From Alphaproteobacteria bacterium (GTDB taxonomy: Bacteria > Pseudomonadota > Alphaproteobacteria > UBA9219 > RFNS01), in NCBI GenBank assembly GCA_037200005.1, contig JBBCGY010000001.1, positions 42,416 through 106,415 of the forward strand: 64,000 bases of DNA, written 5' to 3'. The notes beneath the pieces were generated by a model. It did no database searches and had not been told where the DNA came from. It saw nothing but the letters and a program-made list of their open reading frames with translations. The position numbers were made by a program, and so were the translations under genes. Each line of letters begins with the position of its first letter. Position 1 is the stretch's first letter. This document shows positions 1 to 64,000 of this stretch, one piece after another.

Positions 1-7
1 TCACTTA

Positions 8-41
8 ACCGCGCACCGGCCTCCGATGCGCGGTTTTTCTA
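8..41 (+). terminator. Rho-independent terminator-like hairpin (stem accgcgca/tgcgcggt followed by TTTTTCT)
   Basis: GC-rich inverted repeat at 9-35 followed directly by a T-run. It probably terminates a gene upstream of the window. Confidence 0.45.
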
Positions 42-59
42 TGCCGACTGATCGCCAAT

Positions 60-545
60 TTACGTTTTGAATGGATTATCGAAAACGAGACCGACCTTGC
101 CTGAGAGCGGCCAAATACCATGCTCAGAACCGAATCCTAATTCGAGGGAGAGTTCGCGCAAGGATTTAAAGATTAGAGAAAAGATGCTCCATATCTTACA
201 TGCGATAGAGACGACGTATTCTTTGACCCGCTCGATGAATTCGATAAGCGCATCTCTGGTTCGTCGTGCATAAGTTCTAAGAGAGGCCAACACGCTAGAG
301 GCCAAAGATTTTACATGCAGGAGAAATCGCTCGGCATGCCCTTTGGTCAATTCAACTCCTCTCGCTATTCTATCTGGCATGATGTCGCAATATTCTAGAA
401 AAGCAGAAAAAAGTTCACCTTCTTCCTTTGGAAATTCTCTAGTCGCATCGGTATCTTTGGCGATCCTTATGTCCTGTTTTAGACTCACGAGGATGGCATT
501 GACGGCTGCATCGTCAGCTTTTTCAGATAGTTCTAGAATAAGCAT
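60..545 (-). CDS. hypothetical protein (161 aa), low-GC
   Basis: Longest ORF across this AT-rich stretch. The C-terminal third is hydrophobic and no recognisable motif is present. Confidence 0.4.
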   Translation of the reverse strand: MLILELSEKADDAAVNAILVSLKQDIRIAKDTDATREFPKEEGELFSAFLEYCDIMPDRIARGVELTKGHAERFLLHVKSLASSVLASLRTYARRTRDALIEFIERVKEYVVSIACKIWSIFSLIFKSLRELSLELGFGSEHGIWPLSGKVGLVFDNPFKT

Positions 546-745
546 GGGCTTGATCCTCCCCTATAGATTGCAAAGACTAAATTAAACACATCCATTCCTT
601 AGAATCCAAGCTTCTTCATACCGAACAACTGAAACATACACCGTTATGTGTCTGACCGATAAACCGTCAGCTACTGCTGCGCAGCATTTAAACGCACCCA
701 TCTCTTCAAAACAATTTCCCCCTCACCTCATAGAAAGGAAAGCAT

Positions 746-1006
746 ATGAAAACATCCATGTCCGAAATCATTGATCTTACCCTCACGCAAGCTATTGAGC
801 GTTACATGGAGATGGAGCCGGAGGCGGTTCACGATGCCATTGTCGCCGAATGGCCGGAACAACTGGCCGTCATTCTGGTGGAGTTCTTTTTCAAAACCAC
901 ATGCGGCAATTGCGACGGCTTGCCGGATTTTATCCAAATCCCAAGAGAGCAGAGCGACATTTATTACATCGTCCCGCTATGCGGCTGCGAATGGGGCGGC
1001 GAATAG
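746..1006 (+). CDS. small Cys-containing hypothetical protein (86 aa)
   Basis: Good RBS (GAAAGGAA) 8 nt upstream of the ATG. C-terminal CxxC...CxC cluster (CGNCDG...LCGCEW) suggests a zinc ribbon. Confidence 0.5.
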   Translation: MKTSMSEIIDLTLTQAIERYMEMEPEAVHDAIVAEWPEQLAVILVEFFFKTTCGNCDGLPDFIQIPREQSDIYYIVPLCGCEWGGE

Positions 1007-1091
1007 CGTCTTAACCATACTGAGGGCGTGCGCACGACTTCGCCAAAGATTTTAAGCCCCGATTATTCCAACCATAGAAAGGAACCCTATT

Positions 1092-1772
1092 ATGAAAGCC
1101 GGAAACACCCATACCACGCGCGAAAGCTGGCTGCGGTCGGCGACGAATGAATTACGCCCGTATTTCAGCAAGCTCGGCTACGAATTGCCGGAGAAGATTC
1201 GTTTTGCCATCGCGTTCACATCAACCGGCAAGCGCGGACACATGGCCGGAGAATGCTGGCATCCGGCGTCATCGGCAGACGGGCATTATGAAATCATCAT
1301 CCGCGCGGATATTGCCGATCCCGCAGAAGTCCTTGGCATTCTTGTGCACGAACTTGTGCATACGTTGTTGCCGCCCGAAGTGAAACACGGGAAAGAATTC
1401 AGAGCCATTGCGCTGCGCATCGGCCTTGAAGGCAAAATGCGCGAAACAACGCCCACGCCGATCTTGGCGGAGCGTTTAAACGCTATCGCCATCAATCTCG
1501 GCGCATTGCCTCACGCCAAACTTAATTTTTCCGAGAACGCCGATGCTCCCAAAAAACAAAAAACCCGCTGGCTGAAAGCTGAATGCGGCGCGGCTTGCGG
1601 TTATAGCGTTCAAATCACCGCTAAATGGGCGCGCGCCGGGCTTCCCATTTGTCCAATCGATACCGATCATGGCGCATTGATTTGCAATTTGCCGGATGAT
1701 GGCAAGGACGAAGAAATAACCATGGACAACAAATCGGACATGCAAACAAGCAAAGCAATTTTGCGTTCCTAA
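1092..1772 (+). CDS. SprT-like zinc metallopeptidase domain protein (226 aa)
   Basis: HExxH motif (ILVHELVHTLL) in a SprT-like context, plus a C-terminal Cys cluster (CGAACGY...CPID...HGALIC). Same CATAGAAAGGAA RBS context as the preceding ORF. Such proteins are typical of plasmid/ICE cargo. Confidence 0.55.
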   Translation: MKAGNTHTTRESWLRSATNELRPYFSKLGYELPEKIRFAIAFTSTGKRGHMAGECWHPASSADGHYEIIIRADIADPAEVLGILVHELVHTLLPPEVKHGKEFRAIALRIGLEGKMRETTPTPILAERLNAIAINLGALPHAKLNFSENADAPKKQKTRWLKAECGAACGYSVQITAKWARAGLPICPIDTDHGALICNLPDDGKDEEITMDNKSDMQTSKAILRS

Positions 1773-1825
1773 ATAACCGACATTGAGAAATTGATTTCGT
1801 CGCAGGCTCCGCAAGGTGTGGGTCG

Positions 1826-1872
1826 TGTGACGTTGTCACACGCCACCCCCTCTGTGTGACGCGTCACACAGA
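1826..1872. promoter_or_regulatory. two adjacent palindromes sharing a TGTGAC..GTCACA core (candidate operator pair)
   Basis: gtgtgacGTTgtcacac (7-bp arms) and ctgtgtgacGCgtcacacag (perfect 20-bp palindrome), 12 bp apart, between the SprT-like gene and hsdM. Confidence 0.4.
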
Positions 1873-2221
1873 GATAGCAGGGGCTTCGCCCCATGCACCC
1901 CCATATTCATTTCAGCGAGGATATTCACATGACTATTTCGCAAAAATCACGGTTATCAACCAAGTCCTTTCTCAGCATCCGCGAGAGAAAGACGGAATGC
2001 AGTATCATTCCGTCAATATTGAGTCTCCAGTGTTGCCGACGCCGATCAATGCCGCGCTATTCCAGGACAAGGAGGATGACAGCAAGTTCAACCTCATATG
2101 GAACAGGCCGGAGCAGCAGGGACTCAAGGCCGAAGCCACCCTAAGCGTCGCGGGTCAGCCCCAATCCCGCCGCTTCTCCGGCCCGCGCGCAACGCCGTAG
2201 GTAGTAACGGAGAGGACGACA

Positions 2222-2251
2222 TCCCCGCAGGACGCTCGTCCTGCGGGGATT
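2222..2251 (+). terminator. perfect 14-bp-stem hairpin (atccccgcaggacg/cgtcctgcggggat), terminator- or operator-like
   Basis: Perfect inverted repeat about 80 bp upstream of the hsdM start, with no clear T-tract after it. Confidence 0.35.
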
Positions 2252-2331
2252 AATCGGAAAATATCGAACGAATGCCCTATGGCGCAATCCAGAGGCCGCC
2301 ATTATAATGCGCGGAAACTAAGGGATAGCAT

Positions 2332-3892
2332 ATGGCGCAAGCGAAAAAGGCAAAGAAACAGGGCGGCAATGGGGCTAATTTGGGGTTTGAAGCCCAGATG
2401 TTCCAAGCCGCCGACAAAATGCGCGGCAGCATGGATGCCAGCGAATATAAGCATGTCGCCCTGGGACTGATTTTCTTGAAATATATCTCCGACGCTTTTG
2501 AAGCCAGACATGCGACTGTCAAAGCGGACGGCGAGGACCCGGAAGACCGCGATTTTTATATCGCGGAAAATGTCTTCTGGGTTCCCAAAGAGGCCCGATG
2601 GAACCATCTACAAGCGAATGCCAAGCAACCGACCATCGGTAAATTGATTGATAATGCCATGCTGGCGATTGAGTCGGCGAATGCCTCTTTGAAGGGGGTT
2701 TTGCCAAAGGATTATGCCCGCCCAGCCCCTCAACAAACAAATGCTTGGCGAGCTGATCGACCTTATCAGCGGCATCGGGATGCATGAGGGCGCAGGCAAG
2801 AGCAAAGATATTCTTGGGCGCGTTTACGAATATTTCCTCGGTGGCTTTGCCGGAGCCGAAGGCAAGCGCGGCGGTGAATTTTATACGCCGCGTTCCGTAG
2901 TCATGCTGCTGGTTGAAATGCTGGAGCCTTATAAAGGCCGCATCTATGACCCTTGCTGCGGTTCGGGCGGCATGTTCGTTCAATCGGAGAAATTCGTGCT
3001 GGCGCATGGCGGGCGCATCGGCGACATCGCCATCTATGGCCAGGAAATGAATAACACCACATGGCGCTTGGCCAAAATGAATATGGCGGTGCGCGGCATT
3101 GACACGGATATTCGCTGGAACAATGAAGGCAGCTTCCATAAAGATGAATTCAAAGACTTGAAGGCCGATTATATCCTCGCCAATCCACCGTTCAACGTAT
3201 CGGATTGGGGAGCGGATCGCCTGCGCGAAGATGTGCGGTGGAAATACGGCTTGCCGCCTGCTGGCAATGCCAACTACGGCTGGCTACAGCATATCATCCA
3301 CCATTTAGCGCCGAATGGCGTTGCCGGCGTTGTGCTGGCCAATGGCAGCATGTCTTCCAATCAGTCCGGTGAAGGCGAAATCCGCAAGGCTATGATTGAA
3401 AAGGATTTGGTCGATTGCATGGTGGCCTTGCCAGGGCAGCTATTCTATTCAACCCAGATTCCGGCCTGCCTGTGGTTCTTGGCGCGGAACAAAAAAACAT
3501 CGCATCCGCGCAATCGCAGCGGCGAAGTCTTGTTCATTGATGCCCGGAAAATGGGTGTCATGATTGACCGCACCCGCCGTGAGTTAACGGAAGATGACGT
3601 TAAGAAGATCGGCGCTCTCTATCATGCCTGGCGCGGTGAAAAAGACGCCGGGAAATATGCCGACATTCCTGGTCTTTGCAAGGCGGCAAAGTTGGATGAA
3701 GTCTCCGGTCATGGCTTTGTCCTCACCCCTGGCCGCTATGTCGGCAGCGAAGCGGTGGAAGATGACGATGAACCGTTTGAGGTGAAATTTCCCCGACTGG
3801 TTGTTGAGTTGGAAAACCAGTTTGAAGAAAGCGATAAACTCACTGCCCAAATTCGGCGGAATCTGACTTTGTTGGGAGGGTCGCAAAAATGA
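2332..3892 (+). pseudogene. hsdM: Type I restriction-modification methyltransferase subunit HsdM, interrupted by a frameshift near 2725-2740
   Basis: The HsdM N-terminal domain is in one frame (2332-2787). The AdoMet-MTase core ([15 protein letters not shown]) continues in another frame (2714-3892). The junction reads ...LPKDYARPA / [15 protein letters not shown] within a C-rich run. Confidence 0.8.
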
Positions 3893-4380
3893 CGCTCAAC
3901 CACAAATACATCAAACAGATATTGATTTCCTTGCGGGACAATCCAGCTCCCAGCATGGACAGTTATGATCTGGCAAAAATTTGTGGCGTTGATATGAACC
4001 ATATTGATGAATTGGCGTTTGGTAAGTTTGTGACCCAACTGCGCCTGCTAAAGGATATGGCATGCATAGACTGTCCCGTGGACAATCTCGGCTTTAGCCA
4101 GAACATCAATCGCCACTGGATAATTTGTCGCACCACCTATCGGCTCTCCAGCCAGGGGCACAGTTTTCTGGACACAGAAAACAAAAATACCCTGTTCAAT
4201 AAGGGAAAGGCGTTCTTCTTTTCAGCCTTTACGGAAGCTGGAAAGCGTTTTCTGATTCAGGCAATAACGGCAATTTTTATTGTTGTGCTGGCTACCGTTG
4301 CCGCAAACGCTGGTCTTTTCAAAATTTCGAGTTCGCATGGCCTAGCTAATCTCAAAAATCCAAAAGAGCGAGGGCTATGA
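3889..4380 (+). CDS. hypothetical membrane-anchored protein (163 aa) embedded between hsdM and hsdS
   Basis: Overlaps ATGA with the hsdM stop and again with the hsdS start. It has a soluble, possibly winged-helix-like N-terminal ~100 aa and one C-terminal TM helix ([20 protein letters not shown]). GC is low. Confidence 0.55.
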
Positions 4381-5696
4381 TGTCTCTTTCGGAATGGCAA
4401 ATATTATCATTTAAAGAAGCTGGTGTTCAGTTGATTGATTGCGATCACAAAACACCCCCGGCATCTTCTTATGGGTATCCATATGTTACGATCCCTCAAA
4501 TCAAAAATGGGCGCATAGATGTGTCTGAAGCAAGGCGGATTACCGCAGAACATTTCAAAGAGTGGACAAGGAAGGCCAATCCAAAGCCCTTTGACGTTGT
4601 CTTATCTCGTAGATGCAACCCAGGAGAAACTGCCCATGTCCCTGCGGGGCTAGAGTTCGCTCTTGGACAAAATCTCGTTTTGTTGCGTGCAAATGGTGAA
4701 AAGGTATTTCCGCGATATTTACGATGGCTTACGCGGGGAGTGTTATGGTGGGAACAGATATCAAAGTTTATTAATGTGGGCGCCGTTTTCGATAGTTTGA
4801 GATGTGCGGACGTTCCAAATTTTCAATTTCCAATACCAGCACTGCATGAACAAAAAGCAATTGCTTCAATATTGACCGCACTGGACGATAAGATCGAACT
4901 GAACCGCCGGATGAATGCGAACCTGGAGGCGATGGCGCGGGCGGTGTTCAAAAGTTGGTTTGTCGATTTCGACCCCGTCCGCGCCAAAATGGCAGGCCGC
5001 CAACCCTTCGGTATGAGCGCGGCTACCGCTGCCTTGTTCCCCTCGCGCCTCGCCCCCTCCGAACTCGGCGATATTCCGGAGGGGTGGTCGGTCGATCAAA
5101 TCGGGAACGCGGTCACCGCCGTTGGCGGCAGCACCCCCAGCACCGAAAATCTAGAATATTGGACTGATGGGCAGTATGCCTGGGTAACGCCAAAAGACCT
5201 CTCTGCACTGAAATCGCCTGTTTTGTTCACAACGGAACGCAGGATAACAGATGCAGGAATCCGTGTTATCAGTTCCGGACTTCTGCCGTCGGGTACTGTT
5301 TTGATGTCTTCCCGTGCGCCAATCGGCTATATCGCAATCGCCGAAACGTCCGTTGCCATCAATCAAGGCTTCATAGCCATCGTTTGTGACAAAGAGCTTC
5401 CCAATTTATACGTCTGGCAATGGCTGCACGCCAATCTTGACATGATCAAAAGCCATGCAAACGGCTCAACCTTTCAGGAAATCAGCAAAGGCAGTTTCCG
5501 GCCTCTCCCCTGCATCATTCCATCAGCAAAGGTTCTCGAAAAATTTCAGGCAATCGTTTTGCCTATCTGGCAAAAACTCGTTGCGAATGAAAAAGAGTGT
5601 CTGGGGCTAGAAAAAACGCGCGACTACCTTCTTCCCAAACTAATCTCCGGCGACATCCGCATCCGCGACGCCGAGAAATTTATGGAGGCTGCATAA
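4377..5696 (+). CDS. hsdS: Type I restriction-modification specificity subunit HsdS (two target-recognition domains)
   Basis: Two low-GC variable domains flank a conserved high-GC central repeat (LDDKIELNRRMNANLEAMARAVFKSWFVDFDP). A similar C-terminal conserved helix follows (LPKLISGDIRI). Confidence 0.9.
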   Translation: MMSLSEWQILSFKEAGVQLIDCDHKTPPASSYGYPYVTIPQIKNGRIDVSEARRITAEHFKEWTRKANPKPFDVVLSRRCNPGETAHVPAGLEFALGQNLVLLRANGEKVFPRYLRWLTRGVLWWEQISKFINVGAVFDSLRCADVPNFQFPIPALHEQKAIASILTALDDKIELNRRMNANLEAMARAVFKSWFVDFDPVRAKMAGRQPFGMSAATAALFPSRLAPSELGDIPEGWSVDQIGNAVTAVGGSTPSTENLEYWTDGQYAWVTPKDLSALKSPVLFTTERRITDAGIRVISSGLLPSGTVLMSSRAPIGYIAIAETSVAINQGFIAIVCDKELPNLYVWQWLHANLDMIKSHANGSTFQEISKGSFRPLPCIIPSAKVLEKFQAIVLPIWQKLVANEKECLGLEKTRDYLLPKLISGDIRIRDAEKFMEAA

Positions 5697-7150
5697 TGAA
5701 TCGCTGGGTAAATTCGTTCCAGAACCATCCTTTCCAAAAGCCATGGAAAGATATTGTGGAGCTTTCAGAAAAGATTGCTCTTCAAGATGAGACTGTCGCA
5801 ACTGACGTCCAAGAGCTTGCGCGTCTAAAAAAGGTTATAACCTATGTTGGCCAGTTAATAGGTGCAGCTGATCCGGAATTGATTCCATTAAGCATATGGA
5901 GTTCTTTTCAGGACCAGGCCACGCAGTGTGCAGATCAAATCAATCAGTACAACAGCAATAAGAACATTACTCACCTCAGCAACGCTAATAGCAATCTAGA
6001 TAATTTATTGACATATGTTCGCCCTTATGTGGTTTCTGCAGAGGGGGCGGCTCAGGCGGCAATGTCTGCGTTCATAGTGTATTCCGACACCATCAATACA
6101 CAGACCGATCTGATACAATCAAAAACCCAAGCCTCTGTTAACGGTACGCAGGCGAACAAAGAAAAGTCTGATGAAATATACAAAGAAATAGAGCAGTCAA
6201 AGCACAACATTCAACAATTGGAACAAAAATTTTTGATCGGCGATAGCAATGAGAAGAGCCTCCAGGAAAGAATGCAGATTCTTCTTGGGGAAGCCCAGGA
6301 GTGGAATAAAATAATTGGTGAGTTTCACAAACGGCTGACAAGCGGCAATGAACAAGAAAGCGCAATTTCGCTACAAATCGAAGAAGCAAAAAATAAAGCT
6401 ACTAAGGATAAGGAGGCTATAGAAAGTGCCCTTCAATTATCTGAAAATTTAATCAAAGACCTCAAAGAGTTTTATGAGCGAGTTTTTGGCAAAGAAGGCA
6501 GTGACGGAAACGTCATGGTCGGTCTAAAGCAAGAATTGGATAACCGCATTAAAGAGCTTGATAATTTTAAAATTAATCAAGGAACAGCCTACAATACCTT
6601 ATTTCAAAAAATTGAATCTCTACTGCCCGGAGCAACAAGCACTGGTCTTGCCAGTGCGTATAGAGAATTAAGAGACTCTTTTGCTGCGCCCATCAATATC
6701 TATACGCTAGTGTTTTGCTTCACCCTAGCAGTGATGTTTTTTGTTGGCTTGTGGGGTGTTGACTTCGGTGATGATGTGGGATTGAACAAGATGCTCGGCA
6801 GTCTCTATCACAAACTCCCACTTTTACTGCCCATCCTGTGGCTGGCAATTTTTGCTTCCAGACGAAGAAGCGAAAGTCAAAGGTTGCAACAAGAATATGC
6901 CCATAAAGAGGCGCTCGCAAAATCATTTCAAAGCTTCAAAAAACAAATTGATGCATTGCAGGAGAAGGACGAGGTCCTTACCAAGAAACTCCTGGATGCT
7001 ATGATCGGTGCCGTGTCCCATAATGCATCACAAACACTGGATGGAAAACATGGAGATAAAATTCCAACGCAAGAACTTCTAGAGGGAGTTATCAAGAAAT
7101 TTCCTGCGCAAAGCTTTTTTGAAAAATTAGTCGATAAAATCCTTAAATAG
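5696..7150 (+). CDS. coiled-coil protein with two C-proximal TM helices (485 aa), unknown function, embedded in the RM operon
   Basis: The ATG overlaps the hsdS stop (TAATG). Long heptad-like K/E/Q-rich segments are followed by two hydrophobic helices (IYTLVFCFTLAVMFFVGLWGV; LPLLLPILWLAIFA) and a ~100-aa tail. GC is very low (~40%). Confidence 0.6.
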   Translation: MNRWVNSFQNHPFQKPWKDIVELSEKIALQDETVATDVQELARLKKVITYVGQLIGAADPELIPLSIWSSFQDQATQCADQINQYNSNKNITHLSNANSNLDNLLTYVRPYVVSAEGAAQAAMSAFIVYSDTINTQTDLIQSKTQASVNGTQANKEKSDEIYKEIEQSKHNIQQLEQKFLIGDSNEKSLQERMQILLGEAQEWNKIIGEFHKRLTSGNEQESAISLQIEEAKNKATKDKEAIESALQLSENLIKDLKEFYERVFGKEGSDGNVMVGLKQELDNRIKELDNFKINQGTAYNTLFQKIESLLPGATSTGLASAYRELRDSFAAPINIYTLVFCFTLAVMFFVGLWGVDFGDDVGLNKMLGSLYHKLPLLLPILWLAIFASRRRSESQRLQQEYAHKEALAKSFQSFKKQIDALQEKDEVLTKKLLDAMIGAVSHNASQTLDGKHGDKIPTQELLEGVIKKFPAQSFFEKLVDKILK

Positions 7151-7233
7151 GGAACAATGTGAATGGTCTGTTAGGGGCAAAAAACTCGTCACATCCAACT
7201 TATCAAGTACGTTCCTCGGAAAGAGCTACTCAC

Positions 7234-8319
7234 ATGACCTTTGACCGCAACACACCCTACAACGATCTTCCGCTTTTGCCACCGGCGCAGATCGACCTGG
7301 AAACAAAGCCTATTCTCAAAAAGGCGATCACGGCGAATATCGCGCTTGCCAAGCTGTTCGACGCGGGAAAGTTGATTCCCAATCAGGCGCTTCTGGTTCA
7401 GGCGATTGGGTTGCAGGAAGCCAAGCTGTCCAGTGAAATCGAGAATATCGTCACGACCAATGACGATCTTTACCGCGCTTTCGCGGATGAGGGCGTGCAT
7501 TCCAGCCCCGCAGCCAAAGAGGTTCTGTTTTACAAGGACGCGCTCTGGAAAGGCTATAACGCGATCAAACTGGAAAAGCGCCCGCTCTCCACGCGCCTTT
7601 TTGAAGATACGTTCCGCATTATCAAGCAATCCTCTGACGGCATCCGGCGTTTGCCGGGCACGAAATTATCGAACCCGGCAGGCGAGATTATCTACACGCC
7701 GCCCGAAGGCGAAAATCTTTTGCGTGACAAGCTCTCCAATCTCGAAAAATTTCTTTACGCCGAAGACGGGCTTGATCCTTTGATCAAAATGGCCGTCATG
7801 CACTATCAATTCGAGGCTATTCATCCCTTCACCGACGGCAATGGGCGCACGGGGCGCATTCTCAATCTTTTATATTTGATCGAGTGCGGGTTGCTGGAGA
7901 TTCCGGTTTTGTATCTATCCCGCTACATCATCGAACACAAAACGGATTATTATCTGGGACTGCGCGGCGTAACCGAGGGGCAAAATTGGGAATCGTGGAT
8001 TCTCTATATTCTCGATGCGATTGAAGTGACGGCGCAGATGACCAGAGATCGGATTCTTCGCATTCATTCTTTAATGGACAAGACGGCGGAGGCGGTCAAA
8101 GCCCAGGCTCCCAAAATCTATTCCAAAGACCTTATTGAGGTGATTTTCCGCCAACCCTACTGTAAAATTCGCTTTTTGGAGGAGGCAGGGATTGCCCAAA
8201 GGCAGACCGCCTCCACTTATCTCTCCAAATTAGAGGCTTTGGGTATTTTGGAGTCCGTAAAGGCTGGACGCGAGAAATATTATATTAATCCGGCATTCTT
8301 TAACCTTTTGGCAGAATGA
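7234..8319 (+). CDS. Fic family protein (class II with SxxxEN inhibitory helix motif), C-terminal winged HTH
   Basis: Fic active-site motif HPFTDGNGRTGR. The N-terminal helix carries SSEIEN, matching the (S/T)xxxE(G/N) auto-inhibition motif. The typical start is M-x-FDRNTPY..LPxLPP. Confidence 0.85.
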   Translation: MTFDRNTPYNDLPLLPPAQIDLETKPILKKAITANIALAKLFDAGKLIPNQALLVQAIGLQEAKLSSEIENIVTTNDDLYRAFADEGVHSSPAAKEVLFYKDALWKGYNAIKLEKRPLSTRLFEDTFRIIKQSSDGIRRLPGTKLSNPAGEIIYTPPEGENLLRDKLSNLEKFLYAEDGLDPLIKMAVMHYQFEAIHPFTDGNGRTGRILNLLYLIECGLLEIPVLYLSRYIIEHKTDYYLGLRGVTEGQNWESWILYILDAIEVTAQMTRDRILRIHSLMDKTAEAVKAQAPKIYSKDLIEVIFRQPYCKIRFLEEAGIAQRQTASTYLSKLEALGILESVKAGREKYYINPAFFNLLAE

Positions 8320-8503
8320 CATGGTTATTTTCTGCATGTTTATGAAGTGCTTAGGTGATATGTTGTTTTGATCGACACATCGTTCCAACATGTCGAAAAA
8401 ATCAGAAAATTTCGACATGTTGAGGCTTGTGCCCTTGTTGGTTCTAAAATGCGCTTAACCGAGGCCAAACAGGCAACGGCATCGCAGTCCAAAGAGAAAA
8501 TCG

Positions 8504-11500
8504 ATGGTCGCTGACATTCAATACACCCAGCCGGAACCGAATTATGACGGATTCCGCGAAGCGCATGTTGAAGAAGCAACTTTCGATTGGCTCTCTGGGC
8601 TTGGCTGGACACTCGCGCATGGGCCGGATTTGGCACCGGAAGGCAAAGCCCCGGAGCGGGCCAGTTATGGCGACGTGCTGTTGTTGGGGCGGTTGAGGAC
8701 AGCCTTGGCCGCGATCAACCCGCAACTCCCCGCCGATGCGATTGACGACGTGGTGCGTAAGATTATCGCAGTCGAAATGCCGTCTTTGGTCGAAGAAAAC
8801 CGGCGCTTGCATAAACTGATGGTCGATGGCGTGGCTGTGCAATACATGCAGGCCGACGGCACGATCAAAAACGACATCGCGTGGCTGATCGACTGGGAAA
8901 ACAAAAAGAACGATTGGCTGGCCGTCAATCAATTCACGGTCATCGAAGAACGCAACAATCGCCGCCCCGACGTGGTGATGTTTATCAACGGTTTGCCCCT
9001 TGCCGTTATTGAATTGAAGAACGCGGGAGACGAAAACGCGACAATCGAAGGCGCGTTCCGCCAGACGCAAGCTTACAAGCAATTGATCCCTTCTCTGTTT
9101 CGCACGAACGGCATACTGATTATTTCCGACGGACTGAAAGCCCGCATCGGCAGCCTGACCGCAGATTATGAGCGTTTCATGCCATGGCGCACGGTGGATG
9201 GGGCCGGTGTCGCGGCCAAAGGAACGCCCGAATTACACACAATGATTCACGGCGTTTTTGAGCAAGGGCGTTTTCTGGAGTTATTGCGCCGGTTCACCGT
9301 GTTTCAAAGCAACGGCAAAGATATTTTCAAAATCGTAGCAGGATATCACCAGTTCCACGCCGTAAAGCTCGCCGTTGCCAGCACCATCGACGCAACGGCC
9401 AGTGAAGGAAATCGCAAAGTCGGCGTCATCTGGCATACGCAAGGATCGGGCAAAAGCCTGTTGATGGCATTTTATGCGGGCAGCGTGATTGCCAATCCTG
9501 CGATGGCCAATCCGACTCTGGTTGTGCTGACCGACCGGAATGATCTGGACGACCAGCTTTTTTAACACTTTCAGCCTATCTCGTGATCTTATCCGCCAGA
9601 CGCCCGCGCAAGCGGGAGATCGCGATGAATTGCGGAAGCTTCTGGCGGTATCATCTGGCGGCGTTATCTTTACGACCATTCAAAAATTTCTGCCCGCTGA
9701 TAGTGAAAAAACTTTCCCGCTGTTGACTGACCGCAAGAATGTCATCGTCATCGCCGATGAAGCGCACCGCAGCCAATATGGCTTCAAGGCCAAGTTGGAT
9801 AAAAAGTCGGGCGAATTAGCTTATGGTTTTGCGAAACACCTGCGCGATGCGCTGCCGAATGCGTCCTTCATTGGCTTTACAGGAACGCCTATTGAGAAAG
9901 CAGATGTCAATACGCCCGCCGTATTCGGCGATTATATTGATGTCTATGATATTCAACGCGCGGTCGAAGACGGCGCGACGGTGCCAATCTATTACGAAAG
10001 CCGCCTAGCCAAACTCCAGCTTGACGAAGAGGAAGTCAAAAATCTTGATGCTGAGGTCGAAGAACTGACCGAAGACGAAGAATCCAGCGAGCGCGAGCGT
10101 AAGAAAAGCAAATGGTCGCGCGTTGAAGCCCTGTGGGAGCCGAAACACGCTTGGCTCAAGTAGCCGCCGATATTGTTCAGCATTTTGAGAACCGTATCAG
10201 CGCCTTAGACGGCAAAGGCATGACCGTATGCATGAGTCGCCGTATTTGCGTGGCGCTCTATAACGAGATTATTAAATTACGGCCCGCATGGCATTCAGAC
10301 GATGACGCGCAAGGCGCTATCAAGATTGTGATGACGGGCAATATCGCCAACGATCCGCCTGAATGGTTGAAACATACGGGCAGCAAGGCGCGCCGTGATT
10401 TCCTGGCAAAGCGGGCGCGCGACGCTAAAGACCCGCTAAAACTTGTTATCGTTCGTGATATGTGGCTTACGGGCTTTGATGCGCCCTGCATGCACACGAT
10501 GTATGTCGATAAGCCGATGCATGGTCATGGCTTGATGCAGGCCATTGCCCGTGTAAATCGCGTATTCCGCGACAAGCCAGGCGGCTTGATCGTTGATTAT
10601 ATCGGGATTGCCCATAATCTGAAACAAGCTCTCTCTATTTATTCCCCCGGCGACCGCGAAGAAGTCGGCATTGACGAGCAGCAAGCCGTCGCAGAGATGA
10701 TGCGCCGCTATGAAATCGTCCGGGATATGTTTTATGGATTCGATTATATGCGCGCGCTGCACGGCACACCGGCTGAACGCTTAGTGCTGATGGCCGAGGC
10801 TCTGGAGTGGATTCTCGATTTGCAGCAACGTGAAGCTGCAAAAGAACAGACCGAACAAGCCAGGAAAGAGGTGCGCCGCAAATTCTCAGACGCCGTTGTT
10901 GGCTTATCGCGCGCCTATGCGCTGGCCGCAACCTCGCCAGAAGCGGGGAAAATTCGTGATGAAGTCGGTTTCTTCCAGGCTATTCGTGCAGCCCTGGCAA
11001 AAAATGAGCCGGGCAAAGGTAGCACACAGGCGGAAATCGATGTGGCCGTCCAACAAATGGTCAGTCGTGCCGTGGTGTCAACGGAGATTGTCGATATTCT
11101 GGCGGCGGCAGGCATTAGAACCCCGGATATATCCATCCTCTCAGATGAATTTCTGGCAGAAATTCAAGGCATGAAGAAGCGTAACCTTGCATTGGAAGCC
11201 TTACAGAAACTCATCAATGGAGAAATAAAATCCCGCATCAAATCGAACGTGGTGCAATCTAAGAAATTCAGCGAACGACTGGAAGCCGCCGTCCGGCGCT
11301 ATCATAACAACGCTATAACTGCCGCGCAGCTTTTGGAGGAGCTGATTGCCATCGCAAAGGATATTAAAGCTGACCGCGAACGAGGAGAAGAACAAGGACT
11401 TAGCGAAGAGGAAATCGCTTTTTATGATGCTCTGGCTGAAAATGAAAGCGCATTGCAGTTGTTGGGCGATGAGAAATTACGAGTGATTGCTACTGAACTG

Positions 11501-11680
11501 GTTGTCTCCGTTCGCAATAATGTGTCTGTTGACTGGATGCACCGCGATAGCGCCCGCGCCAAGTTGCGCATCGAAGTCAAAAAGATTCTCAAGAAATATG
11601 GCTATCCGCCAGATTTACAGGATGCAGCGGTGCAACTGGTGTTGCAGCAGGCCGAAGTTTTGGCCCCACTCTGGGCATAA
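8504..11680 (+). pseudogene. hsdR: Type I restriction endonuclease subunit HsdR, split into three ORFs by two frameshifts (~9560 and ~10140)
   Basis: Three successive overlapping ORFs (8504-9565, 9540-10163, 10133-11680) together cover a ~1058-aa HsdR: N-terminal nuclease region, DEAD-box helicase motifs ([12 protein letters not shown]) and C-terminal domain. The first shift is in a T7 homopolymer (DQLFF|NTFS). Confidence 0.85.
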
Positions 11681-11772
11681 CAATCGCTGACGGCGATCTT
11701 TGGAATTCTATGTAAGAGGCTGCAACAGGTAAGGCCAGATTATGACCGAGAGGAACGAAGATTCTTAAACAA

Positions 11773-12903
11773 TCAAAGCGCCAGCCGGGGCCGGATTAGC
11801 GACAAAGGCCGGGCAGTGGAAAGCTGGAGGCCAACAGCTTCGTTTGGAACATTGGAAAAATCGGTAATAAGCGGCAGCATGGCGTTAGGGCCAAGGGCGC
11901 GTGGTGAGGCACCTAGTTCTTTAAGAGCGGAAACAATTTCCGGTTCATTTAGCGCATGAATGCGCATAAGGGGTTGCGTAGTGTCAGGAATCCATTTCCT
12001 GCGCGAGACTTCATCGCGGCCCGTCGAGATAAGTGCCGCGACCACGTCCTTGAGTTTGTCGCCTTTCGGCAGATTGCCGTTGCTGGTGATTTGAGCGCGG
12101 ACAATCGGCTCGCCCAGGAAGGTCGAAATGGCTTCCGTAAAACTGGCGGCGATTTTCTGATTGCCGTCCTCACTTTGCCAATTCGCCAGGAACACATTTG
12201 GCAAGCTGGAGTCTTTGCCGGGTTTCGCGGCGAAGTCCGCGAGCTGGATTGCAACTCGTGAGCGGCCCGTTTCAATGGGCGCATCGCCGATAAATTCCAG
12301 AACGGCGCTATCGTCCGGCGCTCCCATCGTCGCACCGAGTTTCTTGAAGATGCCGGTCATGGCCGCATTGCCGCCCGCATATTCGCCGACGCGGCCGCGC
12401 GAGACGAGGCCATAGGGCGAATAGCCTTGTTCGCGGCTGACGGATCGCCGGATTTTCTCGTAGATAAAATGCGAGCCAAGTCCAATGCCATTCGGGTATT
12501 CCGCGCTTTTTGTGCGATTACGGAATTCCTGGGATAGTTCCGGCGACACATAGGTATCTTCGCCATAGATAGCAGGATAATGGCGGAAATCCCGGCCATT
12601 GCGTTCCGTGAGAACGGTCGGAAACTCGATTGAGCCACCGGCGAGTTTGGGGCTGCAATTTTCCCACTCCACGATGGCGAAATAAGCCTGAATTTTATTT
12701 TTCTTGATGGCCTCGATAACTTTGCCGAATTTGGCGTTATCAGCGGACGCTCCATGCGTCACGGCTTCACTTTCGACGATTCTATAAAGAATCTCATCAA
12801 GCGCCATATGATGAACGACGTCCGTACCGTTCATGCGCACGATGCTGGCTTTGGCGTTTCCCGGCAGCAGACCGGGCATATTATCGAGCGCAACGGAAGA
12901 CAT
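11773..12903 (-). CDS. uncharacterized conserved protein (376 aa), paralogue of 24000-25298
   Basis: Shares HYPAIYGEDT, YPNG(I/L)GLG, GxVSxGRVxEYxG and KxGAT motifs with the 24000-25298 ORF. It overlaps the upstream XRE regulator gene by 4 bp, so the two are co-transcribed. Confidence 0.6.
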   Translation of the reverse strand: MSSVALDNMPGLLPGNAKASIVRMNGTDVVHHMALDEILYRIVESEAVTHGASADNAKFGKVIEAIKKNKIQAYFAIVEWENCSPKLAGGSIEFPTVLTERNGRDFRHYPAIYGEDTYVSPELSQEFRNRTKSAEYPNGIGLGSHFIYEKIRRSVSREQGYSPYGLVSRGRVGEYAGGNAAMTGIFKKLGATMGAPDDSAVLEFIGDAPIETGRSRVAIQLADFAAKPGKDSSLPNVFLANWQSEDGNQKIAASFTEAISTFLGEPIVRAQITSNGNLPKGDKLKDVVAALISTGRDEVSRRKWIPDTTQPLMRIHALNEPEIVSALKELGASPRALGPNAMLPLITDFSNVPNEAVGLQLSTARPLSLIRPRLAL

Positions 12904-12905
12904 GA

Positions 12906-13556
12906 TTATATTTTCCCCTTGTCGTCGGGGATCGAAGCATTTTCCCAGAATGATTCAAATTGCTCGACATATCTTTCGGCCAAGGGCTTGGAGTGTATCG
13001 AAACGACTTCGACATTATGATCGCTGCGATGCACCGCCTGGGCGATATAGTCATTATAGACGTAATAGGGAATGAGGATTTTCGTCGTCTTATCCAGCCA
13101 GCGATATTCGCAATAGCTGGCGGAGAAATTATAGTCGCCATCCAGGATAAGAACGCGGGCGTCAAGATTCGGAAGCTTGCTCATTCTTTCCATATGCTCG
13201 GTCGCATAATCTTGCGCATAGGAAAGGGTCTTGCCGTCGCTGGAATTAAACTGGCGAATGCGTCCACCGTCTTTCAGCGTTTCGTATATATGATCGAGGA
13301 ATTGTCGGTATCCGGCTTTGCCCGAAAAAACCCTGACTTGGTTTCTCCGCATCCGAACGCCCTCGTCATCCAGGAATTCGACGCCGTGCCGGTCGAAAGC
13401 ATTGGTTATGCTGGCGATGGTCTTCTCATGCGGTTGTACCGTATCGGCCTCGATTTTGCTCACGGTCACGCGGGTAAGCCCGGCCTCCCTAGCCAAGTCT
13501 TCCGCTTTCCATTCCAGTAAGCTGCGCGCTGCGCGAATTTGACGCCCGGTAATCAT
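12906..13556 (-). CDS. XRE-family HTH transcriptional regulator with ~150-aa C-terminal domain
   Basis: N-terminal HTH_XRE (IRAARSLLEWKAEDLAREAGLTRVTVSKIE). It is the first gene of a two-gene minus-strand operon. Confidence 0.7.
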   Translation of the reverse strand: MITGRQIRAARSLLEWKAEDLAREAGLTRVTVSKIEADTVQPHEKTIASITNAFDRHGVEFLDDEGVRMRRNQVRVFSGKAGYRQFLDHIYETLKDGGRIRQFNSSDGKTLSYAQDYATEHMERMSKLPNLDARVLILDGDYNFSASYCEYRWLDKTTKILIPYYVYNDYIAQAVHRSDHNVEVVSIHSKPLAERYVEQFESFWENASIPDDKGKI

Positions 13557-13827
13557 AAAGTTAGCACTAGCATATGGTTTAGTTAAAAATAGATAACAAT
13601 CGAGATAACTAAAATTGGCAATAACATATTAATATTTGTAAAAACATGCCCTGTCAATTCAGAAACATTAGTTTCATGTAAAATTTACTGATACCATAAG
13701 TATATTCTTCTTGATTCCCAGTCGGCTTTGCATTTATGTTCCCAAATATTGGTAATGCCTAATGGTTGAAATTAGCTCGATTAAGCCATTTAAAGCGATT
13801 TTCAAGGGGAATTTCAGATGACCAATT
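13557..13827. promoter_or_regulatory. AT-rich (~30% GC) divergent promoter region between the XRE operon and the rhs regulatory cassette
   Basis: A 270-bp non-coding stretch with strongly depressed GC, flanked by divergently transcribed operons. GAAGGGGA lies ahead of the first small ORF. Confidence 0.5.
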
Positions 13828-13991
13828 CATTTAACGCTTATGTCATGCGCCAGGGCGAACCGGCCATTACCGCCATCATCGAAAATTGGGAAAGGCTTGT
13901 CGGCTTGCGGGCCGAGGCCGAAACGCCGCTTGAGCAGCGCTGGGCGGCGATGATGCATGGTTATGAGCCACAGGCAATGGCAGTCGCATGA
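13828..13991 (+). CDS. small ORF (54 aa), first of four translationally coupled genes
   Basis: Not in the ORF track because it is under 60 aa. RBS AAGGGGA. Its stop overlaps the next start as ATGA. Confidence 0.35.
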
Positions 13992-14278
13992 GCCGGAAAG
14001 CCGAAAAACCTTTCAGCCCGGTTGACGAGATGCAGCTTTCTCAGCCGATGGGCAATCGAACCGCCGAACATTTCCGCGATGCCCTGGATGATTTGGAGCA
14101 TGAGGCGACCGCGCAGGACGCAAAAATAAAGCAATTGCGCCAAGCTATTCTGCAACGCGCACAAGAACTCGACACTACCGTTTGCCAATCCTGGCTGGAT
14201 TCAGAAATCGAAAAAGCGGACCACCTCGCGTTGGAAGCGCGGCTGGAAAAACTCATCAAGTTCCTATCGGAAAAATGA
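13988..14278 (+). CDS. small hypothetical protein (96 aa), helical/charged
   Basis: ATGA-coupled to both neighbours. Confidence 0.5.
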   Translation: MSRKAEKPFSPVDEMQLSQPMGNRTAEHFRDALDDLEHEATAQDAKIKQLRQAILQRAQELDTTVCQSWLDSEIEKADHLALEARLEKLIKFLSEK

Positions 14279-14493
14279 TGATGGCGAATTTTCATGAACG
14301 CCCCATGACATATAAAAAGCTCGTCGCTCGTTACGGCCATGACATGGCTTTCGATTTACTCGTCACTATCGAGAGCCTTGCGAAGATTAAGCACGACATC
14401 ATCGAGATCAACGAAGAAATTCGTCTGCAACGCGCGCTGGAAGTTTTGGACGAGGCGGAATTCGGACAGGCAGATAAAGGCGGGGTCAAATGA
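14275..14493 (+). CDS. small hypothetical protein (72 aa)
   Basis: Starts MMMANF. ATGA-coupled on both sides. Confidence 0.5.
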   Translation: MMMANFHERPMTYKKLVARYGHDMAFDLLVTIESLAKIKHDIIEINEEIRLQRALEVLDEAEFGQADKGGVK

Positions 14494-14738
14494 TTTCCGG
14501 TAATAACATACCCAATAAAAAGCTTGCGCCGCGTGAAATCGAAGTCATGACCTTAACGGCGCGTGGCAAGACGACCACCGAAATTGCAATGCTTCTCTCG
14601 ATTGCCGAGGATACAGTTAAGACTCACATCAAACGATCCTGCCAGAAATTGAACGCGGCCAATAAAACACACGCCGTTGCTCTCGTTATGGCTCGCGGCA
14701 TAATAGAATGTTCCTGTTGTCACCCGAAAGGGGGATAG
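14490..14738 (+). CDS. stand-alone LuxR/GerE-type HTH transcriptional regulator (82 aa)
   Basis: LuxR-type HTH signature (LAPREIEVMTLTARGKTTTEIAMLLSIAEDTVKTHIKRSCQKL). It lies directly upstream of rhs. Confidence 0.7.
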   Translation: MISGNNIPNKKLAPREIEVMTLTARGKTTTEIAMLLSIAEDTVKTHIKRSCQKLNAANKTHAVALVMARGIIECSCCHPKGG

Positions 14739-14820
14739 AACTGCATTTTTATTTGCGCTACATAGTTGCGGCGCATTGGCGATGAAGTTAGAGTAAATTT
14801 TCGCGAAGGGGAGAACGGCG

Positions 14821-17800
14821 ATGGTGGCACCTGCGAAGAAATTTCACGAAGCGAACGGCGAACTCACCAATGAGGCAGGGGCAACGCGACCGCCGCTCTC
14901 GAGGAACAGCCTCTGGCGGACACTGCGCCCCGGGATCTCGGTGGGAGTAAGCCTCGCGGCAGTCGTCGCTTGCGAAAGCGGCGAACCCAACGCTTCAAAT
15001 GACAACATCGTTTCGATTTCCCAAGCGATAGGCTCTGCGACAATCTATAGCTTGCCTACCAATGTTTTGATGCCCAATGCCATCAATAATCAAAATCTCA
15101 TTGTGGGCCAGGGTCTGCCTTCGATCTATGATGCCAACACGGGAACATTTAGTAGCCTTGAAGTAAACCAGCCTTCGGGGGCGGTCACTTCCTATGCAAT
15201 TAGCAATGCCGGTCACGTTGTCGGCAATTCATTCAATGTTGGGCCGGTTTCCAATTCGGCGTTCATTTCACAGGGCGGACATTTGTCCGATCTATACGCC
15301 GGCAACAACAACGGGGTGACCAGCGTCGCTTACGGCGTCAACAATTATGGCCAAGTCGTCGGCACGATGCCGGTGACGGTCAACGATGCGAACAATAGTC
15401 CACATCCTTTCACGCATGCGTTCTCGTGGCAGGGCAGCGTTACAGACCTTACACCGAACTACTATGGAAATTCAGCCGCCTATGGCATCAACGATGCTGG
15501 GCAGATCGTGGGAACGATAGGAACTGCGGGGGTCAAGTGGCAGGGCGGATCGTCAAGCACGCTGCCGAGCGGCACCAGCACGCCCGCCATGATCAACAAT
15601 GTCGGTCAGATCGTCGGGACATATAGTTCAGGCGGTTCGTCGCACGCTTTCCTTGTGCAGAGCGGCACCCTGACCGATCTCGGAGCCATACAGGGAAGCA
15701 CACCTGTGAGGATCAACAACAAAGGACAAGTTACGGGCGGCTTCTACAACACGGGTGCCGGACAATATTACCCGAGCGTCTGGCAGAATGGCGTCGTGGT
15801 TACGATTCCCACTCTGTCGGGCATTCCCGCAGGCTGGTCTATCACGTCGATAAACGGCATCAATGACAGCGGAACCGTCGTAGGGCAAGGCACGCTTTCG
15901 GGTTCTTCACGGGGTTTTTACCTAACTTCGCCGCAGCTTCTGAACTACGCCATTGCCGGAAAGCCCTACGATCCGAAAGCGAATGGTGGTGAGGATTCGG
16001 CGTCAACCCCGACAGACGATCTATGTGGAACTCATGGCATGTGTGTGCCCAACGCGCAATTGCTGTCGGCCAGCTTGAATTTGAACGATACGCCGATTGG
16101 GTATCAGCCGCCCAAAGGGCCACCAGCCTATATCCGGCTTACATATAATCATCGTGACAGTGTCGCGCCCAGCAGCACTTCCTCGCATGTTGGGCCAAAC
16201 TGGACTCTGAATGTCATTTCTTACATTCAGGATGATCCGGCCAGCCCGGGCCAGAGCGTCACGCGCAACGTGGCGGGCGGCGGTATCGTCGACTACACTT
16301 TTGAGGCAGGGCAGTTCAATACCACCACGGGTGCATTCGGGCCGGAGAAGCAAACCGGGGCGATCTTGAAACGGACTCCCGCGACAGGGTTCAGCGCCAG
16401 TGCTTCCTATGAGCTTTCCTTTCCCGATGGGGCCAAGCAAATATTCTCCTACCCGGATGGAAGCTTCAATTATCCGCGCCGCGCATTCCTGACGGATATC
16501 GTTGATGCCTCAGGCCAGGGCCTGCATTTTGGCTACAATTATCTTCAAGGAACTTTCGGCGCGATCAATTGCACGCCGGGATGTCCGCAACTGCAATCAG
16601 TTTCTGATGCTAATTTCCGTGCAACAAACTTCGTCTACGGTGACGCATCTAATGTCTTGCGCGTGACGCGGATTAATGACCCGTTCGGGCGTCACGCCGA
16701 TTTAGCTTATGATGGCAGCGGACGGCTTTCGTCAATCACGGATGTGATCGGCATTCAATCGTCTTTCACCTATGACACCACCGACCCTACTTTCATCAAA
16801 AAGCTAACGACACCCTATGGCGATAGCAATTTCGTCTTTGGGCAAGATACGGCGACGGATCGTCGTTGGCTCACACTCTCCGATGCCGTGGGCAATACGG
16901 AAAAAGTGGAATACCGGGGCAGCAGCGCCAGCGGCATAGCGGCGTGCGACAAAAACACGAGCGATGCGTCGTGCAGTGTCTCGACCTCCGTGCCGACAGG
17001 CATGCCTAACGGCATCAATAACGCCGATCTCGACAAGCGCAACACCTTTGTCTGGAACAAATGGATGTATGCGAATGGCTATGGCAGCGATTACACGCAG
17101 GCGAATGTTACCCATTGGCTCAAGGACGGTGCGGGCAATCCCGTGGGGATTCCGGAAAGCGTCAAGCCGCTGTACGAATCCCGCATTTGGTATAATTATC
17201 CCGGCCAGAACGATCCTAGCACCCCAGGAACCCTGTCTGTGCCGAGGGCGACGGGCCGCGTGATCACCGATCCGCTTTACGGGCAAGCGCCGCAGAATCA
17301 GGTTTACCAAAGTCAATATAACAGCCTCGGCAAGCCCACCTTGACCGTCGATCCCTACAAGGTTTCAGGCAACAACAATGAAGGCCGAACTACACGCATG
17401 ACCTATGATGCCTCCGGCGTCGATCTTTTGACGGTGGAACAGAAAACCGGCAGCGGAACGCCGGGGACATGGGCGACGATTGCTTCCTACGTCTATACCG
17501 ATCCGACAGAACAGCCCACATCGATCCACAAACCGATCCGCTATACCGACGCGGCGGGGCAAACTTATAAATTCAAATACAATGGCGACGGCCAATTGAT
17601 CTATGCCGCCAATCCCTACAACGATACGACGTATAATGAATATCATCCGTCCGGCAAGCTCCTGCGGACGACCATGCCTGTGCCGAGCGTAAACTGGAAT
17701 ACCATCGATTATGGAACCGATATTAACGGCGCGCCGACGGGGGCGAGCAACAGCAGCGCCCTAAGGGACACCGCCATTACCTACGACTCCGCCGATCGTC

Positions 17801-20202
17801 CGTATGACGTGACCGACCGGATGGGTCTGGTGAAGCGTTTCGGCTACGACAATCTCGACCGGGTAACGCGGGTGGATTACGCCCCCGGCACGGCGGGCAC
17901 GACCTATGAGACGAACACCTATACCAACCTCGACCTGACATCGCACCGCGACCGGCTTGGCCGGGTTAGCACCGATGTTTACACGGCGAACCGGCAGCTG
18001 TGGCTGAGCTTCAATGCTTCGGGAACGCGGCGGGGCTTCACCTATTACCCGAACGGCGCGCTACAAGGCTACTACGACGAGAACGACCATCCTACAATCT
18101 ACGGCATCGACGGCCAGGGACGCGCCAACGCCGTCGTCTATCCCAATGGCAACCAGACGAATTACTACTACGATGATGGCGGGCGGATGCGCACCATTGT
18201 CGATCTCGACGGCTCGAACCAGCGCTGGCGGAACATTAAATATAACGTCGATAATAGCGTCCATATCCGCGACTATACCAACCCGGCAAATCCGTCCGAT
18301 CCCGTGGTTCTGGCGACGACAACCGCGACCTTCACCTACGATCCATGGTTCCCCGGACAAATGACTTCAATGGCCGATGCCAGCGGAACGACCAACTATA
18401 CATACAAAACCGTAGGCACCGTCGGCGCCTTACAACTCGCGACCGAAAATCCGCCGACGGTAAGCGGCGACGCGGATAAAATCACCTACACCTATGACCA
18501 GAAGGGACGGCTCGCCTCGCGCCAGATCGGTATCGGCACGGCGAGCGTGCTGCCGCAGGAAAGCTGGGTGCGCGACACCTATGGCCGCATTAACAGGCAC
18601 ATCATTCCCGACGGCAACCTGTTCTATTACGACTTCAACGGCGCGAGCAATCAGGTGACAATGCGCGCGTTTCGCAATCAGGCGCTGACGGAGATCGACC
18701 CGCTGAATACGCGCACGATGATGAGCTACGACACGGCGGCGAACGACTCGCGGCTGCTGACGATCAACAACCCGCCCTACGACAACAGCGCGCCCGGCGC
18801 GCGGGACTTCACCCTCAATTGGGGATCGTCGCCCGCCAATCCGTACGTTCCGGCGACGATCACCGACTCCGCTGGAGGCCCCGGCGGGGCGTGGGGACAG
18901 CGGGTGTGGACGATGGGCTATGACGCGCGCGACCGGCTGACCTCGGCGGTCGCCGCCGACCGCAGCTATTCGTTTACCCTGGACGCGCCGGGCAACGCGA
19001 CGAGCTTCACCAGCACGCACTATCCGAGCGGCGGGCTGTATAGCTTTAACTCGACCTACAACACGTCGAACCAGATGACGGTGGCGAACGGCAACGCGCT
19101 GATCTACGACCCCTACGGCAACCTCGTCACCCACACGAACTACCGCAGCTTCAAGTACGACGCCGAGAACCGCCTGATCGAGGTCGACTTCCCCGCCGCG
19201 CCCGCCGACAAGGTTGAGATGCAATATGACGGTCTTGGTCGCCGCACGCAGATCAAATCCACCATCGGCGGCGTCGTCACGACGCGGAACCTGCAATGGT
19301 GCGCCCAGACGACCTCGCCGCCGTTCCAGGGCGCGGCGGAAGAGATATGCGTCGAGCGCGACGCATCGGGCGGCATGCAGCGCATGGTCTATCCCGAGGG
19401 CGAATATCGCGCCAACGGCGGCCGGTACTTTTATGAACGCGACCAGACCGGCAACATCCGCGACGTGATGAAGATGGCGGCGGGATTGACGACCGCCGCG
19501 CGCGATAGCTCCTTCAACTACACGCCTTATGGCGGCGTCGACGGCAAAGACGGCACTGCCGAGCCGCTGCAGCAGTTCGCGGGACTGCTGTATGAGAAGA
19601 ACAGCAACCTGTTCCTCTCCCGCACCCGCGCCTATGCCCCATGGATCGGCAGATGGCTCCAGCGCGATCCGATTGGGCAGAATGGGGGGAGTAATGTTTA
19701 TGAGTATGCGGGGGCGAGTCCGATTAACAAGATTGATCCGAGCGGGTTGCAGGGGGTGCGACCTGGGTTAATAGAAACGATGCGACCTACAATAGGAGTG
19801 CCACCAGCAGCGGGGATCAACGAGGGGGCAGGAAATTACGCCGATTATCTTCAAGAAAATGGAGAAATGATGGGTGATCTAGCCACCCTTTATAGGGCCA
19901 CTAGCGCGGCGGTTGCCGGTGCGAGCAACCAATCAATGCGAGAGGATATTGAAAAAGCAAAAGTATGCACATCGTTTGGAAACAGCATGTCGGCGGATCA
20001 GCCGTTATGGTGCGGGCCTGGCGGATGCGCGGATAGCGTCAGGCAGCAGTGGCTGGATGCGACCGGCGGCTTAGTGTATCCACAAATCATCGAGTCTTTC
20101 AAAAAGAGGTTTGAACCGGCTCCCTCGCGGCTTGTGTCGACGCCGATGCGTGGCAATGACTTCGGTAATTCGGTTTTATTCCCTAATGTGGGCCCAGGTT
20201 AG
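14821..20202 (+). CDS. Rhs-family polymorphic toxin (1793 aa): N-terminal HAF repeats, RHS/YD repeats, RHS core, DPxGL cleavage motif, ~150-aa C-terminal toxin domain
   Basis: Repeated NxxGQ(V/I)VG and HAF motifs in the first ~350 aa. Many YDxxGR(L/R) repeats. RHS core YFYERDQTGNIRDVM. IDPSGLQ (PxxxxDPxGL) at ~19740, followed by a unique tail. A lipobox-like VVAC lies near the N-terminus. Confidence 0.9.
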   Translation: MVAPAKKFHEANGELTNEAGATRPPLSRNSLWRTLRPGISVGVSLAAVVACESGEPNASNDNIVSISQAIGSATIYSLPTNVLMPNAINNQNLIVGQGLPSIYDANTGTFSSLEVNQPSGAVTSYAISNAGHVVGNSFNVGPVSNSAFISQGGHLSDLYAGNNNGVTSVAYGVNNYGQVVGTMPVTVNDANNSPHPFTHAFSWQGSVTDLTPNYYGNSAAYGINDAGQIVGTIGTAGVKWQGGSSSTLPSGTSTPAMINNVGQIVGTYSSGGSSHAFLVQSGTLTDLGAIQGSTPVRINNKGQVTGGFYNTGAGQYYPSVWQNGVVVTIPTLSGIPAGWSITSINGINDSGTVVGQGTLSGSSRGFYLTSPQLLNYAIAGKPYDPKANGGEDSASTPTDDLCGTHGMCVPNAQLLSASLNLNDTPIGYQPPKGPPAYIRLTYNHRDSVAPSSTSSHVGPNWTLNVISYIQDDPASPGQSVTRNVAGGGIVDYTFEAGQFNTTTGAFGPEKQTGAILKRTPATGFSASASYELSFPDGAKQIFSYPDGSFNYPRRAFLTDIVDASGQGLHFGYNYLQGTFGAINCTPGCPQLQSVSDANFRATNFVYGDASNVLRVTRINDPFGRHADLAYDGSGRLSSITDVIGIQSSFTYDTTDPTFIKKLTTPYGDSNFVFGQDTATDRRWLTLSDAVGNTEKVEYRGSSASGIAACDKNTSDASCSVSTSVPTGMPNGINNADLDKRNTFVWNKWMYANGYGSDYTQANVTHWLKDGAGNPVGIPESVKPLYESRIWYNYPGQNDPSTPGTLSVPRATGRVITDPLYGQAPQNQVYQSQYNSLGKPTLTVDPYKVSGNNNEGRTTRMTYDASGVDLLTVEQKTGSGTPGTWATIASYVYTDPTEQPTSIHKPIRYTDAAGQTYKFKYNGDGQLIYAANPYNDTTYNEYHPSGKLLRTTMPVPSVNWNTIDYGTDINGAPTGASNSSALRDTAITYDSADRPYDVTDRMGLVKRFGYDNLDRVTRVDYAPGTAGTTYETNTYTNLDLTSHRDRLGRVSTDVYTANRQLWLSFNASGTRRGFTYYPNGALQGYYDENDHPTIYGIDGQGRANAVVYPNGNQTNYYYDDGGRMRTIVDLDGSNQRWRNIKYNVDNSVHIRDYTNPANPSDPVVLATTTATFTYDPWFPGQMTSMADASGTTNYTYKTVGTVGALQLATENPPTVSGDADKITYTYDQKGRLASRQIGIGTASVLPQESWVRDTYGRINRHIIPDGNLFYYDFNGASNQVTMRAFRNQALTEIDPLNTRTMMSYDTAANDSRLLTINNPPYDNSAPGARDFTLNWGSSPANPYVPATITDSAGGPGGAWGQRVWTMGYDARDRLTSAVAADRSYSFTLDAPGNATSFTSTHYPSGGLYSFNSTYNTSNQMTVANGNALIYDPYGNLVTHTNYRSFKYDAENRLIEVDFPAAPADKVEMQYDGLGRRTQIKSTIGGVVTTRNLQWCAQTTSPPFQGAAEEICVERDASGGMQRMVYPEGEYRANGGRYFYERDQTGNIRDVMKMAAGLTTAARDSSFNYTPYGGVDGKDGTAEPLQQFAGLLYEKNSNLFLSRTRAYAPWIGRWLQRDPIGQNGGSNVYEYAGASPINKIDPSGLQGVRPGLIETMRPTIGVPPAAGINEGAGNYADYLQENGEMMGDLATLYRATSAAVAGASNQSMREDIEKAKVCTSFGNSMSADQPLWCGPGGCADSVRQQWLDATGGLVYPQIIESFKKRFEPAPSRLVSTPMRGNDFGNSVLFPNVGPG
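18996..19750. repeat. direct repeat copy 1 (~755 bp, ~98% identical to 21505-22258): rhs core-end segment
   Basis: Near-identical nucleotide and protein sequence (GNATSFTSTHYPSGGLYSF...PINKIDPSGL) in both copies. The antisense ORF-track entries are duplicated too (19140-19385 = 21651-21896). Confidence 0.85.
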
Positions 20203-20207
20203 TCCTA

Positions 20208-21478
20208 TGAAAAAGTTTACTCTATTGCTTGTCGCGCTTTGTAGTCTGACAATGTTACCGGCTCATGCCGCTGACCAAGACTCCAAACCACCCGTCATTG
20301 ATATTCCTGCCACGCGAAAAGAGGCGGAGTCTGGAGATGCTCGGGCTCAATATAATCTGGGCATAGCTTATCTCAACGGTTACGGGGTGAAGAAAAATAA
20401 AGATGAAGCTATTGAATGGATTTACAAAGCAGGGAAGAACAATGATGCCCTCGCAATATATTTCTTGGGCAGCGCATATCATGATGGCGACCTTTTGCCA
20501 CAAGACTACGCCAAGGCTATGAAGTGGTATCACAGGTCCGATGAATTATACGGCAGTCCCCTTGCGCAGAATATGCTTGGCGTGATGCACGAAAACGGTC
20601 AGGGGGCTCCACAGAATTATGAAGAAGCGGCTAGGTGGTATCGCAAAGCTGCCGAGAATATTTACGCACCGGCTCAATCCCATCTTGGATTCCTATACTA
20701 CGCTGGACGCGGCGTTCCTAAGGACGATCAAAAGGCTCTATATTGGCTTAAGAAAGCAGCCATACAAAACGATGCGCCAGCAAAGCTTATGCTAGGCATT
20801 ATGCACTATAAAGGCGAAGGAGTGGAAAAGAATTACGTTAAAGCTGTCAGCTATTTTCGCGAAGCCGCAGACGTCGGAATATCGATAGCTGAACGATATT
20901 TGGGAAATATGTATTACCACGGCGAAGGCGTTTCCAAGGATGAAGCCCAGGCTGTGTCTTGGTGGCGCAAAGCCGCCGAACAAGGGGATAGGGAGTCGGA
21001 AAAGATCATAGGTGGTATGTACTATTATGGCACAGGAGTGTCGAAGGATTTTTCCCAAGCCGTTTTATGGTGGCAAAAAGCTGCGGAAAAGGGTGATGTC
21101 GATGCTCAATGCAACTTGGCGAAAGCTTACTATCATGGAGAAGGTATAGGAAAAGATGAAACTCAAGCTGTGTTATGGTGGCGGAGGGCCGCGGCACAAG
21201 GACATGGAGAATCCCTCCTTTATTTAGGACAAGCGTATTTTAGTAGCATAGGCGTATCGCAAGATGATGTGCAGGCTTATATATGGCTAAGCTTGGCGGC
21301 TACAAGAAATCAGTCGTCAGCGGTTGCAACACTCACGGAACTCGAAAAGTCCATGACGCCGGAACAAATCGCTGAAGCCAGAAAACGCGTGGCAGAATGG
21401 AAACCCAAGCCTGAGCCAAAGCCTGCCCCAATAGGGCCAATACCCGAAATTCTAAAAGAAGTCCGTGAAGATTTATGA
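20208..21478 (+). CDS. Sel1-repeat protein with signal peptide (candidate periplasmic immunity protein for Rhs-CT1)
   Basis: Signal peptide MKKFTLLLVALCSLTMLPAHA. At least 9 Sel1 repeats (AQYNLGIAYLNGYGVKKNKDEAIEWIYKAG...). Sits immediately downstream of the rhs toxin tip. GC ~45% versus ~62% for the rhs body. Confidence 0.8.
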
Positions 21479-22668
21479 TCTCGACTTCGAGGATGCATTT
21501 GGGCAATGCGACGAGCTTCACCAGCACGCACTATCCGAGCGGCGGGCTGTATAGCTTTAACTCGACCTACAACACGTCGAACCAGATGACGGTGGCGAAC
21601 GGCAACGCGCTGATCTACGACCCCTACGGCAACCTCGTCACCCACACGAACTACCGCAGCTTCAAGTACGACGCCGAGAATCGCCTGATCGAGGTCGACT
21701 TCCCCGCCGCGCCCGCCGACAAGGTTGAGATGCAATATGACGGTCTTGGCCGCCGCACGCAGATCAAATCCACCATCGGGGGCGTCGTCACGACGCGGAA
21801 TCTGCAATGGTGCGCCCAGACGACCTCGCCGCCGTTCCAGGGCGCGGCGGAAGAGATATGCGTCGAGCGCGACGCATCGGGCGGCATGCAGCGCATGGTC
21901 TATCCCGAGGGCGAATATCGCGCCAACGGCGACCGGTACTTTTATGAACGCGACCAGACCGGCAACATCCGCGACGTGATGAAGATGGCGGCGGGATTGA
22001 CGACCGCCGCGCGCGACAGCTCCTTCAACTACACGCCTTATGGCGGCGTCGACGGCAGAGACGGCACCGCCGAGCCGCTGCAGCAGTTCGCGGGACTGCT
22101 GTATGAGAAGAACAGCAACCTGTTCCTCTCCCGCACCCGCGCCTACGCCCCATGGATCGGCAGATGGCTCCAGCGCGATCCGATTGGGCAGAATGGCGGC
22201 GCGAATGTTTATGAATATGCGGGGGCGAGTCCGATTAACAAGATTGATCCGAGCGGGCTTCAAAGCATCCAGAATGCGGATGACTGGATAAAACAGAGAA
22301 ATGCCCCTGCTCAGCCGTCAAATAGTATTTGGAGTGAGATCCTAGATAAAATCAGAGAACCTGTGTCTAGAAATGAAGCCATTAGTGAGATTACAAATTT
22401 CCGTCAATCTGGAGAGGCCCAAACTGAAGCACAGATAGCTAGAATGCTCATGGGTTTACCCGTCGAACCTGATTTTTCTGTTGCTATAGGAGGGGCTGAA
22501 GGTGAGCAAGATCTTGGCAGAGCGATTATGTCGGTAGCGCGCGAGATTTTGCGCCGCCCTGCGGAGCAGTCGTGCCCAATAGTTCAGAGAAAAGTCTTCG
22601 GTCAATCCTTGCCACCAAGTGATTTTGGTGACAAGAATCTCCCACTGCCATCTATATTAACCCTTTAA
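21475..22668 (+). CDS. orphan rhs C-terminal cassette: duplicated core-end plus an alternative 136-aa CT toxin domain
   Basis: The first 260 aa match Rhs residues ~1390-1650, including DPSGLQ. A different tail follows. Its start overlaps the Sel1 gene stop (ATGA), and it lacks the N-terminal 1400 aa. Confidence 0.8.
   Translation: MISTSRMHLGNATSFTSTHYPSGGLYSFNSTYNTSNQMTVANGNALIYDPYGNLVTHTNYRSFKYDAENRLIEVDFPAAPADKVEMQYDGLGRRTQIKSTIGGVVTTRNLQWCAQTTSPPFQGAAEEICVERDASGGMQRMVYPEGEYRANGDRYFYERDQTGNIRDVMKMAAGLTTAARDSSFNYTPYGGVDGRDGTAEPLQQFAGLLYEKNSNLFLSRTRAYAPWIGRWLQRDPIGQNGGANVYEYAGASPINKIDPSGLQSIQNADDWIKQRNAPAQPSNSIWSEILDKIREPVSRNEAISEITNFRQSGEAQTEAQIARMLMGLPVEPDFSVAIGGAEGEQDLGRAIMSVAREILRRPAEQSCPIVQRKVFGQSLPPSDFGDKNLPLPSILTL
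21505..22258. repeat. direct repeat copy 2 of the rhs core-end segment
   Basis: See copy 1. The offset between copies is 2509 bp. Confidence 0.85.
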
Positions 22669-22700
22669 AGAATATGAGTGGAATTGAGGGAGTTAATGCA

Positions 22701-23489
22701 ATGAAGAAGATAATTATTATTACGGCATTTGCTTTGATGGTCGCATCAGTTCAAGCTTATGCTGCCGTCCAGGATGAAAAAGCCGACAGTTTGTTAGGGC
22801 ATCGCCTGTCCGAACAATTACGGAAAACAGAAGCGCAGACAACTCTTGCTGCGGGAAAAGAGCTATTTAAAACAGGCGAAGGTCTTTCTAAGGATAATGT
22901 CGATGCAGTAAAGCTATTTCGCGTAGCTGCCAATCTTGGCTCGATGGAGGCACAAACAATTCTCGGCGCTGCATACCTTAGTGGCGATGGAGTGCAAAAA
23001 GATATTCCTGAAGCTTTAAAATGGATACAAAAATCTGCCGCCCAAGGAGACGCCAAGGCTCAACATTTATTGGGTGTATTGTATCATGAAGGATCAGACG
23101 TAAAAAAAGACAATGTGAAATCGTTAAAATGGATACGGAAAGCAGCGGAGCAAGGTTTGCCATCGGCACAATTTAGTCTTGGCACTATGCTTTCTAAAGG
23201 ATATGGAACACACCGAGATGAAACTTCAGCGATGGAATGGTTTCATAAATCCGCAAACCAAGGCTATGCTAAGGCCCAAATTATGCTCGGAATTGCATAT
23301 CACCTAGGTAAAGATATATCTAAAGACGATATTCTAGCTGATCAATGGCTGATATTGGCCGGGGAAAAAGAGGCACGTGATGATTTGGAAAAATCCATGA
23401 CCCCCGAACAAATCGCCGAAGCTATAAACCGCGCGGCGGAATGGAAGCCGAAACCACCAACCAAGCCCGATCCTGAATCCAAACCGTAG
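22701..23489 (+). CDS. Sel1-repeat protein with signal peptide (candidate immunity for orphan CT2)
   Basis: RBS GAGGGAG. Signal peptide MKKIIIITAFALMVASVQAYA. About 5 Sel1 repeats. The C-terminal KSMTPEQIAEA...EWKPKP tail is shared with the first Sel1 protein. Confidence 0.8.
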   Translation: MKKIIIITAFALMVASVQAYAAVQDEKADSLLGHRLSEQLRKTEAQTTLAAGKELFKTGEGLSKDNVDAVKLFRVAANLGSMEAQTILGAAYLSGDGVQKDIPEALKWIQKSAAQGDAKAQHLLGVLYHEGSDVKKDNVKSLKWIRKAAEQGLPSAQFSLGTMLSKGYGTHRDETSAMEWFHKSANQGYAKAQIMLGIAYHLGKDISKDDILADQWLILAGEKEARDDLEKSMTPEQIAEAINRAAEWKPKPPTKPDPESKP

Positions 23490-23513
23490 CGTCTAATTTC
23501 AAGGCAAGAAGCG

Positions 23514-23882
23514 ATGAAATTTATCCGATTTTATGTCGTTGCATCTCTTGTTCTTGGAGTTTTGCAGATTGCTGACGGCATCGTTCTTGTTTCGTATGGC
23601 ACAATAGCAATTAGTAATATTTTCTCTTTGCTCGAAGCTATATGGGTTGTTGTCTCGATGATAGCGCTTTGGTTTTTCATAAAAAGCAAATTTCCAATAT
23701 TCATTCCGACGACATATATTTTATACAATGTTGCTGGCTGGGGATACGGGGCCTATTTGTTTTCACAATTGCAAAATTCTGACCAAATAATCGACGTTCC
23801 TCTTTGGTTTAAAATTGCGGGTATTTGTTTTGGCATCTATTTTGCCTGCGTAAATTTCATATTGTATAAACGAAAACTGTGA
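23514..23882 (+). CDS. small 4-TM membrane protein (122 aa), possible orphan immunity protein
   Basis: Four hydrophobic helices. Very AT-rich. It is the last gene of the rhs immunity array. Confidence 0.5.
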   Translation: MKFIRFYVVASLVLGVLQIADGIVLVSYGTIAISNIFSLLEAIWVVVSMIALWFFIKSKFPIFIPTTYILYNVAGWGYGAYLFSQLQNSDQIIDVPLWFKIAGICFGIYFACVNFILYKRKL

Positions 23883-23999
23883 ATCATCTTCCAGCAAGCT
23901 GGGTAGCGCACTGACTTTGGCGATGAAACTAAATTGATTGATTGCCCCATGCTGGCATTAAATTGTATATTCTGAGGTACATTTTAGGGCGGCATATTT

Positions 24000-25298
24000 A
24001 TGAATCAGGCATTTAACTCCGATCCCTATAAGCGCCTGCCCGGCGGCATCCGGGCGGCGGTTTTGCCGATGCAGGGGGCCGACCTTGTGCATCAAGCCAC
24101 GCTCGGCGCGGCGCTTGAGCATATCATCGGTCATGAGGCTGCGGTTCATGAAGCGGCTTTCCAAAGCCAGCATTTTCACAAGATTTTGAAGGCAAGCGAG
24201 AAAGGCGAAATCAACGTCCTTTTTCTTATGGCCGCGATGCATACATGTTTGCCGAAATTGGCGGGCGCGGCGATTGAACTTCCGACCGTCATTACGAAAT
24301 GGCAAGGCAACGAGTTTAAGCACTATCCCGCCATCTATGGCGAAGATACATGCGTTCTGCCGGAATTCTCCAAAACCTTCCGCGAAAAGACGGCGGGCGC
24401 GCTTTATCCTAATGGCCTGGGCCTTGGCACATGGTTCGCCAAAGAACGGATCGAAGGATCGGTATCGGGCCGCTCTGGGTTCGCGCCTCTCGGCATGGTG
24501 TCCCAAGGCCGTGTTTGTGAATATTCCGGGCATAACGGGCCGATGATTGGACTCTTGAACAAATTCGGTGCAACGACTGCGCCGGACGCGAGCGCAGTCC
24601 TCGAACTCGACGGCCTCACTCCCACGATGAAAAGCCGCTGGCAAGTGCCGGTCGATACTGAAGCCTTGGCCGATCAGAACGGCAAGCCCCTCGACAATAT
24701 TTTCGTAACGAGATGGTCAGGCGAAAGCGGCAAGCAACAAATCGCCGCAAGCTTTACGAAAACCATCTCCACCTTTACCGGCGATCCTATTGTGCGCGTT
24801 CAGCTAACGAGCAACGGCAATCTTCCGAATGGCGATATGCTGCAAAATGTACTATCTTCACTGCTGGCTGCCGGTCACGACGAAATCCGCGAGCGGAAAT
24901 GGGCCATAGCAGGCGAATTAAAAAGTGTTGCTAGCAACCGAAGCCCGATCATCCCGCTCCTTGCTTCCCGGCAGCAGCAAATGGCTGCGCTTCTGTCCGC
25001 AGGGCGAGATGAAATTCTATCCCGGCGTATCGGCATGGATGATTTAAGCCATATTTTCGGCGGCGCGGTTCCGACAATGCGGATTCATGCGCTCAGGAAG
25101 CCGGAAATAGTCGCGGCCTTGAAAGACTTAGGTGCACAACCCCGTATTCTCGGCCCCCACGTCATGCTGCCCGCGATTATGGACTTCGCCAATATGCCGC
25201 AGGAGGCGCTTAATTTCGATCTGCCCCCGGCGAGGCCGCTGAATACGGTCAATCATAGAGGCGCAACCAGCACGCCGCTTTTCTCTCTGGCGGCATAA
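24000..25298 (+). CDS. uncharacterized conserved protein (432 aa), paralogue of 11773-12903 with an internal duplication/insert
   Basis: About 55% identity to the 376-aa protein over the shared core (HYPAIYGEDTCVLPEF...YPNGLGLG...GMVSQGRVCEYSG). Two similar segments (LLAAGHDEIRERKWA / LLSAGRDEILSRRIG) indicate an internal repeat. Confidence 0.6.
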   Translation: MNQAFNSDPYKRLPGGIRAAVLPMQGADLVHQATLGAALEHIIGHEAAVHEAAFQSQHFHKILKASEKGEINVLFLMAAMHTCLPKLAGAAIELPTVITKWQGNEFKHYPAIYGEDTCVLPEFSKTFREKTAGALYPNGLGLGTWFAKERIEGSVSGRSGFAPLGMVSQGRVCEYSGHNGPMIGLLNKFGATTAPDASAVLELDGLTPTMKSRWQVPVDTEALADQNGKPLDNIFVTRWSGESGKQQIAASFTKTISTFTGDPIVRVQLTSNGNLPNGDMLQNVLSSLLAAGHDEIRERKWAIAGELKSVASNRSPIIPLLASRQQQMAALLSAGRDEILSRRIGMDDLSHIFGGAVPTMRIHALRKPEIVAALKDLGAQPRILGPHVMLPAIMDFANMPQEALNFDLPPARPLNTVNHRGATSTPLFSLAA

Positions 25299-25526
25299 CC
25301 ACCTCTTGATCTAAATTCCAACAATAGATCGACTTTCCGCGAGGGCGCGGAAAGCGGTTCCCGCCGCCGTTCTGCCGCGTAAAGAACGCGGCGCGGTGGC
25401 TCGCTACGCGCTGCGCCGACAAGAGCGGCTTACGCTTTCGCGCCCCCAAGCGGGCGCATTTGCTTACCGGCATGAGTGAGCGCGGCCAGCACCACTCTCT
25501 ATTTCCAACCGCCTTTTTCTAACCCC

Positions 25527-25553
25527 CTCTTTCGCCGAAAGAGGGTTTTTTCA
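25527..25553 (+). terminator. Rho-independent terminator (ccctcttt-cgccg-aaagaggg + TTTTTT)
   Basis: Perfect 8-bp GC-rich stem, 5-nt loop and a T6 tail. It sits at the 3' end of a ~230-nt GC-rich non-coding stretch. Confidence 0.65.
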
Positions 25554-25584
25554 TTTCAACCACAGCATAACAAGGGAGGAAGAT

Positions 25585-25776
25585 ATGAGCCAGGAAGCAT
25601 ATCGCGTGAAAGAATTCTGCAACCGCTACGCCATTTCAAAAGCCAGCTTCTACCGGGAAACAGCGGCGAAGCGGCTGCATATCCTAAAACGTGGCCGTAC
25701 AACGCTCGTTGCCCGCACCGAAGCCGAACGCTGGTTTGAAAGCCTTGGCCAAGGCCAGCCGCAGCAATCAGCCTGA
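25585..25776 (+). CDS. AlpA/Xis-like phage-type transcriptional regulator (63 aa)
   Basis: RBS AAGGGAGGAAG. AlpA-like HTH (FCNRYAISKASFYRETAAKRLHILKRGRTTLVARTEAERW). Immediately upstream of the integrase. Confidence 0.7.
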   Translation: MSQEAYRVKEFCNRYAISKASFYRETAAKRLHILKRGRTTLVARTEAERWFESLGQGQPQQSA

Positions 25777-25843
25777 TCGCATTCAATATCCCGAATATTT
25801 CCAAAGCCATTTTTCGTCAATCTTATTCTCATGGAGGCATGTC

Positions 25844-27031
25844 ATGCGCCATACGGGACATATTCGCCAGCGTTCAGAAGGGAGTTTCGAGCTTCGCTAT
25901 AGCATCGGCACCGATCCGGTCACGGGAAAATGGAAAGTCAAAACCGTCACCGTTAAGGGAACGCGCAAAGCTGCCGAGAAAGAATTGCGCCGCATACTCG
26001 ATGCAATCGATGACAATGATTATGTCGAACCCAATAAAATCACTACCCGTGATTTTTTGACACAATGGCTTGAAACAATGCGTTCCCAGATAACCCCCAA
26101 ATCCTATGAAAGCTACGCTGAAATAGTCGATAACTTCCTTATCCCAACTCTTGGCGGTCATATTCTGGCGAAACTTGCTCCGGCTGTTATCCAAAAAGCC
26201 TACAATGGATGGGAAGCTGGTGGCCGCAGGGATAAAAAGGCGGGCGGGCTGGCGGCGCGTTCCCGTCTCTATATCCACCGCATCCTTAAATCGGCACTCA
26301 AACATGCCGTGCAAATACAGCTAATCGCCCGCAATCCCGCCGACGCGGTTAAAGCGCCGCGCGTCAAGAAAGCCGCCATAACTACATTGACCGTGGATCA
26401 ATCGGCGGCGCTGCTCGATGCCCTGTCCGGCAAGCCGCTTTATTGGCCTGTGTTGCTTGCCCTAACAACGGGCATGCGCCGGGGTGAAATTCTGGCGCTT
26501 CGCTGGAAGAATATCGACTTTGAAAAGAAAACTGTTCGCGTCGTCGAAAGTCTAGAGCAAACCAACACAGGCATTCGCTTCAAGGCTCCGAAAACGGAAC
26601 GGAGTCGTGCCGTCATGTTGCCGGATTATGCCGTTGAAGAACTGCGGAGACTGAAAAAAGAACAGGAGAAAAAATTGTCGGAATCAGGAATCGGCCAAAC
26701 CACTGAAACGCTGGTTTGCGGTCGCTATGACGGCGAACCGCTATGGCCTACCTCACTTACGCATGAATTCGTGAAGGCCATGAAGAAACTGCCGAAACTG
26801 CCGCGCGCCAGATTCCATGATTTGCGCCATTCCCATGCCACGCAACTCCTGACAGCAGGAATCCATCCCAAAATCGCGCAAGAACGGCTGGGACATACCA
26901 CGATTACGACAACCCTAGACCTCTATTCCCATGCGACGGACACCATGCAAGACGAGGCTGCATCAAAGCTCGACAATGCCTTCCGTTCTGCTATAAAGGC
27001 CCGTTCCGACCAAGCGCCACGACTAGGATAA
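25844..27031 (+). CDS. tyrosine-type site-specific recombinase/integrase (phage integrase family)
   Basis: Catalytic region RFHDLRHSHATQLLTAGIHPKIAQERLGHTTITTTLDLYSH (R...HxxR...Y). The most likely start is MRHTGHIRQRSEG rather than the extended ORF from 25691. Confidence 0.9.
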   Translation: MRHTGHIRQRSEGSFELRYSIGTDPVTGKWKVKTVTVKGTRKAAEKELRRILDAIDDNDYVEPNKITTRDFLTQWLETMRSQITPKSYESYAEIVDNFLIPTLGGHILAKLAPAVIQKAYNGWEAGGRRDKKAGGLAARSRLYIHRILKSALKHAVQIQLIARNPADAVKAPRVKKAAITTLTVDQSAALLDALSGKPLYWPVLLALTTGMRRGEILALRWKNIDFEKKTVRVVESLEQTNTGIRFKAPKTERSRAVMLPDYAVEELRRLKKEQEKKLSESGIGQTTETLVCGRYDGEPLWPTSLTHEFVKAMKKLPKLPRARFHDLRHSHATQLLTAGIHPKIAQERLGHTTITTTLDLYSHATDTMQDEAASKLDNAFRSAIKARSDQAPRLG

Positions 27032-27111
27032 ATTGGTTCTGTAGCAATTTCTGTAGCAAAATCGATTTTGCTTCCGGTAGGAATACTCTAAGTGTATGTT
27101 TTTGCTGATGT

Positions 27112-27187
27112 GACCTTGTAGCTCAGCCGGTAGAGCATCTGACTTTTAATCAGGGGGTCGCGGGTTCGAACCCCGCCGAGGTCACCA
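27112..27187 (+). tRNA. tRNA-Lys (anticodon UUU) with encoded CCA
   Basis: Cloverleaf: acceptor gaccttg/cgaggtc; D-arm gctc-agccggta-gagc; anticodon arm tctga-cTTTTaa-tcagg; T-arm gcggg-ttcgaac-cccgc; discriminator a; CCA. Confidence 0.9.
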
Positions 27188-27189
27188 GC

Positions 27190-27250
27190 TATAAACGGAC
27201 TTTTAAGTCCGTTTATAGCTGGTTATGAAGTTGGGTTCGAACCCGCGACA
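27190..27250. repeat. perfect 16-bp-stem hairpin (agctataaacggactt/aagtccgtttatagct) followed by an inverted 17-nt copy of the tRNA T-arm (gtcgcgggttcgaaccc)
   Basis: The revcomp of 27221-27250 contains gtcgcgggttcgaaccc, identical to tRNA positions 48-64. This is a possible att remnant or degenerate tRNA fragment. Confidence 0.45.
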
Positions 27251-27360
27251 AAATAACAGTCGGGTTCACTTCCTGCCCAAGAGGCAGGAAGCCACGCGGC
27301 AAAAAATCCAATAAAACACTTCGCGTACAACCCCGCCACAGCGCCGCCATACACGAGGCT

Positions 27361-28557
27361 CTAACCCCGCCCATAACCCGCGCAGAATTCGACGAGCGAT
27401 TCCAAATTCATCGGCCTGGCGATAAAATATCCCTGAGCGAGATCGCATCCCATGCCCTTCACGGTCTCCCAGTCTTTCTCAGTTTCGATTCCTTCCGCGA
27501 CGCATTGGATCTCCAGCTGATGCGCCATCTCAATGCTGGATTTTACGATGATGCCCAATGCGTTGTTGTCGGCGCAGTCTCTGATGAAGGACTGGTCGAT
27601 TTTCAGTTCTCTGAAATCGATGCGCATCATCTGCTGGATATTGGAAAATCCCGTGCCGTAATCGTCGATGGAAAGCGGAAAGCCGTGCATCCTCAGCCTG
27701 GCCAGATTTTCCAGGGAATGCGCGACATTCAGCATGGCCGCGGACTCGGTGATCTCGAACATGACGAGATTCGGATTGATGCCCGCATCGCGCACGACCC
27801 GCAGGATTTTATCCGCGAGATCGGGATTGTCCAGGAGACTGGGGGATAGATTGACGGAGACGGAAAGCGGATGGCCGTTGTCGTGCAGAAGCCGGCAAGC
27901 GGCGATGGATTTTTCCATAATGAGGTAGGTCAGCTTCTCGATATTATCGCTTTTCTCGAGCGGCTCGATGAAGGCGTAGGGGGAGATGACGCCATGTTCG
28001 GGGTGAATCCACCGGGCGAGCGCCTCCGCGCCATGCACGATGCCGGTCTTAAACCCGACCTTGGGCTGATAGAAAGGCTCGAACTGCTTCTGCTCTATGC
28101 CGTTCAGAATATCCTCGATGGTAAAATCAGGCGTCGCCGCCTGCCTGGACGTCCTGGACTGGAGGGCGCGATGCCGTGAAATAAAGGCTTCGATATGCAA
28201 CGGCGAAAGAGGCTTCTGTATCGCTCCCAGCAGCCTGACATTATAGGCGGCGGCCATTTTCTTCACCGTCCCGATGAGGGCGCCGTCGTGCGAGCTTATG
28301 ATGACGACGGAAACGTCCGGATGATTCTTCCCCAAATGGCGGAGAAATTCCATGCCGTCCATTCCGGGCATATTGAGATCGCAAAGAACGATATCGATCG
28401 AATTTCCGTCCTGGCGCCGGAGTATCTCCAGCGCCATTTTGCCGTCGGATGCTTCCAATACCGGCTTGGAGCTATGCGGGCGCAGCATATTCGCCGTCGT
28501 CAGCCGCAAGAAATCGTCATCGTCCAGCACCAGGAAATTCAACTCATCTTTGCTCAT
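27361..28557 (-). CDS. response regulator with EAL (c-di-GMP phosphodiesterase) domain
   Basis: N-terminal REC (LVLDDDDFLR...DLNMPGMDG). EAL signature EITESAAM...IDDYGTGFSN...KIDQSFI. Confidence 0.85.
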   Translation of the reverse strand: MSKDELNFLVLDDDDFLRLTTANMLRPHSSKPVLEASDGKMALEILRRQDGNSIDIVLCDLNMPGMDGMEFLRHLGKNHPDVSVVIISSHDGALIGTVKKMAAAYNVRLLGAIQKPLSPLHIEAFISRHRALQSRTSRQAATPDFTIEDILNGIEQKQFEPFYQPKVGFKTGIVHGAEALARWIHPEHGVISPYAFIEPLEKSDNIEKLTYLIMEKSIAACRLLHDNGHPLSVSVNLSPSLLDNPDLADKILRVVRDAGINPNLVMFEITESAAMLNVAHSLENLARLRMHGFPLSIDDYGTGFSNIQQMMRIDFRELKIDQSFIRDCADNNALGIIVKSSIEMAHQLEIQCVAEGIETEKDWETVKGMGCDLAQGYFIARPMNLESLVEFCAGYGRG

Positions 28558-29338
28558 GGGCCGCCTTCCTATGCATCACGGTCGGACAGTTGGTATAGTA
28601 ATATTCGAGCTTCTCGGGAGAAAAATTCTTGGCGACGAAGCCCTTGGCGCCGAGATTCTTAGCGGTCAGGACATTATCCTTCACGCTGTCGCTGCTGATA
28701 ATAATAACATAAGCGCTGGGGTCGAAGCTAAGAATCTCGGATAACGCTTCCATGCCCGAGCCTCCAGGCAGATGAATATCGAGAAAAAGTATGTCGGGGA
28801 GCATACTTAAGTATGTTTCCACGAGGCCGTCGATGCCGCCCACTTCGACGACATGTATTTTGGGATGGAAAACCCTGGCGATCAGCGACCTGACGAACAT
28901 ATCGTCCTCGACCACCATGACGATGTCGCGCGCCCTTTCCATTCTCGCCGTGAGCAAAGGAGGCGTGTCCGATTTTTCCTTCATGGCGTCCTGAAGCCGA
29001 AGCTGGAGCCTGGGCAGCCCTCCCATGGCGGCGGGCATCGCCTCGACGGAACAGCTATATTGCGGCATTGTCTTTTCAATATCCGAGCACAGGCCGTCAG
29101 GATCCGTTTGCGGCCCCATATTGACGAGCGCCAGAATCTCCCGGCCGGCGCATACGAAAATAACCCCATCGATGCCGCGAAAGTACTCGCGCAACTTCCA
29201 TGCTATATGGGGCGCGTTATGCGTGGTCTTCCCTGTCAGGGAGACGGCGACGAATTGCCACGCGTTTATATCTTTTTTGACTTTGGCGGCGAATTGTAAG
29301 AGCTTCGCATGATCATAGGAAGGCAGAAACTCCATCAT
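28544..29338 (-). CDS. response regulator receiver protein with uncharacterized ~130-aa N-terminal domain
   Basis: C-terminal REC domain (IVMVVEDDMFVRS...LFLDIHLPGGSG...AKGFVAKNF). Overlaps the EAL gene by 14 bp. Confidence 0.7.
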   Translation of the reverse strand: MMEFLPSYDHAKLLQFAAKVKKDINAWQFVAVSLTGKTTHNAPHIAWKLREYFRGIDGVIFVCAGREILALVNMGPQTDPDGLCSDIEKTMPQYSCSVEAMPAAMGGLPRLQLRLQDAMKEKSDTPPLLTARMERARDIVMVVEDDMFVRSLIARVFHPKIHVVEVGGIDGLVETYLSMLPDILFLDIHLPGGSGMEALSEILSFDPSAYVIIISSDSVKDNVLTAKNLGAKGFVAKNFSPEKLEYYYTNCPTVMHRKAAHEQR

Positions 29339-29346
29339 CTTCTCCC

Positions 29347-31860
29347 ATGCCGCATAAGGTGGCCTTATGCATAAGGAATGAAACCGTGGCCGAGCCGTAT
29401 AATGAACAATTTTTGACTAAACTCCACCTGTTTGTCAAAGCCGCAAGCGTAGCCATTATTCTGGGCGGCTGCGCCTCTATTGCCGGGTGGCAATTCGATA
29501 TTGCCGCGCTGCGGAGCCTCGGGCCGGGCTTCACGGCGATGAATCCCGGCTCGACGGCGATCGGCTTTTTGCTGACGGGCTGGGCGCTATGGGGCCGGCA
29601 GGCGGGAGTGCCTCACCGTCTAAAATATCAGGCTCATATATGCGCTTTCGGCATTCTGGCGATCGCTATCTGCTGGATCGTCGTCCGATGGCTCGGCTGC
29701 GATTGCGGCATGGACCAGATGCTGTATCGGGATAAGCTTCACATGGAAGCTCTGCTCACCGGCCGTCCCAACCGCATGGCGCCGAACACGGCGGCGACGT
29801 TTCTTCTTGCCGGGCTTGCGCTGCTGTTTCTCGACGTCAAATACCGCCGCATACGCATATGGCCGGCGCAGTTTCTCGCCGTAGGCGTCATATTAAGCTC
29901 CCTGCTGACACTTATCGGCTATTTATACAACTCGATCTCCTTGATCGGCTTCAAGAATTTTACGCCCATGGCGCCCAATACGGCCACCTTGTTCCTGCTG
30001 ACGGGCGGCGCGATTCTATGCCTGCGTCCCAAACGCGGCCTGATGGCCATTATAAGCGGCGCAGGCGCGGGCGGCATGCAAGCGCGCCGCCTGCTGCCTT
30101 TGATCGTCGCGATCCCCGCCAGCGTCGGCTTGATAGAAGAACACGCCCAGTCGGCGGGCCTGCTGGATCAAGCCCTCCTGCTGCCGGTTTTCGCGCTGAC
30201 CAATATCGTCGCCCTTGCGGCATTGATCTGGTGGGGCTCGGCTTCCGTAGGAAAATTGGATCGCCAGAGGCGGCACGCCGAGGAGGATCTGCAAAAAGAA
30301 AAAGCCGCTTCCGACAAAGCCAATCAGGCCAAATCCGAATTCCTGGCCAATATGTCGCATGAGCTGAGAACGCCGCTCAACAGCATCATCGGCCTGAACC
30401 GGATGCTTTACGAAGATAAAACCCTCGATGCCGAGCATAAGGAAATGGTCGGCATTTCCTTCCGGGCGGCCACCAATCTGCTGAACATCGTCAATGATAT
30501 TCTCGATTTATCGAAGATCGAGGCCGGAGCCCTGGAACTCGAAAAGATCATCTTCTCGCCGGAAGAAGTGGCCAACAACATCATGGAGGTATTCCTTCCT
30601 CTATGCAGTCAGAAGGGCCTGGCGCTGACGTGCGATTTCGCCACCGGCACCGCGCCTTATCTCGTCGGCGATCCGCTCCGGCTGGGGCGCATCATGCTCA
30701 ACCTGGTCAGCAATGCCGTCAAATACACCGAGAAGGGATCGATCAAGATCGATATCTCGTTTTCTCCCGCCGGTCCGGATTACCTGACGATGGATTGCGG
30801 CGTCACGGACACGGGTATCGGGATACCGGCGGACAGGCTGGACCGCATCTTCGACAAATTCATGCAGGCGGATTCTTCCATCACGCGCAAATATGGCGGC
30901 ACCGGGCTTGGCCTGAATATCGCCCAGCATTTGACCGCGCAGATGGGAGGGCAGATGGGCGTGGAGAGCGCCGAAGGCGTAGGGTCGCGTTTTTGGTTCA
31001 GAATTCCGTTCCCGACTTCGGAAATCAGGCCCATGCTCGATAAAAGAATCTTCCAGGGCCAGCATCCGGACAGGCTGCCCGAAGAACGGCGGAAAAGAAT
31101 GGAGGATATCAGCATTCTGGTCGGGGAGGACCATCTGCTGAATCAGGAATATGTGACAAGGCTTCTGGCCAGAATGGGCCTCGGCAACCATCATATCGTG
31201 GACAGCGGGAAAATGATCCTGGAGGCCCTGGACCGGAAATCATACGATCTCATCCTGATGGATTGCCACATGCCCCTCCTGAGCGGATATGAGGCGACGA
31301 AGGCGATCCGGCTCAAGGAAAAAGAAACCGAGAACCATGTTCCCATCATCGCCATGACGGCGGACGCCATGCCCGGAACGCGGGAACGGTGCCTGATCTC
31401 GGGCATGGATGATTATATCAGCAAGCCGATCAATCCCGACGAACTGCGTCATATCATGAGCCGGTGGGTGACGTTCGCGGACGATGATAGCGCGGACGGC
31501 CCCCATGAAGCCGCGGCGGCGCTCGGCGGCGCATTCGGTCTTCCCACCTTGATGGCTTTCGCGAAAAGCGACGACGATCTGCGGCGGCTGCAGGAAGTGT
31601 TCGTGCGGCAGTCGGAGCACACCCTCGAAGGCTTGCGCAATAATCGCAGCGACGGAGAGAATGCGGCATGGGTCGAAGCGGCGCATAAATTAATGGGAAG
31701 CGCGACGGCGGCAAAGGCGGAAAAACTAAGGGCCGCGTGCGAACGGGCGCAAGAAATGGCAAACGCCGCCGCCATTCAGCGCCAGGCGATCTTCGATGAG
31801 ATTTGCGCGGCCTATGACGAAGTCAAGAAAATCCTTCTGGAAGAAAAATGGCATGGCTGA
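29347..31860 (+). CDS. hybrid sensor histidine kinase (multi-TM sensor, HisKA, HATPase_c, REC, C-terminal HPt-like)
   Basis: H-box MSHELRTPLNSIIGL. G-box GGTGLGLNIAQ. Receiver DLILMDCHMPLLSGY. At least 8 N-terminal TM helices. The true start may lie downstream of 29347. Confidence 0.85.
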   Translation: MPHKVALCIRNETVAEPYNEQFLTKLHLFVKAASVAIILGGCASIAGWQFDIAALRSLGPGFTAMNPGSTAIGFLLTGWALWGRQAGVPHRLKYQAHICAFGILAIAICWIVVRWLGCDCGMDQMLYRDKLHMEALLTGRPNRMAPNTAATFLLAGLALLFLDVKYRRIRIWPAQFLAVGVILSSLLTLIGYLYNSISLIGFKNFTPMAPNTATLFLLTGGAILCLRPKRGLMAIISGAGAGGMQARRLLPLIVAIPASVGLIEEHAQSAGLLDQALLLPVFALTNIVALAALIWWGSASVGKLDRQRRHAEEDLQKEKAASDKANQAKSEFLANMSHELRTPLNSIIGLNRMLYEDKTLDAEHKEMVGISFRAATNLLNIVNDILDLSKIEAGALELEKIIFSPEEVANNIMEVFLPLCSQKGLALTCDFATGTAPYLVGDPLRLGRIMLNLVSNAVKYTEKGSIKIDISFSPAGPDYLTMDCGVTDTGIGIPADRLDRIFDKFMQADSSITRKYGGTGLGLNIAQHLTAQMGGQMGVESAEGVGSRFWFRIPFPTSEIRPMLDKRIFQGQHPDRLPEERRKRMEDISILVGEDHLLNQEYVTRLLARMGLGNHHIVDSGKMILEALDRKSYDLILMDCHMPLLSGYEATKAIRLKEKETENHVPIIAMTADAMPGTRERCLISGMDDYISKPINPDELRHIMSRWVTFADDDSADGPHEAAAALGGAFGLPTLMAFAKSDDDLRRLQEVFVRQSEHTLEGLRNNRSDGENAAWVEAAHKLMGSATAAKAEKLRAACERAQEMANAAAIQRQAIFDEICAAYDEVKKILLEEKWHG

Positions 31861-31961
31861 TGACGGCCCGCGGAAAGTCGCGGCCGGGCGCATCGCCGTC
31901 TTGAATTCTTCACAATTCCATGCGTCAATGATGGCATCATTTTTTTCAGACGGGGTGCGTC

Positions 31962-32405
31962 ATGATGCGTCATTTATTCTTGGGACTTGGCCTTATGCTG
32001 CTCTCGGACTGCGCGGCGGCCGATACGATGGCTGAGGGGATGGCCAATGGGATGGAAAGCCCATCCTGGCAGGGAGCGATAGCGGCGCATGCGGATGTGT
32101 CCGATTTCGCCGTCGCCATAGACGAAAATTCATGGCGGGAATTATGGCAGCGGATCGGACAGCCCGCCCCTTCTCCCTTGCCGGAAGGCCAAATGGCGGT
32201 CGCGGTTTTCCTGGGACAGAAGCGAAGCGGGGGCTATAAAGCCGAAATCGTCGGGGTGCAGGAGCATGAGAGCAACCTGACCGTTTCTTACCGCGAGCAT
32301 CGCCCCCGCCTCGGCGCCATGGTGACGCAGGTGATCACGTCGCCCTATGCGGTGACGCTTCTGCCGCTCACGACACTGCCGGTCAAATTCGAAAAGGCCG
32401 ATTAG
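31962..32405 (+). CDS. secreted hypothetical protein (147 aa)
   Basis: Signal peptide MMRHLFLGLGLMLLSDCAAA. No confident family assignment. Confidence 0.5.
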   Translation: MMRHLFLGLGLMLLSDCAAADTMAEGMANGMESPSWQGAIAAHADVSDFAVAIDENSWRELWQRIGQPAPSPLPEGQMAVAVFLGQKRSGGYKAEIVGVQEHESNLTVSYREHRPRLGAMVTQVITSPYAVTLLPLTTLPVKFEKAD

Positions 32406-33733
32406 CCGGCAGCGGCAGGGGCCTCAGGGGCTTCTTTCCGCGCCATGATCGCCGTGAAGAATCCGTCCGTGCCGTGCTGGGCCGGGGTCAGACGCATGAC
32501 ATCCCCTTCGCACGGCGGCGGCGCCGAGGCGACTTCGCGCCAGACCTCGCTATAGGGCATAAGCGTGAAATCCTCATGCGCGGCGAGAAATGTTTCCACC
32601 TGCTGCTGATTTTCTTCCGCGAGTAATGAGCATGTCGCATAAATCAGCCGCCCGCCCGGCTTGACCAGCCGCGCGGCGCTGGCGAGAATCCGCGCCTGAA
32701 GCGGCAGAAGCTCGGCAAGTCCTGGGCCTAGCTTTTTCCAGCGCGCGTCGGGATTGCGCCGCCAGGTGCCCGTGCCGGAACAGGGCGCGTCGGCCAGCAC
32801 GCGGTCGAACGCGCCTTTCTGCCGCTTGACCCAAGGATCGGATTCCGCCGCCAGAGTCCGGGTTTCGATATTATGCAGCCCGGCGCGGCGGAACCGTTCT
32901 GTCGCCCGTTCCAGGCGCTTGCCGAGAACGTCGCAGGCCGAGACGCGCCCCTTATTCGCCATCGCCGCCGCCATGGCCAGGGTTTTGCCGCCCGCTCCGG
33001 CGCAGAAATCGGCGACGCGCATGCCCGGACGGGCGTCGGCCAGCAGCGCGGCGAGCTGCGAGCCTTCATCCTGAATCTCCACCCTGCCTTCCTTGAAGGC
33101 CGCGAGCGTCGGCAGCGCGGCGCGCGCGCCGAGCCGCAGCCCGTAAGGCGCATAGCGGCTTGGCTTGGCCGAAAGCCCGGCTTCCGCAAGCTCGCGGATA
33201 ACGTCGTCGCGGTTTGCCTTGACCTGATTGACCCGCAGGTCGAACGGCGCGGGCGCGCATAGCGCCTCGAGCTCTTCTTCGCATCGCGCGCCGAACTGCG
33301 CCTCGAACAGCGGCCATAAATCTTCGGGACATTCCACGCGGACATGGACGGGCATGCGGGGATGCAGAAGGTCATGCCCCTTGAGCTTGCCGAGAAATTT
33401 TTCCTCCTCCATGCCGAGCATGTCGGGCGCGAATCGCGCGCCGGAAAAATAGGCGGCGGTCGGCGCTTCCTTCTCGTCCAGCACCAATCGCAGATACGCA
33501 ATCGTCAGCAGGCGCGGCGACGGCGAAGCCCCGTAATGCCCGCACCACCAGGAAAGCCGCGCCCTGTGGCGCAGGATGCCGTAAGCGGTCTCCGCGACCG
33601 AGGTGCGGTCTTTCGCGCCGATATAGCGATGGCCGCGGAAATACGCGGATATCAGCGCGTCGGCGGGCCGCGCCTCCTGCTCGATCATGCCGAGAATATC
33701 GATGACGGCTTGCAGCCGCGCGGCGGGGCTCAT
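32402..33733 (-). CDS. rsmB: 16S rRNA (cytosine-C5)-methyltransferase RsmB/Sun family
   Basis: AdoMet motif DFCAGAGGKT. Catalytic DAPCSGTGTWRRNPD. N-terminal NusB-like region. Confidence 0.85.
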   Translation of the reverse strand: MSPAARLQAVIDILGMIEQEARPADALISAYFRGHRYIGAKDRTSVAETAYGILRHRARLSWWCGHYGASPSPRLLTIAYLRLVLDEKEAPTAAYFSGARFAPDMLGMEEEKFLGKLKGHDLLHPRMPVHVRVECPEDLWPLFEAQFGARCEEELEALCAPAPFDLRVNQVKANRDDVIRELAEAGLSAKPSRYAPYGLRLGARAALPTLAAFKEGRVEIQDEGSQLAALLADARPGMRVADFCAGAGGKTLAMAAAMANKGRVSACDVLGKRLERATERFRRAGLHNIETRTLAAESDPWVKRQKGAFDRVLADAPCSGTGTWRRNPDARWKKLGPGLAELLPLQARILASAARLVKPGGRLIYATCSLLAEENQQQVETFLAAHEDFTLMPYSEVWREVASAPPPCEGDVMRLTPAQHGTDGFFTAIMARKEAPEAPAAAG

Positions 33734-34959
33734 GGCTCACCTATAAGACGCCGCGCCTCGGCCAGGCAAGCATCGCGCTCCGCCTTGAAACCGCCCGCGA
33801 TCCACCAATCCTCGATCTCGCGCATCATGACGCCGAGGCGCGGCGACGACGCAAGACCAAGCTTCAAGAAATCCTCGCCGGTCAGAGGAAAGCGCGGCGC
33901 GTTCCACGCAGCGGCAGCCGCCAGCAATTCCGGCAATAGGGGCGGCAGGCCGTCCGCTGCCGCCTGCAGCAGCAGCCGCGCCTTGCCGTAAGGTGCGCCG
34001 TAACGGTACAGCGCCTTGTTAAACGCCTTGCGGTCGGGCGCGGCGGCGCGCGCCGGATCGAGCAGATCGAGAATATCGCGCATCTCGCGGTTCGGCAGGC
34101 GCAGCGCGGCATGCAGCACCGGCTCGAGCTGCCTGTCCTCGCGCAGCAGCGCCGCGAAACGCAGTGCGAAACCGGCATCGGGCGCAAGGGACAGCAAGCG
34201 CCCCAGCCGCTCAAGATCGAGATCGAGCGGCAGGACTTCCGCCAGCACGCCGTGTTTTTTCATCAAGGCGAGCGCGGACGCGGGATCGGGCGCGAGCAAC
34301 AATTTCCGCCATTCCTGCGTGATCCGTTCGCGCGAAAGCTGGACCATGCCGCCCGCAGCTTCGGCGCAGGCGGCAAGCGCCGCCTCATCGGCTTTGGCGC
34401 GCCCGTACCAGGCATGAAAGCGGAAGAACCTTAAAATCCGCAGATAATCCTCGGCGATTCTTTCCTCGGCACGGCCGATGAACCGCACGCGCCCGGCGCG
34501 CAAATCCTCCAGCCCGCAATGATAGTCATAAACGCGGCCCTCGGAATCGGCATAAAGCGCGTTCATCGTAAAATCGCGCCGCGCCGCGTCTTCGGCCCAT
34601 TCGTCGGTATAGGCGACTTCGGCATGGCGGCCGTCGGTTTCCACGTCGCGGCGCAGGCTGGTGATCTCGTAGCCCCTGCCCTTGACCACCGCCGTGACGG
34701 TGCCGTGCGCGAAGCCGGTGCGGACCACCTTGATCCCCGCCTGCAGCAAAAGCGCCTCGGCGATTTCGGGCGGACGGTTTACGGCGAGATCGACCTCCCC
34801 CACCAGCCTGCCCAGAAACATATCCCGCACCGCGCCGCCGACGGCCCGCGCCTCGGCTCCCGCCGCCGCGAAGATGGTGAAAATCGCGCGCAGGCTTTTA
34901 TCGCGCAGCCATGGTTGCTGCGCGGCGTCGATGGCCGTCGCGGGTTGTCCTGTATTCAT
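33730..34959 (-). CDS. cca: CCA tRNA nucleotidyltransferase / poly(A) polymerase family
   Basis: GGAVRD and RRDFTMNA motifs of class II nucleotidyltransferases. The 4-bp overlap with rsmB makes this an operon. Confidence 0.8.
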   Translation of the reverse strand: MNTGQPATAIDAAQQPWLRDKSLRAIFTIFAAAGAEARAVGGAVRDMFLGRLVGEVDLAVNRPPEIAEALLLQAGIKVVRTGFAHGTVTAVVKGRGYEITSLRRDVETDGRHAEVAYTDEWAEDAARRDFTMNALYADSEGRVYDYHCGLEDLRAGRVRFIGRAEERIAEDYLRILRFFRFHAWYGRAKADEAALAACAEAAGGMVQLSRERITQEWRKLLLAPDPASALALMKKHGVLAEVLPLDLDLERLGRLLSLAPDAGFALRFAALLREDRQLEPVLHAALRLPNREMRDILDLLDPARAAAPDRKAFNKALYRYGAPYGKARLLLQAAADGLPPLLPELLAAAAAWNAPRFPLTGEDFLKLGLASSPRLGVMMREIEDWWIAGGFKAERDACLAEARRLIGEP

Positions 34960-35007
34960 GTGACGAGGGTTATAGAACAGATTGCGCGGCGGGGGAACTT
35001 CCGAAAA

Positions 35008-35682
35008 TTACATGGTTCCGAACATGCGGTCCCCGGCATCGCCGATGCCGGGAACGATATAGGCGTTCTCGTTGAGCCGGTCGTCGAGGGCGGCGCAATA
35101 GACCCTGATCGCGGGATGCTTGGCGAAAAAGGCGCGCAGGCCTTCCGGCGCGGCGATCAAGGCCATGACGCGGATTTTTTCCGGCGCGATGCCCTGCTTG
35201 AGGACGAGATCGCAGGCATGAATCAGCGAGTTGCCGGTCGCCAGCATCGGGTCGACGACGAAAAACATCTGCCCCCTGTCCTTGGGCAGACGCACCAGAT
35301 ATTCGACGGGCATTTTGGTGTCGTGGTCGCGATACACGCCGATATGCCCCACCTGAGCGGTCGGCATCAGGTCGAGCAGGCTTTCCGCCATGACGAGGCC
35401 GGCGCGCAGCACCGGCACGATGCAGGGTGGCGGCCCGGCCAGCGCCGGCGCCATCATCTCGGCGAGCGGCGTTTTGATGGGACGCTTGGTGGTCTCGAGG
35501 CCGCGCGTCACTTCATAGCCGACCAAAAGCGAGATTTCGCGCAATAAGGTGCGGAAGCCGTAAGCCTCGCGCGACACTTCGCGCATCTGCGTCAGTTTAT
35601 GCTGGATAAGGGGATGATCGACGATGAAGAAATTGGGGTACTCGCTGACCTTTTGCATCGCTTCTATTCCCCAAAGACCCAA
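35008..35682 (-). CDS. upp: uracil phosphoribosyltransferase
   Basis: Typical Upp length (224 aa) and start (NFFIVDHPLIQHKLTQMR), with a C-terminal PRPP-binding region (YIVPGIGDAGDRMFGT). Confidence 0.9.
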   Translation of the reverse strand: MGLWGIEAMQKVSEYPNFFIVDHPLIQHKLTQMREVSREAYGFRTLLREISLLVGYEVTRGLETTKRPIKTPLAEMMAPALAGPPPCIVPVLRAGLVMAESLLDLMPTAQVGHIGVYRDHDTKMPVEYLVRLPKDRGQMFFVVDPMLATGNSLIHACDLVLKQGIAPEKIRVMALIAAPEGLRAFFAKHPAIRVYCAALDDRLNENAYIVPGIGDAGDRMFGTM

Positions 35683-36284
35683 TCGACCGGTATATAGACA
35701 TTCGCGGATAGAATCTCGGTGCCTGGATTAAGATAGGTCAGCCCGGCATTCGATATATGCCCGAAGGAAGCGGCGATCCGCATATCGTTATCGAAGCGCC
35801 AGCCCACCTCCATGGTGGAGCGGAACTCGACGAAAGAGCCAAGCCTCTTGCCGTTGCCGCGGTAATAAACGCCGACGACCTCGTTGGGAGCTATGAAGAA
35901 ATTCCTGCCGAAAGGAAAAATATCGAACATGAAGCCGCCATAGCCGTACAGCGCCCCCGAACTGGTGCCCTCGATTCCGGTCATGGGACGAATCTGAAAA
36001 TATTTATCCCAGCTCTTGAAACTATCCGACACGATCGGCAGCAGCGACGTGCCCCAGCGATATTCGGCGCGGAAATCCACCGCCTGATGGCGGGGATTAT
36101 TCTGGTCGACGTCATAATAGCCAACGCTGAAGCCCAGAAGATCGGGCTGCTTCCACCACAGCAAATTCCTGTCCTCGGCGGACGCGTCCTGCGACCGCAC
36201 ATAGGTCAAGGGCGGCTCGGCAGCGTGGGCCAGGCCGGCGATCAGGCATGAAAGAACGAGCGCGGCGCAGAACTTCATGGGCAT
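35664..36284 (-). CDS. outer-membrane PagL-like lipid A deacylase / acyloxyacyl hydrolase family protein
   Basis: Signal peptide MPMKFCAALVLSCLIAGLAHA. The beta-barrel-like sequence ends in ...HISNAGL.....NVYIPVDWVF. The start is taken at MPMKF, not the extended ORF. Confidence 0.5.
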   Translation of the reverse strand: MPMKFCAALVLSCLIAGLAHAAEPPLTYVRSQDASAEDRNLLWWKQPDLLGFSVGYYDVDQNNPRHQAVDFRAEYRWGTSLLPIVSDSFKSWDKYFQIRPMTGIEGTSSGALYGYGGFMFDIFPFGRNFFIAPNEVVGVYYRGNGKRLGSFVEFRSTMEVGWRFDNDMRIAASFGHISNAGLTYLNPGTEILSANVYIPVDWVFGE

Positions 36285-36351
36285 GGGAGAACCTTCGGAA
36301 AGAGCGATCTTCGGAGACGGAGCCGGATTCTGCGCAGAGGCGGGAATTTTA

Positions 36352-39054
36352 TCAAGGACGTTTTGCTTGCCGCCCCGGCGAGGCGAGGGATTTCGTGACG
36401 ATTTCATAGCTATTGGTCGAAAGGCCCCTGACCGCCTGCAATTCCTTAAGCGCCGCCTGCATCAATTTCTGCCGCGCGGGATCGAAGCTCCGCCAGCGGT
36501 CGAACGCCCCGGCAAGCCGGGCGGCCATCTGCGGATTGAGCTTATCGACCTTGCTGATTTCCTCCACCAGCAAACGATAGCCCGCGCCCGACGCCGCGTG
36601 AAAGGCGAACAGATTGCCGGCAAAGCCGCCGATCAGCGAACGCAGCTTGTTGGGATTGGCGCGGTCGAAGTCCGGATGTTTCAATAGTTCCCTAACCCGC
36701 CGCACCGTATCGCCGCGCCCTGCCGACGCTTGCACCGCGAACCATTTATTAATGACGAGCTCGTCCTCGCGCCAGCGGGCATAGAAATCCATCAGCGCGC
36801 GGATTCTGAGCTTGTCGCCGCTTTGCACGAGCACGCCGAGCGCGGCGGCCTGATCGGTCATGTTGGGCGACTGCCGCACTTGCGCCGCCGCCGCGGCCAA
36901 AGCCTTCCCATCGCCGCTCAGTCCCAGATAGCCAAGGCACAGGTTTTTCAAGGCGCGCGCGCCCATCGCCTTGCCGTCCACCCCATAGGGATCGGGCGCG
37001 AGATCGCGCCAGCGCGCCCAGAACAAATCGCGATGCTCGCGGGCGATCGCGCGGCGCAAGGCATCGCGCGCCTTCTGCACGGCGGCCGGATCGACGGTCT
37101 TGCCCGCCGCCGCGAGCAACAGCGCGATTTCATGCTCGCCGGGTATTTGCAAAAGCAGCGCGGCGAAGGCCGGATCGAGCGTCTTGTCGGCCAGAACCGC
37201 GCCCAGCGCCGCGATGAATTTTTCCGGCATCGCCGGTTTGCGCCCGGCCTTGAAAGCGGCGACGAGGCGCAGCAATATGCGGTTGAACAATGTCTGTCCG
37301 GCATCGAAACGGCTGAAGGAATCTGTATCGTGCGCCAGCAGAAAAAGCAGTTCCGATTCCCGCCAGGCGTAATCAACCCGCACCGGCGCCGAGAAATTCC
37401 GCAACAGAGAGGGGATCGGCTCGGATTCGATATTCTTGAACGTGAAATTCTCGACCGGCTTGCGCAGCTGCAAAATCTCGGTGCCGATAAGATCGCGCCC
37501 GCTTTTATCCAGAAGGCCGATAGCGAAAGGAATATGCAGCGGGCGCTTCTTCGGCTGCCCCGGCGTCGGCGGGCAGGATTGCCTGACCTGCAGGGCATAA
37601 GTCTGTTTCTTCTTGTTATAGCGCGACGTCACCTTGAGCAGCGGCGTGCCCGCCTGGCTGTACCACAGCTTGAATTGATCGAGATCGACGCGGTTGGCAT
37701 CGCTCATCGCGGCGACGAAATCGTCGCAGGTCGCGGCGCTGCCGTCATGCCGCTTGACATAGAGCTTCATCCCGCGCTGCCAGCCGGTTTCGCCGAGCAT
37801 GAGATGGAGCATATGGCATAATTCCGCGCCCTTCTGGTAAATCGTCGACGTATAGAAATTGTCGATGGTGAGATAGCTTTCGGGACGGACGGGGTGCGCG
37901 TTCGGCCCGGAATCTTCGGCGAATTGCTGAATTCGCAGCCCGCGCACTTCACGTACCCGCTCGACGGCGGGCGAATTCATCGCCTCGACGAATTGCCGCT
38001 CGCGGAATACCGTCAGCCCTTCTTTCAAACTCAGCTGAAACCAGTCGCGGCAGGTGATGCGGTTGCCGGTCCAGTTATGGAAATATTCATGGCCGACGAC
38101 GCGCTCGACGAAGGAAATATCGCCGTCGGTCGCGGTTTCCGGGCGCGCCAGCACGCAATCGGAATTAAAGATATTGAGTCCCTTATTCTCCATCGCGCCC
38201 ATATTGAAGAAGCGCGTGGCGACGATCATGAACCGGTCGAGATCGTATTCGAGGCCGTAGGCCTCTTCGTCCCAGCGCATCGAATTCTTGAGCGCGCGCA
38301 GCGCGATGGCCGTCTGGCTTCCGTTGCCCGGCTCGACATAGATTTCGAGCAGCACCTTGCGCCCGGATTGGGTGACGAATTTGTCCGGCACGCGGTCAAG
38401 CTTGCCCGCGACCATGGCGAACAGATAACAGGGTTTCGGAAACGGGTCTTCCCACGACACCCAATGCCTTCCACGGAGCCGTCCGCCGGCAATCCTGCCC
38501 TTGCCGATGAGATTGCCGTTCGAGAGCAGCACCGGATATCGCGCCGCGTCCGCTTCGATCCGCACGCGAAACCGCGCCAGCACGTCGGGCCGGTCGGGAT
38601 AATAGGTGATGCGGCGAAATCCTTCGGCCTCGCATTGGGTGCAAAGCATGTCGCCGGACTGATAAAAACCGGACAGCGCGGTATTTTTATGCGGCTCGTG
38701 CGTGCTGACGATCTCGAGCGTAAAGGGCTTGCCGCCATCCGGCACGAGCTTTTTCAGGACGATAAGATGCTCCGGCGTGACCTCATATTCCGCCGCCGCG
38801 AGCTTGCGGCCATCGAGGCGGACTTCCTTCAAATCCTGCGCTTCGCCGTTCAGGGTCAGCGCGCCGCCCGCGGACGCGGCGGGATTGCGCTTCATGCGCA
38901 GCGTCGCGTGGACCCGCGTATGATCGTCATGAATTTGCACATCGAGCGCCGTATCCGTAACCAGAAACGGCGGGGGCGAATAATCGGCCCGCAGCACGGG
39001 CATGGGCTTGGGCGGCGTGGGCGCGTCATAGGGGAATTTAGAAAATTTAGACAC
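36352..39054 (-). CDS. pepN: aminopeptidase N (M1 family)
   Basis: GAMEN motif (GAMENKGLNIFN). Zinc site HEYFHNWTGNRITCRDWFQLSLKEGLTVFRE (HExxH-18-E). 900 aa. Confidence 0.9.
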   Translation of the reverse strand: MSKFSKFPYDAPTPPKPMPVLRADYSPPPFLVTDTALDVQIHDDHTRVHATLRMKRNPAASAGGALTLNGEAQDLKEVRLDGRKLAAAEYEVTPEHLIVLKKLVPDGGKPFTLEIVSTHEPHKNTALSGFYQSGDMLCTQCEAEGFRRITYYPDRPDVLARFRVRIEADAARYPVLLSNGNLIGKGRIAGGRLRGRHWVSWEDPFPKPCYLFAMVAGKLDRVPDKFVTQSGRKVLLEIYVEPGNGSQTAIALRALKNSMRWDEEAYGLEYDLDRFMIVATRFFNMGAMENKGLNIFNSDCVLARPETATDGDISFVERVVGHEYFHNWTGNRITCRDWFQLSLKEGLTVFRERQFVEAMNSPAVERVREVRGLRIQQFAEDSGPNAHPVRPESYLTIDNFYTSTIYQKGAELCHMLHLMLGETGWQRGMKLYVKRHDGSAATCDDFVAAMSDANRVDLDQFKLWYSQAGTPLLKVTSRYNKKKQTYALQVRQSCPPTPGQPKKRPLHIPFAIGLLDKSGRDLIGTEILQLRKPVENFTFKNIESEPIPSLLRNFSAPVRVDYAWRESELLFLLAHDTDSFSRFDAGQTLFNRILLRLVAAFKAGRKPAMPEKFIAALGAVLADKTLDPAFAALLLQIPGEHEIALLLAAAGKTVDPAAVQKARDALRRAIAREHRDLFWARWRDLAPDPYGVDGKAMGARALKNLCLGYLGLSGDGKALAAAAAQVRQSPNMTDQAAALGVLVQSGDKLRIRALMDFYARWREDELVINKWFAVQASAGRGDTVRRVRELLKHPDFDRANPNKLRSLIGGFAGNLFAFHAASGAGYRLLVEEISKVDKLNPQMAARLAGAFDRWRSFDPARQKLMQAALKELQAVRGLSTNSYEIVTKSLASPGRQAKRP

Positions 39055-39133
39055 GGGCTGATCTCCGACGGAACCATATAGACATCAGAGAAGCTTGCGG
39101 CAAAAGTCAATCGGACTCAAGCGCCGTCCGGCA

Positions 39134-39805
39134 TTAGGCCTCCAGCGCGGTCTTCTGGAACGTACGGCGCAGCATCGTCTGGTCTATATTATAGCGCTGT
39201 TCCGCATCATAGCCGAGCACGGGCATATTGCCCGGCGTCGCCCCTTCGCGCGGCTTCAGCGCGCCGAGATAAAGGAAACCGACCTGCCCAAGAATCATGT
39301 TCCGCATCACGAAAGGCAGATAGCCCGGACGGGGCCAGCCGTCGGCGATGCCGCGCGGCTTGTCGTAATCGGGATAGCCGAAAATCTCCGCGCCGCGCAT
39401 GGTGCGAAAACCGCCCGCGCCGCCGCCCGTCTTGCCGCCGGTCTCTCCGCCGCTTTTTTCGCCGGAATTTTTCTTTTCACCGTCGTCATTGGCGGCAAAG
39501 CCGCCGCGCCAGTCGTCATGCAGCAAATCCTGCAGCGTTTTCGAAGTATCCGGCAATTCGCGCAGGAACCGCCTGTAGACCATCGCGTAATTATGCCGGT
39601 AAAGATCGCCATGCTCCCGGTCGCGCTGCGTTTTCAGCCAAAGCGCTTTCAGCTCTGACCGGTAGTACCGGAAAAAGTCGGCCTCTTTTTCCCTGTCATG
39701 CTCGGCGAGGGTATATTGGATGACGCCCATCTGGTCATAGACGATGTCGCTCCATTCCCACCAGAAACGCATGGGGATCTTTTTTTGCGGTACGAGTAGA
39801 GTCAT
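39134..39805 (-). CDS. hypothetical protein with Gly-rich low-complexity insert
   Basis: 223-aa ORF with a GEKKNSGEKSGGETGGKTGGGAGG segment. Confidence 0.5.
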   Translation of the reverse strand: MTLLVPQKKIPMRFWWEWSDIVYDQMGVIQYTLAEHDREKEADFFRYYRSELKALWLKTQRDREHGDLYRHNYAMVYRRFLRELPDTSKTLQDLLHDDWRGGFAANDDGEKKNSGEKSGGETGGKTGGGAGGFRTMRGAEIFGYPDYDKPRGIADGWPRPGYLPFVMRNMILGQVGFLYLGALKPREGATPGNMPVLGYDAEQRYNIDQTMLRRTFQKTALEA

Positions 39806-39915
39806 GGCCGGATTATTGCTCCTTCCCGTTGCAAAAGTAAATTCCTGTTTTTAGGCAAGTCATGAGTATATATCTTGTATGAACCGGTCTTGCGTTAACT
39901 ATAATAAACTCCGCC

Positions 39916-41109
39916 ATGAATGATCCTGCCGCCGATTCTCGCCCCTTGCTCCTTTATCTCGTCACCGAGGATTGGGCCTTTATGTCCCATCGGCTTCCGG
40001 TGGCGCGGGGGGCCGAAGAAGCCGGGATGCGCGTCGGCGTCATGACGCGCGTCGGACGGCATGGCGGGGACATTCAGGCGCTCGGCTATGATTTATATCC
40101 CCTTCAATGGGTCAGGCGCAGCCTTAACCCGCTCAGGATTCTGCGCGATCTTACGCAGATTATCGCGCTATATCGCCGCCTTCGCCCGCGCATCGCGCAG
40201 CATGTGGCCCTCAAGGCCGTTCTCATAGGAGGCCTCGCGGCGCGGTTCGCCGATATCCCGGCGCAAATCGCCGCGATCAACGGCGTGGGTTTCGTCTTTA
40301 CCGATCCGGGGCTGAAGGCGCGCCTCATGCGCCTCGCTTTCGTGCCCATGCTGCGTTTTGTCCTGCGCCGCGAGCATGTCATGGCATGGTTCCAGAATGC
40401 GGACGACCGCGATTTATTCATCAGGCTCGGCATCGTCGTGCCGGAACAAACCGTCATCCTGCGCGGCGCGGGCGTCGATACCGATATATTGCAGCCGGCG
40501 CCGGAAGCGGCCGGCCCCATCACATGCGCTTATGCCGGACGGATGCTGCGCTCGAAAGGCGTGGACGCGCTGGTCGAGGCCGTGCGGCGATGCAGGGCCG
40601 AAGGCATGGATCTTCGCCTTCTTCTGGCCGGATCGGCCGACGACAATCCGACCAGTTTCTCGCAGCAACAGCTCGAAGCCTGGAATCGCATGGAAGGGAT
40701 CGAGCATCTTGGCCACATTTCGGACATCGGCGATCTGTGGAGACGGGCGCATATCGCCGTCCTGCCCTGCCGCGTGCGCGAGGGAATGCCGAAAACCCTG
40801 CTCGACGCGGCGGCATGCGGGCGGCCCATCGTGGCCAGCGACCTCGAAGGCGTGCGGGAAGTCGCGCGGCACGGGCATAACGCCATCCTCGTTCCGCCTG
40901 GCGATACGAATGCGCTCGCGGCGGCGCTCGCGGCGCTGACGAAAGACGCGGCGCGGCGGCAAAATATGGGGCGCGAAAGCCGCGCCATGGTCATGGGAGA
41001 AATGTCGGCAGCCGCCATTCAGGCAGGCGCGGCGGCGATTTACCGCCGGATCATAGCGTCTTCCCGATCAGCGCCGGATTCCCTTCGGCGTCGCGGGCCC
41101 GCATCGTGA
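39916..41109 (+). CDS. glycosyltransferase family 4 (GT1-fold)
   Basis: C-terminal GT1 motif (EGMPKTLLDAAACGRPIVASDLEGVREV...ILVPPGD). Confidence 0.8.
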   Translation: MNDPAADSRPLLLYLVTEDWAFMSHRLPVARGAEEAGMRVGVMTRVGRHGGDIQALGYDLYPLQWVRRSLNPLRILRDLTQIIALYRRLRPRIAQHVALKAVLIGGLAARFADIPAQIAAINGVGFVFTDPGLKARLMRLAFVPMLRFVLRREHVMAWFQNADDRDLFIRLGIVVPEQTVILRGAGVDTDILQPAPEAAGPITCAYAGRMLRSKGVDALVEAVRRCRAEGMDLRLLLAGSADDNPTSFSQQQLEAWNRMEGIEHLGHISDIGDLWRRAHIAVLPCRVREGMPKTLLDAAACGRPIVASDLEGVREVARHGHNAILVPPGDTNALAAALAALTKDAARRQNMGRESRAMVMGEMSAAAIQAGAAAIYRRIIASSRSAPDSLRRRGPAS

Positions 41110-41803
41110 ACGTGCCGCGCGCGCAAAGCCGCCGCGCGCCGGTCAGAAAATTTTCGGCGGTCATGGCGACCGAAACCGTGACGTCGCTTCCGGAAACGGC
41201 CGTGGGATGAGCGACCAGATCGATCAATTCGCCCTGATAAGAGGGCAAATGGAAGTCGATCTCCCCTGACGCGATCATGATCATGGACTGACGGCAAAAG
41301 CGCGACGCCGCCACGAAGGCGGCCTTGCCCATCAACCCGAGCGCCGCGCCATGATCGAGTTCGCCATGATGATCGGTGGAGTCGGGAAAGATCATTTCCA
41401 TCATATGCGCCGCGTGAGGCGGCAAGGGCCGGTCGTCGCCGGGCGCCGCGCGGATCGGCTCCTTGCCGTCCACCGCCACGAGAACGAAGCTGCCGCGCGC
41501 GCAAAGCTTGCGCGTTCCCGCGATCAGGTCTTCGGCATAGAGTTCGACTCCGGCGGCGAGCGATGTGTTGCCGACTCGCTCGATGCTGCCGGCAAGTTCG
41601 ACAAGCTGACCCTGGCGCGCCGGAGCGAGGAAATCGATCTGAGCCGCGGAGGCCGTGACGAAATTGCGCCGCGCATAGCGGCTCCCGGTCAGGAAGGCCG
41701 TCTTATCCATCAGTGCCAGCGCCGTGCCGCCGTAAAGCGTGCCGTGATGATTGGCCTGCTTCGGCACGACGAGTTCGACGATCTTGGTGACGGCGAGAGG
41801 CAT
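41051..41803 (-). CDS. acyl-CoA thioesterase with tandem hotdog domains
   Basis: Two repeats of the hotdog motif (NHHGTLYGGTALALMD / DHHGELDHGAALGLMG). Confidence 0.75.
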   Translation of the reverse strand: MPLAVTKIVELVVPKQANHHGTLYGGTALALMDKTAFLTGSRYARRNFVTASAAQIDFLAPARQGQLVELAGSIERVGNTSLAAGVELYAEDLIAGTRKLCARGSFVLVAVDGKEPIRAAPGDDRPLPPHAAHMMEMIFPDSTDHHGELDHGAALGLMGKAAFVAASRFCRQSMIMIASGEIDFHLPSYQGELIDLVAHPTAVSGSDVTVSVAMTAENFLTGARRLCARGTFTMRARDAEGNPALIGKTL

Positions 41804-41806
41804 GCT

Positions 41807-42673
41807 TTATCCTGCGCGGGATTTCGGGAACATGAAAGCGAGCGGCAGCGCCAAAGTCTGCATGATGAGAATCAGCACCCGGAAGCTCAGAGCGTAAAGC
41901 GCCGCCACGCCCTTAGCGTCGCCCCACAGCATCAGCGAGAAAACCCAGCCCCATTCGGCGAGGCCGAGATTGCCCGGCGTCAGCGGGACCAGCACCGTCA
42001 AAGTGGCGAACGGCAGGGCGTAGGCGATATGGGCGGGCGCAAGCGCCAGATTGAACGCCATCGCTCCCAAGAGCAGACGCAGCGTCATGAACAGGATGCG
42101 CAGGAACGACCACATCAAGGCTTCGGGAAAGACCAGGCGCGGAAAAATTTTAACGCCTGCCGCGCCGCCCAGCACAGCGACCCCAAGCCCGCATATCAGC
42201 CAGGCCGGGAAGCTGATATCCATCCATAGCTGCAGCAGGCTGCCGGGCATGAACGCCATGACGATGAACAATTCCCCCAGCTGGTCGACCATCGCATTCT
42301 TGAAACCACGCTTCCAGTTGCGCTCTCCGCCGCCATGCGTCGCCAGCGCGCGTCCGGCGATCAACGCCACGGTCGAGGGCAGGATTTGCGCGAGCCAGCT
42401 TTGCCAGACGAAATGCCGCCAGTAATAACCGGTGGCGTGCGGCGCATGATGATCGAGGGCGCGGTCGAGAAACGCCCATTTGCGCGCGCCCGTCCACAGC
42501 ATCAGGAATGTCAGCGCGACGACCCCGATCAAGGCCTGAATATTGATATTCTCGAGAAGCTGCCGCCGGTCGTCGCCGGTCAACGCCGTCTGCCGCACGA
42601 GATAAATGCAAAGCCCCAGGCCGAGCGCGAGGCCCGCCGCGGCCTGAAGAGCCAGAGGAATACGTTTTTTCAT
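41807..42673 (-). CDS. multi-TM membrane protein of the lysyl-PG-synthase-TM/flippase-like (UPF0104) type
   Basis: About 8 TM helices. The start is taken at MKKRIPLAL. Sits between two glycosyltransferase genes. Confidence 0.55.
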   Translation of the reverse strand: MKKRIPLALQAAAGLALGLGLCIYLVRQTALTGDDRRQLLENINIQALIGVVALTFLMLWTGARKWAFLDRALDHHAPHATGYYWRHFVWQSWLAQILPSTVALIAGRALATHGGGERNWKRGFKNAMVDQLGELFIVMAFMPGSLLQLWMDISFPAWLICGLGVAVLGGAAGVKIFPRLVFPEALMWSFLRILFMTLRLLLGAMAFNLALAPAHIAYALPFATLTVLVPLTPGNLGLAEWGWVFSLMLWGDAKGVAALYALSFRVLILIMQTLALPLAFMFPKSRAG

Positions 42674-43824
42674 GGGATCAGCCCGCGAAAAATCGCCGCG
42701 TAATTCTCGACGGCGTCCGGCCACGACCAGTTGGACAATGCGAAGGCTGCCAGCTCGGCGCGCCGCGTCTCCAGTTTTTCCGGATCGGCCAGAACAGCCT
42801 TGATTCTTTCCGCCCAGCGCGCCGCCGTCGCCTCGGGATCGGCGGAATCGACGGTTTCCGTAAACAATATCTCCGGCAGGCGCGCGTCGGCTCCCGCGAT
42901 CTCGGCGCCGCAAAGAATCGGAAGACCGCAGGCGGCGGCTTCCTGAACCACCAGCGGAAAGCCCTCGCCGCTGCTGGGCAAAACCAGAAGATCGGCGGCC
43001 TGATAAAGTTCGGCGACGCCCGCGCCATTGCGATCCCGCACCGCCATGCAATTGCGCAATCCCCACAGCGCGGGATCGAGCGGGCCGCGCCCGGCGAACA
43101 TCCAGTCATATTCCGGCAGCGAAGCCGCGAGGCGCTTCAGCGCCGGCAATCCCTTTTTCTCGACGAAGCGCCCCACGAACAGCATGGCGGGCTGTTCGTC
43201 CAGGCCGAATTTCTGCCGCAGCACATGGCGCCGGTCGGACGTGACCGGCTTGAAAACGCTGGTCAGCACGCCGTTGGGAATTAATTGCGGCGCGTGCTTC
43301 CATTTGCCGATCAGGCCGGAGAAATAATCCTGCACCTGCGCGGCGATGAACACCGTCTGGTCGGCATGCTGGAGCATCTTCGCGGCGATCCAGCGATTCC
43401 CGTGACGCATAAGGTCGCGCAGCAGGCGGTTTTGATAAGGCACCGCGCCGATATGCTGGGTAATCACCACCGGCCTTTTAAAGACTTTCGCGAACAGATA
43501 CGCGGCGATATTGCCGGAATAAAGCGTATCATGCAGCCACAGCGCGTCATGCTCGCGCACCGCTCTCGCCAGCTTCATCAGCGCCCGCGGCGACCAGACC
43601 GGCATCGGCACGCCGTATTTCCGCTCGATGATGTTGGTGCCTCCCATCGGCAGATAGGTCACGCCCGGCAGCTCGACCACCGGATCGCAGGCCGTTGCCG
43701 CCCAGGTGAAATCGATGCCCGGCGCGACCTGGCGCATCGTCAGCAGCAATTGCCGCGCGACCAGCTCAATCCCGCCGCCATGAGCGGGGTAATAATGCGT
43801 GACGACCAGAACCTTCATAACCAC
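42670..43824 (-). CDS. glycosyltransferase family 4 (GT1-fold)
   Basis: GT1 motif GEGFPLVVQEAAACGLPILCG. Confidence 0.8.
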   Translation of the reverse strand: MVMKVLVVTHYYPAHGGGIELVARQLLLTMRQVAPGIDFTWAATACDPVVELPGVTYLPMGGTNIIERKYGVPMPVWSPRALMKLARAVREHDALWLHDTLYSGNIAAYLFAKVFKRPVVITQHIGAVPYQNRLLRDLMRHGNRWIAAKMLQHADQTVFIAAQVQDYFSGLIGKWKHAPQLIPNGVLTSVFKPVTSDRRHVLRQKFGLDEQPAMLFVGRFVEKKGLPALKRLAASLPEYDWMFAGRGPLDPALWGLRNCMAVRDRNGAGVAELYQAADLLVLPSSGEGFPLVVQEAAACGLPILCGAEIAGADARLPEILFTETVDSADPEATAARWAERIKAVLADPEKLETRRAELAAFALSNWSWPDAVENYAAIFRGLIP

Positions 43825-44849
43825 CGCACCTGCCCGGCAGCCTGCTGCTGCAGATCCAGCACCGCCATCGCATCCGCCGCGTCGATGCCTTGCGGCTTGG
43901 CGCCGGACGTCATGGCATCGGAGAAACGGCGGAACACTTCGTCATTGCCGTAATCTAGGCGTCCGCGAAGATAGGCGATGCCGTTCGGAACATATTGCGC
44001 CATATGCCAGGCGCAGGCGCGCAGACTCGTCCCCACGATCTGCGGCAGTTCATGCGCGCCGTCCTGCGGCAGGCGGATATAGAAATCGCGGAAGATATCG
44101 ACGATGCCCAGCGCCTTCTCGCCGCCGACGGTGAGCGTCCATTCGCTCAGCGGGCTGACAAAGTTGCAGCCTATCGTCACCGGAATATCGCGCTCGCCCT
44201 GATAGACGAGGCGGATTTCGTCCGGAGTATTGTCCTTCCCCTTCCGCCACGCCACCGCGTCGCGCAGCCGCATGCCGCCCGCGAGCCGCCGCAGCAGATA
44301 GAAGAAATGCGGACTTTCGTCATAAAACAGTCCAAGCGGCAATTGCTGATACCATACCGGCAGGCGGCGGCGCGGATTGCCGAGTTGCTGCGCCGCGATC
44401 CATTTCACCGCGCCCAGCCGCCCAGCCGCGATATCGCGCTCCAGCCGGGCGAAAGCGCGGGAGAACTGAAAATTATGCACGACCGCCAGAATCTTTCCCG
44501 AATCCGCCGAGGCTTTAAGCATGGCCCTGCCTTCGTCCCCGCTCATGGCGAAAGGCTTTTCGGTCAGCACATGCTTGCCCATGCCGAGCGCCTCGCGCGC
44601 AAGCTCCGCATGCGCAAAGGGCGGCGCGGCGATCGTCATTGCTTCGATTTCATCGCGCCACGGCGCATCGGCCAGGCTCATGCCGGCCGCGTGATAGGGA
44701 ATGCCGAACCGCTCGGCGACCATTTTAGCTTTGTCGGCATGCCGGTCGATGACTCCGGCAAGCTCGAGGCCGCCGCAGCGCATGATCGAGGGAATGTGCC
44801 GCGCCTGCGCGACCCAGCCCAGGCCGATGACGGCAACCTTACGCGCCAT
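43815..44849 (-). CDS. Gfo/Idh/MocA family NAD(P)-dependent oxidoreductase
   Basis: N-terminal Rossmann motif VAVIGLGWVAQARHIPS. Length 344 aa. Confidence 0.8.
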   Translation of the reverse strand: MARKVAVIGLGWVAQARHIPSIMRCGGLELAGVIDRHADKAKMVAERFGIPYHAAGMSLADAPWRDEIEAMTIAAPPFAHAELAREALGMGKHVLTEKPFAMSGDEGRAMLKASADSGKILAVVHNFQFSRAFARLERDIAAGRLGAVKWIAAQQLGNPRRRLPVWYQQLPLGLFYDESPHFFYLLRRLAGGMRLRDAVAWRKGKDNTPDEIRLVYQGERDIPVTIGCNFVSPLSEWTLTVGGEKALGIVDIFRDFYIRLPQDGAHELPQIVGTSLRACAWHMAQYVPNGIAYLRGRLDYGNDEVFRRFSDAMTSGAKPQGIDAADAMAVLDLQQQAAGQVRWL

Positions 44850-45976
44850 GGCGGGACGATCGCTTGGAAGTCAGGAACAGCACCATGTAACCCATCACGG
44901 CGGCAAGGAACGATCCGGTCATAATGGCAAGCCGCGTCCTATCGATCAAGGCTCCATCCTGAAAGCTGAGGCTGCCGATGAACAGGGCCATAGTGAAGCC
45001 GACGCCGCCCAGAATGCTCATGCCATAGACCTGCGCCCAGCCGGCATGCGGCGGCAGGCGCGAGATTCCCGATTTCACCGCCACCGCGATCGCGGAGAAA
45101 ATGCCGATCTGCTTGCCGAGAAACATGCCCAGCACGATGCCCCAGAAGACCGGATGATCGAGGGATTCAATCGTCATGCCTTTCAGCGTCACCCCCGCAT
45201 TGGCGAAGGCGAACACCGGAAGAATGGCGAAAGCCACCCATGCATGCAGCGCCGACAATACCTTCTTGCCGCTGGCGCGCGGCAGCGCGAAAGCCAGAAT
45301 CACGCCCGCGATGGTGGCGTGGATGCCGCTGTGATGCACGCAGTACCATAGCGGCACGCTCAGCAGCAGATACGGCCAAGCCCTGTCGATTTTCAGGCGG
45401 CGCAGTCCCCACATGGCGCCGACGATGGCAAGCGCATTGCCGACATACAGCGCGTCGAGCTGCCCGGCGTAAAATAATCCGATGATGAGGATCGAGCCGA
45501 GATCGTCCACGATGGCGAGCGTCAGCATGAAGACGCGCAGGCTGGGGGGCAGGCGCTTGGCCAGCAGTGCCATGATTCCCACGGCGAAAGCGATATCGGT
45601 CGCCGCCGGGACCGCCCAGCCGCGATAAAACTCCGGATGGCCTGCTACACAGATGAAATAGACGATGGCGGGTGCCACCATGCCGCCGAGCGCAGCGATG
45701 ATCGGCAGGCTGGCGCGCCGCCAATCGGAAAGCGAGCCGTGGGAACCCATTTCGCGTTTGATTTCCAGCCCGACGACCAGATAAAAAACCGGGATCAGCG
45801 CGTCGTTGATCCAGCCGGCATAATGGATGCCGAGAAACTCGACGCGCCAGAAAGCGTGATAGAAATCGGCCAGCGGCGTATTGGCCAAAATCAGCCCCGC
45901 CGATCCCGCCAGCAGCAGCACGATCCCGGACGCGGCTTCGTCGCGCAGAATTTTATGCAGCCATGATTTGGGCACG
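44839..45976 (-). CDS. nhaA: Na+/H+ antiporter NhaA
   Basis: Collinear with NhaA (WINDALMAVFFLVVGLEIKRE; AIPAATDIAFAVG; DDLGSILIIGLFY). The start is probably a GTG (VPKSWLHKIL), not the extended ORF. Confidence 0.85.
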
Positions 45977-46024
45977 GAAACTCCTGGAAACAACGGATGG
46001 ATTCGCGAGGATGGAATTATAGAA

Positions 46025-46639
46025 TCAGTCAGCGCGCAAACGATAGCCGAAACGCACCTTCGCCGTCGCGTTTTCGGAACATTGCCCGGCGGCGGTGCCG
46101 ATGATCGCGGTCGGGTTGGGCGGCAAAGCGGTGATTGGGGCGTCATTGATCGAAGCCGCGGCAAGTCCGCGGGAAATTTCGCCCGGTGCTGTCGCTTTCA
46201 AGACCAGCGCGGCGCAGGCGGCAGGCGGCAGATTCAGGTAATCGACGGTGTATTGGAACGCTTCGGGCGCATCGCATCCCGCCGCGCCGGTTCCCGCCAC
46301 CGTTCCGCGCGTTACCGTCACCGCCGTGCCCCAGGGGCTGGAGATGTTATTCGCCTGCAGCATTTCGCGCGGGATGAGGGGCGGATTGATCGCCGTCAGC
46401 GTCGCCGTCAAATCGCCGGTCGCGGCGATGCAGGGCCGCTCCTGGTAATAAGTGCGGATATTCTTGTTGATAACGAGGAGTTGCTCGCCGGTCTGCTGAA
46501 GTTTTACCGAATCGCGCGTGCTGACGATCACCAGCCATACGCCGCCGAGAATTACGCCCGCGACCCCGAACACGATGGCAAGCTCGATGAGCGTCACCCC
46601 GGCGCAGAACTTTCTGGCTCTTAATCGATGCTGTTTCAT
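46025..46639 (-). CDS. type IVb (pseudo)pilin, paralogue 3
   Basis: Prepilin leader followed by VTLIELAIVFGVAGVILGG (class III signal). ATGA-coupled to the upstream pilin gene. Confidence 0.7.
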   Translation of the reverse strand: MKQHRLRARKFCAGVTLIELAIVFGVAGVILGGVWLVIVSTRDSVKLQQTGEQLLVINKNIRTYYQERPCIAATGDLTATLTAINPPLIPREMLQANNISSPWGTAVTVTRGTVAGTGAAGCDAPEAFQYTVDYLNLPPAACAALVLKATAPGEISRGLAAASINDAPITALPPNPTAIIGTAAGQCSENATAKVRFGYRLRAD

Positions 46640-47304
46640 GACGGATTCAGCCTGAAGGCAAAATAAAGACGGTTGGCATTGGCGCTGGTGCAACTGGCGG
46701 CGAGCCAGGTAGGCGTAGGCGGCATAGGAGTGGCAATCGCGCCGGGAATGGCGGCGTCTCCCGTATCGACGCCGATACCGACCAAACCGACCTGATCCAT
46801 GACCCCCAACAATTTAGTGCCCAGATCGATGCATGCGGCTTGCGGCAGATTGCGCAGCATAATCGTAATGCCATAGCGGGGATTCACGTTGCCGAAGGCA
46901 TTGGCGACGGGGGAAGCGGACACGCAAATCGTACCGTCGCCGCAAATCGATCCCGCGCCGTCGGAACTCCAGGGATGGGCGAAATAGCAGGGCGCTCCCA
47001 GACCGCAAGTCTTCGGATCGGCATCGGGCGTCAATTTGGTTTCGGCGGGAAATACATCTTTCCTCGCGACCCTTTGCGTGAAAAGAATATAGTCCTCATC
47101 CGGCAAGATCGCCGCATTCGTATAAGCGTCGCGGACATTTTCCACGATCTGCTGCAATTGATCGACGGCGCGGTTGATGTTGTGATGATGGGCCACGGCG
47201 CGCGCGCCGAGCCATATGGCGCCCGCCAGCATGCCCGCCACGCCCAGCACGATCGCAAGCTCGATAAGGTTGAACCCGCGCTGTCGATGCGGCATGCGGC
47301 GCAT
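46636..47304 (-). CDS. type IVb pilin, paralogue 2
   Basis: Leader MRRMPHRQRG|FNLIELAIVLGVAGMLAG. Shared NLPxxAC motif. Confidence 0.75.
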   Translation of the reverse strand: MRRMPHRQRGFNLIELAIVLGVAGMLAGAIWLGARAVAHHHNINRAVDQLQQIVENVRDAYTNAAILPDEDYILFTQRVARKDVFPAETKLTPDADPKTCGLGAPCYFAHPWSSDGAGSICGDGTICVSASPVANAFGNVNPRYGITIMLRNLPQAACIDLGTKLLGVMDQVGLVGIGVDTGDAAIPGAIATPMPPTPTWLAASCTSANANRLYFAFRLNPS

Positions 47305-47325
47305 TGTCCGTTCTCCATTCCCTGA

Positions 47326-48003
47326 TTACCGCAGCATAAACGCCCATTCCAGCGTCACCAGACCGCCCGCCGCCGCATTCTGGCATTCCGTGACCGCCTG
47401 CGTCGGATTAACCGGCAGGCTGGTCCCATTCGCCCACACCGTTCCCGCCGCCGTATAGGCCGTCCCGGCAGGGCCGCCGAATAGAACCGCCCGCAGCATC
47501 ATTTTCTGATCCGGCGCGGAGATGCGCGACGCGAGCGCGATACAAACGTCAACCGGCAAATTGGCATAACGCACGCCAAAACTTGTTTCGCCCGGCGCGG
47601 CGGCGGCGGCCGTATTCAGATCCTTGTCCATCGGCTCGACGACAACCGCTCCCCAATCATTGGCGGGCGGAGTGCCGGGCACGCCGCCGATCATGTCGCT
47701 CGGAAAAGCGCCCTGGCAGCTCAATTTGGCCGTCAAATCCGCAGGATTGCAGCCGCCAATCGGGCTGTTGTCATGATAAATTCCCCGCTGGCTGGTATAA
47801 ATGCCGCGCACATTGGCGACAATTTCGAACAGCTGTTCGCCCGCCTTGTTGATGGAAGTGGAGCGGCTCACCCGGCCCGCCGCGAACATAATCCCGGCGA
47901 CGACCATTCCAGCGACGCCCAGCACGATGGCGGCCTCGACCAAAGAGAAGCCGGAGAATGAGCGGCCCCGCCTTCTGTTTTTTTCTCTCCGGCTAAAATC
48001 CAC
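47326..48003 (-). CDS. type IVb pilin, paralogue 1
   Basis: Long leader ...RGRSFSG|FSLVEAAIVLGVAGMVVAG. Confidence 0.7.
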   Translation of the reverse strand: MDFSRREKNRRRGRSFSGFSLVEAAIVLGVAGMVVAGIMFAAGRVSRSTSINKAGEQLFEIVANVRGIYTSQRGIYHDNSPIGGCNPADLTAKLSCQGAFPSDMIGGVPGTPPANDWGAVVVEPMDKDLNTAAAAAPGETSFGVRYANLPVDVCIALASRISAPDQKMMLRAVLFGGPAGTAYTAAGTVWANGTSLPVNPTQAVTECQNAAAGGLVTLEWAFMLR

Positions 48004-49093
48004 TGCCGCCGCCCTTGCTCGAGTCGCTGATGACCACGGTGATATGCAGGATCGAGCTCATGGCGAAGGCGATGACGGTGCCGACCACGGCGAGGCCGAT
48101 ATTCCGCACCACCACCGACTGCGCCTTAAGCTCGTCGATCTGCTCCCTGATCCATTCCTGGGTCACTTCCTCGATCACCGAGCCGATATCGCCGCGCTCG
48201 GAGAGAATTTCCATGTCGAGCGCGACCTGCGGATCGGGGAAACCGTAATTGCCCTGGCGCAGCGCCTCGCCGAGATTCTTGCCCTGCAGCACCGCTTCGA
48301 CTGCCGACGCGATCCGCTCCTTGATCCAGGGATTGCCCTGCTGTTCCAGGATTTCCAGCGCGCGGCGCAGCGGCACCTGCGCGCCCATGAGCGCCGAAAG
48401 GCCGAGCATGAAGCCGCTGCCCTGCCAGATGCGGAACCACGACCAGGGCGGATATTTATCGAACTTCGCCCGCGTCTTGCCCCTCCAGAACGGCATCGTG
48501 ACCGAAGTGATGACGGCGAGCGTGCCGATCGACAAAAGAATGGCGATGCCCCATTTCATGATGAAATCCGACACGTCGGCGAGCGGCCCGATCGATTCCA
48601 GCACCGCTTTCGGCGCGTTCTTGCGCATATTCTGGATCAGGTTGACGCCGAACATCCACAAGACGCCAGAAATCAGGATGATCATGAAGGCGGGATAGGT
48701 GATCGCCTGCATGACGGCGGTGCGCATTTCCTTGGCGCTCTCGCCCATCATCATGATGGAACGCAGCGACTTCGCCACGGTGCCCGATTCTTCCCCGGCG
48801 CGGAGCATGTATAATTCCGCCGACGGCACCCATCCGGCCATCGCCTGCGAAAGCGAATCTCCCGCCCGGTCGCGCTGCAGCCATTCGCGCAGCGCCATCG
48901 CCGCGGGGCGATTCGGGTATTTGCCCATCTCGCTGGAATTGTACCAAAGCCGCTCCAAGGCGCGCGACAGCGCCTCGTTCATCGCCAGCATGCCCTGAAG
49001 CTTGCGATAGACGCGAAAGCGCATCTTCGTGTTGCTGCGGAATTTCCACATGGCGTAGGAGCGTGAGAACTCTGCGCTATTCATCGCCATACA
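47993..49093 (-). CDS. type IV pilus assembly inner-membrane platform protein (GspF/PilC/R64 PilR-like)
   Basis: GspF-like topology of two repeated domains with three TM helices. The start is set at MAMNSAEF. Confidence 0.75.
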   Translation of the reverse strand, partial: CMAMNSAEFSRSYAMWKFRSNTKMRFRVYRKLQGMLAMNEALSRALERLWYNSSEMGKYPNRPAAMALREWLQRDRAGDSLSQAMAGWVPSAELYMLRAGEESGTVAKSLRSIMMMGESAKEMRTAVMQAITYPAFMIILISGVLWMFGVNLIQNMRKNAPKAVLESIGPLADVSDFIMKWGIAILLSIGTLAVITSVTMPFWRGKTRAKFDKYPPWSWFRIWQGSGFMLGLSALMGAQVPLRRALEILEQQGNPWIKERIASAVEAVLQGKNLGEALRQGNYGFPDPQVALDMEILSERGDIGSVIEEVTQEWIREQIDELKAQSVVVRNIGLAVVGTVIAFAMSSILHITVVISDSSKGGGSGF

Positions 49094-51009
49094 CCGAGGC
49101 GCTGCTCGACTTCGGCGATCTCGCGTTCGCGGGCGAGCGGCCCGACCTCGACTTCGGCGTCGGCGGGAGAAACTTCGCCGCGGCGGATTTTTTCGAGAGC
49201 GTGCCAGGCCATCGTGATGCCATTCAGCCCATGGGGCGAAAGCCAGTATTCCTCGGCCTCGATGATCTTGCCCTCCTGGAGCAGATTCATCAGCTTGATA
49301 TCGGTTTCCGCTACCTCGGCGCAAACTGTGCGCCCGCTGCGCCCCTTGAAGCATTTCGGGCAGCCGTCGGGATTGGCGACGTAAATCTGGCTCATGTCAG
49401 GCTCCTCGATCCGGTCGAGGGCGGGCTGTCCCGGATCGGCCTTCATGCGGCGCGCGATCATCAGCGCGAGGCCGGTCCGCACCCGGCGCGCGAGGTCTTC
49501 GTAATCCGGCCCGAACTGCTTGGGCGCTTCCTTGATCGGAACGCGGCAAGAGGGGCACAGGCCCTTGAGCAGCCTTTGGCAGAACATGCCGCACAGCAGA
49601 TGCGGATCATAAATCAGATAAGGCTCGATGCCGAGATCGAGCAGGCGGCGCGGCACGGCGATCGCCGAATAGACGTGCAGCGTCGTGTAAATCTGCCGCC
49701 CGGAAAGCGCCAGGCGGAAGGCGAATTTGGCGGTCTGGATGTCGCGGATTTCGCCGAGCATGACGATGTCGGGATCGAGGCGCAGGGCGCTGCGCATCAC
49801 TTCCGAAAAGCTTTTCTCGCGCTGCTCTTCCTTGACTGACGCGGACACGCCGATCTGGCTCGCGCCCATCACGCCGCCTTCCGGCGGGTCTTCGATCAGA
49901 TAGCATTTGCGGTCGAAATTGGTTTCCACCATGCGCCGGTTGAGCATCACGCGCAGCGTCGTGGTCTTGCCTTGGTTCACCGGGCCGGAAAATATCCGCA
50001 TGCCGCCGGGCAGGCTGCGCAGGAAGCGCACCGTCTTGAGCTGTTCCTGGGAAAAGCCGATCGAATCGACATCCGCCATGGCGAAATTCTCGCCGAACAG
50101 ATGCGCCGAGTCATATTGCAGGCGCATATTGAGATAGCGCCCCCCGTCCGACAGCGGCACCCACTGGCAGCGCATCGACGGCACGCCGATCGGAAGCTGG
50201 ACGGATTCCTGACCGCCGGTTCCGGCCAGCATCGCCGCCTGCGGCTCGAGCCAGTTGGCGGTCGCGCCCGACTGGCCGATCGAATGCGAATAGACGGCGG
50301 ACAGAACCTGCTCGCCTTCGCGCTGAGTCCAGGTTTCCCACAGGCGCAGCGCGCCATCGACGCGGAACTCCACCTTGGCGCGGCCGCCCGCCGCCTCGAT
50401 GTGAATGTCGTTGGCGCCCATGTCGGCGGCCTGCTGGATCATCTCGACGATCTTGCGCCTGACGGCATTGTCGTCGAGGCGAACCATCGCCGCCTGGCGC
50501 TCGGCATAGGCATAGGCCTGCTGCACGATATTCGGGGTGACGTAATGCGGCTCGTCGACTTTATAGCCTTGCCGCCGCGCCTGCAGCGCCACCGAAGTGA
50601 CGAGCGGCGAATTGCGGTGCGCGGCGCTGACCAGCCACATGCCGTTATCGAACAGCGCGCAGAAATTGCGCGACTCGGCAGTGATTTTGAGCGTGCTGCC
50701 CTCGACGGTCAGCACCAGGCCGGTGAATTTCAGCGCCCCGGACAGCGCCATCGAGCGCTCGTCAACGATCTTGATCTGCTGCTGCGCCGCAATGGCGGTT
50801 TTGGCCGCGTTATCCGCGCCCGAGGACGCCGCCTTGCCCTGCGCGGACGGCGCTTGATCGGGGGATGGCGGGGCTTCCGGCGGAGGGGACGGCGGCGCAA
50901 CGGCTCCCTTGGCCGGCGCGGTCAGCTCTCCGGACTTCGGCGCTGGTTTCGACGCCTCCGGTGCCTTATTGATAAGTTTGCGGGTGCGGTCGGCGAGATC
51001 GGACAGCAT
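49081..51009 (-). CDS. type II/IV secretion ATPase (GspE/PilB/R64 PilQ-like) with A/P-rich N-terminus and C-terminal tetracysteine
   Basis: Walker A GPVNQGKTTT. Asp/His boxes. C-terminal CPSC...CPKC. Confidence 0.8.
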   Translation of the reverse strand: MLSDLADRTRKLINKAPEASKPAPKSGELTAPAKGAVAPPSPPPEAPPSPDQAPSAQGKAASSGADNAAKTAIAAQQQIKIVDERSMALSGALKFTGLVLTVEGSTLKITAESRNFCALFDNGMWLVSAAHRNSPLVTSVALQARRQGYKVDEPHYVTPNIVQQAYAYAERQAAMVRLDDNAVRRKIVEMIQQAADMGANDIHIEAAGGRAKVEFRVDGALRLWETWTQREGEQVLSAVYSHSIGQSGATANWLEPQAAMLAGTGGQESVQLPIGVPSMRCQWVPLSDGGRYLNMRLQYDSAHLFGENFAMADVDSIGFSQEQLKTVRFLRSLPGGMRIFSGPVNQGKTTTLRVMLNRRMVETNFDRKCYLIEDPPEGGVMGASQIGVSASVKEEQREKSFSEVMRSALRLDPDIVMLGEIRDIQTAKFAFRLALSGRQIYTTLHVYSAIAVPRRLLDLGIEPYLIYDPHLLCGMFCQRLLKGLCPSCRVPIKEAPKQFGPDYEDLARRVRTGLALMIARRMKADPGQPALDRIEEPDMSQIYVANPDGCPKCFKGRSGRTVCAEVAETDIKLMNLLQEGKIIEAEEYWLSPHGLNGITMAWHALEKIRRGEVSPADAEVEVGPLAREREIAEVEQRLGVWR

Positions 51010-51015
51010 AATATC

Positions 51016-51855
51016 TCACGGCGCCCCGCGCCCATGGCTTAAAGCGCCGGCATTGTCGATGCGAAGGCTGTGCTCGTTTTTATCGCCCGGAGATTTAAGT
51101 TGAACCGTCGTGGCGTCGATGAGCTGGACTTCGGTGCCATCGGCGAGCTTGTCGCCGGCGCGCACATTGATCGTCTTGCCGTCCTGCGCAGAATCCAGAT
51201 CGGCGCTGTATCTTCCGCCGGCGCCGACGATCTTGTGCACTTCATAATCCGCGGGCGAAACGGCCGATGGCGTCCGGCGCGGCGCGGAAGCCGAGGCAAG
51301 CTCGGTCACCGGCACGGCCAGAGAGGCCTTTTGCATTCCCCTGGGCATTTTCGTGACGCCGGAGGGCAGCATGGCGCCGACTTCGCTCGCCATGTCGTCC
51401 CCGCCCTCGCGCTTGGCGCGAGCTTTTTCGAGATCATGCATTTTCTGCTCGAGTTCCAGCAGAAGATCGAGGCGCGCCAGCGCTGCGCGCGCCTGATTCA
51501 TGTCTTCGAGGCTGAGATCGATTTTTCCCGTCTCGAGCTTTTTCATCACGCTTTTAACCTGATCGGGAATTTCCTTGTCTTCGCCGGTCCCATCAGTCGC
51601 ACTAGCCGAAGCGGCTTTGGTTTCCTCGGTCGTCCCTACTCCCGGGCCGCCGGGAGGATGGGCGAGATTGATTCCGCCGCCGGGCTGTCCCGCCTGCGCG
51701 GGGATCGATGGCGCGGCCGATGATGCGGCGCCCGTCATGGCAGCGGTATGGGCGACGGCGAGATCGGTTACGGTCGTTTGGGCAAAAGCCATGGAAGACG
51801 CGGCGCCGAGGGCCAGCACAAAGGCCGGAAACCAAGATCTAAAGGCAATTCTCAT
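51016..51855 (-). CDS. secreted pilus-assembly-associated protein (R64 PilP-position), coiled-coil
   Basis: RBS GAAGGAG. Signal peptide MRIAFRSWFPAFVLALGAASSMAFA. Confidence 0.45.
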   Translation of the reverse strand: MRIAFRSWFPAFVLALGAASSMAFAQTTVTDLAVAHTAAMTGAASSAAPSIPAQAGQPGGGINLAHPPGGPGVGTTEETKAASASATDGTGEDKEIPDQVKSVMKKLETGKIDLSLEDMNQARAALARLDLLLELEQKMHDLEKARAKREGGDDMASEVGAMLPSGVTKMPRGMQKASLAVPVTELASASAPRRTPSAVSPADYEVHKIVGAGGRYSADLDSAQDGKTINVRAGDKLADGTEVQLIDATTVQLKSPGDKNEHSLRIDNAGALSHGRGAP

Positions 51856-52129
51856 CCTACACTCCTTCGACCAGCCAGGGATCGTCCGATCGGTCAAACT
51901 TCTGATAAAGCCCCCAGGATCGGAGGCCCCATACCTAATCTGGGAAGTCGGTTCATCATCGGCGAATAGGGTTAAGTTCCCGTAAACATAGGCTTTATGA
52001 ACCTCGTGCCATTAACGAATGGTTATCGCCCTGCGGCAAGGCGTCAGTTTTGAAATCGGGCATGGAGGGGGATTGGCCTTCATGTCGGCCTAGACGCGGC
52101 GCGGCGCGGCGGCAGGGCGACAAAAAGCG

Positions 52130-53386
52130 TTATTTTCTGTTTTCGTAGATCACGCCGCTGATCTGCCAGCTTCCGCTCTGCGAGACGATGCTGTTGATGA
52201 TAACGCCGGGAACGCCGCCGAAATATTGCGGCAATTCGCCTGGTAAATCGGTAACCTTCAGCGTGAATCCGCGCTTGATCCAGGGCGTAGGCGGCGGATT
52301 CCAGTCTTCCGGCCGCACATTTTCCGGTTTCGGCGGCGGCGGATCGTCAGGCAGGCGCGAAATCGTGCCGTTCCAGTTCTGCGCCAGATAGCGTTTGGTG
52401 ATTTCCGCCGGATCGATCAAATCCTGGGGGCCGCGATTTTTCAGGCCCTCGATCGGCACGCCGCGCGAAGCGTTCGACCCCGATGGATCGATGGAGGCAT
52501 CGGCAAGGGGCTGAGTGTAGCCGACGATGCGGGTCCATGACAGCGACAGGCCGCCCTTCGCGCAACTTAATGTGCTAAGATTCCATCCCAGCCTCGCCTG
52601 CGGCACCTTGTCCAGCGCGACGCGGCACGCCTCTATCAATTCCAGAGGATGAGGCTCATCCTCCCAGAACCGCTTCGGCGGCGGATACGCGATCTGAATC
52701 GGACCGCCGAGACCCGCCGCTTTCATTTCGATCGCACGCTTCTGGGCCTCGATCCTGATCAATTCCCTTTGCGCTTCCTGCGCTTTTTCTTCCTGGTATT
52801 GGTAATACCAGAATCCCGCGATACCCAATACGACGACGAGCGCCGTGACGGCCACGCCGATAAGGATCGCGCGCGGTATCTTGACCGGCTGCAAGGGGCA
52901 GTCGCCGCGATTTTGCAGCACGAAGGGAAGCGCGACCGTTTCCGAAGCGGGAATCGACCATGCTTCAGGAGCATAGATGCGCTGCAGGCCGCCAAGCGTG
53001 ACTTCCTGGATAAGACGGTCGCGGGCGCTGGCGTCATCGAGATATATCTGGTCACCGTCCGGCGCGATCAAATCGTCGCGCACCACGATGACCACGATGC
53101 CTTCGCTTAACTTGAAGGCGCCCGCCCATGAACCCGGCAGCCGGTTGGCAAGCGACGCGGCCAAGGTCGCCATGCCGAGCTTGTGGCCGGATTGCTGAAG
53201 CCCCAGACCGAACTGGGCGACGCGGCCGCCCTTGACGCCGGGACGCACCGCAAAAAAGTCGGCGTGCTGGCCCGGCTGGCGCGCCGCCTCTTTAGCCGCT
53301 TGCGCGACACGGCCGCTCGGCGAAGGCTGCCAATAGAGGCCGACCGCGTATTTGCGCCGTCCGACTGTCGCGACGCCAGATCCCAT
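52130..53386 (-). CDS. bitopic membrane protein, R64 PilO-like type IVb pilus biogenesis protein
   Basis: Single central TM (ILIGVAVTALVVVLGIAGFW). Position and architecture are as in IncI thin-pilus loci. Confidence 0.5.
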   Translation of the reverse strand: MGSGVATVGRRKYAVGLYWQPSPSGRVAQAAKEAARQPGQHADFFAVRPGVKGGRVAQFGLGLQQSGHKLGMATLAASLANRLPGSWAGAFKLSEGIVVIVVRDDLIAPDGDQIYLDDASARDRLIQEVTLGGLQRIYAPEAWSIPASETVALPFVLQNRGDCPLQPVKIPRAILIGVAVTALVVVLGIAGFWYYQYQEEKAQEAQRELIRIEAQKRAIEMKAAGLGGPIQIAYPPPKRFWEDEPHPLELIEACRVALDKVPQARLGWNLSTLSCAKGGLSLSWTRIVGYTQPLADASIDPSGSNASRGVPIEGLKNRGPQDLIDPAEITKRYLAQNWNGTISRLPDDPPPPKPENVRPEDWNPPPTPWIKRGFTLKVTDLPGELPQYFGGVPGVIINSIVSQSGSWQISGVIYENRK

Positions 53387-53654
53387 TAGGGTCCAACCTT
53401 AATTAGAATGGGGTTTCGCGCAGGCGAAAAAGCCGCCCGGCTACGAAAAGACAGAAGCAGGTATCGGCGACTACCTGCGAGGTCTTTGAGAACGCCGGTC
53501 GGCTTTTTCGCCGCGCCCCTTGGGTATGCAAAAGAAGGCCGATCTGCGTTGTCGGCTTCGCTCGCCGTAGATTGACTACGGCTTCGCTCGCCTCCTAGCA
53601 TCTCAGCCTTCTTTTGCATACGAAACTCCCATTCTAATTAAGGTTGGACCCTAG
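53386..53654. mobile_element. MITE-like ~265-bp element with 33-bp terminal inverted repeats and two nested internal inverted repeats
   Basis: Terminal IRs tagggtccaaccttaattagaatgggg(t)ttcg at 53386-53417 and 53621-53654 (1 mismatch). Nested IRs gcgaaaaagccg/cggctttttcgc and gtatgcaaaagaaggc/gccttcttttgcatac. The element fills the space between the secretin stop and the pilO-like start. Confidence 0.6.
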
Positions 53655-55219
53655 GGCTGCTCCGCCGAGGGAACGTCCAGCTCCTGCGGCGTAATGGCGA
53701 TAAGGAGAAGCTGTTTCGTCTTGGAATTGCCGATGCCGCCGCCGAGGAGATAATTATAGGGATTGATGGTTCCCGAGGCCGCTTGGCTGGTTTGATCCTG
53801 GCCGTAACCGGCAAGCACGAGCGTGGAACCGCTGCGCAGCAGGGATTGCTGCACGAAAACCCGGCTCGTGGTTTCCGGCAGCTGCACGCTGCTGGTCCCG
53901 GAGGTGAAGGCGGTGATTCGGACCAGATCGATCAGGTTCAGCGAATATTGCATGAGCACGCGTCCGTCGGCCAGCAGGCGCGGCGTCAGCTGGATCGAAA
54001 AACCTTCGCGCAGCGTGCCGGGCGTCAGCGTCGTGGTCGTCGTGCCGCTGGTTCCGGTCGTCGTCGTGGAGGACGAAGCCAGATAGGCGATATCGCGTCC
54101 GACCCGGCGCGTAATGGTGCGCCCGTTCAGCGTCGTCATCGGGAATTGCGCGACCCGCACATTATGCGAGATCTTCGATATCGCCCGCAGAACCGAGTCC
54201 GCCGACACATTGGCGTTGTCGATGATGCCGATGGTCAGATTGCTGAAATCCGCCACGTTGGTCGCGAAAGCGGGCGCGGCGACGCCGGCGAAGGTGAAGG
54301 GCTTGATGGTCTTCAGCGCCGCCGTGAGCTGGTTGTTGAAATCGTCCTCGTTATCGATCTCGGCGGTGTAAATTTCGACATTGATGGCAAGCTGGCGGAC
54401 AAGCCGCTTGTTTTCCTCGGCGACATAATGCGCTATGCTCTTCATGATTTCAGGCGTCGTCGTCACGGTGATGGTGCCGACCGCGGGCGAAATCACCGCC
54501 GTGCCGGTGCCGCCGAGAATGGAATTCACGGTATTGCCGATCTCGGCCCACATATCGATATCGGCCTTCATTTCGATTTCTTGCTTCAGGCTGTTCGAGC
54601 CGGCTTCCGTGGGGATGGAATCCTCAAATTTGCCCTTGCCGGCCATGACCTCGACCAGAAATACGCGCGTCTCGTAACGGCTGAAAAGAATCGCGCTGCC
54701 GTCATAGCGCCAGTCGACGCCGAACCGCGAACTGGCGTGATCCAGAAGCCCGGAAAGCGGCCCCTCATAAGCGACGCTCATCGTATCGCCGGCATCGGCC
54801 ACGGGAGCGCCCGCGCCGCGGGCGACGACGGGCACTGCCGCGGAAGCGGAAGGGCCGGCCGGAACGCCGGGTCCCAGACGGACCGGAATGCCGGTTTGGC
54901 TGGAAAGCGTCGAGGCGATATCGCCCAGCGACTGCGGCGTGCGCGCGACGAACGTCACGCCCTTCGCCGTCTCATATTTTTCGGGAAGCGGCAGCCCTCT
55001 ATGCAAGCGCACCGCCTGGCTTCCCACCCAAAGCCGGTCGGTCACGACGAGCGGATTGCTTTTGAAGGGAGGCAGGGGCTGCTGGGCGCGGACGAGATTT
55101 TGTTCGACTTGCTGCGCCTTCTGTTCGATTTCCTCGCGTACCGCGCCCGTATCACAAGCGGCGACGGCACAAACAACCGCTACTAAGAACAGGTTCCGCA
55201 GTTTCATCATTCTTTCCAT
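53651..55219 (-). CDS. lipoprotein secretin of type IVb pilus (R64 PilN / TcpC-like)
   Basis: Lipobox LVAVVCAVAAC. C-terminal secretin-like region (STLVLAGYGQD...LLGGGIGNSKTKQLLLIAITPQEL). Confidence 0.6.
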   Translation of the reverse strand: MERMMKLRNLFLVAVVCAVAACDTGAVREEIEQKAQQVEQNLVRAQQPLPPFKSNPLVVTDRLWVGSQAVRLHRGLPLPEKYETAKGVTFVARTPQSLGDIASTLSSQTGIPVRLGPGVPAGPSASAAVPVVARGAGAPVADAGDTMSVAYEGPLSGLLDHASSRFGVDWRYDGSAILFSRYETRVFLVEVMAGKGKFEDSIPTEAGSNSLKQEIEMKADIDMWAEIGNTVNSILGGTGTAVISPAVGTITVTTTPEIMKSIAHYVAEENKRLVRQLAINVEIYTAEIDNEDDFNNQLTAALKTIKPFTFAGVAAPAFATNVADFSNLTIGIIDNANVSADSVLRAISKISHNVRVAQFPMTTLNGRTITRRVGRDIAYLASSSTTTTGTSGTTTTTLTPGTLREGFSIQLTPRLLADGRVLMQYSLNLIDLVRITAFTSGTSSVQLPETTSRVFVQQSLLRSGSTLVLAGYGQDQTSQAASGTINPYNYLLGGGIGNSKTKQLLLIAITPQELDVPSAEQP

Positions 55220-55270
55220 CCAAGGCTAATTGAGGCGCGAACCTTATGACTTAATTGTTAACATTGGCTT

Positions 55271-56713
55271 TCATTCTCCGCCGCTGTTGCCGCGCGTTTC
55301 GATCACCAGAATTCTCTGCCCCGCGGTCGGATTATCATGCAAGCGCCCGAAAGGCTGCGGCTTGGCGTCGACAAAACCGCTAAGCAGATTGCGCACGGCG
55401 TCTTCGAACGAGCCGGAGAAATTCACGCTGGCCTGAATCGGATAGTCATATTCGGTCGCCCATACCAGTTCGACATTGGCGCGCTCGCTCCACTTTTTGA
55501 TGACGGCGCGCAGCTGATCACCCGGTTCGGCTTTCCACGCTTCCGCCGGAGCGGCTTGCGTCGCAGGCGTGAGGGGACTCGGTGTCACGACGGAGCCCGT
55601 TACCGGCGGCGCATCGGACGGCGGCGCGGCGGTAATAGGCTGAACCGCATCCACCGCATCTTTCGCGGGAGGCACGGAAGCCGGCGCGGGCTCAACCGGC
55701 GGCAAGGGTGGCGGGGCATCGGCGGCAAGCGCGGGCGCGGCGGCCGCGGCAATCATCGAATCATCCACGACCGGCGGCAGCGCGGCAGCCGTAGCCGGCG
55801 TTTCCAGCGGCGGCAGAGGCACCATCATGGCCTCGGGGGGAGCACCCGCCACAGGCGCGGGCATATCGGAGCCGGCCGGCGTTGCGGCAGCGGCCGCCGA
55901 AGGAACAGGCGGCGCCTCGGTGGGCAACTCGGCTACCGGCAAAGGCGCGGGAACTTCCAGCGGAGCGGCGGACGCTGCATGCACCCCTGTTTTACCGCCC
56001 AGACCCGCGCGGGCAATTTTGACGATTTTACCCTCTTCCTGGGCCGACAGCCCCGCGCCCGTCAGAGCATCATTCAGCACCGTCCGCCAAGGCTTGCCGC
56101 CCTGCCAGTCGACCGACGTGGAATTGTCTATTCCCTGCTCCAGCGCAAAACCGTAATCCGGCGGCAAAATCTGTTTGAGCGCGACCGTAAGCGGAATCTT
56201 CTTGCCAAATCCCACAATGGCCGGCCCTTGGTCAACCGGAAGAGGAGGCGGGACATCGGCGGCAAGCGTGGGCGCCAATTCCGGCGGCGGGACGGATAGC
56301 GGCGCAGACGGCTCTATCGGCGACGGCTCTATCGGCGGCAAGGGCACCGGAGAAGCAACGGCAGCCATAGGCTCAAGCGGCAATGGCTCCATCGGCGCCA
56401 AGGCTTGCGGCGACGATGCCACAGGAGAGGCGGCCGCCGGGGGGCTTACTTCCGGCAATTGCATGGGAGCGGGCAAAGCGGCCTGATCGGCAGGCGCTGG
56501 CGCAAGCGGAACTGCCGGCACATCCTCGACAGGAGCGGGAACGGGCGCGGGTGCAAGCGGAACCGCGGCAGGAGCCTCTTCAAGCGGCGTGACCCACTGA
56601 AACCCGGCCTGGGCGGTGCCGCACATAAGCGTAACGCCGATGATGCCTAATGCGAGACTGAGCAAGAGACGATGTTGTCGGGCAAACCAGGCCATGAGCG
56701 AACACTTCCGCAT
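55271..56713 (-). CDS. TcpQ-domain protein (R64 PilL-like), Pro/Ala-rich
   Basis: Signal peptide, long PAPxP low-complexity region and C-terminal TcpQ-like domain (WKAEPGDQLRAVIKKWSERANVELVW). Confidence 0.55.
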   Translation of the reverse strand: MRKCSLMAWFARQHRLLLSLALGIIGVTLMCGTAQAGFQWVTPLEEAPAAVPLAPAPVPAPVEDVPAVPLAPAPADQAALPAPMQLPEVSPPAAASPVASSPQALAPMEPLPLEPMAAVASPVPLPPIEPSPIEPSAPLSVPPPELAPTLAADVPPPLPVDQGPAIVGFGKKIPLTVALKQILPPDYGFALEQGIDNSTSVDWQGGKPWRTVLNDALTGAGLSAQEEGKIVKIARAGLGGKTGVHAASAAPLEVPAPLPVAELPTEAPPVPSAAAAATPAGSDMPAPVAGAPPEAMMVPLPPLETPATAAALPPVVDDSMIAAAAAPALAADAPPPLPPVEPAPASVPPAKDAVDAVQPITAAPPSDAPPVTGSVVTPSPLTPATQAAPAEAWKAEPGDQLRAVIKKWSERANVELVWATEYDYPIQASVNFSGSFEDAVRNLLSGFVDAKPQPFGRLHDNPTAGQRILVIETRGNSGGE

Positions 56714-56759
56714 AGGAGGGATAAAACCGATTCGTGATTCATACTACGTTATAGTCAGT

Positions 56760-56960
56760 CCGCTTGAAAACCCGAAAAAACTCCGTCGCGCCTACCCCGT
56801 CATTAAGGAGGAAACCCATCGCGAGCGCGACATAGATTTTTCGGATTTTTAGGCGGACGTCATCCACATCACTTGAAAACCCAAAAAATATTCTGTCGCA
56901 TCCGCATGGCTTTACTGCTTGGGGGAGAACGATGGCGACGGAATATTTTTTGGGTTTTCA
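56760..56960. promoter_or_regulatory. three copies of a CTTGAAAACCC(A/G)AAAAA...GTCGC motif (two direct, one inverted) in the pilL-icmT intergenic region
   Basis: Copies at 56765-56792 and 56869-56900 (direct) and 56926-56958 (inverted; a 28-bp near-perfect IR with a ~30-bp spacer). Confidence 0.45.
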
Positions 56961-57115
56961 AGCCAAGTAACTATAGGAAATAGCCGGAAAAGCGCCATGA
57001 GAAAACAACAATTTTCGACTTTTCCCCAGAAGCAGGCGTGACATGGGTGCAACGGACGGTGAACAACAAAGATTAACGGATAGATAAGCGGGAAACAAAC
57101 CGCTCGATAGCGGCT

Positions 57116-57427
57116 TTATGAAGCGGTTTCGTCGCTCTCTTCCTGCGCCCGGGCATCTGCGGCGCCATAATCGGTCATGCGCCGCCGCAAAAGACGGATT
57201 GTTGCCGGACGCTCTTGGCCAAGAACCCAGCAGCGCAGGGCGCGCAGCGCCGACTCGAAGCTCAAGCCGCGCTGCTCGACGGCCCAGAAGATCAAAATCG
57301 TGATGACGGTCAGCGTCAAGGTCCAAAGCTGGATATACATCAAGCAGGCCAGAACCACGAAAAAAAGCCGCGCGTCAAAGATAAAGAAGCGGGCGATTTT
57401 CTGACTATTGCGCCAATGATCATCCAT
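57116..57427 (-). CDS. IcmT/TraK-family small membrane protein of type IVB secretion systems
   Basis: MDDHWRNSQKIARFFIFDARLFFVVLACLMYIQLWT matches the IcmT/TraK signature (HWRdS..pArFF.fDAR...hIrLWT). 103 aa. Confidence 0.6.
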   Translation of the reverse strand: MDDHWRNSQKIARFFIFDARLFFVVLACLMYIQLWTLTLTVITILIFWAVEQRGLSFESALRALRCWVLGQERPATIRLLRRRMTDYGAADARAQEESDETAS

Positions 57428-57513
57428 AATTCAGACTCCAGATGTCGGTGATCGGAAAGGGCAACGCGCGCCCTATCCGCCGGTTTCGGATAACTGGCAA
57501 CCGGTATTCGACT

Positions 57514-58743
57514 TTATACGTCCGTCGTTACGGTATCGTTAACGGCTTGCGTCGCCAAAGGCTCGAAATTCTGGTCTTCCCGTTCGTCGCCGGAGAAGCC
57601 CTTGGTAAGCAGCAGATACCAGCGGCGATCGATCAGCCCCGCCTTGAACGCCGATGTCGCCGATTGTTCCATGGTCTTGCCGTAGCGCACGAGCAAACGC
57701 TGGGCCTCGCTGGTCCAGCGCTCGATCGGCATATCAAGCAGAATTTCGCGGACATTCTCGTCAAAGATCATGAATTCGCGCAATCCCATGCGGCCGCCGC
57801 CGACTTTAGGCACGAGCGCCTGCGTGACGATCATGCGCAGCGTTTCCATCAGGGCGAAAGCGCGCTCGGAACGCTCGGAGGGCTCAAACACGCTGACCAT
57901 GCGTCGAATGGTGGCCGCCACCCCGGTCGTATGGGCCGTGGAATAGACCGCGTGGCCGGTTTGCCCTGCCTCAATGGAGGCCGAGACCGTTTCGCGATCG
58001 CGCGATTCGCCGACCAGGATAATGTTGGGCTTGCGGCGCAGCGCGTTGCGCACCCCGGCCGCGAAATTAGGCAAATGCTTTGGGATTTCCGATTGCGAAA
58101 CCAGCGACCGCTCGCCGACGATCGAATCGTACACATATTCGATCGGGGCTTCATAGGTCAGCATCTTGCCGCAGCCCTGAGCCCGCTCGATCAGCATCCG
58201 GTTGCCCGCGGCAAGCAATGTCGATTTGCCGCTGCCGGTCGGTCCCGTCACCAGGATCAGCCCCTGGCGCGGCGCCCAATTATCGATGATTTTTTCCTCG
58301 ATCCCCAGTTCGTGCATCGTCGGGGGAAGATTGGGCAGCGACCGCATGGTGATCTGCACCCCGTCCCGCCCTCTGCTCAGCATGGCCGTGATGTTGACGC
58401 GAAAACGGTAACGCGTGTTGCGATCGGGCCTAACCTCGTAGGACAAATCGAGATCGACGCCCGACGCAAGCTTGGCGATAGCGTCCTGGCCGTAAATTTT
58501 GGCCAGGACATTGGCCATATCCGCCGAATCGATCGATCGCCTGGTTATCGGAAACAGGACGCCGTCGACTTCGATATAAACCGGGCGGTCGGTTTGAATG
58601 CTGACGTCGGTGGTGCGCCGCTCGACGCACCACATCAGCAGGCCGTCGACATGCTCTTCGCGAATGCGCAAAGGCTCATCGGTCCAGGTTCCAAGCTCTT
58701 CGCTTTTGCGCCTGGCATCCGCTAGCGTAGCGTCGACTGCCAC
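57514..58743 (-). CDS. PilT-like hexameric ATPase, DotB/TraJ family
   Basis: Walker A LVTGPTGSGKST. Walker B/His box NIILVGESRD...HAVYSTAHT. PilT-type N-terminal domain. Confidence 0.8.
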   Translation of the reverse strand: MAVDATLADARRKSEELGTWTDEPLRIREEHVDGLLMWCVERRTTDVSIQTDRPVYIEVDGVLFPITRRSIDSADMANVLAKIYGQDAIAKLASGVDLDLSYEVRPDRNTRYRFRVNITAMLSRGRDGVQITMRSLPNLPPTMHELGIEEKIIDNWAPRQGLILVTGPTGSGKSTLLAAGNRMLIERAQGCGKMLTYEAPIEYVYDSIVGERSLVSQSEIPKHLPNFAAGVRNALRRKPNIILVGESRDRETVSASIEAGQTGHAVYSTAHTTGVAATIRRMVSVFEPSERSERAFALMETLRMIVTQALVPKVGGGRMGLREFMIFDENVREILLDMPIERWTSEAQRLLVRYGKTMEQSATSAFKAGLIDRRWYLLLTKGFSGDEREDQNFEPLATQAVNDTVTTDV

Positions 58744-59618
58744 TGTTCGCTCCGCGGAATAAGCGTGGATTGGCCGGTGATGGTAACGCCCCGGTCGCCG
58801 ATGCGCATTTCGGCGCCTCCGCCCGTGATGCCGCGATCCTCGTGAATCGCGAAGGGCGGAGAAATCATCCCCTGCGCCAGCAATTCACGGTAATGCACCA
58901 TGCCGACGAAATCGCTCGTCATGCGATCGAGATCGGCCTCGAAAGTATCGTCCGCCTGAATCACGCCGGCGTCCCACCCTTCCTTGACCCATTTGCGCCA
59001 ATCGGCGCGCTCTTCCTTGGTCTTGGGCACCAGGAGGCCCGGCGGCGGCTCCACTTTGCCCCAATCGCGCTCCAGATACAGGCGCCAGTCGCGCGAGGCC
59101 GTGACGATGCGGGCGATGCGATTGATGCGGATAATCCGGTCGGCAACGGCAGCCTTTTGACCGCCGCCGGTCACGATCACGGCGCGCTGGGCGTCCGAGA
59201 CGATCGGCGGCTCGATCAAAAGCCCCGAAGGAGCGTTAATGAGCAGCCTTTTGAAATCGAAAGTTTTGCTGAGGGTCGCTTCCTGTTCGGCAAGACGGCG
59301 CTGGATTTCAAAAGTGCGGTGGGCAAGGCCGCCGCGAGCGCCGTATGAAAGGGCCGCTTCGCGCAGCGCGTCATGACGGATTTGAAGCCCCATATTCTCG
59401 CTGGGCTTGGCGTTGACGCCTTCCGTCTGTTCCTGCAGCTGCCACAGATCGGGAGGCGGTTCGAGCGGCCCGACTGGCGTGCTGTCGGCCCACGCCGGCA
59501 TTGCCGCCAACAACAGCAGTCCGATCACGATAGCGGAAAGCCTGCGCATTTCAGATTTTACCGTCGGTTGGAGCATAACGCAATTGCACCGCGCCGGCCT
59601 TGGCATCGACCGCGACAT
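58722..59618 (-). CDS. periplasmic T4BSS component, DotC/TraI-like (tentative)
   Basis: Signal peptide. Size (~298 aa) and position next to the DotB and DotD homologues. No strong motif, so the assignment is tentative. Confidence 0.4.
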   Translation of the reverse strand: MSRSMPRPARCNCVMLQPTVKSEMRRLSAIVIGLLLLAAMPAWADSTPVGPLEPPPDLWQLQEQTEGVNAKPSENMGLQIRHDALREAALSYGARGGLAHRTFEIQRRLAEQEATLSKTFDFKRLLINAPSGLLIEPPIVSDAQRAVIVTGGGQKAAVADRIIRINRIARIVTASRDWRLYLERDWGKVEPPPGLLVPKTKEERADWRKWVKEGWDAGVIQADDTFEADLDRMTSDFVGMVHYRELLAQGMISPPFAIHEDRGITGGGAEMRIGDRGVTITGQSTLIPRSEQWQSTLR

Positions 59619-60070
59619 CGGCCCGGTTGCCCAGCTGCAGCCCGATATCGCGCAAGATATCGATCAGCGGCCGCTCGTAAACATCGACCGCGACCGTAAG
59701 GGGGACGGGCGTAGGCATACCCGCCGTCCGATAGGCGTAACCGGCCTTGGCCGCCAGAGTCTGCACCAACTGCTCCGCCGGTCCGTTCCAGGTTATGGTC
59801 ACGGGCTGCGAGAGGGCGTGCGGCGCGCCCATGAAATCTTCCATCGGCGGCAGCGGATTGCGATATTGCTCGATCCCAGCGACGGTATTGAGCGCTTTAG
59901 CCGCCTTTTCCGAAGCCTGGGCAATACGAAAAGCAACCGGATCGTTTTCAGCGACGAGAGGAGACACCGTTGGATTCGGCTCCTGACATGCCGCGAGCGG
60001 CATCAGCAGGATGAGAAATAAAGCGCCCGTGAAAGCGCCGGCGCAAGTAAGTGTAAATTTGGGCATGAAC
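59551..60070 (-). CDS. small lipoprotein, DotD/TraH-like (tentative)
   Basis: Lipobox LLMPLAAC after MFMPKFTLTCAGAFTGALF. ~170 aa, following the DotC-like gene as in IncI/Dot-Icm loci. Confidence 0.4.
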
Positions 60071-60217
60071 ATCGATCCCTGTCGATATCGGAAGTCAAGG
60101 GGCGATTCTGTTTTAAGCACAAGCACAGCCAAAAACCAAGCCCTAAACCGACATAGAGCGCGATCATTCCTCAGTGAAGTGTGTCTGCGCGTCCATGGGG
60201 ATGATCGCGCTCTAGCT

Positions 60218-60517
60218 CTAAGTCCTGAAGCGCATGAAGAACATCGCGTAGCCGAACAGCGCTCCGGCAAGAAGCAGAAGCAGAAGGCCGTTGAGCCACA
60301 CGCCGTTAATAAGAAAATAAAGCCCGAGCGCCGCGATCACGGCGGACGCTATGCCGTAAATCACCGTCGCATTCGGCATGGCGCCCTGCTTGGGCGGCGG
60401 GCTGGCCGGCCCCGACGGCACATAGGGAGAAACCGTCTGCCCGTTTCCCGGGGCCTGCAACGATTTGCCGCCGCCTATGGCGGGAACGGCGGGCGGCTTC
60501 TCTGAATCACGGGCCAT
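60218..60517 (-). CDS. small Pro-rich membrane protein (99 aa)
   Basis: Two C-terminal TM helices (VIYGIASAVIAALGLYFLINGVWLNGLLLLLLAGALFGYAMFF). Confidence 0.4.
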   Translation of the reverse strand: MARDSEKPPAVPAIGGGKSLQAPGNGQTVSPYVPSGPASPPPKQGAMPNATVIYGIASAVIAALGLYFLINGVWLNGLLLLLLAGALFGYAMFFMRFRT

Positions 60518-60549
60518 GGATCACCTCTTCCCCGCATTGCCGATGATCG

Positions 60550-61536
60550 TCATGGCGACAGATCCGACAGGATGGTGGCGACCTTGTCAGGCTTCCCGAG
60601 CACGACTTTGATCTTGCCGTCCTTGCCGCGATAAACAATGTAGGGCGTCGCGGAAATTTTCCATTCCTTGGTCATCTCCATGGTCGCCCGCACCGCCGTA
60701 ATATCGGCGGTGGGCGGCACGCCGGCAAGAGCGTTGGCATCGCCATCCACGAACTGGCTCCAAGCCTTGAAAGGCTCGGCCACGCGCAGGAATATTGCAG
60801 ACTGGCGCTCGTCTTCGCTGTCAGGCGCGCCGATGGGCAGTAATTTGACGCGCAGCTCTCCCTTGTCGACATGATCCTTGAGTTCTTTCCATGTCGCCTT
60901 GCAGAAGGGGCAATGGGGCTCGACCAGCATTACCACGAGCGGCTTGTCGCCTTGGCCCATGGTCACGCCCACCGCTCCCTGGAAATCCTGATAGAGTCGC
61001 TCGCCGGGCGACAGGGACACGAGTTCCGGCGGTCCACTTTTCGACGCAGGCTGCGGGTCACTGCCGCCACCGCCGCCCACCTTTTGAATTTCTTCCTGTT
61101 TTTCTGCCGCCGAAGTCAGCAGCGCCTTGATCTGGGGTATCTGCATGCCGACCGTATTCATTTGCTCGGCGGTAATATTGGTGCCCTCGGCCGAGAACAT
61201 CGCGCCGAAAAGCAATGACTGGCGATCGGGAGCGATATAGAAAAACTGAAGCTGCCCGTCTTTCTGCAGCATGAAGCCGGGCATGCCGGAACGCTCGCCC
61301 ATATAATAAAGCTCGGCGCCTTGCTGCAGCATCGTACGCAACACCGGTATCCTCTTGATATCCACATCGGTCGCAGGCATCTGCTGCGCCTTGGCGATCT
61401 CCGCCGGATCGGCCTTGAGCAGGGCGCCCACCGGTATTTGCGAGGATTTCTGGGCCGCCGCTGGAAACGCAAAAAGCGCAACCGCCAGAGTCAAAGGAAA
61501 AAGCCGCTTTGTCAGGGATTTCATCGTCATGGTCAT
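60550..61536 (-). CDS. DsbC/DsbG-like thiol:disulfide interchange protein (conjugative TrbB-like)
   Basis: Signal peptide. Thioredoxin-fold active site VEPHCPFCK. Dimerisation-type N-terminal domain. Confidence 0.7.
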   Translation of the reverse strand: MTMTMKSLTKRLFPLTLAVALFAFPAAAQKSSQIPVGALLKADPAEIAKAQQMPATDVDIKRIPVLRTMLQQGAELYYMGERSGMPGFMLQKDGQLQFFYIAPDRQSLLFGAMFSAEGTNITAEQMNTVGMQIPQIKALLTSAAEKQEEIQKVGGGGGSDPQPASKSGPPELVSLSPGERLYQDFQGAVGVTMGQGDKPLVVMLVEPHCPFCKATWKELKDHVDKGELRVKLLPIGAPDSEDERQSAIFLRVAEPFKAWSQFVDGDANALAGVPPTADITAVRATMEMTKEWKISATPYIVYRGKDGKIKVVLGKPDKVATILSDLSP

Positions 61537-62021
61537 TCGTCCACCTTGGCTATTTTAACGTTCCGATTCTCGGCTCCCGCCGCTGATTTCGGCGGCGGAT
61601 TTGCGGCGTATAACTCGTGCGCCACCAGCCCCTTATGCTCCATCACATCGATGACTTTGCCAGCATATCGCCCGCCGCGCCAGGGGGTAGCGGAATGATA
61701 ACGCGCGATACCGCCGCGCAAATAACCCGCTTCATCGATTTTCTGCCGCAGAATCCAGGCGGAAACATAAACATTGACGCAGCCGTTATCGCGCACCCAT
61801 TGCCGCGCGGTGCCGCCATCCACGCCCCACAGCCGCGCCAATTGCGGCATCCATACCGTGTTGACTTGCATCGGGCCTAAATCGTAGCTGCCATTGGTAT
61901 TATGGACTTCCTGGCCCACGCGGCCGCCCTCGACATGCATCATGGCAATCATCACCGCCGGCGGTACATGATAGGTTTGAGCGGCGAGCAGCAGGCATGC
62001 TGCGATCATTTGCGAAGTCAT
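61533..62021 (-). CDS. lytic transglycosylase (SLT domain; R64 PilT / VirB1-like)
   Basis: SLT catalytic region AMMHVEGG...SYDLGPMQVN. 4-bp overlap with the trbB-like gene. Confidence 0.8.
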   Translation of the reverse strand: MTSQMIAACLLLAAQTYHVPPAVMIAMMHVEGGRVGQEVHNTNGSYDLGPMQVNTVWMPQLARLWGVDGGTARQWVRDNGCVNVYVSAWILRQKIDEAGYLRGGIARYHSATPWRGGRYAGKVIDVMEHKGLVAHELYAANPPPKSAAGAENRNVKIAKVDE

Positions 62022-62025
62022 GGCG

Positions 62026-62907
62026 TTAGCTCCATCCTTCTTCTTCCAGCTTGGCGGCAGACGGCACCTCTAGATAAGTGCCCAGCGTCGCAAGCAGCGC
62101 CATGCGCTGGTTGAATTCTTGCCATACTTGGGCCATCGGCACAACATTGCCGTGCTTGGCGAAATAGGCCGCGCGATCATCAGGATTCATGTAAAGCAGC
62201 CGGTCCGCCTCGGCATAATGGCTATCGGCATAAATCTGCCCCGCGGATTTCAGAACCGCCCAGCACAGCAGCCGCCATTGCTCCGGGCTGGCCCCGGCCG
62301 GCGCCAGCGAACGCGTAATCTGATCGGCGGTTTTGACGAGCCGCTCCGCCACCTCGGCAAGCAAACCGTGCTCGCCGCGCCCGAAAGAATATTGCGAGAT
62401 GGCGCCAACCACGGGCACCAGCGTCTCCAGCATTTTGGCGCGAAAAGTCGCCACTTGATTGGGGACAGGCTCGATGCCGCCGGTCACAAGGTTCTTGAAT
62501 TTTTCCGGCAGCGCGCCAATGACCGCGAGAATCGGCTCGGCCGCGCCCGCATCAAGCATATGTCCCGTTGCCCGGTAATTGGCCGCGACCAATTGACAGG
62601 CGGCGCCGATAGCGCCCCAGCGCAGAGCGGCGGGGGCGGCCGCGCCCTCCATTTTATCCGCCATCTGGCGCGCTAAATTGGCGGCATTTTCGATCAGAAG
62701 CGGAAATGCCTCAAAATTCGCTTTACGGGTTGCGCCGGCGCCGGCCGCGTTGCGGTCTTGCTGGCCGGCTTCCAGCAACGCCGTCAATAAGGGCGTTCCG
62801 ACAAGACGCAGCGCCGCCGCCAGCGTTTGCATGCGCTGACCGGCGTCAATTTCGCTCTGTGCTCCCGCACTATCCATGAATAAAATCCAACCGGCATCGC
62901 CAGCCAT
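62026..62907 (-). CDS. hypothetical protein (293 aa), Ala-rich, T4BSS-associated by position
   Basis: An ORF with consistent codon usage. No recognisable motif. Confidence 0.45.
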   Translation of the reverse strand: MAGDAGWILFMDSAGAQSEIDAGQRMQTLAAALRLVGTPLLTALLEAGQQDRNAAGAGATRKANFEAFPLLIENAANLARQMADKMEGAAAPAALRWGAIGAACQLVAANYRATGHMLDAGAAEPILAVIGALPEKFKNLVTGGIEPVPNQVATFRAKMLETLVPVVGAISQYSFGRGEHGLLAEVAERLVKTADQITRSLAPAGASPEQWRLLCWAVLKSAGQIYADSHYAEADRLLYMNPDDRAAYFAKHGNVVPMAQVWQEFNQRMALLATLGTYLEVPSAAKLEEEGWS

Positions 62908-62996
62908 CCTGGGATGAACACGCCATAGCTTTCACGAAAACGGTTAACACTTGCCTTATGCCATGACAAGAAGTCATTAAGAAAACTAAAAGCGCC

Positions 62997-63971
62997 TTAC
63001 ATGCCCTTGGATTTCGACGCGGGGCCGGGGACGGTATATTTCACCCGCCGCGGGCCGGACTCGTTTTCGACCTTGATCGGACTGGCGACGCCCTCCGTAA
63101 AGTCCTTGCTGATACTGTCAACGCCGATGACAAACTGATTGAAAGTCGCCCGATAGGTTTCGTCCCGCTGTTCGGCTATGCTTTTAAGCTGGTTGCATTG
63201 CGCCAAAACGGCGGTTTTGACTGAGTCGGGACCGGTATCGGCCTCGAAGCTGTGATTGTTTTTGCAAAAAACAATATCGCGGTAATGCTGCAAGAGGGCT
63301 TGGCTCACATATGTTCTCGGATCGGGAGTGCCATCGCCGTCGATATCTTCACCCACCACCGCGTTACCGTTGCTGTCATAAGCCTGGAATATCTTCTGGT
63401 CATAGCCCGACTTGACCATATTATAGCCGATACGGATGCCATTCTCGCCGATGGAATTGGCTTTCATCAGCGGGTCGCCGACGGCGAGCTTCGTGCCGTC
63501 GGCAAGCTTGCCGTCGGGATCGGGAGCGGTGCGCCGCGCAATTTCATCGTAACAGGTGCGAATAAGCGTGCTGACCTTATCGAGCGTGCTGAAATTCTTC
63601 ATGATCACATGCACATTTTTCGGATCCATCGCCCTATCGCCGGTGATCGTATTCGGCTGGATCGCTTGAAGCTCGATATTTTGGCAAAAACGCACGGCCG
63701 ACACATACAGTTTCTGCTTGTCCGTCATGGAGTCCCACGCGCCCTTGGCCGAACCGGTCCACTTCGTGCAGGGAGAGTTGGGAATGGTGCTATCATAAGC
63801 ATCGGGACTATCGAGGCAGGTCATCTGCTCCGCGCTCGGCTGAACCATAACCAAATTGGCGAGAATGGTCGAAGGCTTGACGAAAGCGTGGGCAAAAGCA
63901 GGGTCCTCGAAGCAGGGATTGGCGGCGCTTCCCATGGCATTCCACCACTTCATGCCGAAATCGCCCTTCAA
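62997..63971 (-). CDS. hypothetical protein (324 aa), Cys-containing, possibly secreted
   Basis: Long ORF at the window edge. Several Cys residues and Asp/Gly-rich segments. No family assignment. Confidence 0.45.
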   Translation of the reverse strand: MKGDFGMKWWNAMGSAANPCFEDPAFAHAFVKPSTILANLVMVQPSAEQMTCLDSPDAYDSTIPNSPCTKWTGSAKGAWDSMTDKQKLYVSAVRFCQNIELQAIQPNTITGDRAMDPKNVHVIMKNFSTLDKVSTLIRTCYDEIARRTAPDPDGKLADGTKLAVGDPLMKANSIGENGIRIGYNMVKSGYDQKIFQAYDSNGNAVVGEDIDGDGTPDPRTYVSQALLQHYRDIVFCKNNHSFEADTGPDSVKTAVLAQCNQLKSIAEQRDETYRATFNQFVIGVDSISKDFTEGVASPIKVENESGPRRVKYTVPGPASKSKGM

Positions 63972-64000
63972 AAACTGTCCGTTCTTGCATAGCCTCTGCA

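Follow-up and report, generated by a model that had tools for sequence, protein, structure and literature searches.

The locus lies within the 64-kb stretch of DNA analysed here (hereafter the window) and consists of a LuxR/GerE-type HTH gene, a large rhs gene, a gene for a Sel1-repeat protein, an orphan rhs-CT cassette, and a second Sel1-repeat gene, all on the forward strand (Table 1). The rhs reading frame described in the first-pass annotation was confirmed, and the product (hereafter the Rhs protein) carries, in order, an extended Sec-type signal, a HAF-repeat domain, a linker, an Rhs plug and YD-repeat shell that ends in the Rhs-associated core, and a C-terminal domain, CT1. The orphan cassette duplicates a segment of the rhs core and then continues into a different C-terminal domain, CT2. 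The source is a metagenome-assembled genome (MAG), so local assembly errors are possible.

Table 1. Features of the HAF-Rhs locus, in window coordinates.
Feature	Position	Strand	Residues or size	Evidence or remark
LuxR/GerE-type HTH gene	14490..14738	+	82 aa	Pfam GerE, 63.6 bits
Shine-Dalgarno AAGGGGAG	14806..14813	+		7 nt 5' of ATG 14821; read from sequence
rhs ORF	14821..20202	+	1793 aa	Confirmed as described
Extended Sec-type signal	14821..14970	+	aa 1-50	Kyte-Doolittle maximum 2.48, centred on aa 46
Lipobox-like VVAC	14962..14973	+	aa 48-51	PROSITE-type lipobox regex
HAF-repeat domain	15040..15927	+	aa ~74-369	Seven repeats, predicted 7-bladed beta-propeller
Low-confidence linker	15946..16071	+	aa ~376-417	pLDDT <50 in 1200-residue model
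Family-conserved Cys motif CGTHGMC	16024-16044	+	aa 402-408	Within linker
Rhs plug and YD-repeat shell	16072..19749	+	aa 418-1643	RHS_repeat, YD_repeat; opens with motif SLNLNDTPIGYQPPKGP, closes with Rhs-associated core
Direct repeat, copy 1 (3' part of rhs core)	18990..19746	+		Terminates at DPSGL codons
Rhs-associated core	19519..19749	+	aa 1567-1643	TIGR03696 Rhs_assc_core, 66.3 bits
C-terminal domain CT1	19750..20199	+	aa 1644-1793, 150 aa, 3 Cys	Position after DPSGL
First Sel1-repeat protein	20207..21478	+	423 aa from ATG 20207	Sel1, 280 bits over 9 repeats
Orphan rhs-CT cassette	21475..22668	+	397 aa	Translation, repeat analysis, RHS_repeat match
Direct repeat, copy 2 (duplicated core segment in orphan cassette)	21501-22257	+		98% identity over 758 nt
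C-terminal domain CT2	22258-22665	+	136 aa	Follows duplicated core segment; differs from CT1
Second Sel1-repeat protein	22674..23489	+		Sel1, 136 bits

Start codon and upstream neighbour of the rhs gene

The NCBI record of the rhs gene (MEJ0061671.1, annotated by PGAP) begins at an internal TTG, codon 155, and gives a product of 1639 amino acids without the signal; the public annotation is thus N-terminally truncated and shows neither the signal peptide nor the whole propeller. We regard the long ORF as the better call because a start at TTG-155 would cut the propeller, an alignment pairs the residues 5' of codon 155 with the opening HAF repeats of relatives, and a second gene caller gives the 1793-aa product on the same contig (P0325). 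An in-frame stop at 14794 precedes ATG 14821, and a check of alternative start codons found none that is usable before V41. The LuxR/GerE-type HTH gene ends 82 nt upstream and, as a neighbour of rhs, is a candidate local regulator. A promoter and terminator scan gave counts no higher than in shuffled sequence.

Predicted signal sequence and HAF propeller

The signal of the Rhs protein consists of ~30 hydrophilic residues, an n-region (RNSLWRTLR), and an h-region (PGISVGVSLAAVVA), and both signal and lipobox were called by a hydrophobicity scan, a regular expression, and comparison with relatives. The segment VGVSLAAVVAC (aa 41-51) fits a PROSITE-type lipobox pattern ([LVI][ASTVI][GAS]C following a hydrophobic stretch), which makes Cys51 a candidate lipidation site; alternatively, SPase I could cut between AVVA and CE. 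Lipoprotein cysteines normally fall at about residues 15-35, and Cys51 lies past this range; late lipobox cysteines also occur in two other family members (P0187, position 43, and P0209, position 40). The first-pass annotation had pointed to a lipobox-like VVAC after an N-terminal extension of ~45 aa: the pattern is present, but it is matched by only 13 of 114 family members (compared with about 1% of internal windows) and is not kept in the closest HAF relatives, whose signals are of the SPase-I type. Similarly long (~45-aa) extensions are found in two HAF-Rhs proteins of a second clade (P0139 and P0176), and four relatives of the same architecture have clear signal peptides (P0122, P0124, P0181, and P0131). 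All HAF-clade relatives whose N-terminus is intact begin with a signal; in the HAF-clade gene P0123, the signal peptide and the first repeat lie in a frameshifted upstream ORF.

The statement in the first-pass annotation that the first ~350 residues contain at least seven HAF repeats agrees with the seven repeat cores located here (at aa 88, 127, 173, 223, 258, 298, and 347) and with a score of 55.4 bits for NCBIfam TIGR02913 (HAF), against a cut-off of 22.65 (E 4e-15). The N-terminal 460 residues match only HAF/DUF3466/PEP-CTERM extracellular proteins, with E-values down to 1e-30, which accords with the further statement that HAF domains are typical of secreted proteins. Judged by these profile and sequence scores, the HAF match is far beyond chance. 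The domain also models confidently, and its structural matches are 7-bladed propellers. It is 28-40% identical to HAF-repeat extracellular proteins (TIGR02913/DUF3466) across 250-300 residues and has the same layout of a predicted signal peptide and seven repeats; those proteins, however, are typically stand-alone propellers of 330-420 amino acids or carry Ig-like/PKD domains and a PEP-CTERM anchor in addition, whereas here the domain is fused to an Rhs toxin. A signal-like N-terminus precedes the repeats in the Rhs protein, and the C-terminal PEP-CTERM is absent since the C-terminus is taken by the Rhs toxin. In the Cys motif of the linker that follows, G406 and M407 are invariant in all six HAF-clade sequences. 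The model suggests that the propeller is flexibly tethered to the shell, and it probably binds a cell surface.

Shell, autocleavage core, and putative toxin-immunity arrangement

The YD/RHS-repeat shell of Rhs polymorphic toxins is present: Pfam RHS_repeat (PF05593) scores 85 bits over nine stretches and TIGR01643 YD_repeat 79 bits, the model is shell-like, and the gap from the plug motif (aa 418) to the first YD repeats is only about 100 residues. A PDB sequence search with the shell matches only T6SS-type Rhs cores (7q97, E 4e-19), and the propeller-plus-shell model resembles the T6SS Rhs shells 7q97 and 8uy4 (TM 0.38-0.46); its top Foldseek match is the bacterial teneurin-like protein 9ifo, with a poor global superposition (TM 0.19). 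The PxxxxDPxGL core is found with both aspartyl-protease motifs intact, RDPIG (aa 1615) and IDPSGL (aa 1639-1643), and the 23-residue spacing of the aspartates presumably matches that of D651/D674 in TccC3. Self-cleavage is predicted after Leu1643.

The domain released by such a cut, CT1, is presumed from its position in the sequence to be the encapsulated toxin. At this point the G+C content falls, from about 0.60 in the rhs core to 0.50 just downstream. Neither CT1 nor CT2 has a match in Pfam or in a PDB sequence search (both at E<=10), and neither has a homologue in a large protein index, which is weak evidence because the same search missed the Rhs protein itself. With no homologues and no recognisable fold to go by, the toxicity of both domains is assumed from position only. 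The identity between the two core copies breaks sharply, exactly at DPSGL, and the order CT1-Sel1 followed by core-CT2-Sel1 has the variable C-terminal domain, paired downstream gene, and orphan cassette of a polymorphic-toxin locus. The intact autocleavage motifs, the orphan cassette with its paired gene, and the break at DPSGL together form a signature of toxin/immunity diversification. Relatives of the Rhs protein carry unrelated C-terminal domains and different small downstream genes.

The first Sel1 protein has its own signal peptide, read from the translation as MKKFTLLLVALCSLTMLPAHA and ending before AD, and the second, with a probable start at M10 (22701), begins with the signal peptide MKKIIIITAFALMVASVQAYA. 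The two are candidate periplasmic immunity proteins for CT1 and CT2, respectively. Their signal peptides point to a toxin that acts, and an immunity that is sited, in the periplasm; they fit a Sec/periplasm route and cannot be reconciled with a T6SS spike that is loaded in the cytoplasm. Because Sel1 repeats are generic interaction modules and the two proteins have a C-terminal tail in common, they could also be something other than immunity proteins. The P0122 locus, too, has a Sel1-like, membrane-anchored gene downstream.

Secretion context and relatives

The first-pass annotation proposed that HAF repeats take the place of a PAAR, prePAAR, or VgrG-type N-terminus and that the window holds no T6SS genes. 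Both points stand: no PAAR-family match was found in the Rhs protein at E<=1, nor any PAAR, prePAAR, or DUF4150 in Pfam/NCBIfam, and no T6SS family (vgrG, hcp, Eag-type chaperone, or core component) was detected among the scanned ORFs of at least 150 aa in the window, a neighbouring vgrG being likewise absent. The surroundings of six further HAF-Rhs loci, out to 10 kb, are free of T6SS genes too. The Rhs protein differs from a T6SS PAAR-Rhs effector in having no PAAR-type domain, no T6SS linkage within the window, and a Sec-like signal. An all-against-all comparison of ORFs among 11 loci revealed no conserved secretion component.

A type IVb-pilus/secretin cluster at 46.6-56.7 kb was considered as an exporter and rejected, being about 26 kb away and in a different G+C context. 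Since it adjoins a T4SS_TraI gene, and given this distance and G+C context, we take it to belong to an ICE-like element; a search for att sites around tRNA-Lys found no repeat of at least 14 nt within the window.

By its plug and N-terminal shell the Rhs protein belongs to a large family, of which more than 140 cluster representatives match at E<1e-53. A Sec-type hydrophobic N-terminal segment is found in 93 of its 114 full-length members (~80%). The N-domain is helical and peptidase-C39-like in 89 of 119 family members and consists of HAF repeats in only six, the Rhs protein here and five others; a second Rhs clade, with DUF6531, also has HAF-Rhs fusions, and signal peptides are present there. 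Species-representative genomes scanned with aa 1-800 yielded no close relative, and a profile scan of such genomes yielded seven loci, all in MAGs, with HAF in one only, which is identical to P0124. The representative search gave 573 matches at E<=1e-30, a count that includes HAF-only proteins; they come mostly from uncultivated Proteobacteria, Acidobacteriota, and Myxococcota. A small signal-peptide ORF 5' of three HAF-Rhs genes (L001, L003, and L005) resembles the helical segment that opens the C39-type N-domain, and no ORF of this type occurs in the window.

With its HAF domain, the Rhs protein is thus a rare form within a family of Sec-exported Rhs toxins that is large but has been little studied. 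Gram-negative Rhs proteins are usually treated as T6SS cargo, whereas in this locus and family many have Sec signals and no T6SS link. The literature searched contains no mention of HAF repeats fused to Rhs, and no Gram-negative HAF-Rhs or C39-like Rhs protein appears to have been studied experimentally so far. A delivery route that is possibly non-canonical, as the first-pass annotation put it, agrees with the Sec-type signal and the lack of a nearby T6SS; 'non-canonical' nevertheless overstates the case because signal-peptide Rhs toxins are already a recognised class, defined computationally (PMC3482391), and the shell here comes from a large family of this kind.

Proposed mechanism and alternative explanations

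On balance, we think it probable that the product of the rhs gene is a polymorphic toxin that depends on Sec and not on T6SS and bears its propeller on a tether. The precursor would pass SecYEG unfolded and would then either be lipidated at Cys51, after processing by SPase II, or be cut by SPase I. Folding of the shell would take place in the periplasm and enclose the C-terminal domain, which would be self-cleaved yet remain inside, and the exported Sel1 protein would neutralise the toxin in the periplasm of the producer, implying a target in the envelope or periplasm. Display on the surface or release could follow by a general route, as no dedicated secretion gene is linked, and the flexibly tethered propeller may serve as a surface-binding module, either for a receptor or glycan on the target or for the producer's own surface. 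Homologous recombination between the copies of the 758-nt repeat would allow a switch of toxin by way of the orphan cassette. We are least sure about the passage of a ~190 kDa cocoon across the outer membrane and about the identity of the propeller's binding partner.

Several other explanations can be weighed against this mechanism. The protein could act mainly as a teneurin-like surface adhesin or cell-cell recognition protein, with a C-terminal domain that contributes little or no toxicity, which we consider unlikely. The signal peptide, propeller, and YD shell do parallel teneurins and the teneurin-like protein that is the top Foldseek match (9ifo), neither CT1 nor CT2 shows a recognisable toxin fold or has homologues, and a signalling role for bacterial teneurin-like proteins was left open by the authors who described them (PMC13018210). 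Against an adhesin speak the intact autocleavage motifs, the orphan cassette with its paired gene, and the break in identity exactly at DPSGL, as well as the variation among relatives, in which both the C-terminal domain and the small gene after it differ. It is quite unlikely that the protein is instead T6SS cargo whose propeller docks on the spike of a T6SS encoded, together with a fitting VgrG/PAAR or adaptor, in another part of the genome. T6SS effectors do make up most of the Gram-negative Rhs toxins that have been characterised, T6SS Rhs proteins are among the closest solved shells by both sequence and fold, and our T6SS search covered the 64-kb window of a 1.83-Mb contig; PAAR-less Rhs effectors have reportedly also been claimed, in a paper on RhsP that has since been retracted. 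Yet a cleavable Sec signal routes a protein to the periplasm while T6SS substrates load in the cytoplasm, and this signal is found in ~80% of the full-length family and in all HAF-clade relatives with an intact N-terminus. The immunity candidates are periplasmic as well, no PAAR match was found, and the seven HAF-Rhs loci, this one included, have no T6SS gene nearby.

An anti-eukaryotic toxin of the Tc/ABC type, in which a BC-like cocoon carries a propeller that docks on a separate TcA-like translocator or on a host cell, strikes us as very unlikely. TcB-TcC cocoons do hold a beta-propeller, 4o9x and 6h6e are among the structural matches, and Sel1 proteins are often found in host-associated bacteria; but the Rhs protein has no SpvB/TcdB N-terminal domain, its propeller is N-terminal to the shell and not inserted, the window contains no TcA-like gene, and the Tc structures rank well below the Rhs and teneurin matches. 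Orphan cassettes and paired genes downstream are features that interbacterial systems typically show, and to our knowledge Tc components are without Sec signals, unlike the Rhs protein here. It seems highly improbable, finally, that codons 1-154 are untranslated and that the product is a cytoplasmic Rhs protein with a truncated, non-functional HAF remnant. The choice of TTG by PGAP speaks for such a product, against an open frame whose ATG stands behind a strong Shine-Dalgarno and a stretch that encodes two further HAF repeats, aligning with those of relatives, and completes a confidently modelled 7-bladed propeller; the 1793-aa call by another gene caller also argues against it.

A broader possibility, which we hold to be doubtful at present, is that HAF-Rhs proteins and the larger C39-like sister group represent an uncharacterised route of contact-dependent inhibition in diderms, in which a Sec-exported and sometimes lipid-anchored cocoon would be displayed on the surface without a dedicated machine. 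An exchangeable N-terminal module would pick the target and set off the toxin's release into the periplasm of the neighbouring cell. The exchangeable modules in that reading are the HAF propeller, a BNR-like propeller, the C39-like domain, and a Cys-rich domain. If so, the N-domain of these Rhs proteins would be the counterpart of the receptor-binding region that is exchanged in CdiA or colicins. By what route a ~190 kDa cocoon gets to the diderm surface and hands over its cargo is a question also raised in 2026 for bacterial teneurin-like proteins, and the HAF variant, with its modelled propeller on a tether, periplasmic immunity candidates, and toxin-switching cassette, offers a compact test case. 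It would also give a first functional context to the otherwise uncharacterised HAF/DUF3466 repeat.

Comparison with known systems

By both sequence and TM-score, the closest solved shells are those of T6SS PAAR/prePAAR-Rhs effectors (RhsA, 7q97; Tse15, 8uy4; Tre23-Rhs, 7pq5), which have the same aspartyl autocleavage core. The Rhs protein differs from them in having no PAAR/prePAAR domain and no vgrG or chaperone neighbours, with a Sec signal and periplasmic immunity candidates instead. The Tc BC components are set apart by their SpvB/TcdB domains, by the place of the propeller, here before the shell, and by an associated TcA.

Signal-peptide RHS toxins have been listed as 'T2SS/Sec-dependent', with beta-propellers and adhesion domains among their components (Zhang et al., 2012; PMC3482391, Table 1). 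With toxins of this class, including the C39-like family, the Rhs protein has in common the plug, the N-terminal shell, and a signal peptide followed by a variable N-domain of ~350 aa; the N-domain of the C39-like family is helical and peptidase-C39-like, whereas that of the Rhs protein and five others is HAF.

Bacterial teneurin-like proteins combine a Sec/SPII signal, a propeller, a YD shell, a C-terminal toxin of ~15 kDa, and a downstream immunity gene, and those of Gram-negative bacteria have an SPII/lipoprotein-type signal (Raoelijaona et al., Nat Commun 2026; PMC13018210). The Rhs protein resembles them, as far as its sequence tells, in its Sec signal, its propeller beside a YD/Rhs shell, its DPxG autocleavage motifs, a polymorphic C-terminal domain of ~15 kDa, and a candidate immunity gene downstream, and neither has an associated delivery machine. 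The propeller of teneurin-like proteins, however, is of the NHL type and lies between the FN-plug and the shell, whereas here it is a 7-bladed HAF propeller ahead of the plug; no NHL match was found in the Rhs protein at E<=1, and the TIP and FN-plug domains of teneurin-like proteins were not identified in it. With HAF in place of NHL, a propeller N-terminal to the plug motif, and the low TM-score to 9ifo, membership was rejected: the Rhs protein parallels bacterial teneurin-like proteins but is not one of them.

A further parallel is with WapA of Bacillus subtilis and Streptococcus suis, a Sec-exported, wall-associated Rhs/YD toxin that is contact-dependent and independent of T6SS. The two have in common a signal peptide, an N-terminal surface module, a YD shell, a polymorphic C-terminal domain, and a downstream immunity gene, which is a candidate here. 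WapA belongs to monoderms, in which Sec export reaches the surface, and carries cell-wall-binding repeats, whereas the Rhs protein described here has a second membrane to cross and carries a HAF propeller.

Gene model and domain anatomy

The studied ORF is real and encodes an Rhs protein of 1793 aa: its ATG lies 7 nt after the Shine-Dalgarno sequence AAGGGGAG, an in-frame stop is found at 14794, and there is no second plausible start before codon 41. In the NCBI annotation, MEJ0061671.1, translation begins at codon 155, an internal TTG, to give 1639 aa; this omits 14821-15283, which encodes the signal peptide plus two HAF repeats at the front (two propeller blades). It is highly improbable that this shorter model is correct, as both homology and the propeller model contradict it: the residues upstream of codon 155 can be aligned to HAF repeats in related proteins and, in the structure prediction, complete a well-modelled propeller. 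Because of this, and because another gene call of 1793 aa exists on the same contig, we favor the long ORF.

The N-terminus is signal-like, the cleavage motifs are intact, and the domain order is established. The HAF-repeat N-terminus reported in the first-pass annotation is confirmed by NCBIfam (TIGR02913 at 55.4 bits, cut-off 22.65), by seven cores resembling [IV]N[ND]xGQ[IV]VG (aa 88, 127, 173, 223, 258, 298, and 347), and by the N-terminal 460 aa, whose sole matches are HAF/DUF3466 extracellular proteins (28-40% identity, E down to 1e-30), many of them PEP-CTERM-sorted. The lipobox-like VVAC noted there behind an N-terminal extension also holds: VGVSLAAVVAC (aa 41-51) fits a PROSITE-type lipobox pattern and is preceded by the N-terminal segment of highest hydrophobicity. 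Pfam finds RHS repeats alone (nine stretches, 85 bits) and, at E<=1, no PAAR-type domain, again as first described, while NCBIfam finds YD repeats and an Rhs-associated core at aa 1567-1643. A second structure model, covering aa 52-1251 (pLDDT 77.9), keeps the predicted propeller, followed by a probable linker of ~40 residues (aa ~376-417, pLDDT <50) and the Rhs shell. The shell starts with a motif kept in relatives (CxxGMC, then SLNLNDTP[IV]GYxPxxGP) and ends with both aspartyl-protease motifs, RDPIG at aa 1615 and IDPSGL at aa 1639. The C-terminal domain (CT1) comprises the last 150 aa, with three cysteines, and has no match in Pfam or PDB. A word-index protein search with CT1 (19735-20199) likewise gave no match and missed even P0121, a database protein containing the identical sequence, so the apparent lack of CT1 homologues is partly a limit of the tool.

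Directly 3' of rhs lies a gene for a Sel1 protein with nine repeats, whose sensible start, ATG 20207, yields a classical signal peptide (MKKFTLLLVALCSLTMLPAHA/AD). Downstream, an orphan rhs-CT cassette is recombination-ready: 21501-22257 is 98% identical to 18990-19746 over 758 nt, and identity stops exactly at the DPSGL codons, where an unrelated 136-aa C-terminal domain (CT2) begins. The second Sel1 protein, encoded after CT2, likewise has a signal peptide.

Relatives and distribution of HAF-Rhs fusions

Three relatives match the whole protein, at 34-36% identity across 81-90% of its length. Within this clade, P0122 and P0124 (the latter from an uncultured Rhodospirillales MAG) have a clear signal peptide with HAF repeats directly behind it; in P0123, a frameshift puts both the signal peptide and HAF repeat 1 in a 76-aa ORF of their own, just upstream and overlapping the beginning of the main ORF. 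A JGI assembly and a Logan assembly agree on this frameshift.

When aa 1-800 were searched exhaustively against 1.84 billion representatives, 573 matches reached E<=1e-30, and nearly all of the best 150 cover aa ~380-800 only (the plug and N-terminal shell). Members of this plug/shell family (P0180-P0324; about 140 of 150 representatives of 50% identity clusters listed) combine a signal peptide with a peptidase-C39-like domain at the N-terminus, and originate from MAGs of Accumulibacter, Burkholderiales, Reyranella, Bryobacteraceae, Terriglobales, and Polyangiaceae. We found no description of this C39-like-plus-shell architecture in the literature searched. Among 119 matches with at least 100 residues ahead of the plug, 89 share one N-domain (signal peptide, helical segment, peptidase-C39-like domain), only five, plus the studied protein, have HAF, and the rest have Cys-rich, weakly BNR-like, or unique N-domains. 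A Sec-type hydrophobic segment starts 93 of the 114 Met-starting members, and 13 of the 114 show the lipobox pattern, compared with about 1% of internal windows.

The HAF profile also places HAF ahead of the Rhs of a second clade, of the DUF6531 type (P0131, P0139, P0176, P0157, P0167, P0152), so the fusion arose at least twice; it is rare, and a signal peptide is always present if the N-terminus is intact. P0131 has a short, classical signal, and P0139 and P0176 have a hydrophilic extension of ~45-50 aa ahead of the hydrophobic segment, as in the studied protein. Very large type V-secreted proteins have extended signal peptides, which this extension recalls by analogy. Inspection of six other HAF-Rhs loci revealed no T6SS gene up to 10 kb away, and several of these loci sit inside integrase-bearing or mobilisable elements.

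A small ORF (177-224 aa) is kept just upstream in three other HAF-Rhs loci and is absent from the window. In its product, a signal peptide is combined with a Pro-rich stretch and a helical segment of ~70 aa, which resembles the first part of the C39-type N-domain of the sister Rhs proteins (motif EPLV..T..EED..L..AI); the ORF may be either a leftover of N-domain replacement or a genuine accessory protein.

Genomic surroundings

The rhs gene lies inside a region of ~50% G+C (1 to ~27 kb), and the adjoining core DNA has 60-65% G+C. G+C stays intermediate (0.52-0.58) to about 32 kb, across a block of EAL, response-regulator, and hybrid-kinase genes. The integrase gene stops 80 nt short of tRNA-Lys(UUU), and the low-G+C island is unusual in lying 5' of this tRNA. 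There is no direct repeat of the tRNA-Lys region of at least 14 nt within the window, so the other end of the island is probably outside it.

The Rhs block is bracketed by two paralogous ORFs in inverted orientation (376 and 432 aa; 44% identity), and at the locus of the Rhodospirillales relative P0124 a pair of HTH and paralogue-like proteins (26-27% identity) is likewise encoded upstream of the HAF-Rhs gene. The gene hsdR is broken into three overlapping ORFs (HSDR_N and the start of SWI2_SNF2; the rest of SWI2_SNF2; the C-terminal domains), which implies two frameshifts, from a pseudogene or MAG assembly errors. The pilus-like cluster, with T2SSF, T2SSE ATPase, PilO accessory protein, secretin, and TcpQ genes adjoining T4SS_TraI and thioredoxin-like genes, suggests an ICE-like element of the pKLC102/PAPI-1 kind; we do not connect it with the Rhs gene.

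Features of the window and of related loci (L001 and L002, loci of P0123; L003, another HAF-Rhs locus; L005, locus of P0124)
Feature	Position	Remark
Studied rhs ORF	14821-20202 (+)	
Type I restriction-modification system with embedded Fic gene	~50% G+C region	
517-aa ORF and SoFic-like Fic adenylyltransferase gene	5597-8319 (+)	between hsdS and hsdR; 517-aa ORF without Pfam match
hsdR	8504-11680 (+)	
Paralogue ORFs flanking Rhs block	11773-12903 (-), 24000-25298 (+)	no Pfam match
XRE-type HTH gene paired with left paralogue	12906-13556 (-), ~50% G+C region	
Small LuxR/GerE gene	directly upstream of rhs	
Integrase adjoining tRNA-Lys	~50% G+C region (25691-27187 block)	
Secretin, ATPase, platform-protein cluster	46.6-56.7 kb	type IVb pilus-like, beside T4SS_TraI gene
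Pilus-like cluster with adjoining genes	46636-59618	
P0123 76-aa ORF	L001 9774-10004; L002 4305-4535	
Small upstream ORF	L001 9051-9725; L003 1856-2389; L005 1758-2360	
HTH/paralogue-like pair at P0124 locus	L005 179-457 and 454-1593	

Proposed mechanism and alternatives

We think it somewhat probable that the studied protein is a Sec-dependent, T6SS-independent polymorphic toxin. It would be exported through Sec, with Cys51 either lipidated or just past an SPase I site; no conserved neighboring gene points to a dedicated outer-membrane export machine. The shell may then fold in the periplasm and cut off CT1, which would remain enclosed. The secreted Sel1 protein could serve as an immunity factor active in the periplasm, which would place the CT1 target in the envelope. 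On its flexible tether, the propeller may attach to some surface structure, either on the target cell or on the producer itself; that it binds the target cell specifically is a tentative suggestion. CT2 and its Sel1 partner could replace CT1 and its partner via recombination.

A mainly adhesive or signalling role would fit the unrecognisable CT domains but is unlikely, as the toxin/immunity cassette structure speaks against it. Delivery by a distant T6SS appears quite improbable, since it would clash with the family-wide signal peptides and with the candidate immunity proteins of the periplasm; within the window, no scanned ORF matches a T6SS family, in agreement with the first-pass annotation. 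A Tc-like anti-eukaryotic toxin is very improbable given that there is no SpvB domain, that no TcA gene is in the window, and that the propeller is wrongly placed. The earlier finding is correct and its interpretation essentially right, with the qualification that 'non-canonical' overstates the delivery route; the protein is less singular than it then appeared, given the large Sec-signal Rhs family.

Comparison with known systems

Within a large family of Sec-signal Rhs toxins that is itself unstudied, the protein described here represents a rare variant in its N-domain. WapA is the monoderm counterpart studied by experiment. In the literature searched, no paper mentions HAF and Rhs in combination, and HAF/DUF3466 on its own hardly appears. 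The main interest is how diderm bacteria display and deliver Rhs cocoons, for which this locus, having a well-defined propeller and candidates for periplasmic immunity, would be a convenient entry point. Zhang et al. 2012 (PMC3482391) predicted a broad class of RHS toxins with signal peptides, to which the protein belongs; the components they list include beta-propellers and adhesion domains at the N-terminus.

The functionally nearest described system is that of the bacterial teneurin-like proteins (TLPs). In these, a propeller adjoins the YD shell, DPxG cleavage takes place, and the polymorphic C-terminal toxin of ~15 kDa has an immunity gene downstream; Gram-negative members carry Sec/SPII signals, and no delivery machinery is known (PMC13018210). 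In Foldseek, the best match of the propeller-plus-shell model is the TLP structure 9ifo, practically tied with T6SS RhsA and at a global TM-score of only 0.19. Membership among the TLPs was rejected: their propeller is NHL and follows the FN-plug, whereas that of the studied protein is HAF, lies before the plug, and has no NHL match. The studied protein parallels these recently described toxins.

Follow-up and report, generated by a model that had tools for sequence, protein, structure and literature searches.

We asked whether the rhs locus in a 64,000-nt stretch of alphaproteobacterial DNA (the window) holds a spare toxin tip that could be exchanged for the resident one. An earlier note, made from the sequence, had described the locus as a tip-switching cassette. 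In our view, with a probability of about 80%, the locus is of the polymorphic Rhs toxin type, with a main rhs gene and its immunity gene ahead of a single orphan rhs-CT/immunity module. The features are as follows.

14490-14738, + strand: 82-aa LuxR/GerE-type HTH gene (PF00196 GerE, E = 1.3e-17)
14821-20202, + strand: main rhs gene, 1793 aa; leader, HAF repeats, RHS/YD-repeat shell, Rhs-associated core, CT1
18990-19752, + strand: repeat copy 1; last 254 Rhs core codons through DPSGLQ, the 3' end of the shell-coding region of main rhs
19720-19749, + strand: demarcation motif PINKIDPSGL (PxxxxDPxGL) of the main gene, from the translation; final part of the TIGR03696 match
19753-20202, + strand: CT1, 149-aa variable tip, presumed toxin of no known family; GC3 0.52
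20207-21478, + strand: Sel1-1, 423 aa, presumed CT1 immunity (PF08238, E = 4.3e-86, 9 repeats); signal peptide (MKKFTLLLVALCSLTMLPAHA|AD)
21475-22668, + strand: orphan rhs-CT ORF, 397 aa, with CT2 after 9 unique and 254 core codons; NCBI MEJ0061673.1
21501-22263, + strand: repeat copy 2, the body of the orphan ORF; own PINKIDPSGL at 22231-22260
22264-22668, + strand: CT2, 134-aa variable tip, presumed toxin of no known family; GC3 0.40
22701-23489, + strand: Sel1-2, 262 aa, presumed CT2 immunity (PF08238, E = 1.7e-40); signal peptide MKKIIIITAFALMVASVQAYA|AV
23514-23882, + strand: 122-aa hydrophobic small ORF directly after Sel1-2, 36% GC (0.361)

A main rhs gene and its orphan module

That the upstream gene is a genuine rhs, as had been claimed, was confirmed by profile searches of its product, which returned RHS/YD repeats (PF05593 RHS_repeat, E = 3e-24; TIGR01643, E = 1.3e-22) and a Rhs-associated core (TIGR03696 Rhs_assc_core, aa 1567-1643, E = 2.5e-18) that ends in PxxxxDPxGL. 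NCBI names the protein 'RHS repeat-associated core domain-containing protein' and chooses a later start. The same searches gave no match to a PAAR domain; HAF repeats (TIGR02913 HAF_rpt) and a hydrophobic leader occupy the N-terminus instead. This leader (...RTLRPGISVGVSLAAVVAC, hydrophobic maximum at aa 37-51), as read from the sequence, contains the lipobox-like VVAC and is of the Sec/lipoprotein type. The ORFs scanned between 1 and 35 kb of the window comprise RM, Fic, HTH, integrase, two-component and housekeeping genes and included no T6SS genes, and no T6SS families were found among the scanned neighbours of three relatives. Assignment to the T6SS-delivered PAAR-Rhs subclass was rejected, as there is no PAAR domain and no vgrG/hcp/tss linkage in the scanned neighbourhood. 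Four small ORFs that overlap one another (13818-14738) immediately precede rhs; the last of them, the LuxR/GerE-type HTH gene, is a possible regulator.

The downstream ORF proved to be what the earlier note had described, a core end fused to a different tip: of the core it has just the final 254 codons, and these run into CT2, although CT2 is 134 aa long after DPSGLQ and not 136 aa. It matched TIGR03696 in the profile search (E = 2.9e-20) and has the layout of an orphan module, lying downstream of main rhs, having the 3' core in common with it and lacking the N-terminal delivery region. The tips split from the conserved core exactly after DPSGL(Q), both in the two copies and in the relatives. 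When the main Rhs was aligned with the three relatives, the proteins were conserved to G1642 and unrelated beyond it, and the relatives' tips were all different (113-182 aa long). CT1 and CT2 are likewise unrelated to each other (BLASTP best E = 4.4). Composition breaks sharply at the motif: GC3 is 0.83 in the repeat and declines to the values listed for the tips, and it is 0.44 and 0.36 in the two Sel1 genes, which is consistent with imported tip/immunity cassettes. Neither tip had a Pfam or PDB match, no homologue of either was found among 1.84 billion representative proteins, and no confident fold was obtained for either; we presume that they are toxins from their position in the genes.

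An in-frame repeat and possible tip exchange

A direct repeat of the rhs core end with ~98% identity had been reported, and both a local alignment (18990-19746 versus 21501-22257, 743 of 756 aligned positions identical, 98.3%) and a blastn self-comparison of the window (757 nt, 97.9%, E = 0) bear it out. Its start lies at 18990 and not at 18996, and the second copy is indeed downstream, at a start-to-start spacing that the repeat search put at 2511 nt instead of 2509. Ungapped extension to the end of DPSGLQ (19752 and 22263) gave 744 identities over 763 nt (97.5%); nine of the 19 differences sit in the last 69 nt, and the longest block of perfect identity is 173 nt.

Because 2511 is a multiple of three (3 x 837), the repeat copies are in register, and a crossover simulated between them produced one uninterrupted ORF for a 1778-aa Rhs-CT2 fusion. 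With a stub of 757 nt that is about 98% identical and in register, RecA-type recombination could thus fuse CT2 to the full-length Rhs. This in-frame product supports the switching interpretation of the earlier note, whose structural statements all hold.

How such a locus might work can be outlined as follows. Sel1-1 starts 4 nt past the main rhs stop, and the orphan stop is followed after 5 nt by the open frame of Sel1-2, whose likely start (22701) is 32 nt from that stop. Since neighbouring genes overlap or are at most 5 nt apart (32 nt with that start), the four genes are probably co-transcribed. Sel1-2 would then be made constitutively and could guard against CT2-armed siblings or neighbours. 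If it behaves like the tips of Rhs proteins that have been studied, the tip would be cleaved off at PINKIDPSGL and held in the shell, and Sel1-1, an exported Sel1-repeat protein, would be the immunity protein for CT1. The tips would presumably act in the periplasm. The likeliest origin of the arrangement is C-terminal displacement, in which one tip and its immunity gene would have been acquired horizontally and recombined into the core, leaving the other tip downstream with a stub of core. Deletion between the repeats would form Rhs-CT2 and lose CT1 together with Sel1-1. Because simple deletion also removes the immunity to CT1, the Salmonella work favours tandem duplication first and recombination afterwards (PMC3967940), a route by which Sel1-1 would be kept.

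Displacement may also have left a relic with no switching role, in which the stub and CT2 are decaying and Sel1-2 is maintained as orphan immunity against CT2-deploying neighbours. We think this rather unlikely, and the relic and switch readings are not mutually exclusive. A recombinant was detected nowhere in the sequence collections searched: no Rhs-CT2 sequence came up, the only members of the Rhs's 90% cluster are two start-codon variants of the same gene, and no second strain with the locus turned up in genome or metagenome collections, the locus being carried by one assembly and one short-read contig only. One relative (L003) has exactly such a decayed core-end remnant, with stop codons, downstream of its rhs, which shows that tip displacement is recurrent in the lineage. 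The codon differences between the copies are mostly synonymous (13 synonymous, 3 non-synonymous; dN 0.009, dS 0.082), and this bias could pre-date the displacement: the low dN/dS could stem from a time when both copies were in full-length genes of different lineages, and it is no proof that selection acts on the orphan now. However, no interruption occurs in the 397 codons of the orphan ORF, and its start codon is coupled to the upstream gene. Moreover, the homology is so long, in frame and similar (98%) that recombination would be mechanistically hard to avoid, and events of this kind have been noted as frequent (PMC7043789).

The Sel1-repeat genes and the expression of the orphan

Each tip is followed by its own Sel1-repeat gene, in agreement with the earlier note (PF08238, E = 4e-86 and 2e-40), and the signal peptides of both products were read from the sequence. 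For Sel1-2, an alternative ATG at 22674 would give 271 aa; NCBI (MEJ0061674.1) takes the 262-aa start at 22701, which has GAGGGAG 8 nt upstream. The two genes are presumed to encode immunity from their position and from the precedent of Sel1E, which acts against VgrG4 and was modelled on PA5087/5jkp (PMC7108748). Could they instead encode accessory or host-interaction factors, or Rhs chaperones, with the true immunity elsewhere, such as in the 122-aa membrane ORF for CT2? The best PDB matches of both Sel1 proteins are generic Sel1-repeat proteins; PA5087 (5jkp_A) is a weak match to Sel1-2 (E = 1.6e-6), below many generic Sel1 proteins, and was not found among the PDB matches listed for Sel1-1. 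In addition, Sel1-1 and Sel1-2 are paralogous (about 41% identical) whereas the tips are unrelated, and a small hydrophobic ORF comes after Sel1-2. This ORF, whose product is strongly hydrophobic, had no family match in profile searches; it is possibly a further orphan-immunity-type gene, and its membership in the cassette is uncertain. Yet Sel1-1 is the sole gene between CT1 and the orphan, so that the CT1 cassette would otherwise be without an immunity gene, and both Sel1 genes occupy the canonical immunity position, 4-5 nt after the tip stop (or, with a Sel1-2 start at 22701, 32 nt for that gene). As Sel1-repeat immunity proteins are also already documented (PMC7108748), we regard a role other than immunity as unlikely. 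In a relative, the Rhs gene (P0002) is followed by a gene for a weakly Sel1-like, membrane-anchored protein.

As had been observed before, the orphan has its own ATG (21475), which overlaps the TGA of Sel1-1 (ATGA, 21475-21478). This overlap permits translational coupling, and the orphan might be self-expressed, from this ATG or from an internal promoter, as an intracellular toxin-antitoxin-like module, for which the Salmonella rhs main/orphan tips are a precedent (PMC7043789). We judge such a role improbable: the clear signal peptide of Sel1-2 predicts export, so that the protein could not neutralise a cytoplasmic toxin; inspection of the sequence revealed no recognisable Shine-Dalgarno before the orphan ATG; and no sigma-70-like promoter was found on the + strand within either repeat copy. 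Promoter or terminator signals in the region did not rise above chance. A product translated from the orphan's own ATG would have no export signal and would lack most of the shell; expression at a low level, which the earlier note had suggested, is plausible but would not deliver the toxin.

We consider it very improbable that misassembly created the repeat through a false duplication or a mis-join. Although the source is a metagenome-assembled genome and a nearby hsdR split over three frames could hint at indel errors, nearly all of the 19 differing positions are third codon positions and no indel breaks the frame. Each junction preserves the reading frame, the flanking ORFs are intact, and an independent short-read contig (Logan, SRR28211700), 100% identical over 4.9 kb to window positions 22228-27138, branches exactly at the repeat edge. 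An artefact was the refutation that the earlier note had named; the differences between the copies are real divergence of coding sequence, not error. The Logan assembly graph uses k = 31. The contig begins exactly 30 nt ahead of the first CT2-specific base, as expected of a graph branch at a true two-copy repeat.

Relation to known Rhs and Sel1 systems

The arrangement is well known and ordinary in kind, and it matches the main-rhs plus orphan rhs-CT/immunity arrangement of Salmonella Typhimurium (rhs-main/rhs-CT-orphan, STM0291/STM0292; Koskiniemi et al. 2014, PMC3967940). In both, a full-length rhs and its immunity gene are followed by a core fragment with a different tip and its own immunity gene, and the homology is 522 bp at 95% identity in Salmonella and 757 bp at about 98% here. 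In Salmonella, the recombination that deploys the orphan toxin was demonstrated by PCR and sequencing (PMC3967940), whereas at this locus we infer it. The Salmonella Rhs is linked to T6SS and its orphan is without translation initiation signals, while here we found a Sec/lipoprotein-type leader with HAF repeats, no T6SS gene in the annotated neighbourhood and an ATG coupled to the upstream stop; a further difference from Salmonella is that exported Sel1-repeat proteins are presumed to confer immunity here.

Orphan cdiA-CT/cdiI and rhs-CT/rhsI modules also form tandem tip/immunity cassettes downstream of a main toxin gene, with a conserved motif delimiting the tips (PxxxxDPxGL for Rhs) and a sharp compositional break there (Poole et al. 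2011, PMC3150448), but here the orphan is single and both tips are sequence singletons. The Sel1 genes resemble those of K. pneumoniae Sel1E and P. aeruginosa PA5087 (PDB 5jkp) in being Sel1-like-repeat genes that adjoin a toxin gene and have tandem paralogues; instead of Rhs tips, those proteins neutralise a phospholipase or the C-terminal domain of a VgrG (PMC7108748), and the likeness to PA5087 is at the generic repeat level only. As with the type II TA-like Rhs tips of Salmonella (Starsta et al. 2020, PMC7043789), the orphan tip is translatable in principle without the delivery part, yet the presumed immunity protein here is exported and ill-suited to the role of a cytoplasmic antitoxin.

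What is less ordinary is the leader with HAF repeats in place of PAAR, the lack of T6SS genes in the neighbourhood, the tips without homologues, the exported Sel1 proteins and the orphan with its own ATG. These features might mark an unstudied, T6SS-independent class of Gram-negative Rhs, a doubtful proposal that we offer tentatively. Such Rhs proteins would be Sec-exported, possibly lipid-anchored and HAF-repeat-bearing, with tips that act in the periplasm or envelope of the target and are blocked by exported Sel1 immunity proteins; the coupled orphan would be a ready-to-swap spare. Given that the representative proteins searched include no homologue of either tip, CT1 and CT2 could be toxin folds that are entirely new. 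The pairing of two unrelated tips with two paralogous (41%) presumed immunity proteins is somewhat unusual.

The main rhs gene and an orphan module on a real direct repeat

The main Rhs protein carries RHS/YD repeats (PF05593, 3e-24; also TIGR01643), HAF repeats (TIGR02913) near its N-terminus and an Rhs-associated core domain (TIGR03696) at aa 1567-1643. At its end the core has PINKIDPSGL, an instance of the general Rhs demarcation motif PxxxxDPxGL, and a 149-aa tip (CT1) follows. The N-terminus, as read from the sequence, has a hydrophobic segment and then a lipobox-like VVAC; profile searches found no PAAR domain in the protein. The closest Rhs relatives (P0002-P0004, 34-36% identical) also have the HAF-plus-RHS architecture and can be aligned well as far as the DPxG motif but not beyond it, and their tips and those of seven further loci from several phyla (113-182 aa) are all different. 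Since the alignment ends at the motif and all the tips differ, the main gene encodes a polymorphic Rhs toxin whose tip can be exchanged. The features of the locus are as follows.

Features of the rhs module and its downstream flank (window positions)
14821-20202, + strand: main rhs gene, a single ORF of 1793 aa ending in tip CT1
start 4 nt 3' of the rhs stop: Sel1-1, Sel1-repeat gene of 423 aa, nine Sel1 repeats (E = 4e-86)
21475-22668, + strand: orphan ORF of 397 aa, made up of 9 unique codons, 254 Rhs core codons and tip CT2 (134 aa)
likely start ATG 22701, with GAGGGAG ahead of the ATG: Sel1-2, Sel1-repeat gene (E = 2e-40)
25691-27187: tyrosine integrase (395-446 aa, depending on start choice) and tRNA-Lys(UUU) (27112-27187)

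The earlier note had placed the core end on a direct repeat, and local alignment (18990-19746 and 21501-22257, 743 of 756 aligned positions or 98.3% identical) and blastn self-comparison (757 nt, 97.9%, E = 0) agree on this repeat at ∼98%. Its spacing was corrected by the repeat search from 2509 nt to 2511 nt start to start. When the copies were extended without gaps to the ends of the DPSGLQ codons (19752 and 22263), 744 of 763 positions were identical, and 9 of the 19 differences fell in the last 69 nt.

Could the second copy be an assembly artefact? This is very improbable. Between the copies, 13 codons differ synonymously and 3 non-synonymously (dN 0.009, dS 0.082), every single-base synonymous change is in a third position, and no frame-breaking indels separate the copies; such differences are the signature of diverged coding sequence and not of sequencing or assembly error. 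The locus sits on a 1.83-Mb contig of the MAG GCA_037975565.1, and an independent Logan short-read contig from run SRR28211700 equals window positions 22228-27138 at 100% identity. That contig starts at 22228, exactly 30 nt ahead of the first base specific to CT2 (22258); with the Logan k of 31, this is the point where 31-mers cease to be common to both copies, and thus the contig breaks at the repeat edge as a real two-copy repeat would make it. The main-plus-orphan feature is real.

The second ORF carries a second PINKIDPSGL before its tip and is an orphan rhs-CT/immunity module that keeps a stub of the core. CT2 shows no relation to CT1 (BLASTP best E = 4.4), in agreement with the different tip that had been described on the duplicated core end; the length of CT2 is 134 aa and not 136 aa. 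The orphan indeed has its own ATG overlapping the upstream stop, here the TGA of Sel1-1 (ATGA, 21475-21478), which would allow translational coupling; no clear Shine-Dalgarno sequence precedes this ATG. A product started there would have no leader and lack nearly all of the shell (the RHS/YD-repeat part), so its delivery would be impossible. The locus is a fresh instance of the well-known main rhs plus orphan rhs-CT/immunity kind, and a clean one, from an uncultured alphaproteobacterium.

Toxin tips and their Sel1-repeat partners

As the earlier note had it, each tip has its own Sel1-repeat gene. These genes are in the canonical immunity position after the tips, and Sel1-1 alone lies between CT1 and the orphan. 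The two Sel1 proteins are ∼41% identical, and reading of their sequences shows a signal peptide in both (MKKFTLLLVALCSLTMLPAHA|AD at the N-terminus of Sel1-1, MKKIIIITAFALMVASVQAYA in Sel1-2). From position, gene order and precedent we presume that they are immunity genes: Klebsiella Sel1E, modelled on P. aeruginosa PA5087, protects against VgrG4 (PMC7108748). In the relative P0002, the gene after the Rhs is weakly Sel1-like and has an N-terminal membrane anchor. The PDB matches may argue against a specific relation to a known immunity protein, as the best matches of the Sel1 proteins were generic Sel1 proteins and PA5087 was a weak match. If the Sel1 proteins do confer immunity, then, given their signal peptides, the periplasm or envelope would be where the tips act. 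An intracellular toxin-antitoxin role for the orphan tip has a precedent in the Rhs tips of Salmonella (PMC7043789), but it fits poorly here because Sel1-2, with its signal peptide, would exit the cytoplasm.

The four genes (rhs, Sel1-1, orphan and Sel1-2) overlap or are spaced by ≤5 nt, with 32 nt before Sel1-2 if its start is 22701, and given this tight arrangement they look like one operon. In a consensus scan for promoters and terminators (13.5-27.3 kb), sites were no more numerous than in shuffled controls and none was usable.

No homologues of CT1 or CT2 were found in Pfam (E ≤ 10), in PDB sequences (E ≤ 10) or in a word-indexed search of 5.8 billion proteins. An HMMER scan of the full set of 1.84 billion representatives, run with CT1 and CT2 concatenated, matched only the tips themselves and, spuriously, one protein (P0043, a surface protein with an 8-fold repeat), and phmmer (E ≤ 10) found no matches among all ORFs of the related loci. 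Single-sequence AlphaFold2 models (mean pLDDT 35 for CT1 and 48 for CT2) were too poor for fold searches. GC3 (frame-corrected) is 0.83 in the repeat, 0.52 in CT1, 0.44 in Sel1-1, 0.40 in CT2 and 0.36 in Sel1-2, with a sharp change in composition at the demarcation motif. Frameshifts were rejected as the cause of the missing homologues: the codon-position GC pattern is coherent through both tips, and the short-read contig matches CT2 and the sequence after it at 100% identity.

The 3' ends of the Sel1 genes (21344-21411 and 23388-23455) have in common a 68-nt patch of 82% identity, to be set against the much lower protein identity overall (∼41%); it encodes ...SMTPEQIAEA..AEWKPKP and may be a tail conserved in this Sel1 subfamily or reflect how the cassettes were joined. 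A very hydrophobic 122-aa ORF (23514-23882, +; 36% GC; no family match) adjoins the 3' side of Sel1-2; it may belong to the CT2 cassette or represent an orphan immunity gene that has strayed there.

Tip switching and related loci

The repeat offset of 2511 nt equals 3 × 837, and a simulated crossover inside the repeat yields one 1778-aa ORF ending in CT2; a crossover would therefore fuse CT2 in frame onto the full-length Rhs. Perfect-identity blocks of 173, 130, 84 and 77 nt lie within the repeat, and blocks of such size are ample for RecA-dependent exchange. These results support the switching interpretation of the earlier note; that switching takes place is inferred. A locus of the same design in Salmonella Typhimurium (522 bp, 95% identity) recombines during passage to give cells that deploy the orphan toxin; its authors favour duplication followed by recombination, because plain deletion would remove the main immunity gene (PMC3967940). 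The deletion route of the earlier note would be refined likewise, with duplication preceding recombination. The homology tract in our locus is longer and more similar than that in Salmonella, so switching should be easy to seek in reads. The protein clusters of Rhs and the orphan held no Rhs-CT2 fusion; their members are start-codon variants, all from one contig. The comparison across strains proposed in the earlier note found no second strain: a scan of genome contigs with Rhs gave none, a scan of metagenome contigs with the orphan gave only one unrelated Rhs contig, and a look-up of Sel1-1 matched only the MAG.

Three related loci represent other steps in the same process. In L003, a core-end stub (15039-15098), decayed and containing stop codons, lies downstream of the locus's own rhs, which indicates that tip displacement recurs in this lineage. 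In L009 (a metagenome contig), a 553-nt repeat (1094-1644 and 3340-3878, 75% identical) matches the Rhs core end in both copies, and L016 (a Terriglobales MAG) has two full-length tandem rhs genes (8855-13903 and 18211-23379). L010, L012 and L016, which are more distant relatives, have the shell and a conserved plug-like region (NVGPKWTLN, SYIQDDP) in common. In the N-terminal 500 aa of these three, other modules replace the HAF repeats, with weak matches to PEP-CTERM-type surface protein families and a bacteriocin-exporter peptidase region, which suggests that modular swapping also takes place at the Rhs N-terminus.

Genomic surroundings and secretion context

No T6SS families were found among the ORFs scanned in window 1-35 kb, or in the neighbourhoods of three relatives, where integrases are present. 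What makes the locus interesting is above all that it might represent a HAF-Rhs class independent of the T6SS, with Sel1 immunity proteins that are exported and a pair of toxin tips free of relatives. These features alone leave the present understanding of Rhs systems unaltered; their wider value lies in a HAF-repeat Rhs family with Sec-type leaders and no visible T6SS link, in two presumed toxin tips without relatives, and in exported Sel1-repeat proteins that occupy the immunity position and point to envelope-acting toxins. A literature search found no paper on HAF-repeat Rhs.

GC content is ∼50% from window position 1 to ∼27 kb and ∼61% at 33-64 kb, passing 60% only from ∼32 kb. The low-GC part holds a type I restriction-modification system, an XRE-type HTH gene and the tyrosine integrase adjoining tRNA-Lys. 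The integrase ends 80 nt before tRNA-Lys(UUU), on the 5' side of the tRNA, with the low-GC island to the left; a search of the window for att-type direct repeats of the tRNA, meant to delimit the island, returned only a palindromic T-arm match adjoining it. A PADLOC scan of the island ORFs without known function returned only SoFic and generic HTH matches. The hsdR gene (8504-11680, +), probably a pseudogene, is broken up into three ORFs that overlap and lie in different frames (HSDR_N/SWI2_SNF2; SWI2_SNF2; T1R_D3/T1RH-like_C). Between hsdS and hsdR there are a SoFic-type Fic gene (7159-8319) and an ORF of 517 aa without assigned function. Directly upstream of rhs are four small overlapping ORFs (13818-14738, +; 57, 96, 72 and 82 aa), the last of which encodes a LuxR/GerE-type HTH that is possibly a dedicated regulator of the rhs operon. 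Two ORFs without a match in Pfam, NCBIfam or PADLOC flank the rhs module in opposite orientation (11773-12903, -, 376 aa, overlapping the XRE-type HTH gene at 12906-13556; and 24000-25298, +, 432 aa). They are 44% identical over ∼410 aa, and the pair might mark a mobile or duplicated unit.

Follow-up and report, generated by a model that had tools for sequence, protein, structure and literature searches.

An Rhs polymorphic-toxin array from an uncultured alphaproteobacterium with two tips of no described family and Sel1-repeat proteins as candidate immunity partners

The locus described here lies in a 64-kb window (the whole stretch of DNA that was analysed, 64,000 nucleotides) and, as judged from its sequence, is a known kind of Rhs toxin/immunity array with new tips for which no relatives were detected. 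Two variable C-terminal domains, CT1 and CT2, are each followed by a gene for a Sel1-repeat protein with a putative signal peptide, and we give about an even chance to the interpretation that these two proteins, Sel1-1 and Sel1-2, are exported and serve as the cognate immunity proteins of CT1 and CT2 (Table 1). The features that define Rhs/YD-repeat polymorphic toxins are all present, namely the repeats, a core with a cleavage motif and a variable tip, and an orphan module. Both C-terminal domains and both Sel1 genes had been recognized in the initial annotation, at coordinates that are right within a few bases.

Table 1 Features of the Rhs locus (nucleotide positions in the window).
Feature	Position	Strand	Remarks
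Rhs ORF	14821-20202	+	1793 aa
Rhs delivery part: signal, HAF repeats, YD/RHS-repeat shell, Rhs-associated core	14821..19749	+	
CT1, presumed toxin, variable C-terminal domain of full-length Rhs	19750..20202	+	150 aa = nt 19750-20199
Sel1-1, candidate cognate immunity protein of CT1	20207..21478	+	423 aa; Pfam Sel1, 9 repeats
Orphan rhs core fragment	21475..22260 (ORF 21475-22668)	+	Repeat of the core's end
CT2, presumed second toxin, variable C-terminal domain of orphan module	22261..22668	+	135 aa = nt 22261-22665
Sel1-2, candidate cognate immunity protein of CT2	22701..23489	+	262 aa; Pfam Sel1, 4-5 repeats
122-aa ORF, ~4 predicted TM segments	23514..23882	+	Kyte-Doolittle

Rhs delivery part

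The Rhs ORF starts at an ATG with a ribosome-binding site, AAGGGGAG, 8 nt upstream. The N-terminus of the protein exhibits a lipoprotein-type signal with the lipobox VVAC (Cys51, nt 14971-14973), and HAF repeats span about residues 60-400 (HAF_rpt, NCBIfam, E=4e-15). The shell matches both RHS_repeat PF05593 (Pfam, E=3e-24) and YD_repeat TIGR01643 (NCBIfam, E=1e-22), and Rhs_assc_core TIGR03696 (NCBIfam) covers residues 1567-1643. PINKIDPSGL closes the core (nt 19735-19749), and the DPIG...PINKIDPSGL stretch of the main gene corresponds to nt 19519-19749. Only HAF and RHS domains were matched in Pfam and NCBIfam, with no T6SS domain among them; specifically, Pfam gave no match to PAAR, VgrG or DUF4150. 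The neighbours examined around Rhs are R-M, Fic, HTH and LuxR genes, with no vgrG, eag or DUF1795 gene among them. Assignment as a T6SS-delivered Rhs effector was thus considered and rejected, the protein being without a PAAR, prePAAR or VgrG-binding N-terminus and without a gene of this kind among the neighbours examined. The lipoprotein-type signal, the HAF repeats and the absence of T6SS domains had been overlooked in the initial annotation. Since Rhs combines a lipoprotein-type signal and HAF repeats with a lack of T6SS domains, we infer that the toxin crosses the periplasm of its own producer.

An N-terminal signal peptide followed by HAF repeats is also seen in four relatives (P0003, P0005, P0012 and P0037). 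At the P0005 locus the similarity begins at Rhs residue 6, upstream of the called start of the P0005 gene.

Classical Rhs CT/immunity arrays with orphan modules are found in Enterobacteria, Dickeya and Salmonella. The present locus shares with them the YD-repeat shell, the PxxxxDPxGL motif at the end of the core, a variable tip, a gene directly 3' in the immunity slot, and a displaced tip/immunity module that keeps core homology. It differs from them in the lipoprotein-type signal and HAF repeats that stand in place of a PAAR/VgrG/T6SS N-terminus, in the immunity candidates, which are large Sel1 solenoids bearing putative export signals rather than small cytoplasmic proteins, and in tips that belong to no described family. 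A second point of comparison is provided by WapA of Bacillus subtilis and by teneurin-type YD proteins, which are Sec-exported and T6SS-independent and which carry a binding domain outside the cell at the N-terminus and a variable toxin at the C-terminus. The Rhs protein would resemble these as a Sec-exported, T6SS-independent YD-repeat protein with a variable C-terminal tip. WapA is a Gram-positive protein with tRNase tips and cytoplasmic immunity proteins, whereas the host here is a Gram-negative alphaproteobacterium, so that the outer membrane must be crossed as well.

Two tip modules bounded by a core repeat

The ATG of the orphan core fragment overlaps the stop codon of Sel1-1 (ATGA), and nt 21501-22260 duplicate nt 18990-19749 over 760 nt (97.6% identity), the repeat breaking off sharply at either end. 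The 18 mismatches lead to three amino-acid changes, 15 of the 18 being synonymous. The DPIG...DPSGL cleavage motif is retained in the orphan copy; main gene and orphan alike contain the DPIG...PINKIDPSGL stretch, and the shared sequence ends exactly after DPSGL. Between CT1 and position 21501, where the core repeat begins, no gene other than Sel1-1 is credible, and the sharp repeat boundaries therefore confine module 1 to CT1 and Sel1-1. The pairing of tips with Sel1 genes proposed in the initial annotation agrees with this layout, as each Sel1 gene stands in the immunity position of a module of its own, with the core repeat setting the module boundaries. The modules are compositionally foreign, with GC contents of 44-54% versus 58% for the Rhs body: CT1 has 54.0%, CT2 46.7%, Sel1-1 47.8% and Sel1-2 44.5% (the last two in line with the ~45% given earlier for the Sel1 genes); the corresponding values of the Rhs body and the window are 57.8% and 56.9%. 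The locus sits on an integrase island, a setting that had previously been missed.

An ORF of 122 codons begins 24 nt past Sel1-2. Its Kyte-Doolittle profile peaks above 1.6 in 3-4 stretches, its pI is 9.2 and its GC content 36%; no family match was obtained in Pfam or NCBIfam. The ORF is absent from the NCBI annotation and is also carried by an independent Logan contig (L001). Its product may provide immunity to CT2 in place of Sel1-2 or in addition to it; the ORF may also be an orphan immunity gene or unrelated. This rival immunity candidate for CT2, with its four predicted TM segments, had escaped the initial annotation.

CT1 (VCTSFGNS...WCGPGGC) has the 150 residues and the cysteines reported earlier, three in number, and is rich in glycine (12.7%) and proline (8%). 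A second tip is likewise present as reported, with 135 rather than 136 residues and a single cysteine. Both tips are acidic (pI 4.9) and contain neither histidine nor a TM segment. That both are uncharacterised is borne out by the searches, which returned no match in Pfam (E<=10), NCBIfam (E<=0.1) or PDB sequences (E<=10). An exhaustive phmmer search of 1.84 billion cluster representatives recovered only CT1's own protein, and no relatives of CT2 were found in less thorough searches. The structure prediction that had been recommended gave single-sequence AF2 models of very low confidence (pLDDT 35 for CT1 and 48 for CT2), too low for use, and a Foldseek search with the CT2 model gave nothing at E<4. 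The lack of histidine excludes HNH nucleases, Cys-His amidases/peptidases, Ser-Asp-His lipases and HxK phospholipase D for both tips, and maximal 19-residue hydropathy values below 1.0 argue against TM pore formers. On these comparisons both tips are outside the described toxin families, including nucleases, deaminases, ARTs, amidases, lipases and pore formers. The tips of the relatives P0003-P0005 likewise were assigned to no family. The three cysteines of CT1 could form disulfides outside the cytoplasm; the tips could also be disordered or decayed.

Sel1-repeat proteins and their precedents

The Sel1-1 ATG lies 4 nt past the rhs stop codon. The best start for Sel1-2 is the ATG at 22701, preceded by a GAGGGAG ribosome-binding site and separated from the CT2 stop codon by a 32-nt gap. 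As stated in the initial annotation, both genes encode Sel1-repeat proteins: Pfam Sel1 recognizes nine repeats in Sel1-1 (E=4e-86, 280.7 bits) and four in Sel1-2 (E=2e-40, 136.4 bits), against a cut-off of 30.7 bits. NCBI labels Sel1-2 a tetratricopeptide repeat protein (MEJ0061674.1). Both N-termini read by eye like the Sec signal peptides claimed earlier, MKKFTLLLVALCSLTMLPAHA being followed by AD in Sel1-1 and MKKIIIITAFALMVASVQAYA by AV in Sel1-2; in each, KK in the n-region precedes a hydrophobic core and an AxA/A cleavage site. These two are the only Sel1 ORFs in the whole window and each falls exactly in an immunity slot, so the pairing is unlikely to be due to chance.

Sel1-1 and Sel1-2 share 40% identity with each other and about as much (~40-46%) with Sel1 proteins from many different phyla. 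Rhs is nearby in only one of 80 loci homologous to them, and there it is convergently oriented. The top PDB matches of both (E 1e-87 to 1e-97) are generic Sel1 proteins, and the closest include E. coli c5321 (4BWR) and the Helicobacter cysteine-rich proteins (1OUV, 1KLX). The immunity protein PA5087 (5JKP) matches Sel1-2 weakly (E=1e-6) and is not among the listed PDB matches of Sel1-1, and no specific kinship of either protein to known SLR immunity proteins was found beyond the repeat consensus. By similarity, Sel1-1 and Sel1-2 are generic Sel1 proteins and do not form a family devoted to Rhs immunity. Export, moreover, seems common to most Sel1 proteins of bacteria; both caveats had been missed in the initial annotation.

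Sel1-like-repeat proteins serve as immunity proteins in other toxin systems. PldB (Tle5b) of Pseudomonas aeruginosa, which acts in the periplasm, has three of them, PA5086-PA5088 (Tli5b). T6SS delivers PldB, a large phospholipase D, whereas the tips here comprise 135-150 residues on an Rhs protein with a Sec-type signal; phospholipase D chemistry moreover requires histidine, which the tips lack. As cited in PMC13133936, Tli5b is encoded beside PldB and neutralizes it, its SLR 'saucer' partly wrapping the toxin domain. In Klebsiella pneumoniae, one specific member of a Sel1 array downstream of VgrG4, Sel1E, has been demonstrated experimentally to be an antitoxin, the toxin being the DUF2345 region of the VgrG spike, which acts via reactive oxygen species; the localization of Sel1E was inconclusive in that study (PMC7108748). 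Unlike the present locus, VgrG4/Sel1E involves no Rhs. As with Tli5b and Sel1E, Sel1-1 and Sel1-2 adjoin the presumed toxins, at the short distances given above. A survey table also places a Sel1-repeat gene in the neighbourhood of Acinetobacter Rhs-1, a protein with an undetermined toxin domain (PMC6838775). The Acinetobacter Rhs-1 genes are tied to VgrG and T6SS, with no role assigned to Sel1, in contrast to the Rhs protein here with its lack of T6SS domains.

Among the Rhs relatives, P0003 is 36% identical to the Rhs protein here and carries its own, different CT. Behind its gene lies one encoding a TM-anchored, Sel1-like protein of 325 aa with similarity to Sel1-1 (tblastn E=1e-8, hhalign probability 93.5%), with Imm26 and DUF4259 genes farther downstream. 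Relatives P0004 and P0005 are followed by small ORFs without signal peptides. A periplasmic partner is therefore a property of the individual module and not a necessary consequence of Sec export of Rhs, which supports taking the signal peptide as a hint of where the tip acts.

Proposed function and alternatives

The organization described above would be that of a classical polymorphic-toxin array of the Rhs type, located on an integrase island. The active gene would give rise to a Sec-exported, probably lipid-anchored protein in which a HAF-repeat domain and a YD-repeat shell precede a self-cleaving core, and cleavage at the core motif DPIG...DPSGL would free the 150-aa CT1. CT2 would be stored downstream behind the 760-bp copy of the core's end, where homologous recombination could move it onto the main gene. 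Each tip would be accompanied by one exported Sel1-repeat protein, most likely its cognate immunity protein, whose solenoid surface would bind and sequester the tip in the periplasm. Such an arrangement would shield the producer while Rhs matures in the periplasm, and also sibling cells that receive the toxin. Periplasmic immunity is plausible. As sequestration by Sel1 would occur in the periplasm, the site of action of CT1 and CT2 is probably extracytoplasmic, with the envelope, the peptidoglycan or the inner membrane (on its outer face) as probable targets. Their chemistry would operate without histidine, and they would not be classical hydrophobic pore formers.

Alternatively, the Sel1 proteins may be periplasmic helpers (chaperones, adaptors or stabilizers) or co-transferred cargo, and immunity may reside elsewhere, for CT2 in the 122-aa four-TM protein, much as toxins that act on membranes are countered by immunity proteins located there. 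In favour of this, solenoids of the Sel1 and TPR type serve generally as scaffolds for protein binding, Sel1-1 and Sel1-2 are of the generic kind and not enriched beside Rhs, the four-TM ORF follows Sel1-2 closely with an even lower GC content, and the Acinetobacter survey names Sel1 genes as neighbours without a role (PMC6838775). However, module 1 contains no other ORF fit for immunity and no counterpart of the TM ORF, and a polymorphic toxin module would harm its own cell if it lacked an immunity gene. The arrangement is also seen three times, with three unrelated tips, and overall we consider a helper or cargo role unlikely.

Somewhat more doubtful still is the possibility that CT1, CT2 or both are decayed or non-toxic tails, either recombination remnants or disordered extensions, and that the weapon is inactive. 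In its favour, the exhaustive search recovered no CT1 homologue, AF2 confidence is very low for both tips, the tips are Gly/Pro-rich, poor in motifs and devoid of histidine, the orphan module lacks an export and shell part of its own, and the neighbouring hsdR is broken into three ORFs, so gene decay does happen in this island. Against it, lineage-restricted tips are common in polymorphic toxins, those of P0003-P0005 being equally unassignable, and failure is to be expected of single-sequence AF2 runs without an alignment. Moreover, both tips are intact ORFs, each directly followed by a partner gene that is likewise intact and tightly coupled to it, and the predominance of synonymous changes in the duplicated core indicates that it has been kept under coding constraint.

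A system aimed at eukaryotic cells or adhesion (teneurin-/TcC-like), with the exported Sel1 proteins as host-interaction factors, might be suggested by the secreted HAF-repeat domain at the N-terminus in place of a T6SS adaptor, by the host-interaction proteins among the closest Sel1 PDB matches (4BWR, 1OUV, 1KLX) and by an uncultured host whose lifestyle is not known, but it is highly improbable given two hallmarks of inter-bacterial polymorphic toxins, the spare CT and partner module behind the core repeat and the immunity-type Imm26 and DUF4259 genes of P0003, and given that no TcA-, TcB- or SpvB-type partner genes adjoin Rhs.

Extending the interpretation of Sel1-1 and Sel1-2 as cognate immunity proteins, we suggest very tentatively that HAF-repeat Rhs lipoproteins may constitute a Sec-dependent, T6SS-independent delivery class of Gram-negative bacteria, represented here by two histidine-free envelope toxins of new fold, each blocked by a dedicated exported Sel1 'saucer'. 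This wider proposal is itself unlikely to hold in full. If it is true, Sel1 solenoids would be a recurrent and evolvable immunity scaffold for periplasm-acting Rhs tips.

The two-module Rhs array and its island

The plus strand of the window, which derives from a metagenome-assembled genome (MAG) of an uncultured alphaproteobacterium, carries a two-module Rhs array (NCBI proteins MEJ0061671-675, locus tags near WDO70_00350). The Rhs-associated core domain of the main protein (residues 1567-1643, TIGR03696) ends, at nt 19735-19749, in DPIG...PINKIDPSGL, the canonical self-cleavage motif, and is followed by a variable C-terminal tip, CT1, and the Sel1-repeat protein Sel1-1. A 397-aa orphan ORF, whose ATG overlaps the stop codon of Sel1-1 (ATGA), repeats the end of the core with 18 mismatches in 760 nt, only three amino-acid changes and sharp edges of similarity on both sides. 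Its tail, CT2, shows no relationship to CT1 on direct comparison and is followed by Sel1-2, which is 40% identical to Sel1-1. As delimited by the repeat boundaries, module 1 (nt 19750-21500) holds CT1, Sel1-1 and no other credible gene. The GC content is 57.8% in the Rhs body (GC3 70%) and 56.9% in the window, compared with 54.0% in CT1, 47.8% in Sel1-1, 46.7% in CT2 and 44.5% in Sel1-2; each tip-plus-partner module therefore looks imported. The initial annotation described the tips and the Sel1 genes correctly to within a few bases. An independent Logan assembly contains the same CT2, Sel1-2, transmembrane (TM) ORF, 432-aa ORF and integrase stretch. Promoter and terminator scans returned sites no more numerous than in shuffled sequence.

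Features of the Rhs array, its surroundings and related loci
Feature	Position	Strand	Remarks
Type I R-M (HsdM, HsdS, HsdR)	2714-11680		HsdR in three consecutive ORFs: 8504-9565, 9540-10163, 10133-11680
517-aa ORF, no assignment	5597-7150		Embedded in R-M system
Fic/SoFic-like gene	7159-8319		Embedded in R-M system
Unknown-function paralogue, left	11773-12903	-	376 aa
Main Rhs ORF	14821-20202	+	1793 aa; RHS/YD repeats PF05593 (E=3e-24), TIGR01643
CT1	19750-20199	+	150 residues after main DPSGL
Sel1-1	20207-21478	+	ATG 4 bases past rhs stop; nine Sel1 repeats (E=4e-86)
Core repeat in orphan ORF	21501-22260	+	Copy of main-gene nt 18990-19749
CT2	22261-22665	+	135-aa tail after repeated DPSGL
Sel1-2	22701-23489	+	Best start ATG 22701 behind GAGGGAG ribosome-binding site; four Sel1 repeats (E=2e-40)
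TM ORF	23514-23882	+	122 aa; about four transmembrane segments; 36% GC; start 24 nt past Sel1-2
Unknown-function paralogue, right	24000-25298	+	432 aa
AlpA-like excisionase ORF and tyrosine integrase	25585-27187 (stretch)		Integrase 25691-27031
tRNA-Lys(ttt)	27112-27187		Integrase ends 80 nt before
Pilus-like cluster	46636-56713	-	GspE/PilB-like ATPase, GspF/PilC-like platform protein, prepilin-type protein, PilN-family (type IVb pilus) secretin
Upstream signal-peptide protein genes of HAF-Rhs relatives	L002 9051-9725; L004 1856-2389; L005 1758-2360		L002, P0004 locus; L004, locus of a close relative; L005, P0005 locus

The array sits in a mobile island, together with a type I restriction-modification system whose hsdR is split, a gene for a Fic protein, an AlpA-like gene and, adjoining tRNA-Lys, a tyrosine integrase. 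The position of the integrase, 5' of the tRNA gene, is unusual for an element inserted at the 3' end of a tRNA, and a tRNA-derived direct repeat of at least 13 nt (att, island edge) was not found elsewhere in the window. Two paralogues in inverted orientation, 44% identical and without a Pfam, NCBIfam or PADLOC family, flank the array. The left one adjoins an XRE-type HTH gene (12906-13556), and the same pair of HTH and unknown protein (49% and 26% identical) occurs just upstream of the Rhs P0005 (L005 2-1593), a relative with HAF repeats (HAF-Rhs). The TM ORF is missing from the NCBI annotation, yet the gene calls of the Logan contig include it. This ORF, the island and the carrier type described below had all been missed in the initial annotation.

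The Rhs carrier protein

A good ribosome-binding site precedes the ATG at 14821; the NCBI start (P0001, the database record of this Rhs) lies 154 codons downstream. Similarity to the P0005 locus reaches back to residue 6 of the long ORF, a point that lies before the called start of the P0005 gene. The N-terminus comprises a hydrophobic stretch that ends in a lipobox-like VVAC (Cys51); HAF repeats come next (TIGR02913, E=4e-15), and the HAF-Rhs relatives P0003, P0005, P0012 and P0037 likewise begin with a signal peptide and HAF repeats. Family profile searches, Pfam included, detected neither a PAAR nor a VgrG-related domain. Judged by its domain content, the protein is not of the T6SS type but is a HAF/lipoprotein-signal carrier. 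A genome scan found no close relative of the full Rhs among GTDB representative genomes, and the literature searched yielded no description of how such a Rhs leaves a Gram-negative cell or reaches its target. A type IVb-pilus/T2SS-like gene cluster is located 25 kb from the Rhs, with no link to it established.

In the three closest HAF-Rhs relatives, the gene directly upstream of the Rhs encodes a protein of 177-224 aa that has a signal peptide and a conserved C-terminus and may be a dedicated accessory factor. The window lacks such a gene; four small overlapping ORFs (13818-14738) occupy this place ahead of the Rhs, the last of LuxR/GerE-type HTH. In P0004, a separate 76-aa ORF (L002 9774-10004) just ahead of the called Rhs gene (10001-14692) encodes the signal peptide and the first HAF repeat, which suggests a frameshift or an interruption of the N-terminus.

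The variable tips

Both tips had been described as uncharacterised, and this is borne out: neither matched Pfam (E<=10), NCBIfam (E<=0.1) or a PDB chain sequence (E<=10). When CT1 was compared exhaustively with 1.84 billion cluster representatives by phmmer, the sole hits were its own parent, P0001, and a spurious low-complexity repeat protein; tblastn of CT1 against plasmids gave only noise (E~0.5). A word-indexed protein search found no match for either tip; as it missed P0001 for the CT1 query, though its database holds P0001 with CT1 at 100% identity, its negatives for short queries are weak. CT2 had no match in pattern-seeded scans of metagenome and viral contigs, nor by tblastn against plasmids and phages, and the case that it lacks relatives is weaker than that for CT1, which alone was covered by the exhaustive search. 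The tips also showed no similarity to each other, to any fetched locus or to the relatives' tips. CT1 and CT2 appear to be lineage-restricted.

CT1 and CT2 are both acidic and soluble, with a maximum 19-residue hydropathy below 1.0 and no histidine. Having no hydrophobic segment, they are unlikely to be colicin-like pore formers. By established enzymology, lack of histidine rules out HNH/EndoVII nucleases, Cys-His amidases/peptidases, Ser-Asp-His lipases and HxK phospholipase D. The WCGPGGC of CT1 was rejected as a thioredoxin-like (WCGPC) or deaminase-like (PCxxC) motif on account of its wrong spacing, the missing H/CxE motif and the lack of a profile match. Glu/Asp-based chemistry (e.g., lysozyme-like) or non-enzymatic binding is possible, with no positive pointer to either. 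Structure prediction, which the initial annotation had proposed, was carried out using AlphaFold2 without an alignment and yielded mostly helical but unusable models (pLDDT 35 for CT1 and 48 for CT2). Foldseek with the CT2 model found nothing below E=4, and at such low pLDDT additional fold searches are meaningless.

Sel1-repeat partners and compartment of action

In polymorphic toxin systems such as Rhs and CDI, a mobile unit must bring along its own immunity gene. The gene context makes Sel1-1 and Sel1-2 candidates for this role. The genes are tightly coupled, with a gap of 4 bases between rhs and Sel1-1, the ATGA overlap with the orphan ORF and Sel1-2 close after CT2, and the order of tip then Sel1 recurs in module 2 with an unrelated tip. 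P0003, a 36% identical Rhs, has a different tip, and the next gene encodes a 325-aa protein with an N-terminal anchor and a match to Sel1-1 (tblastn E=1e-8; hhalign probability 93.5%; Pfam Sel1 at only E=0.004). Imm26 and DUF4259 genes come next at that locus and mark the lineage as one of bacterial conflict systems. Experimental precedents for SLR immunity are Tli5b for PldB (as cited in PMC13133936) and Sel1E for VgrG4 (PMC7108748), and Sel1 genes have been noted alongside Acinetobacter Rhs-1 genes (PMC6838775). Sel1-repeat immunity has so far been demonstrated against a phospholipase delivered by T6SS and against a VgrG toxin; the present candidates pair with Rhs tips.

A dedicated immunity role is countered by the generic character of the two sequences. 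They have 547 relatives in GTDB representative genomes, the best 38-47% identical and spread over Verrucomicrobiota, Acidobacteriota, Bacteroidota and others, and an Rhs lies nearby, convergently oriented, in only one of the 80 loci fetched. The PDB matches are mostly generic or host-interaction Sel1 proteins, with PA5087 marginal. For the more distant HAF-Rhs proteins P0012 and P0037, no downstream gene is called on the same strand, and they are uninformative on partners. The one distant locus (L091) recovered from viral contigs with the Rhs-core alignment lacks a Sel1-like gene behind its Rhs and has no bearing on the Sel1 question. For immunity to CT2, the TM ORF is a legitimate rival candidate to Sel1-2. 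It is unlikely that local Sel1 abundance filled both immunity slots, as Sel1-2 used as query against all six-frame ORFs found no further Sel1 protein in the window.

The initial annotation took the signal peptides of the Sel1 proteins to imply periplasmic immunity and a periplasm- or envelope-acting toxin, an interpretation that is partly supported. It could be argued that an exported partner merely reflects Sec export of the Rhs, such that any immunity protein would be periplasmic just to shield the producer. However, two members of this HAF-Rhs lineage, P0004 and P0005 (34-36% identity across about 90% of the length), have small downstream ORFs (90 aa and 121 aa, the second DUF7945) that lack a signal peptide. 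The compartment of the partner therefore differs from module to module, as it would if it followed the site of action of each tip. The relatives thus support, rather than prove, periplasm-acting tips with exported Sel1 partners.

In the proposed mechanism, the Rhs would be exported by Sec and probably lipidated, the YD shell would fold round the tip, either in the periplasm or on the cell surface, and the core motif would cut the tip loose inside the shell. Target contact would presumably be made via the HAF domain. The Sel1 solenoid would hold the cognate tip inactive in the producer and its kin, and recombination between the 760-bp repeats could swap CT1/Sel1-1 for CT2/Sel1-2.

Unassignable Rhs tips or periplasmic immunity would not surprise a specialist. 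The locus is an otherwise standard Rhs polymorphic toxin/immunity array on a mobile island, in which the points of note are the type of carrier and the recurrence of Sel1 partners, and the HAF/lipoprotein-signal carrier is the more useful lead. The occurrence of exported and signal-less partners in one Rhs lineage offers a natural comparison for the target compartment of each tip. If confirmed, the array would add two toxin domains without detectable relatives at present and would extend Sel1-repeat immunity to Rhs tips.
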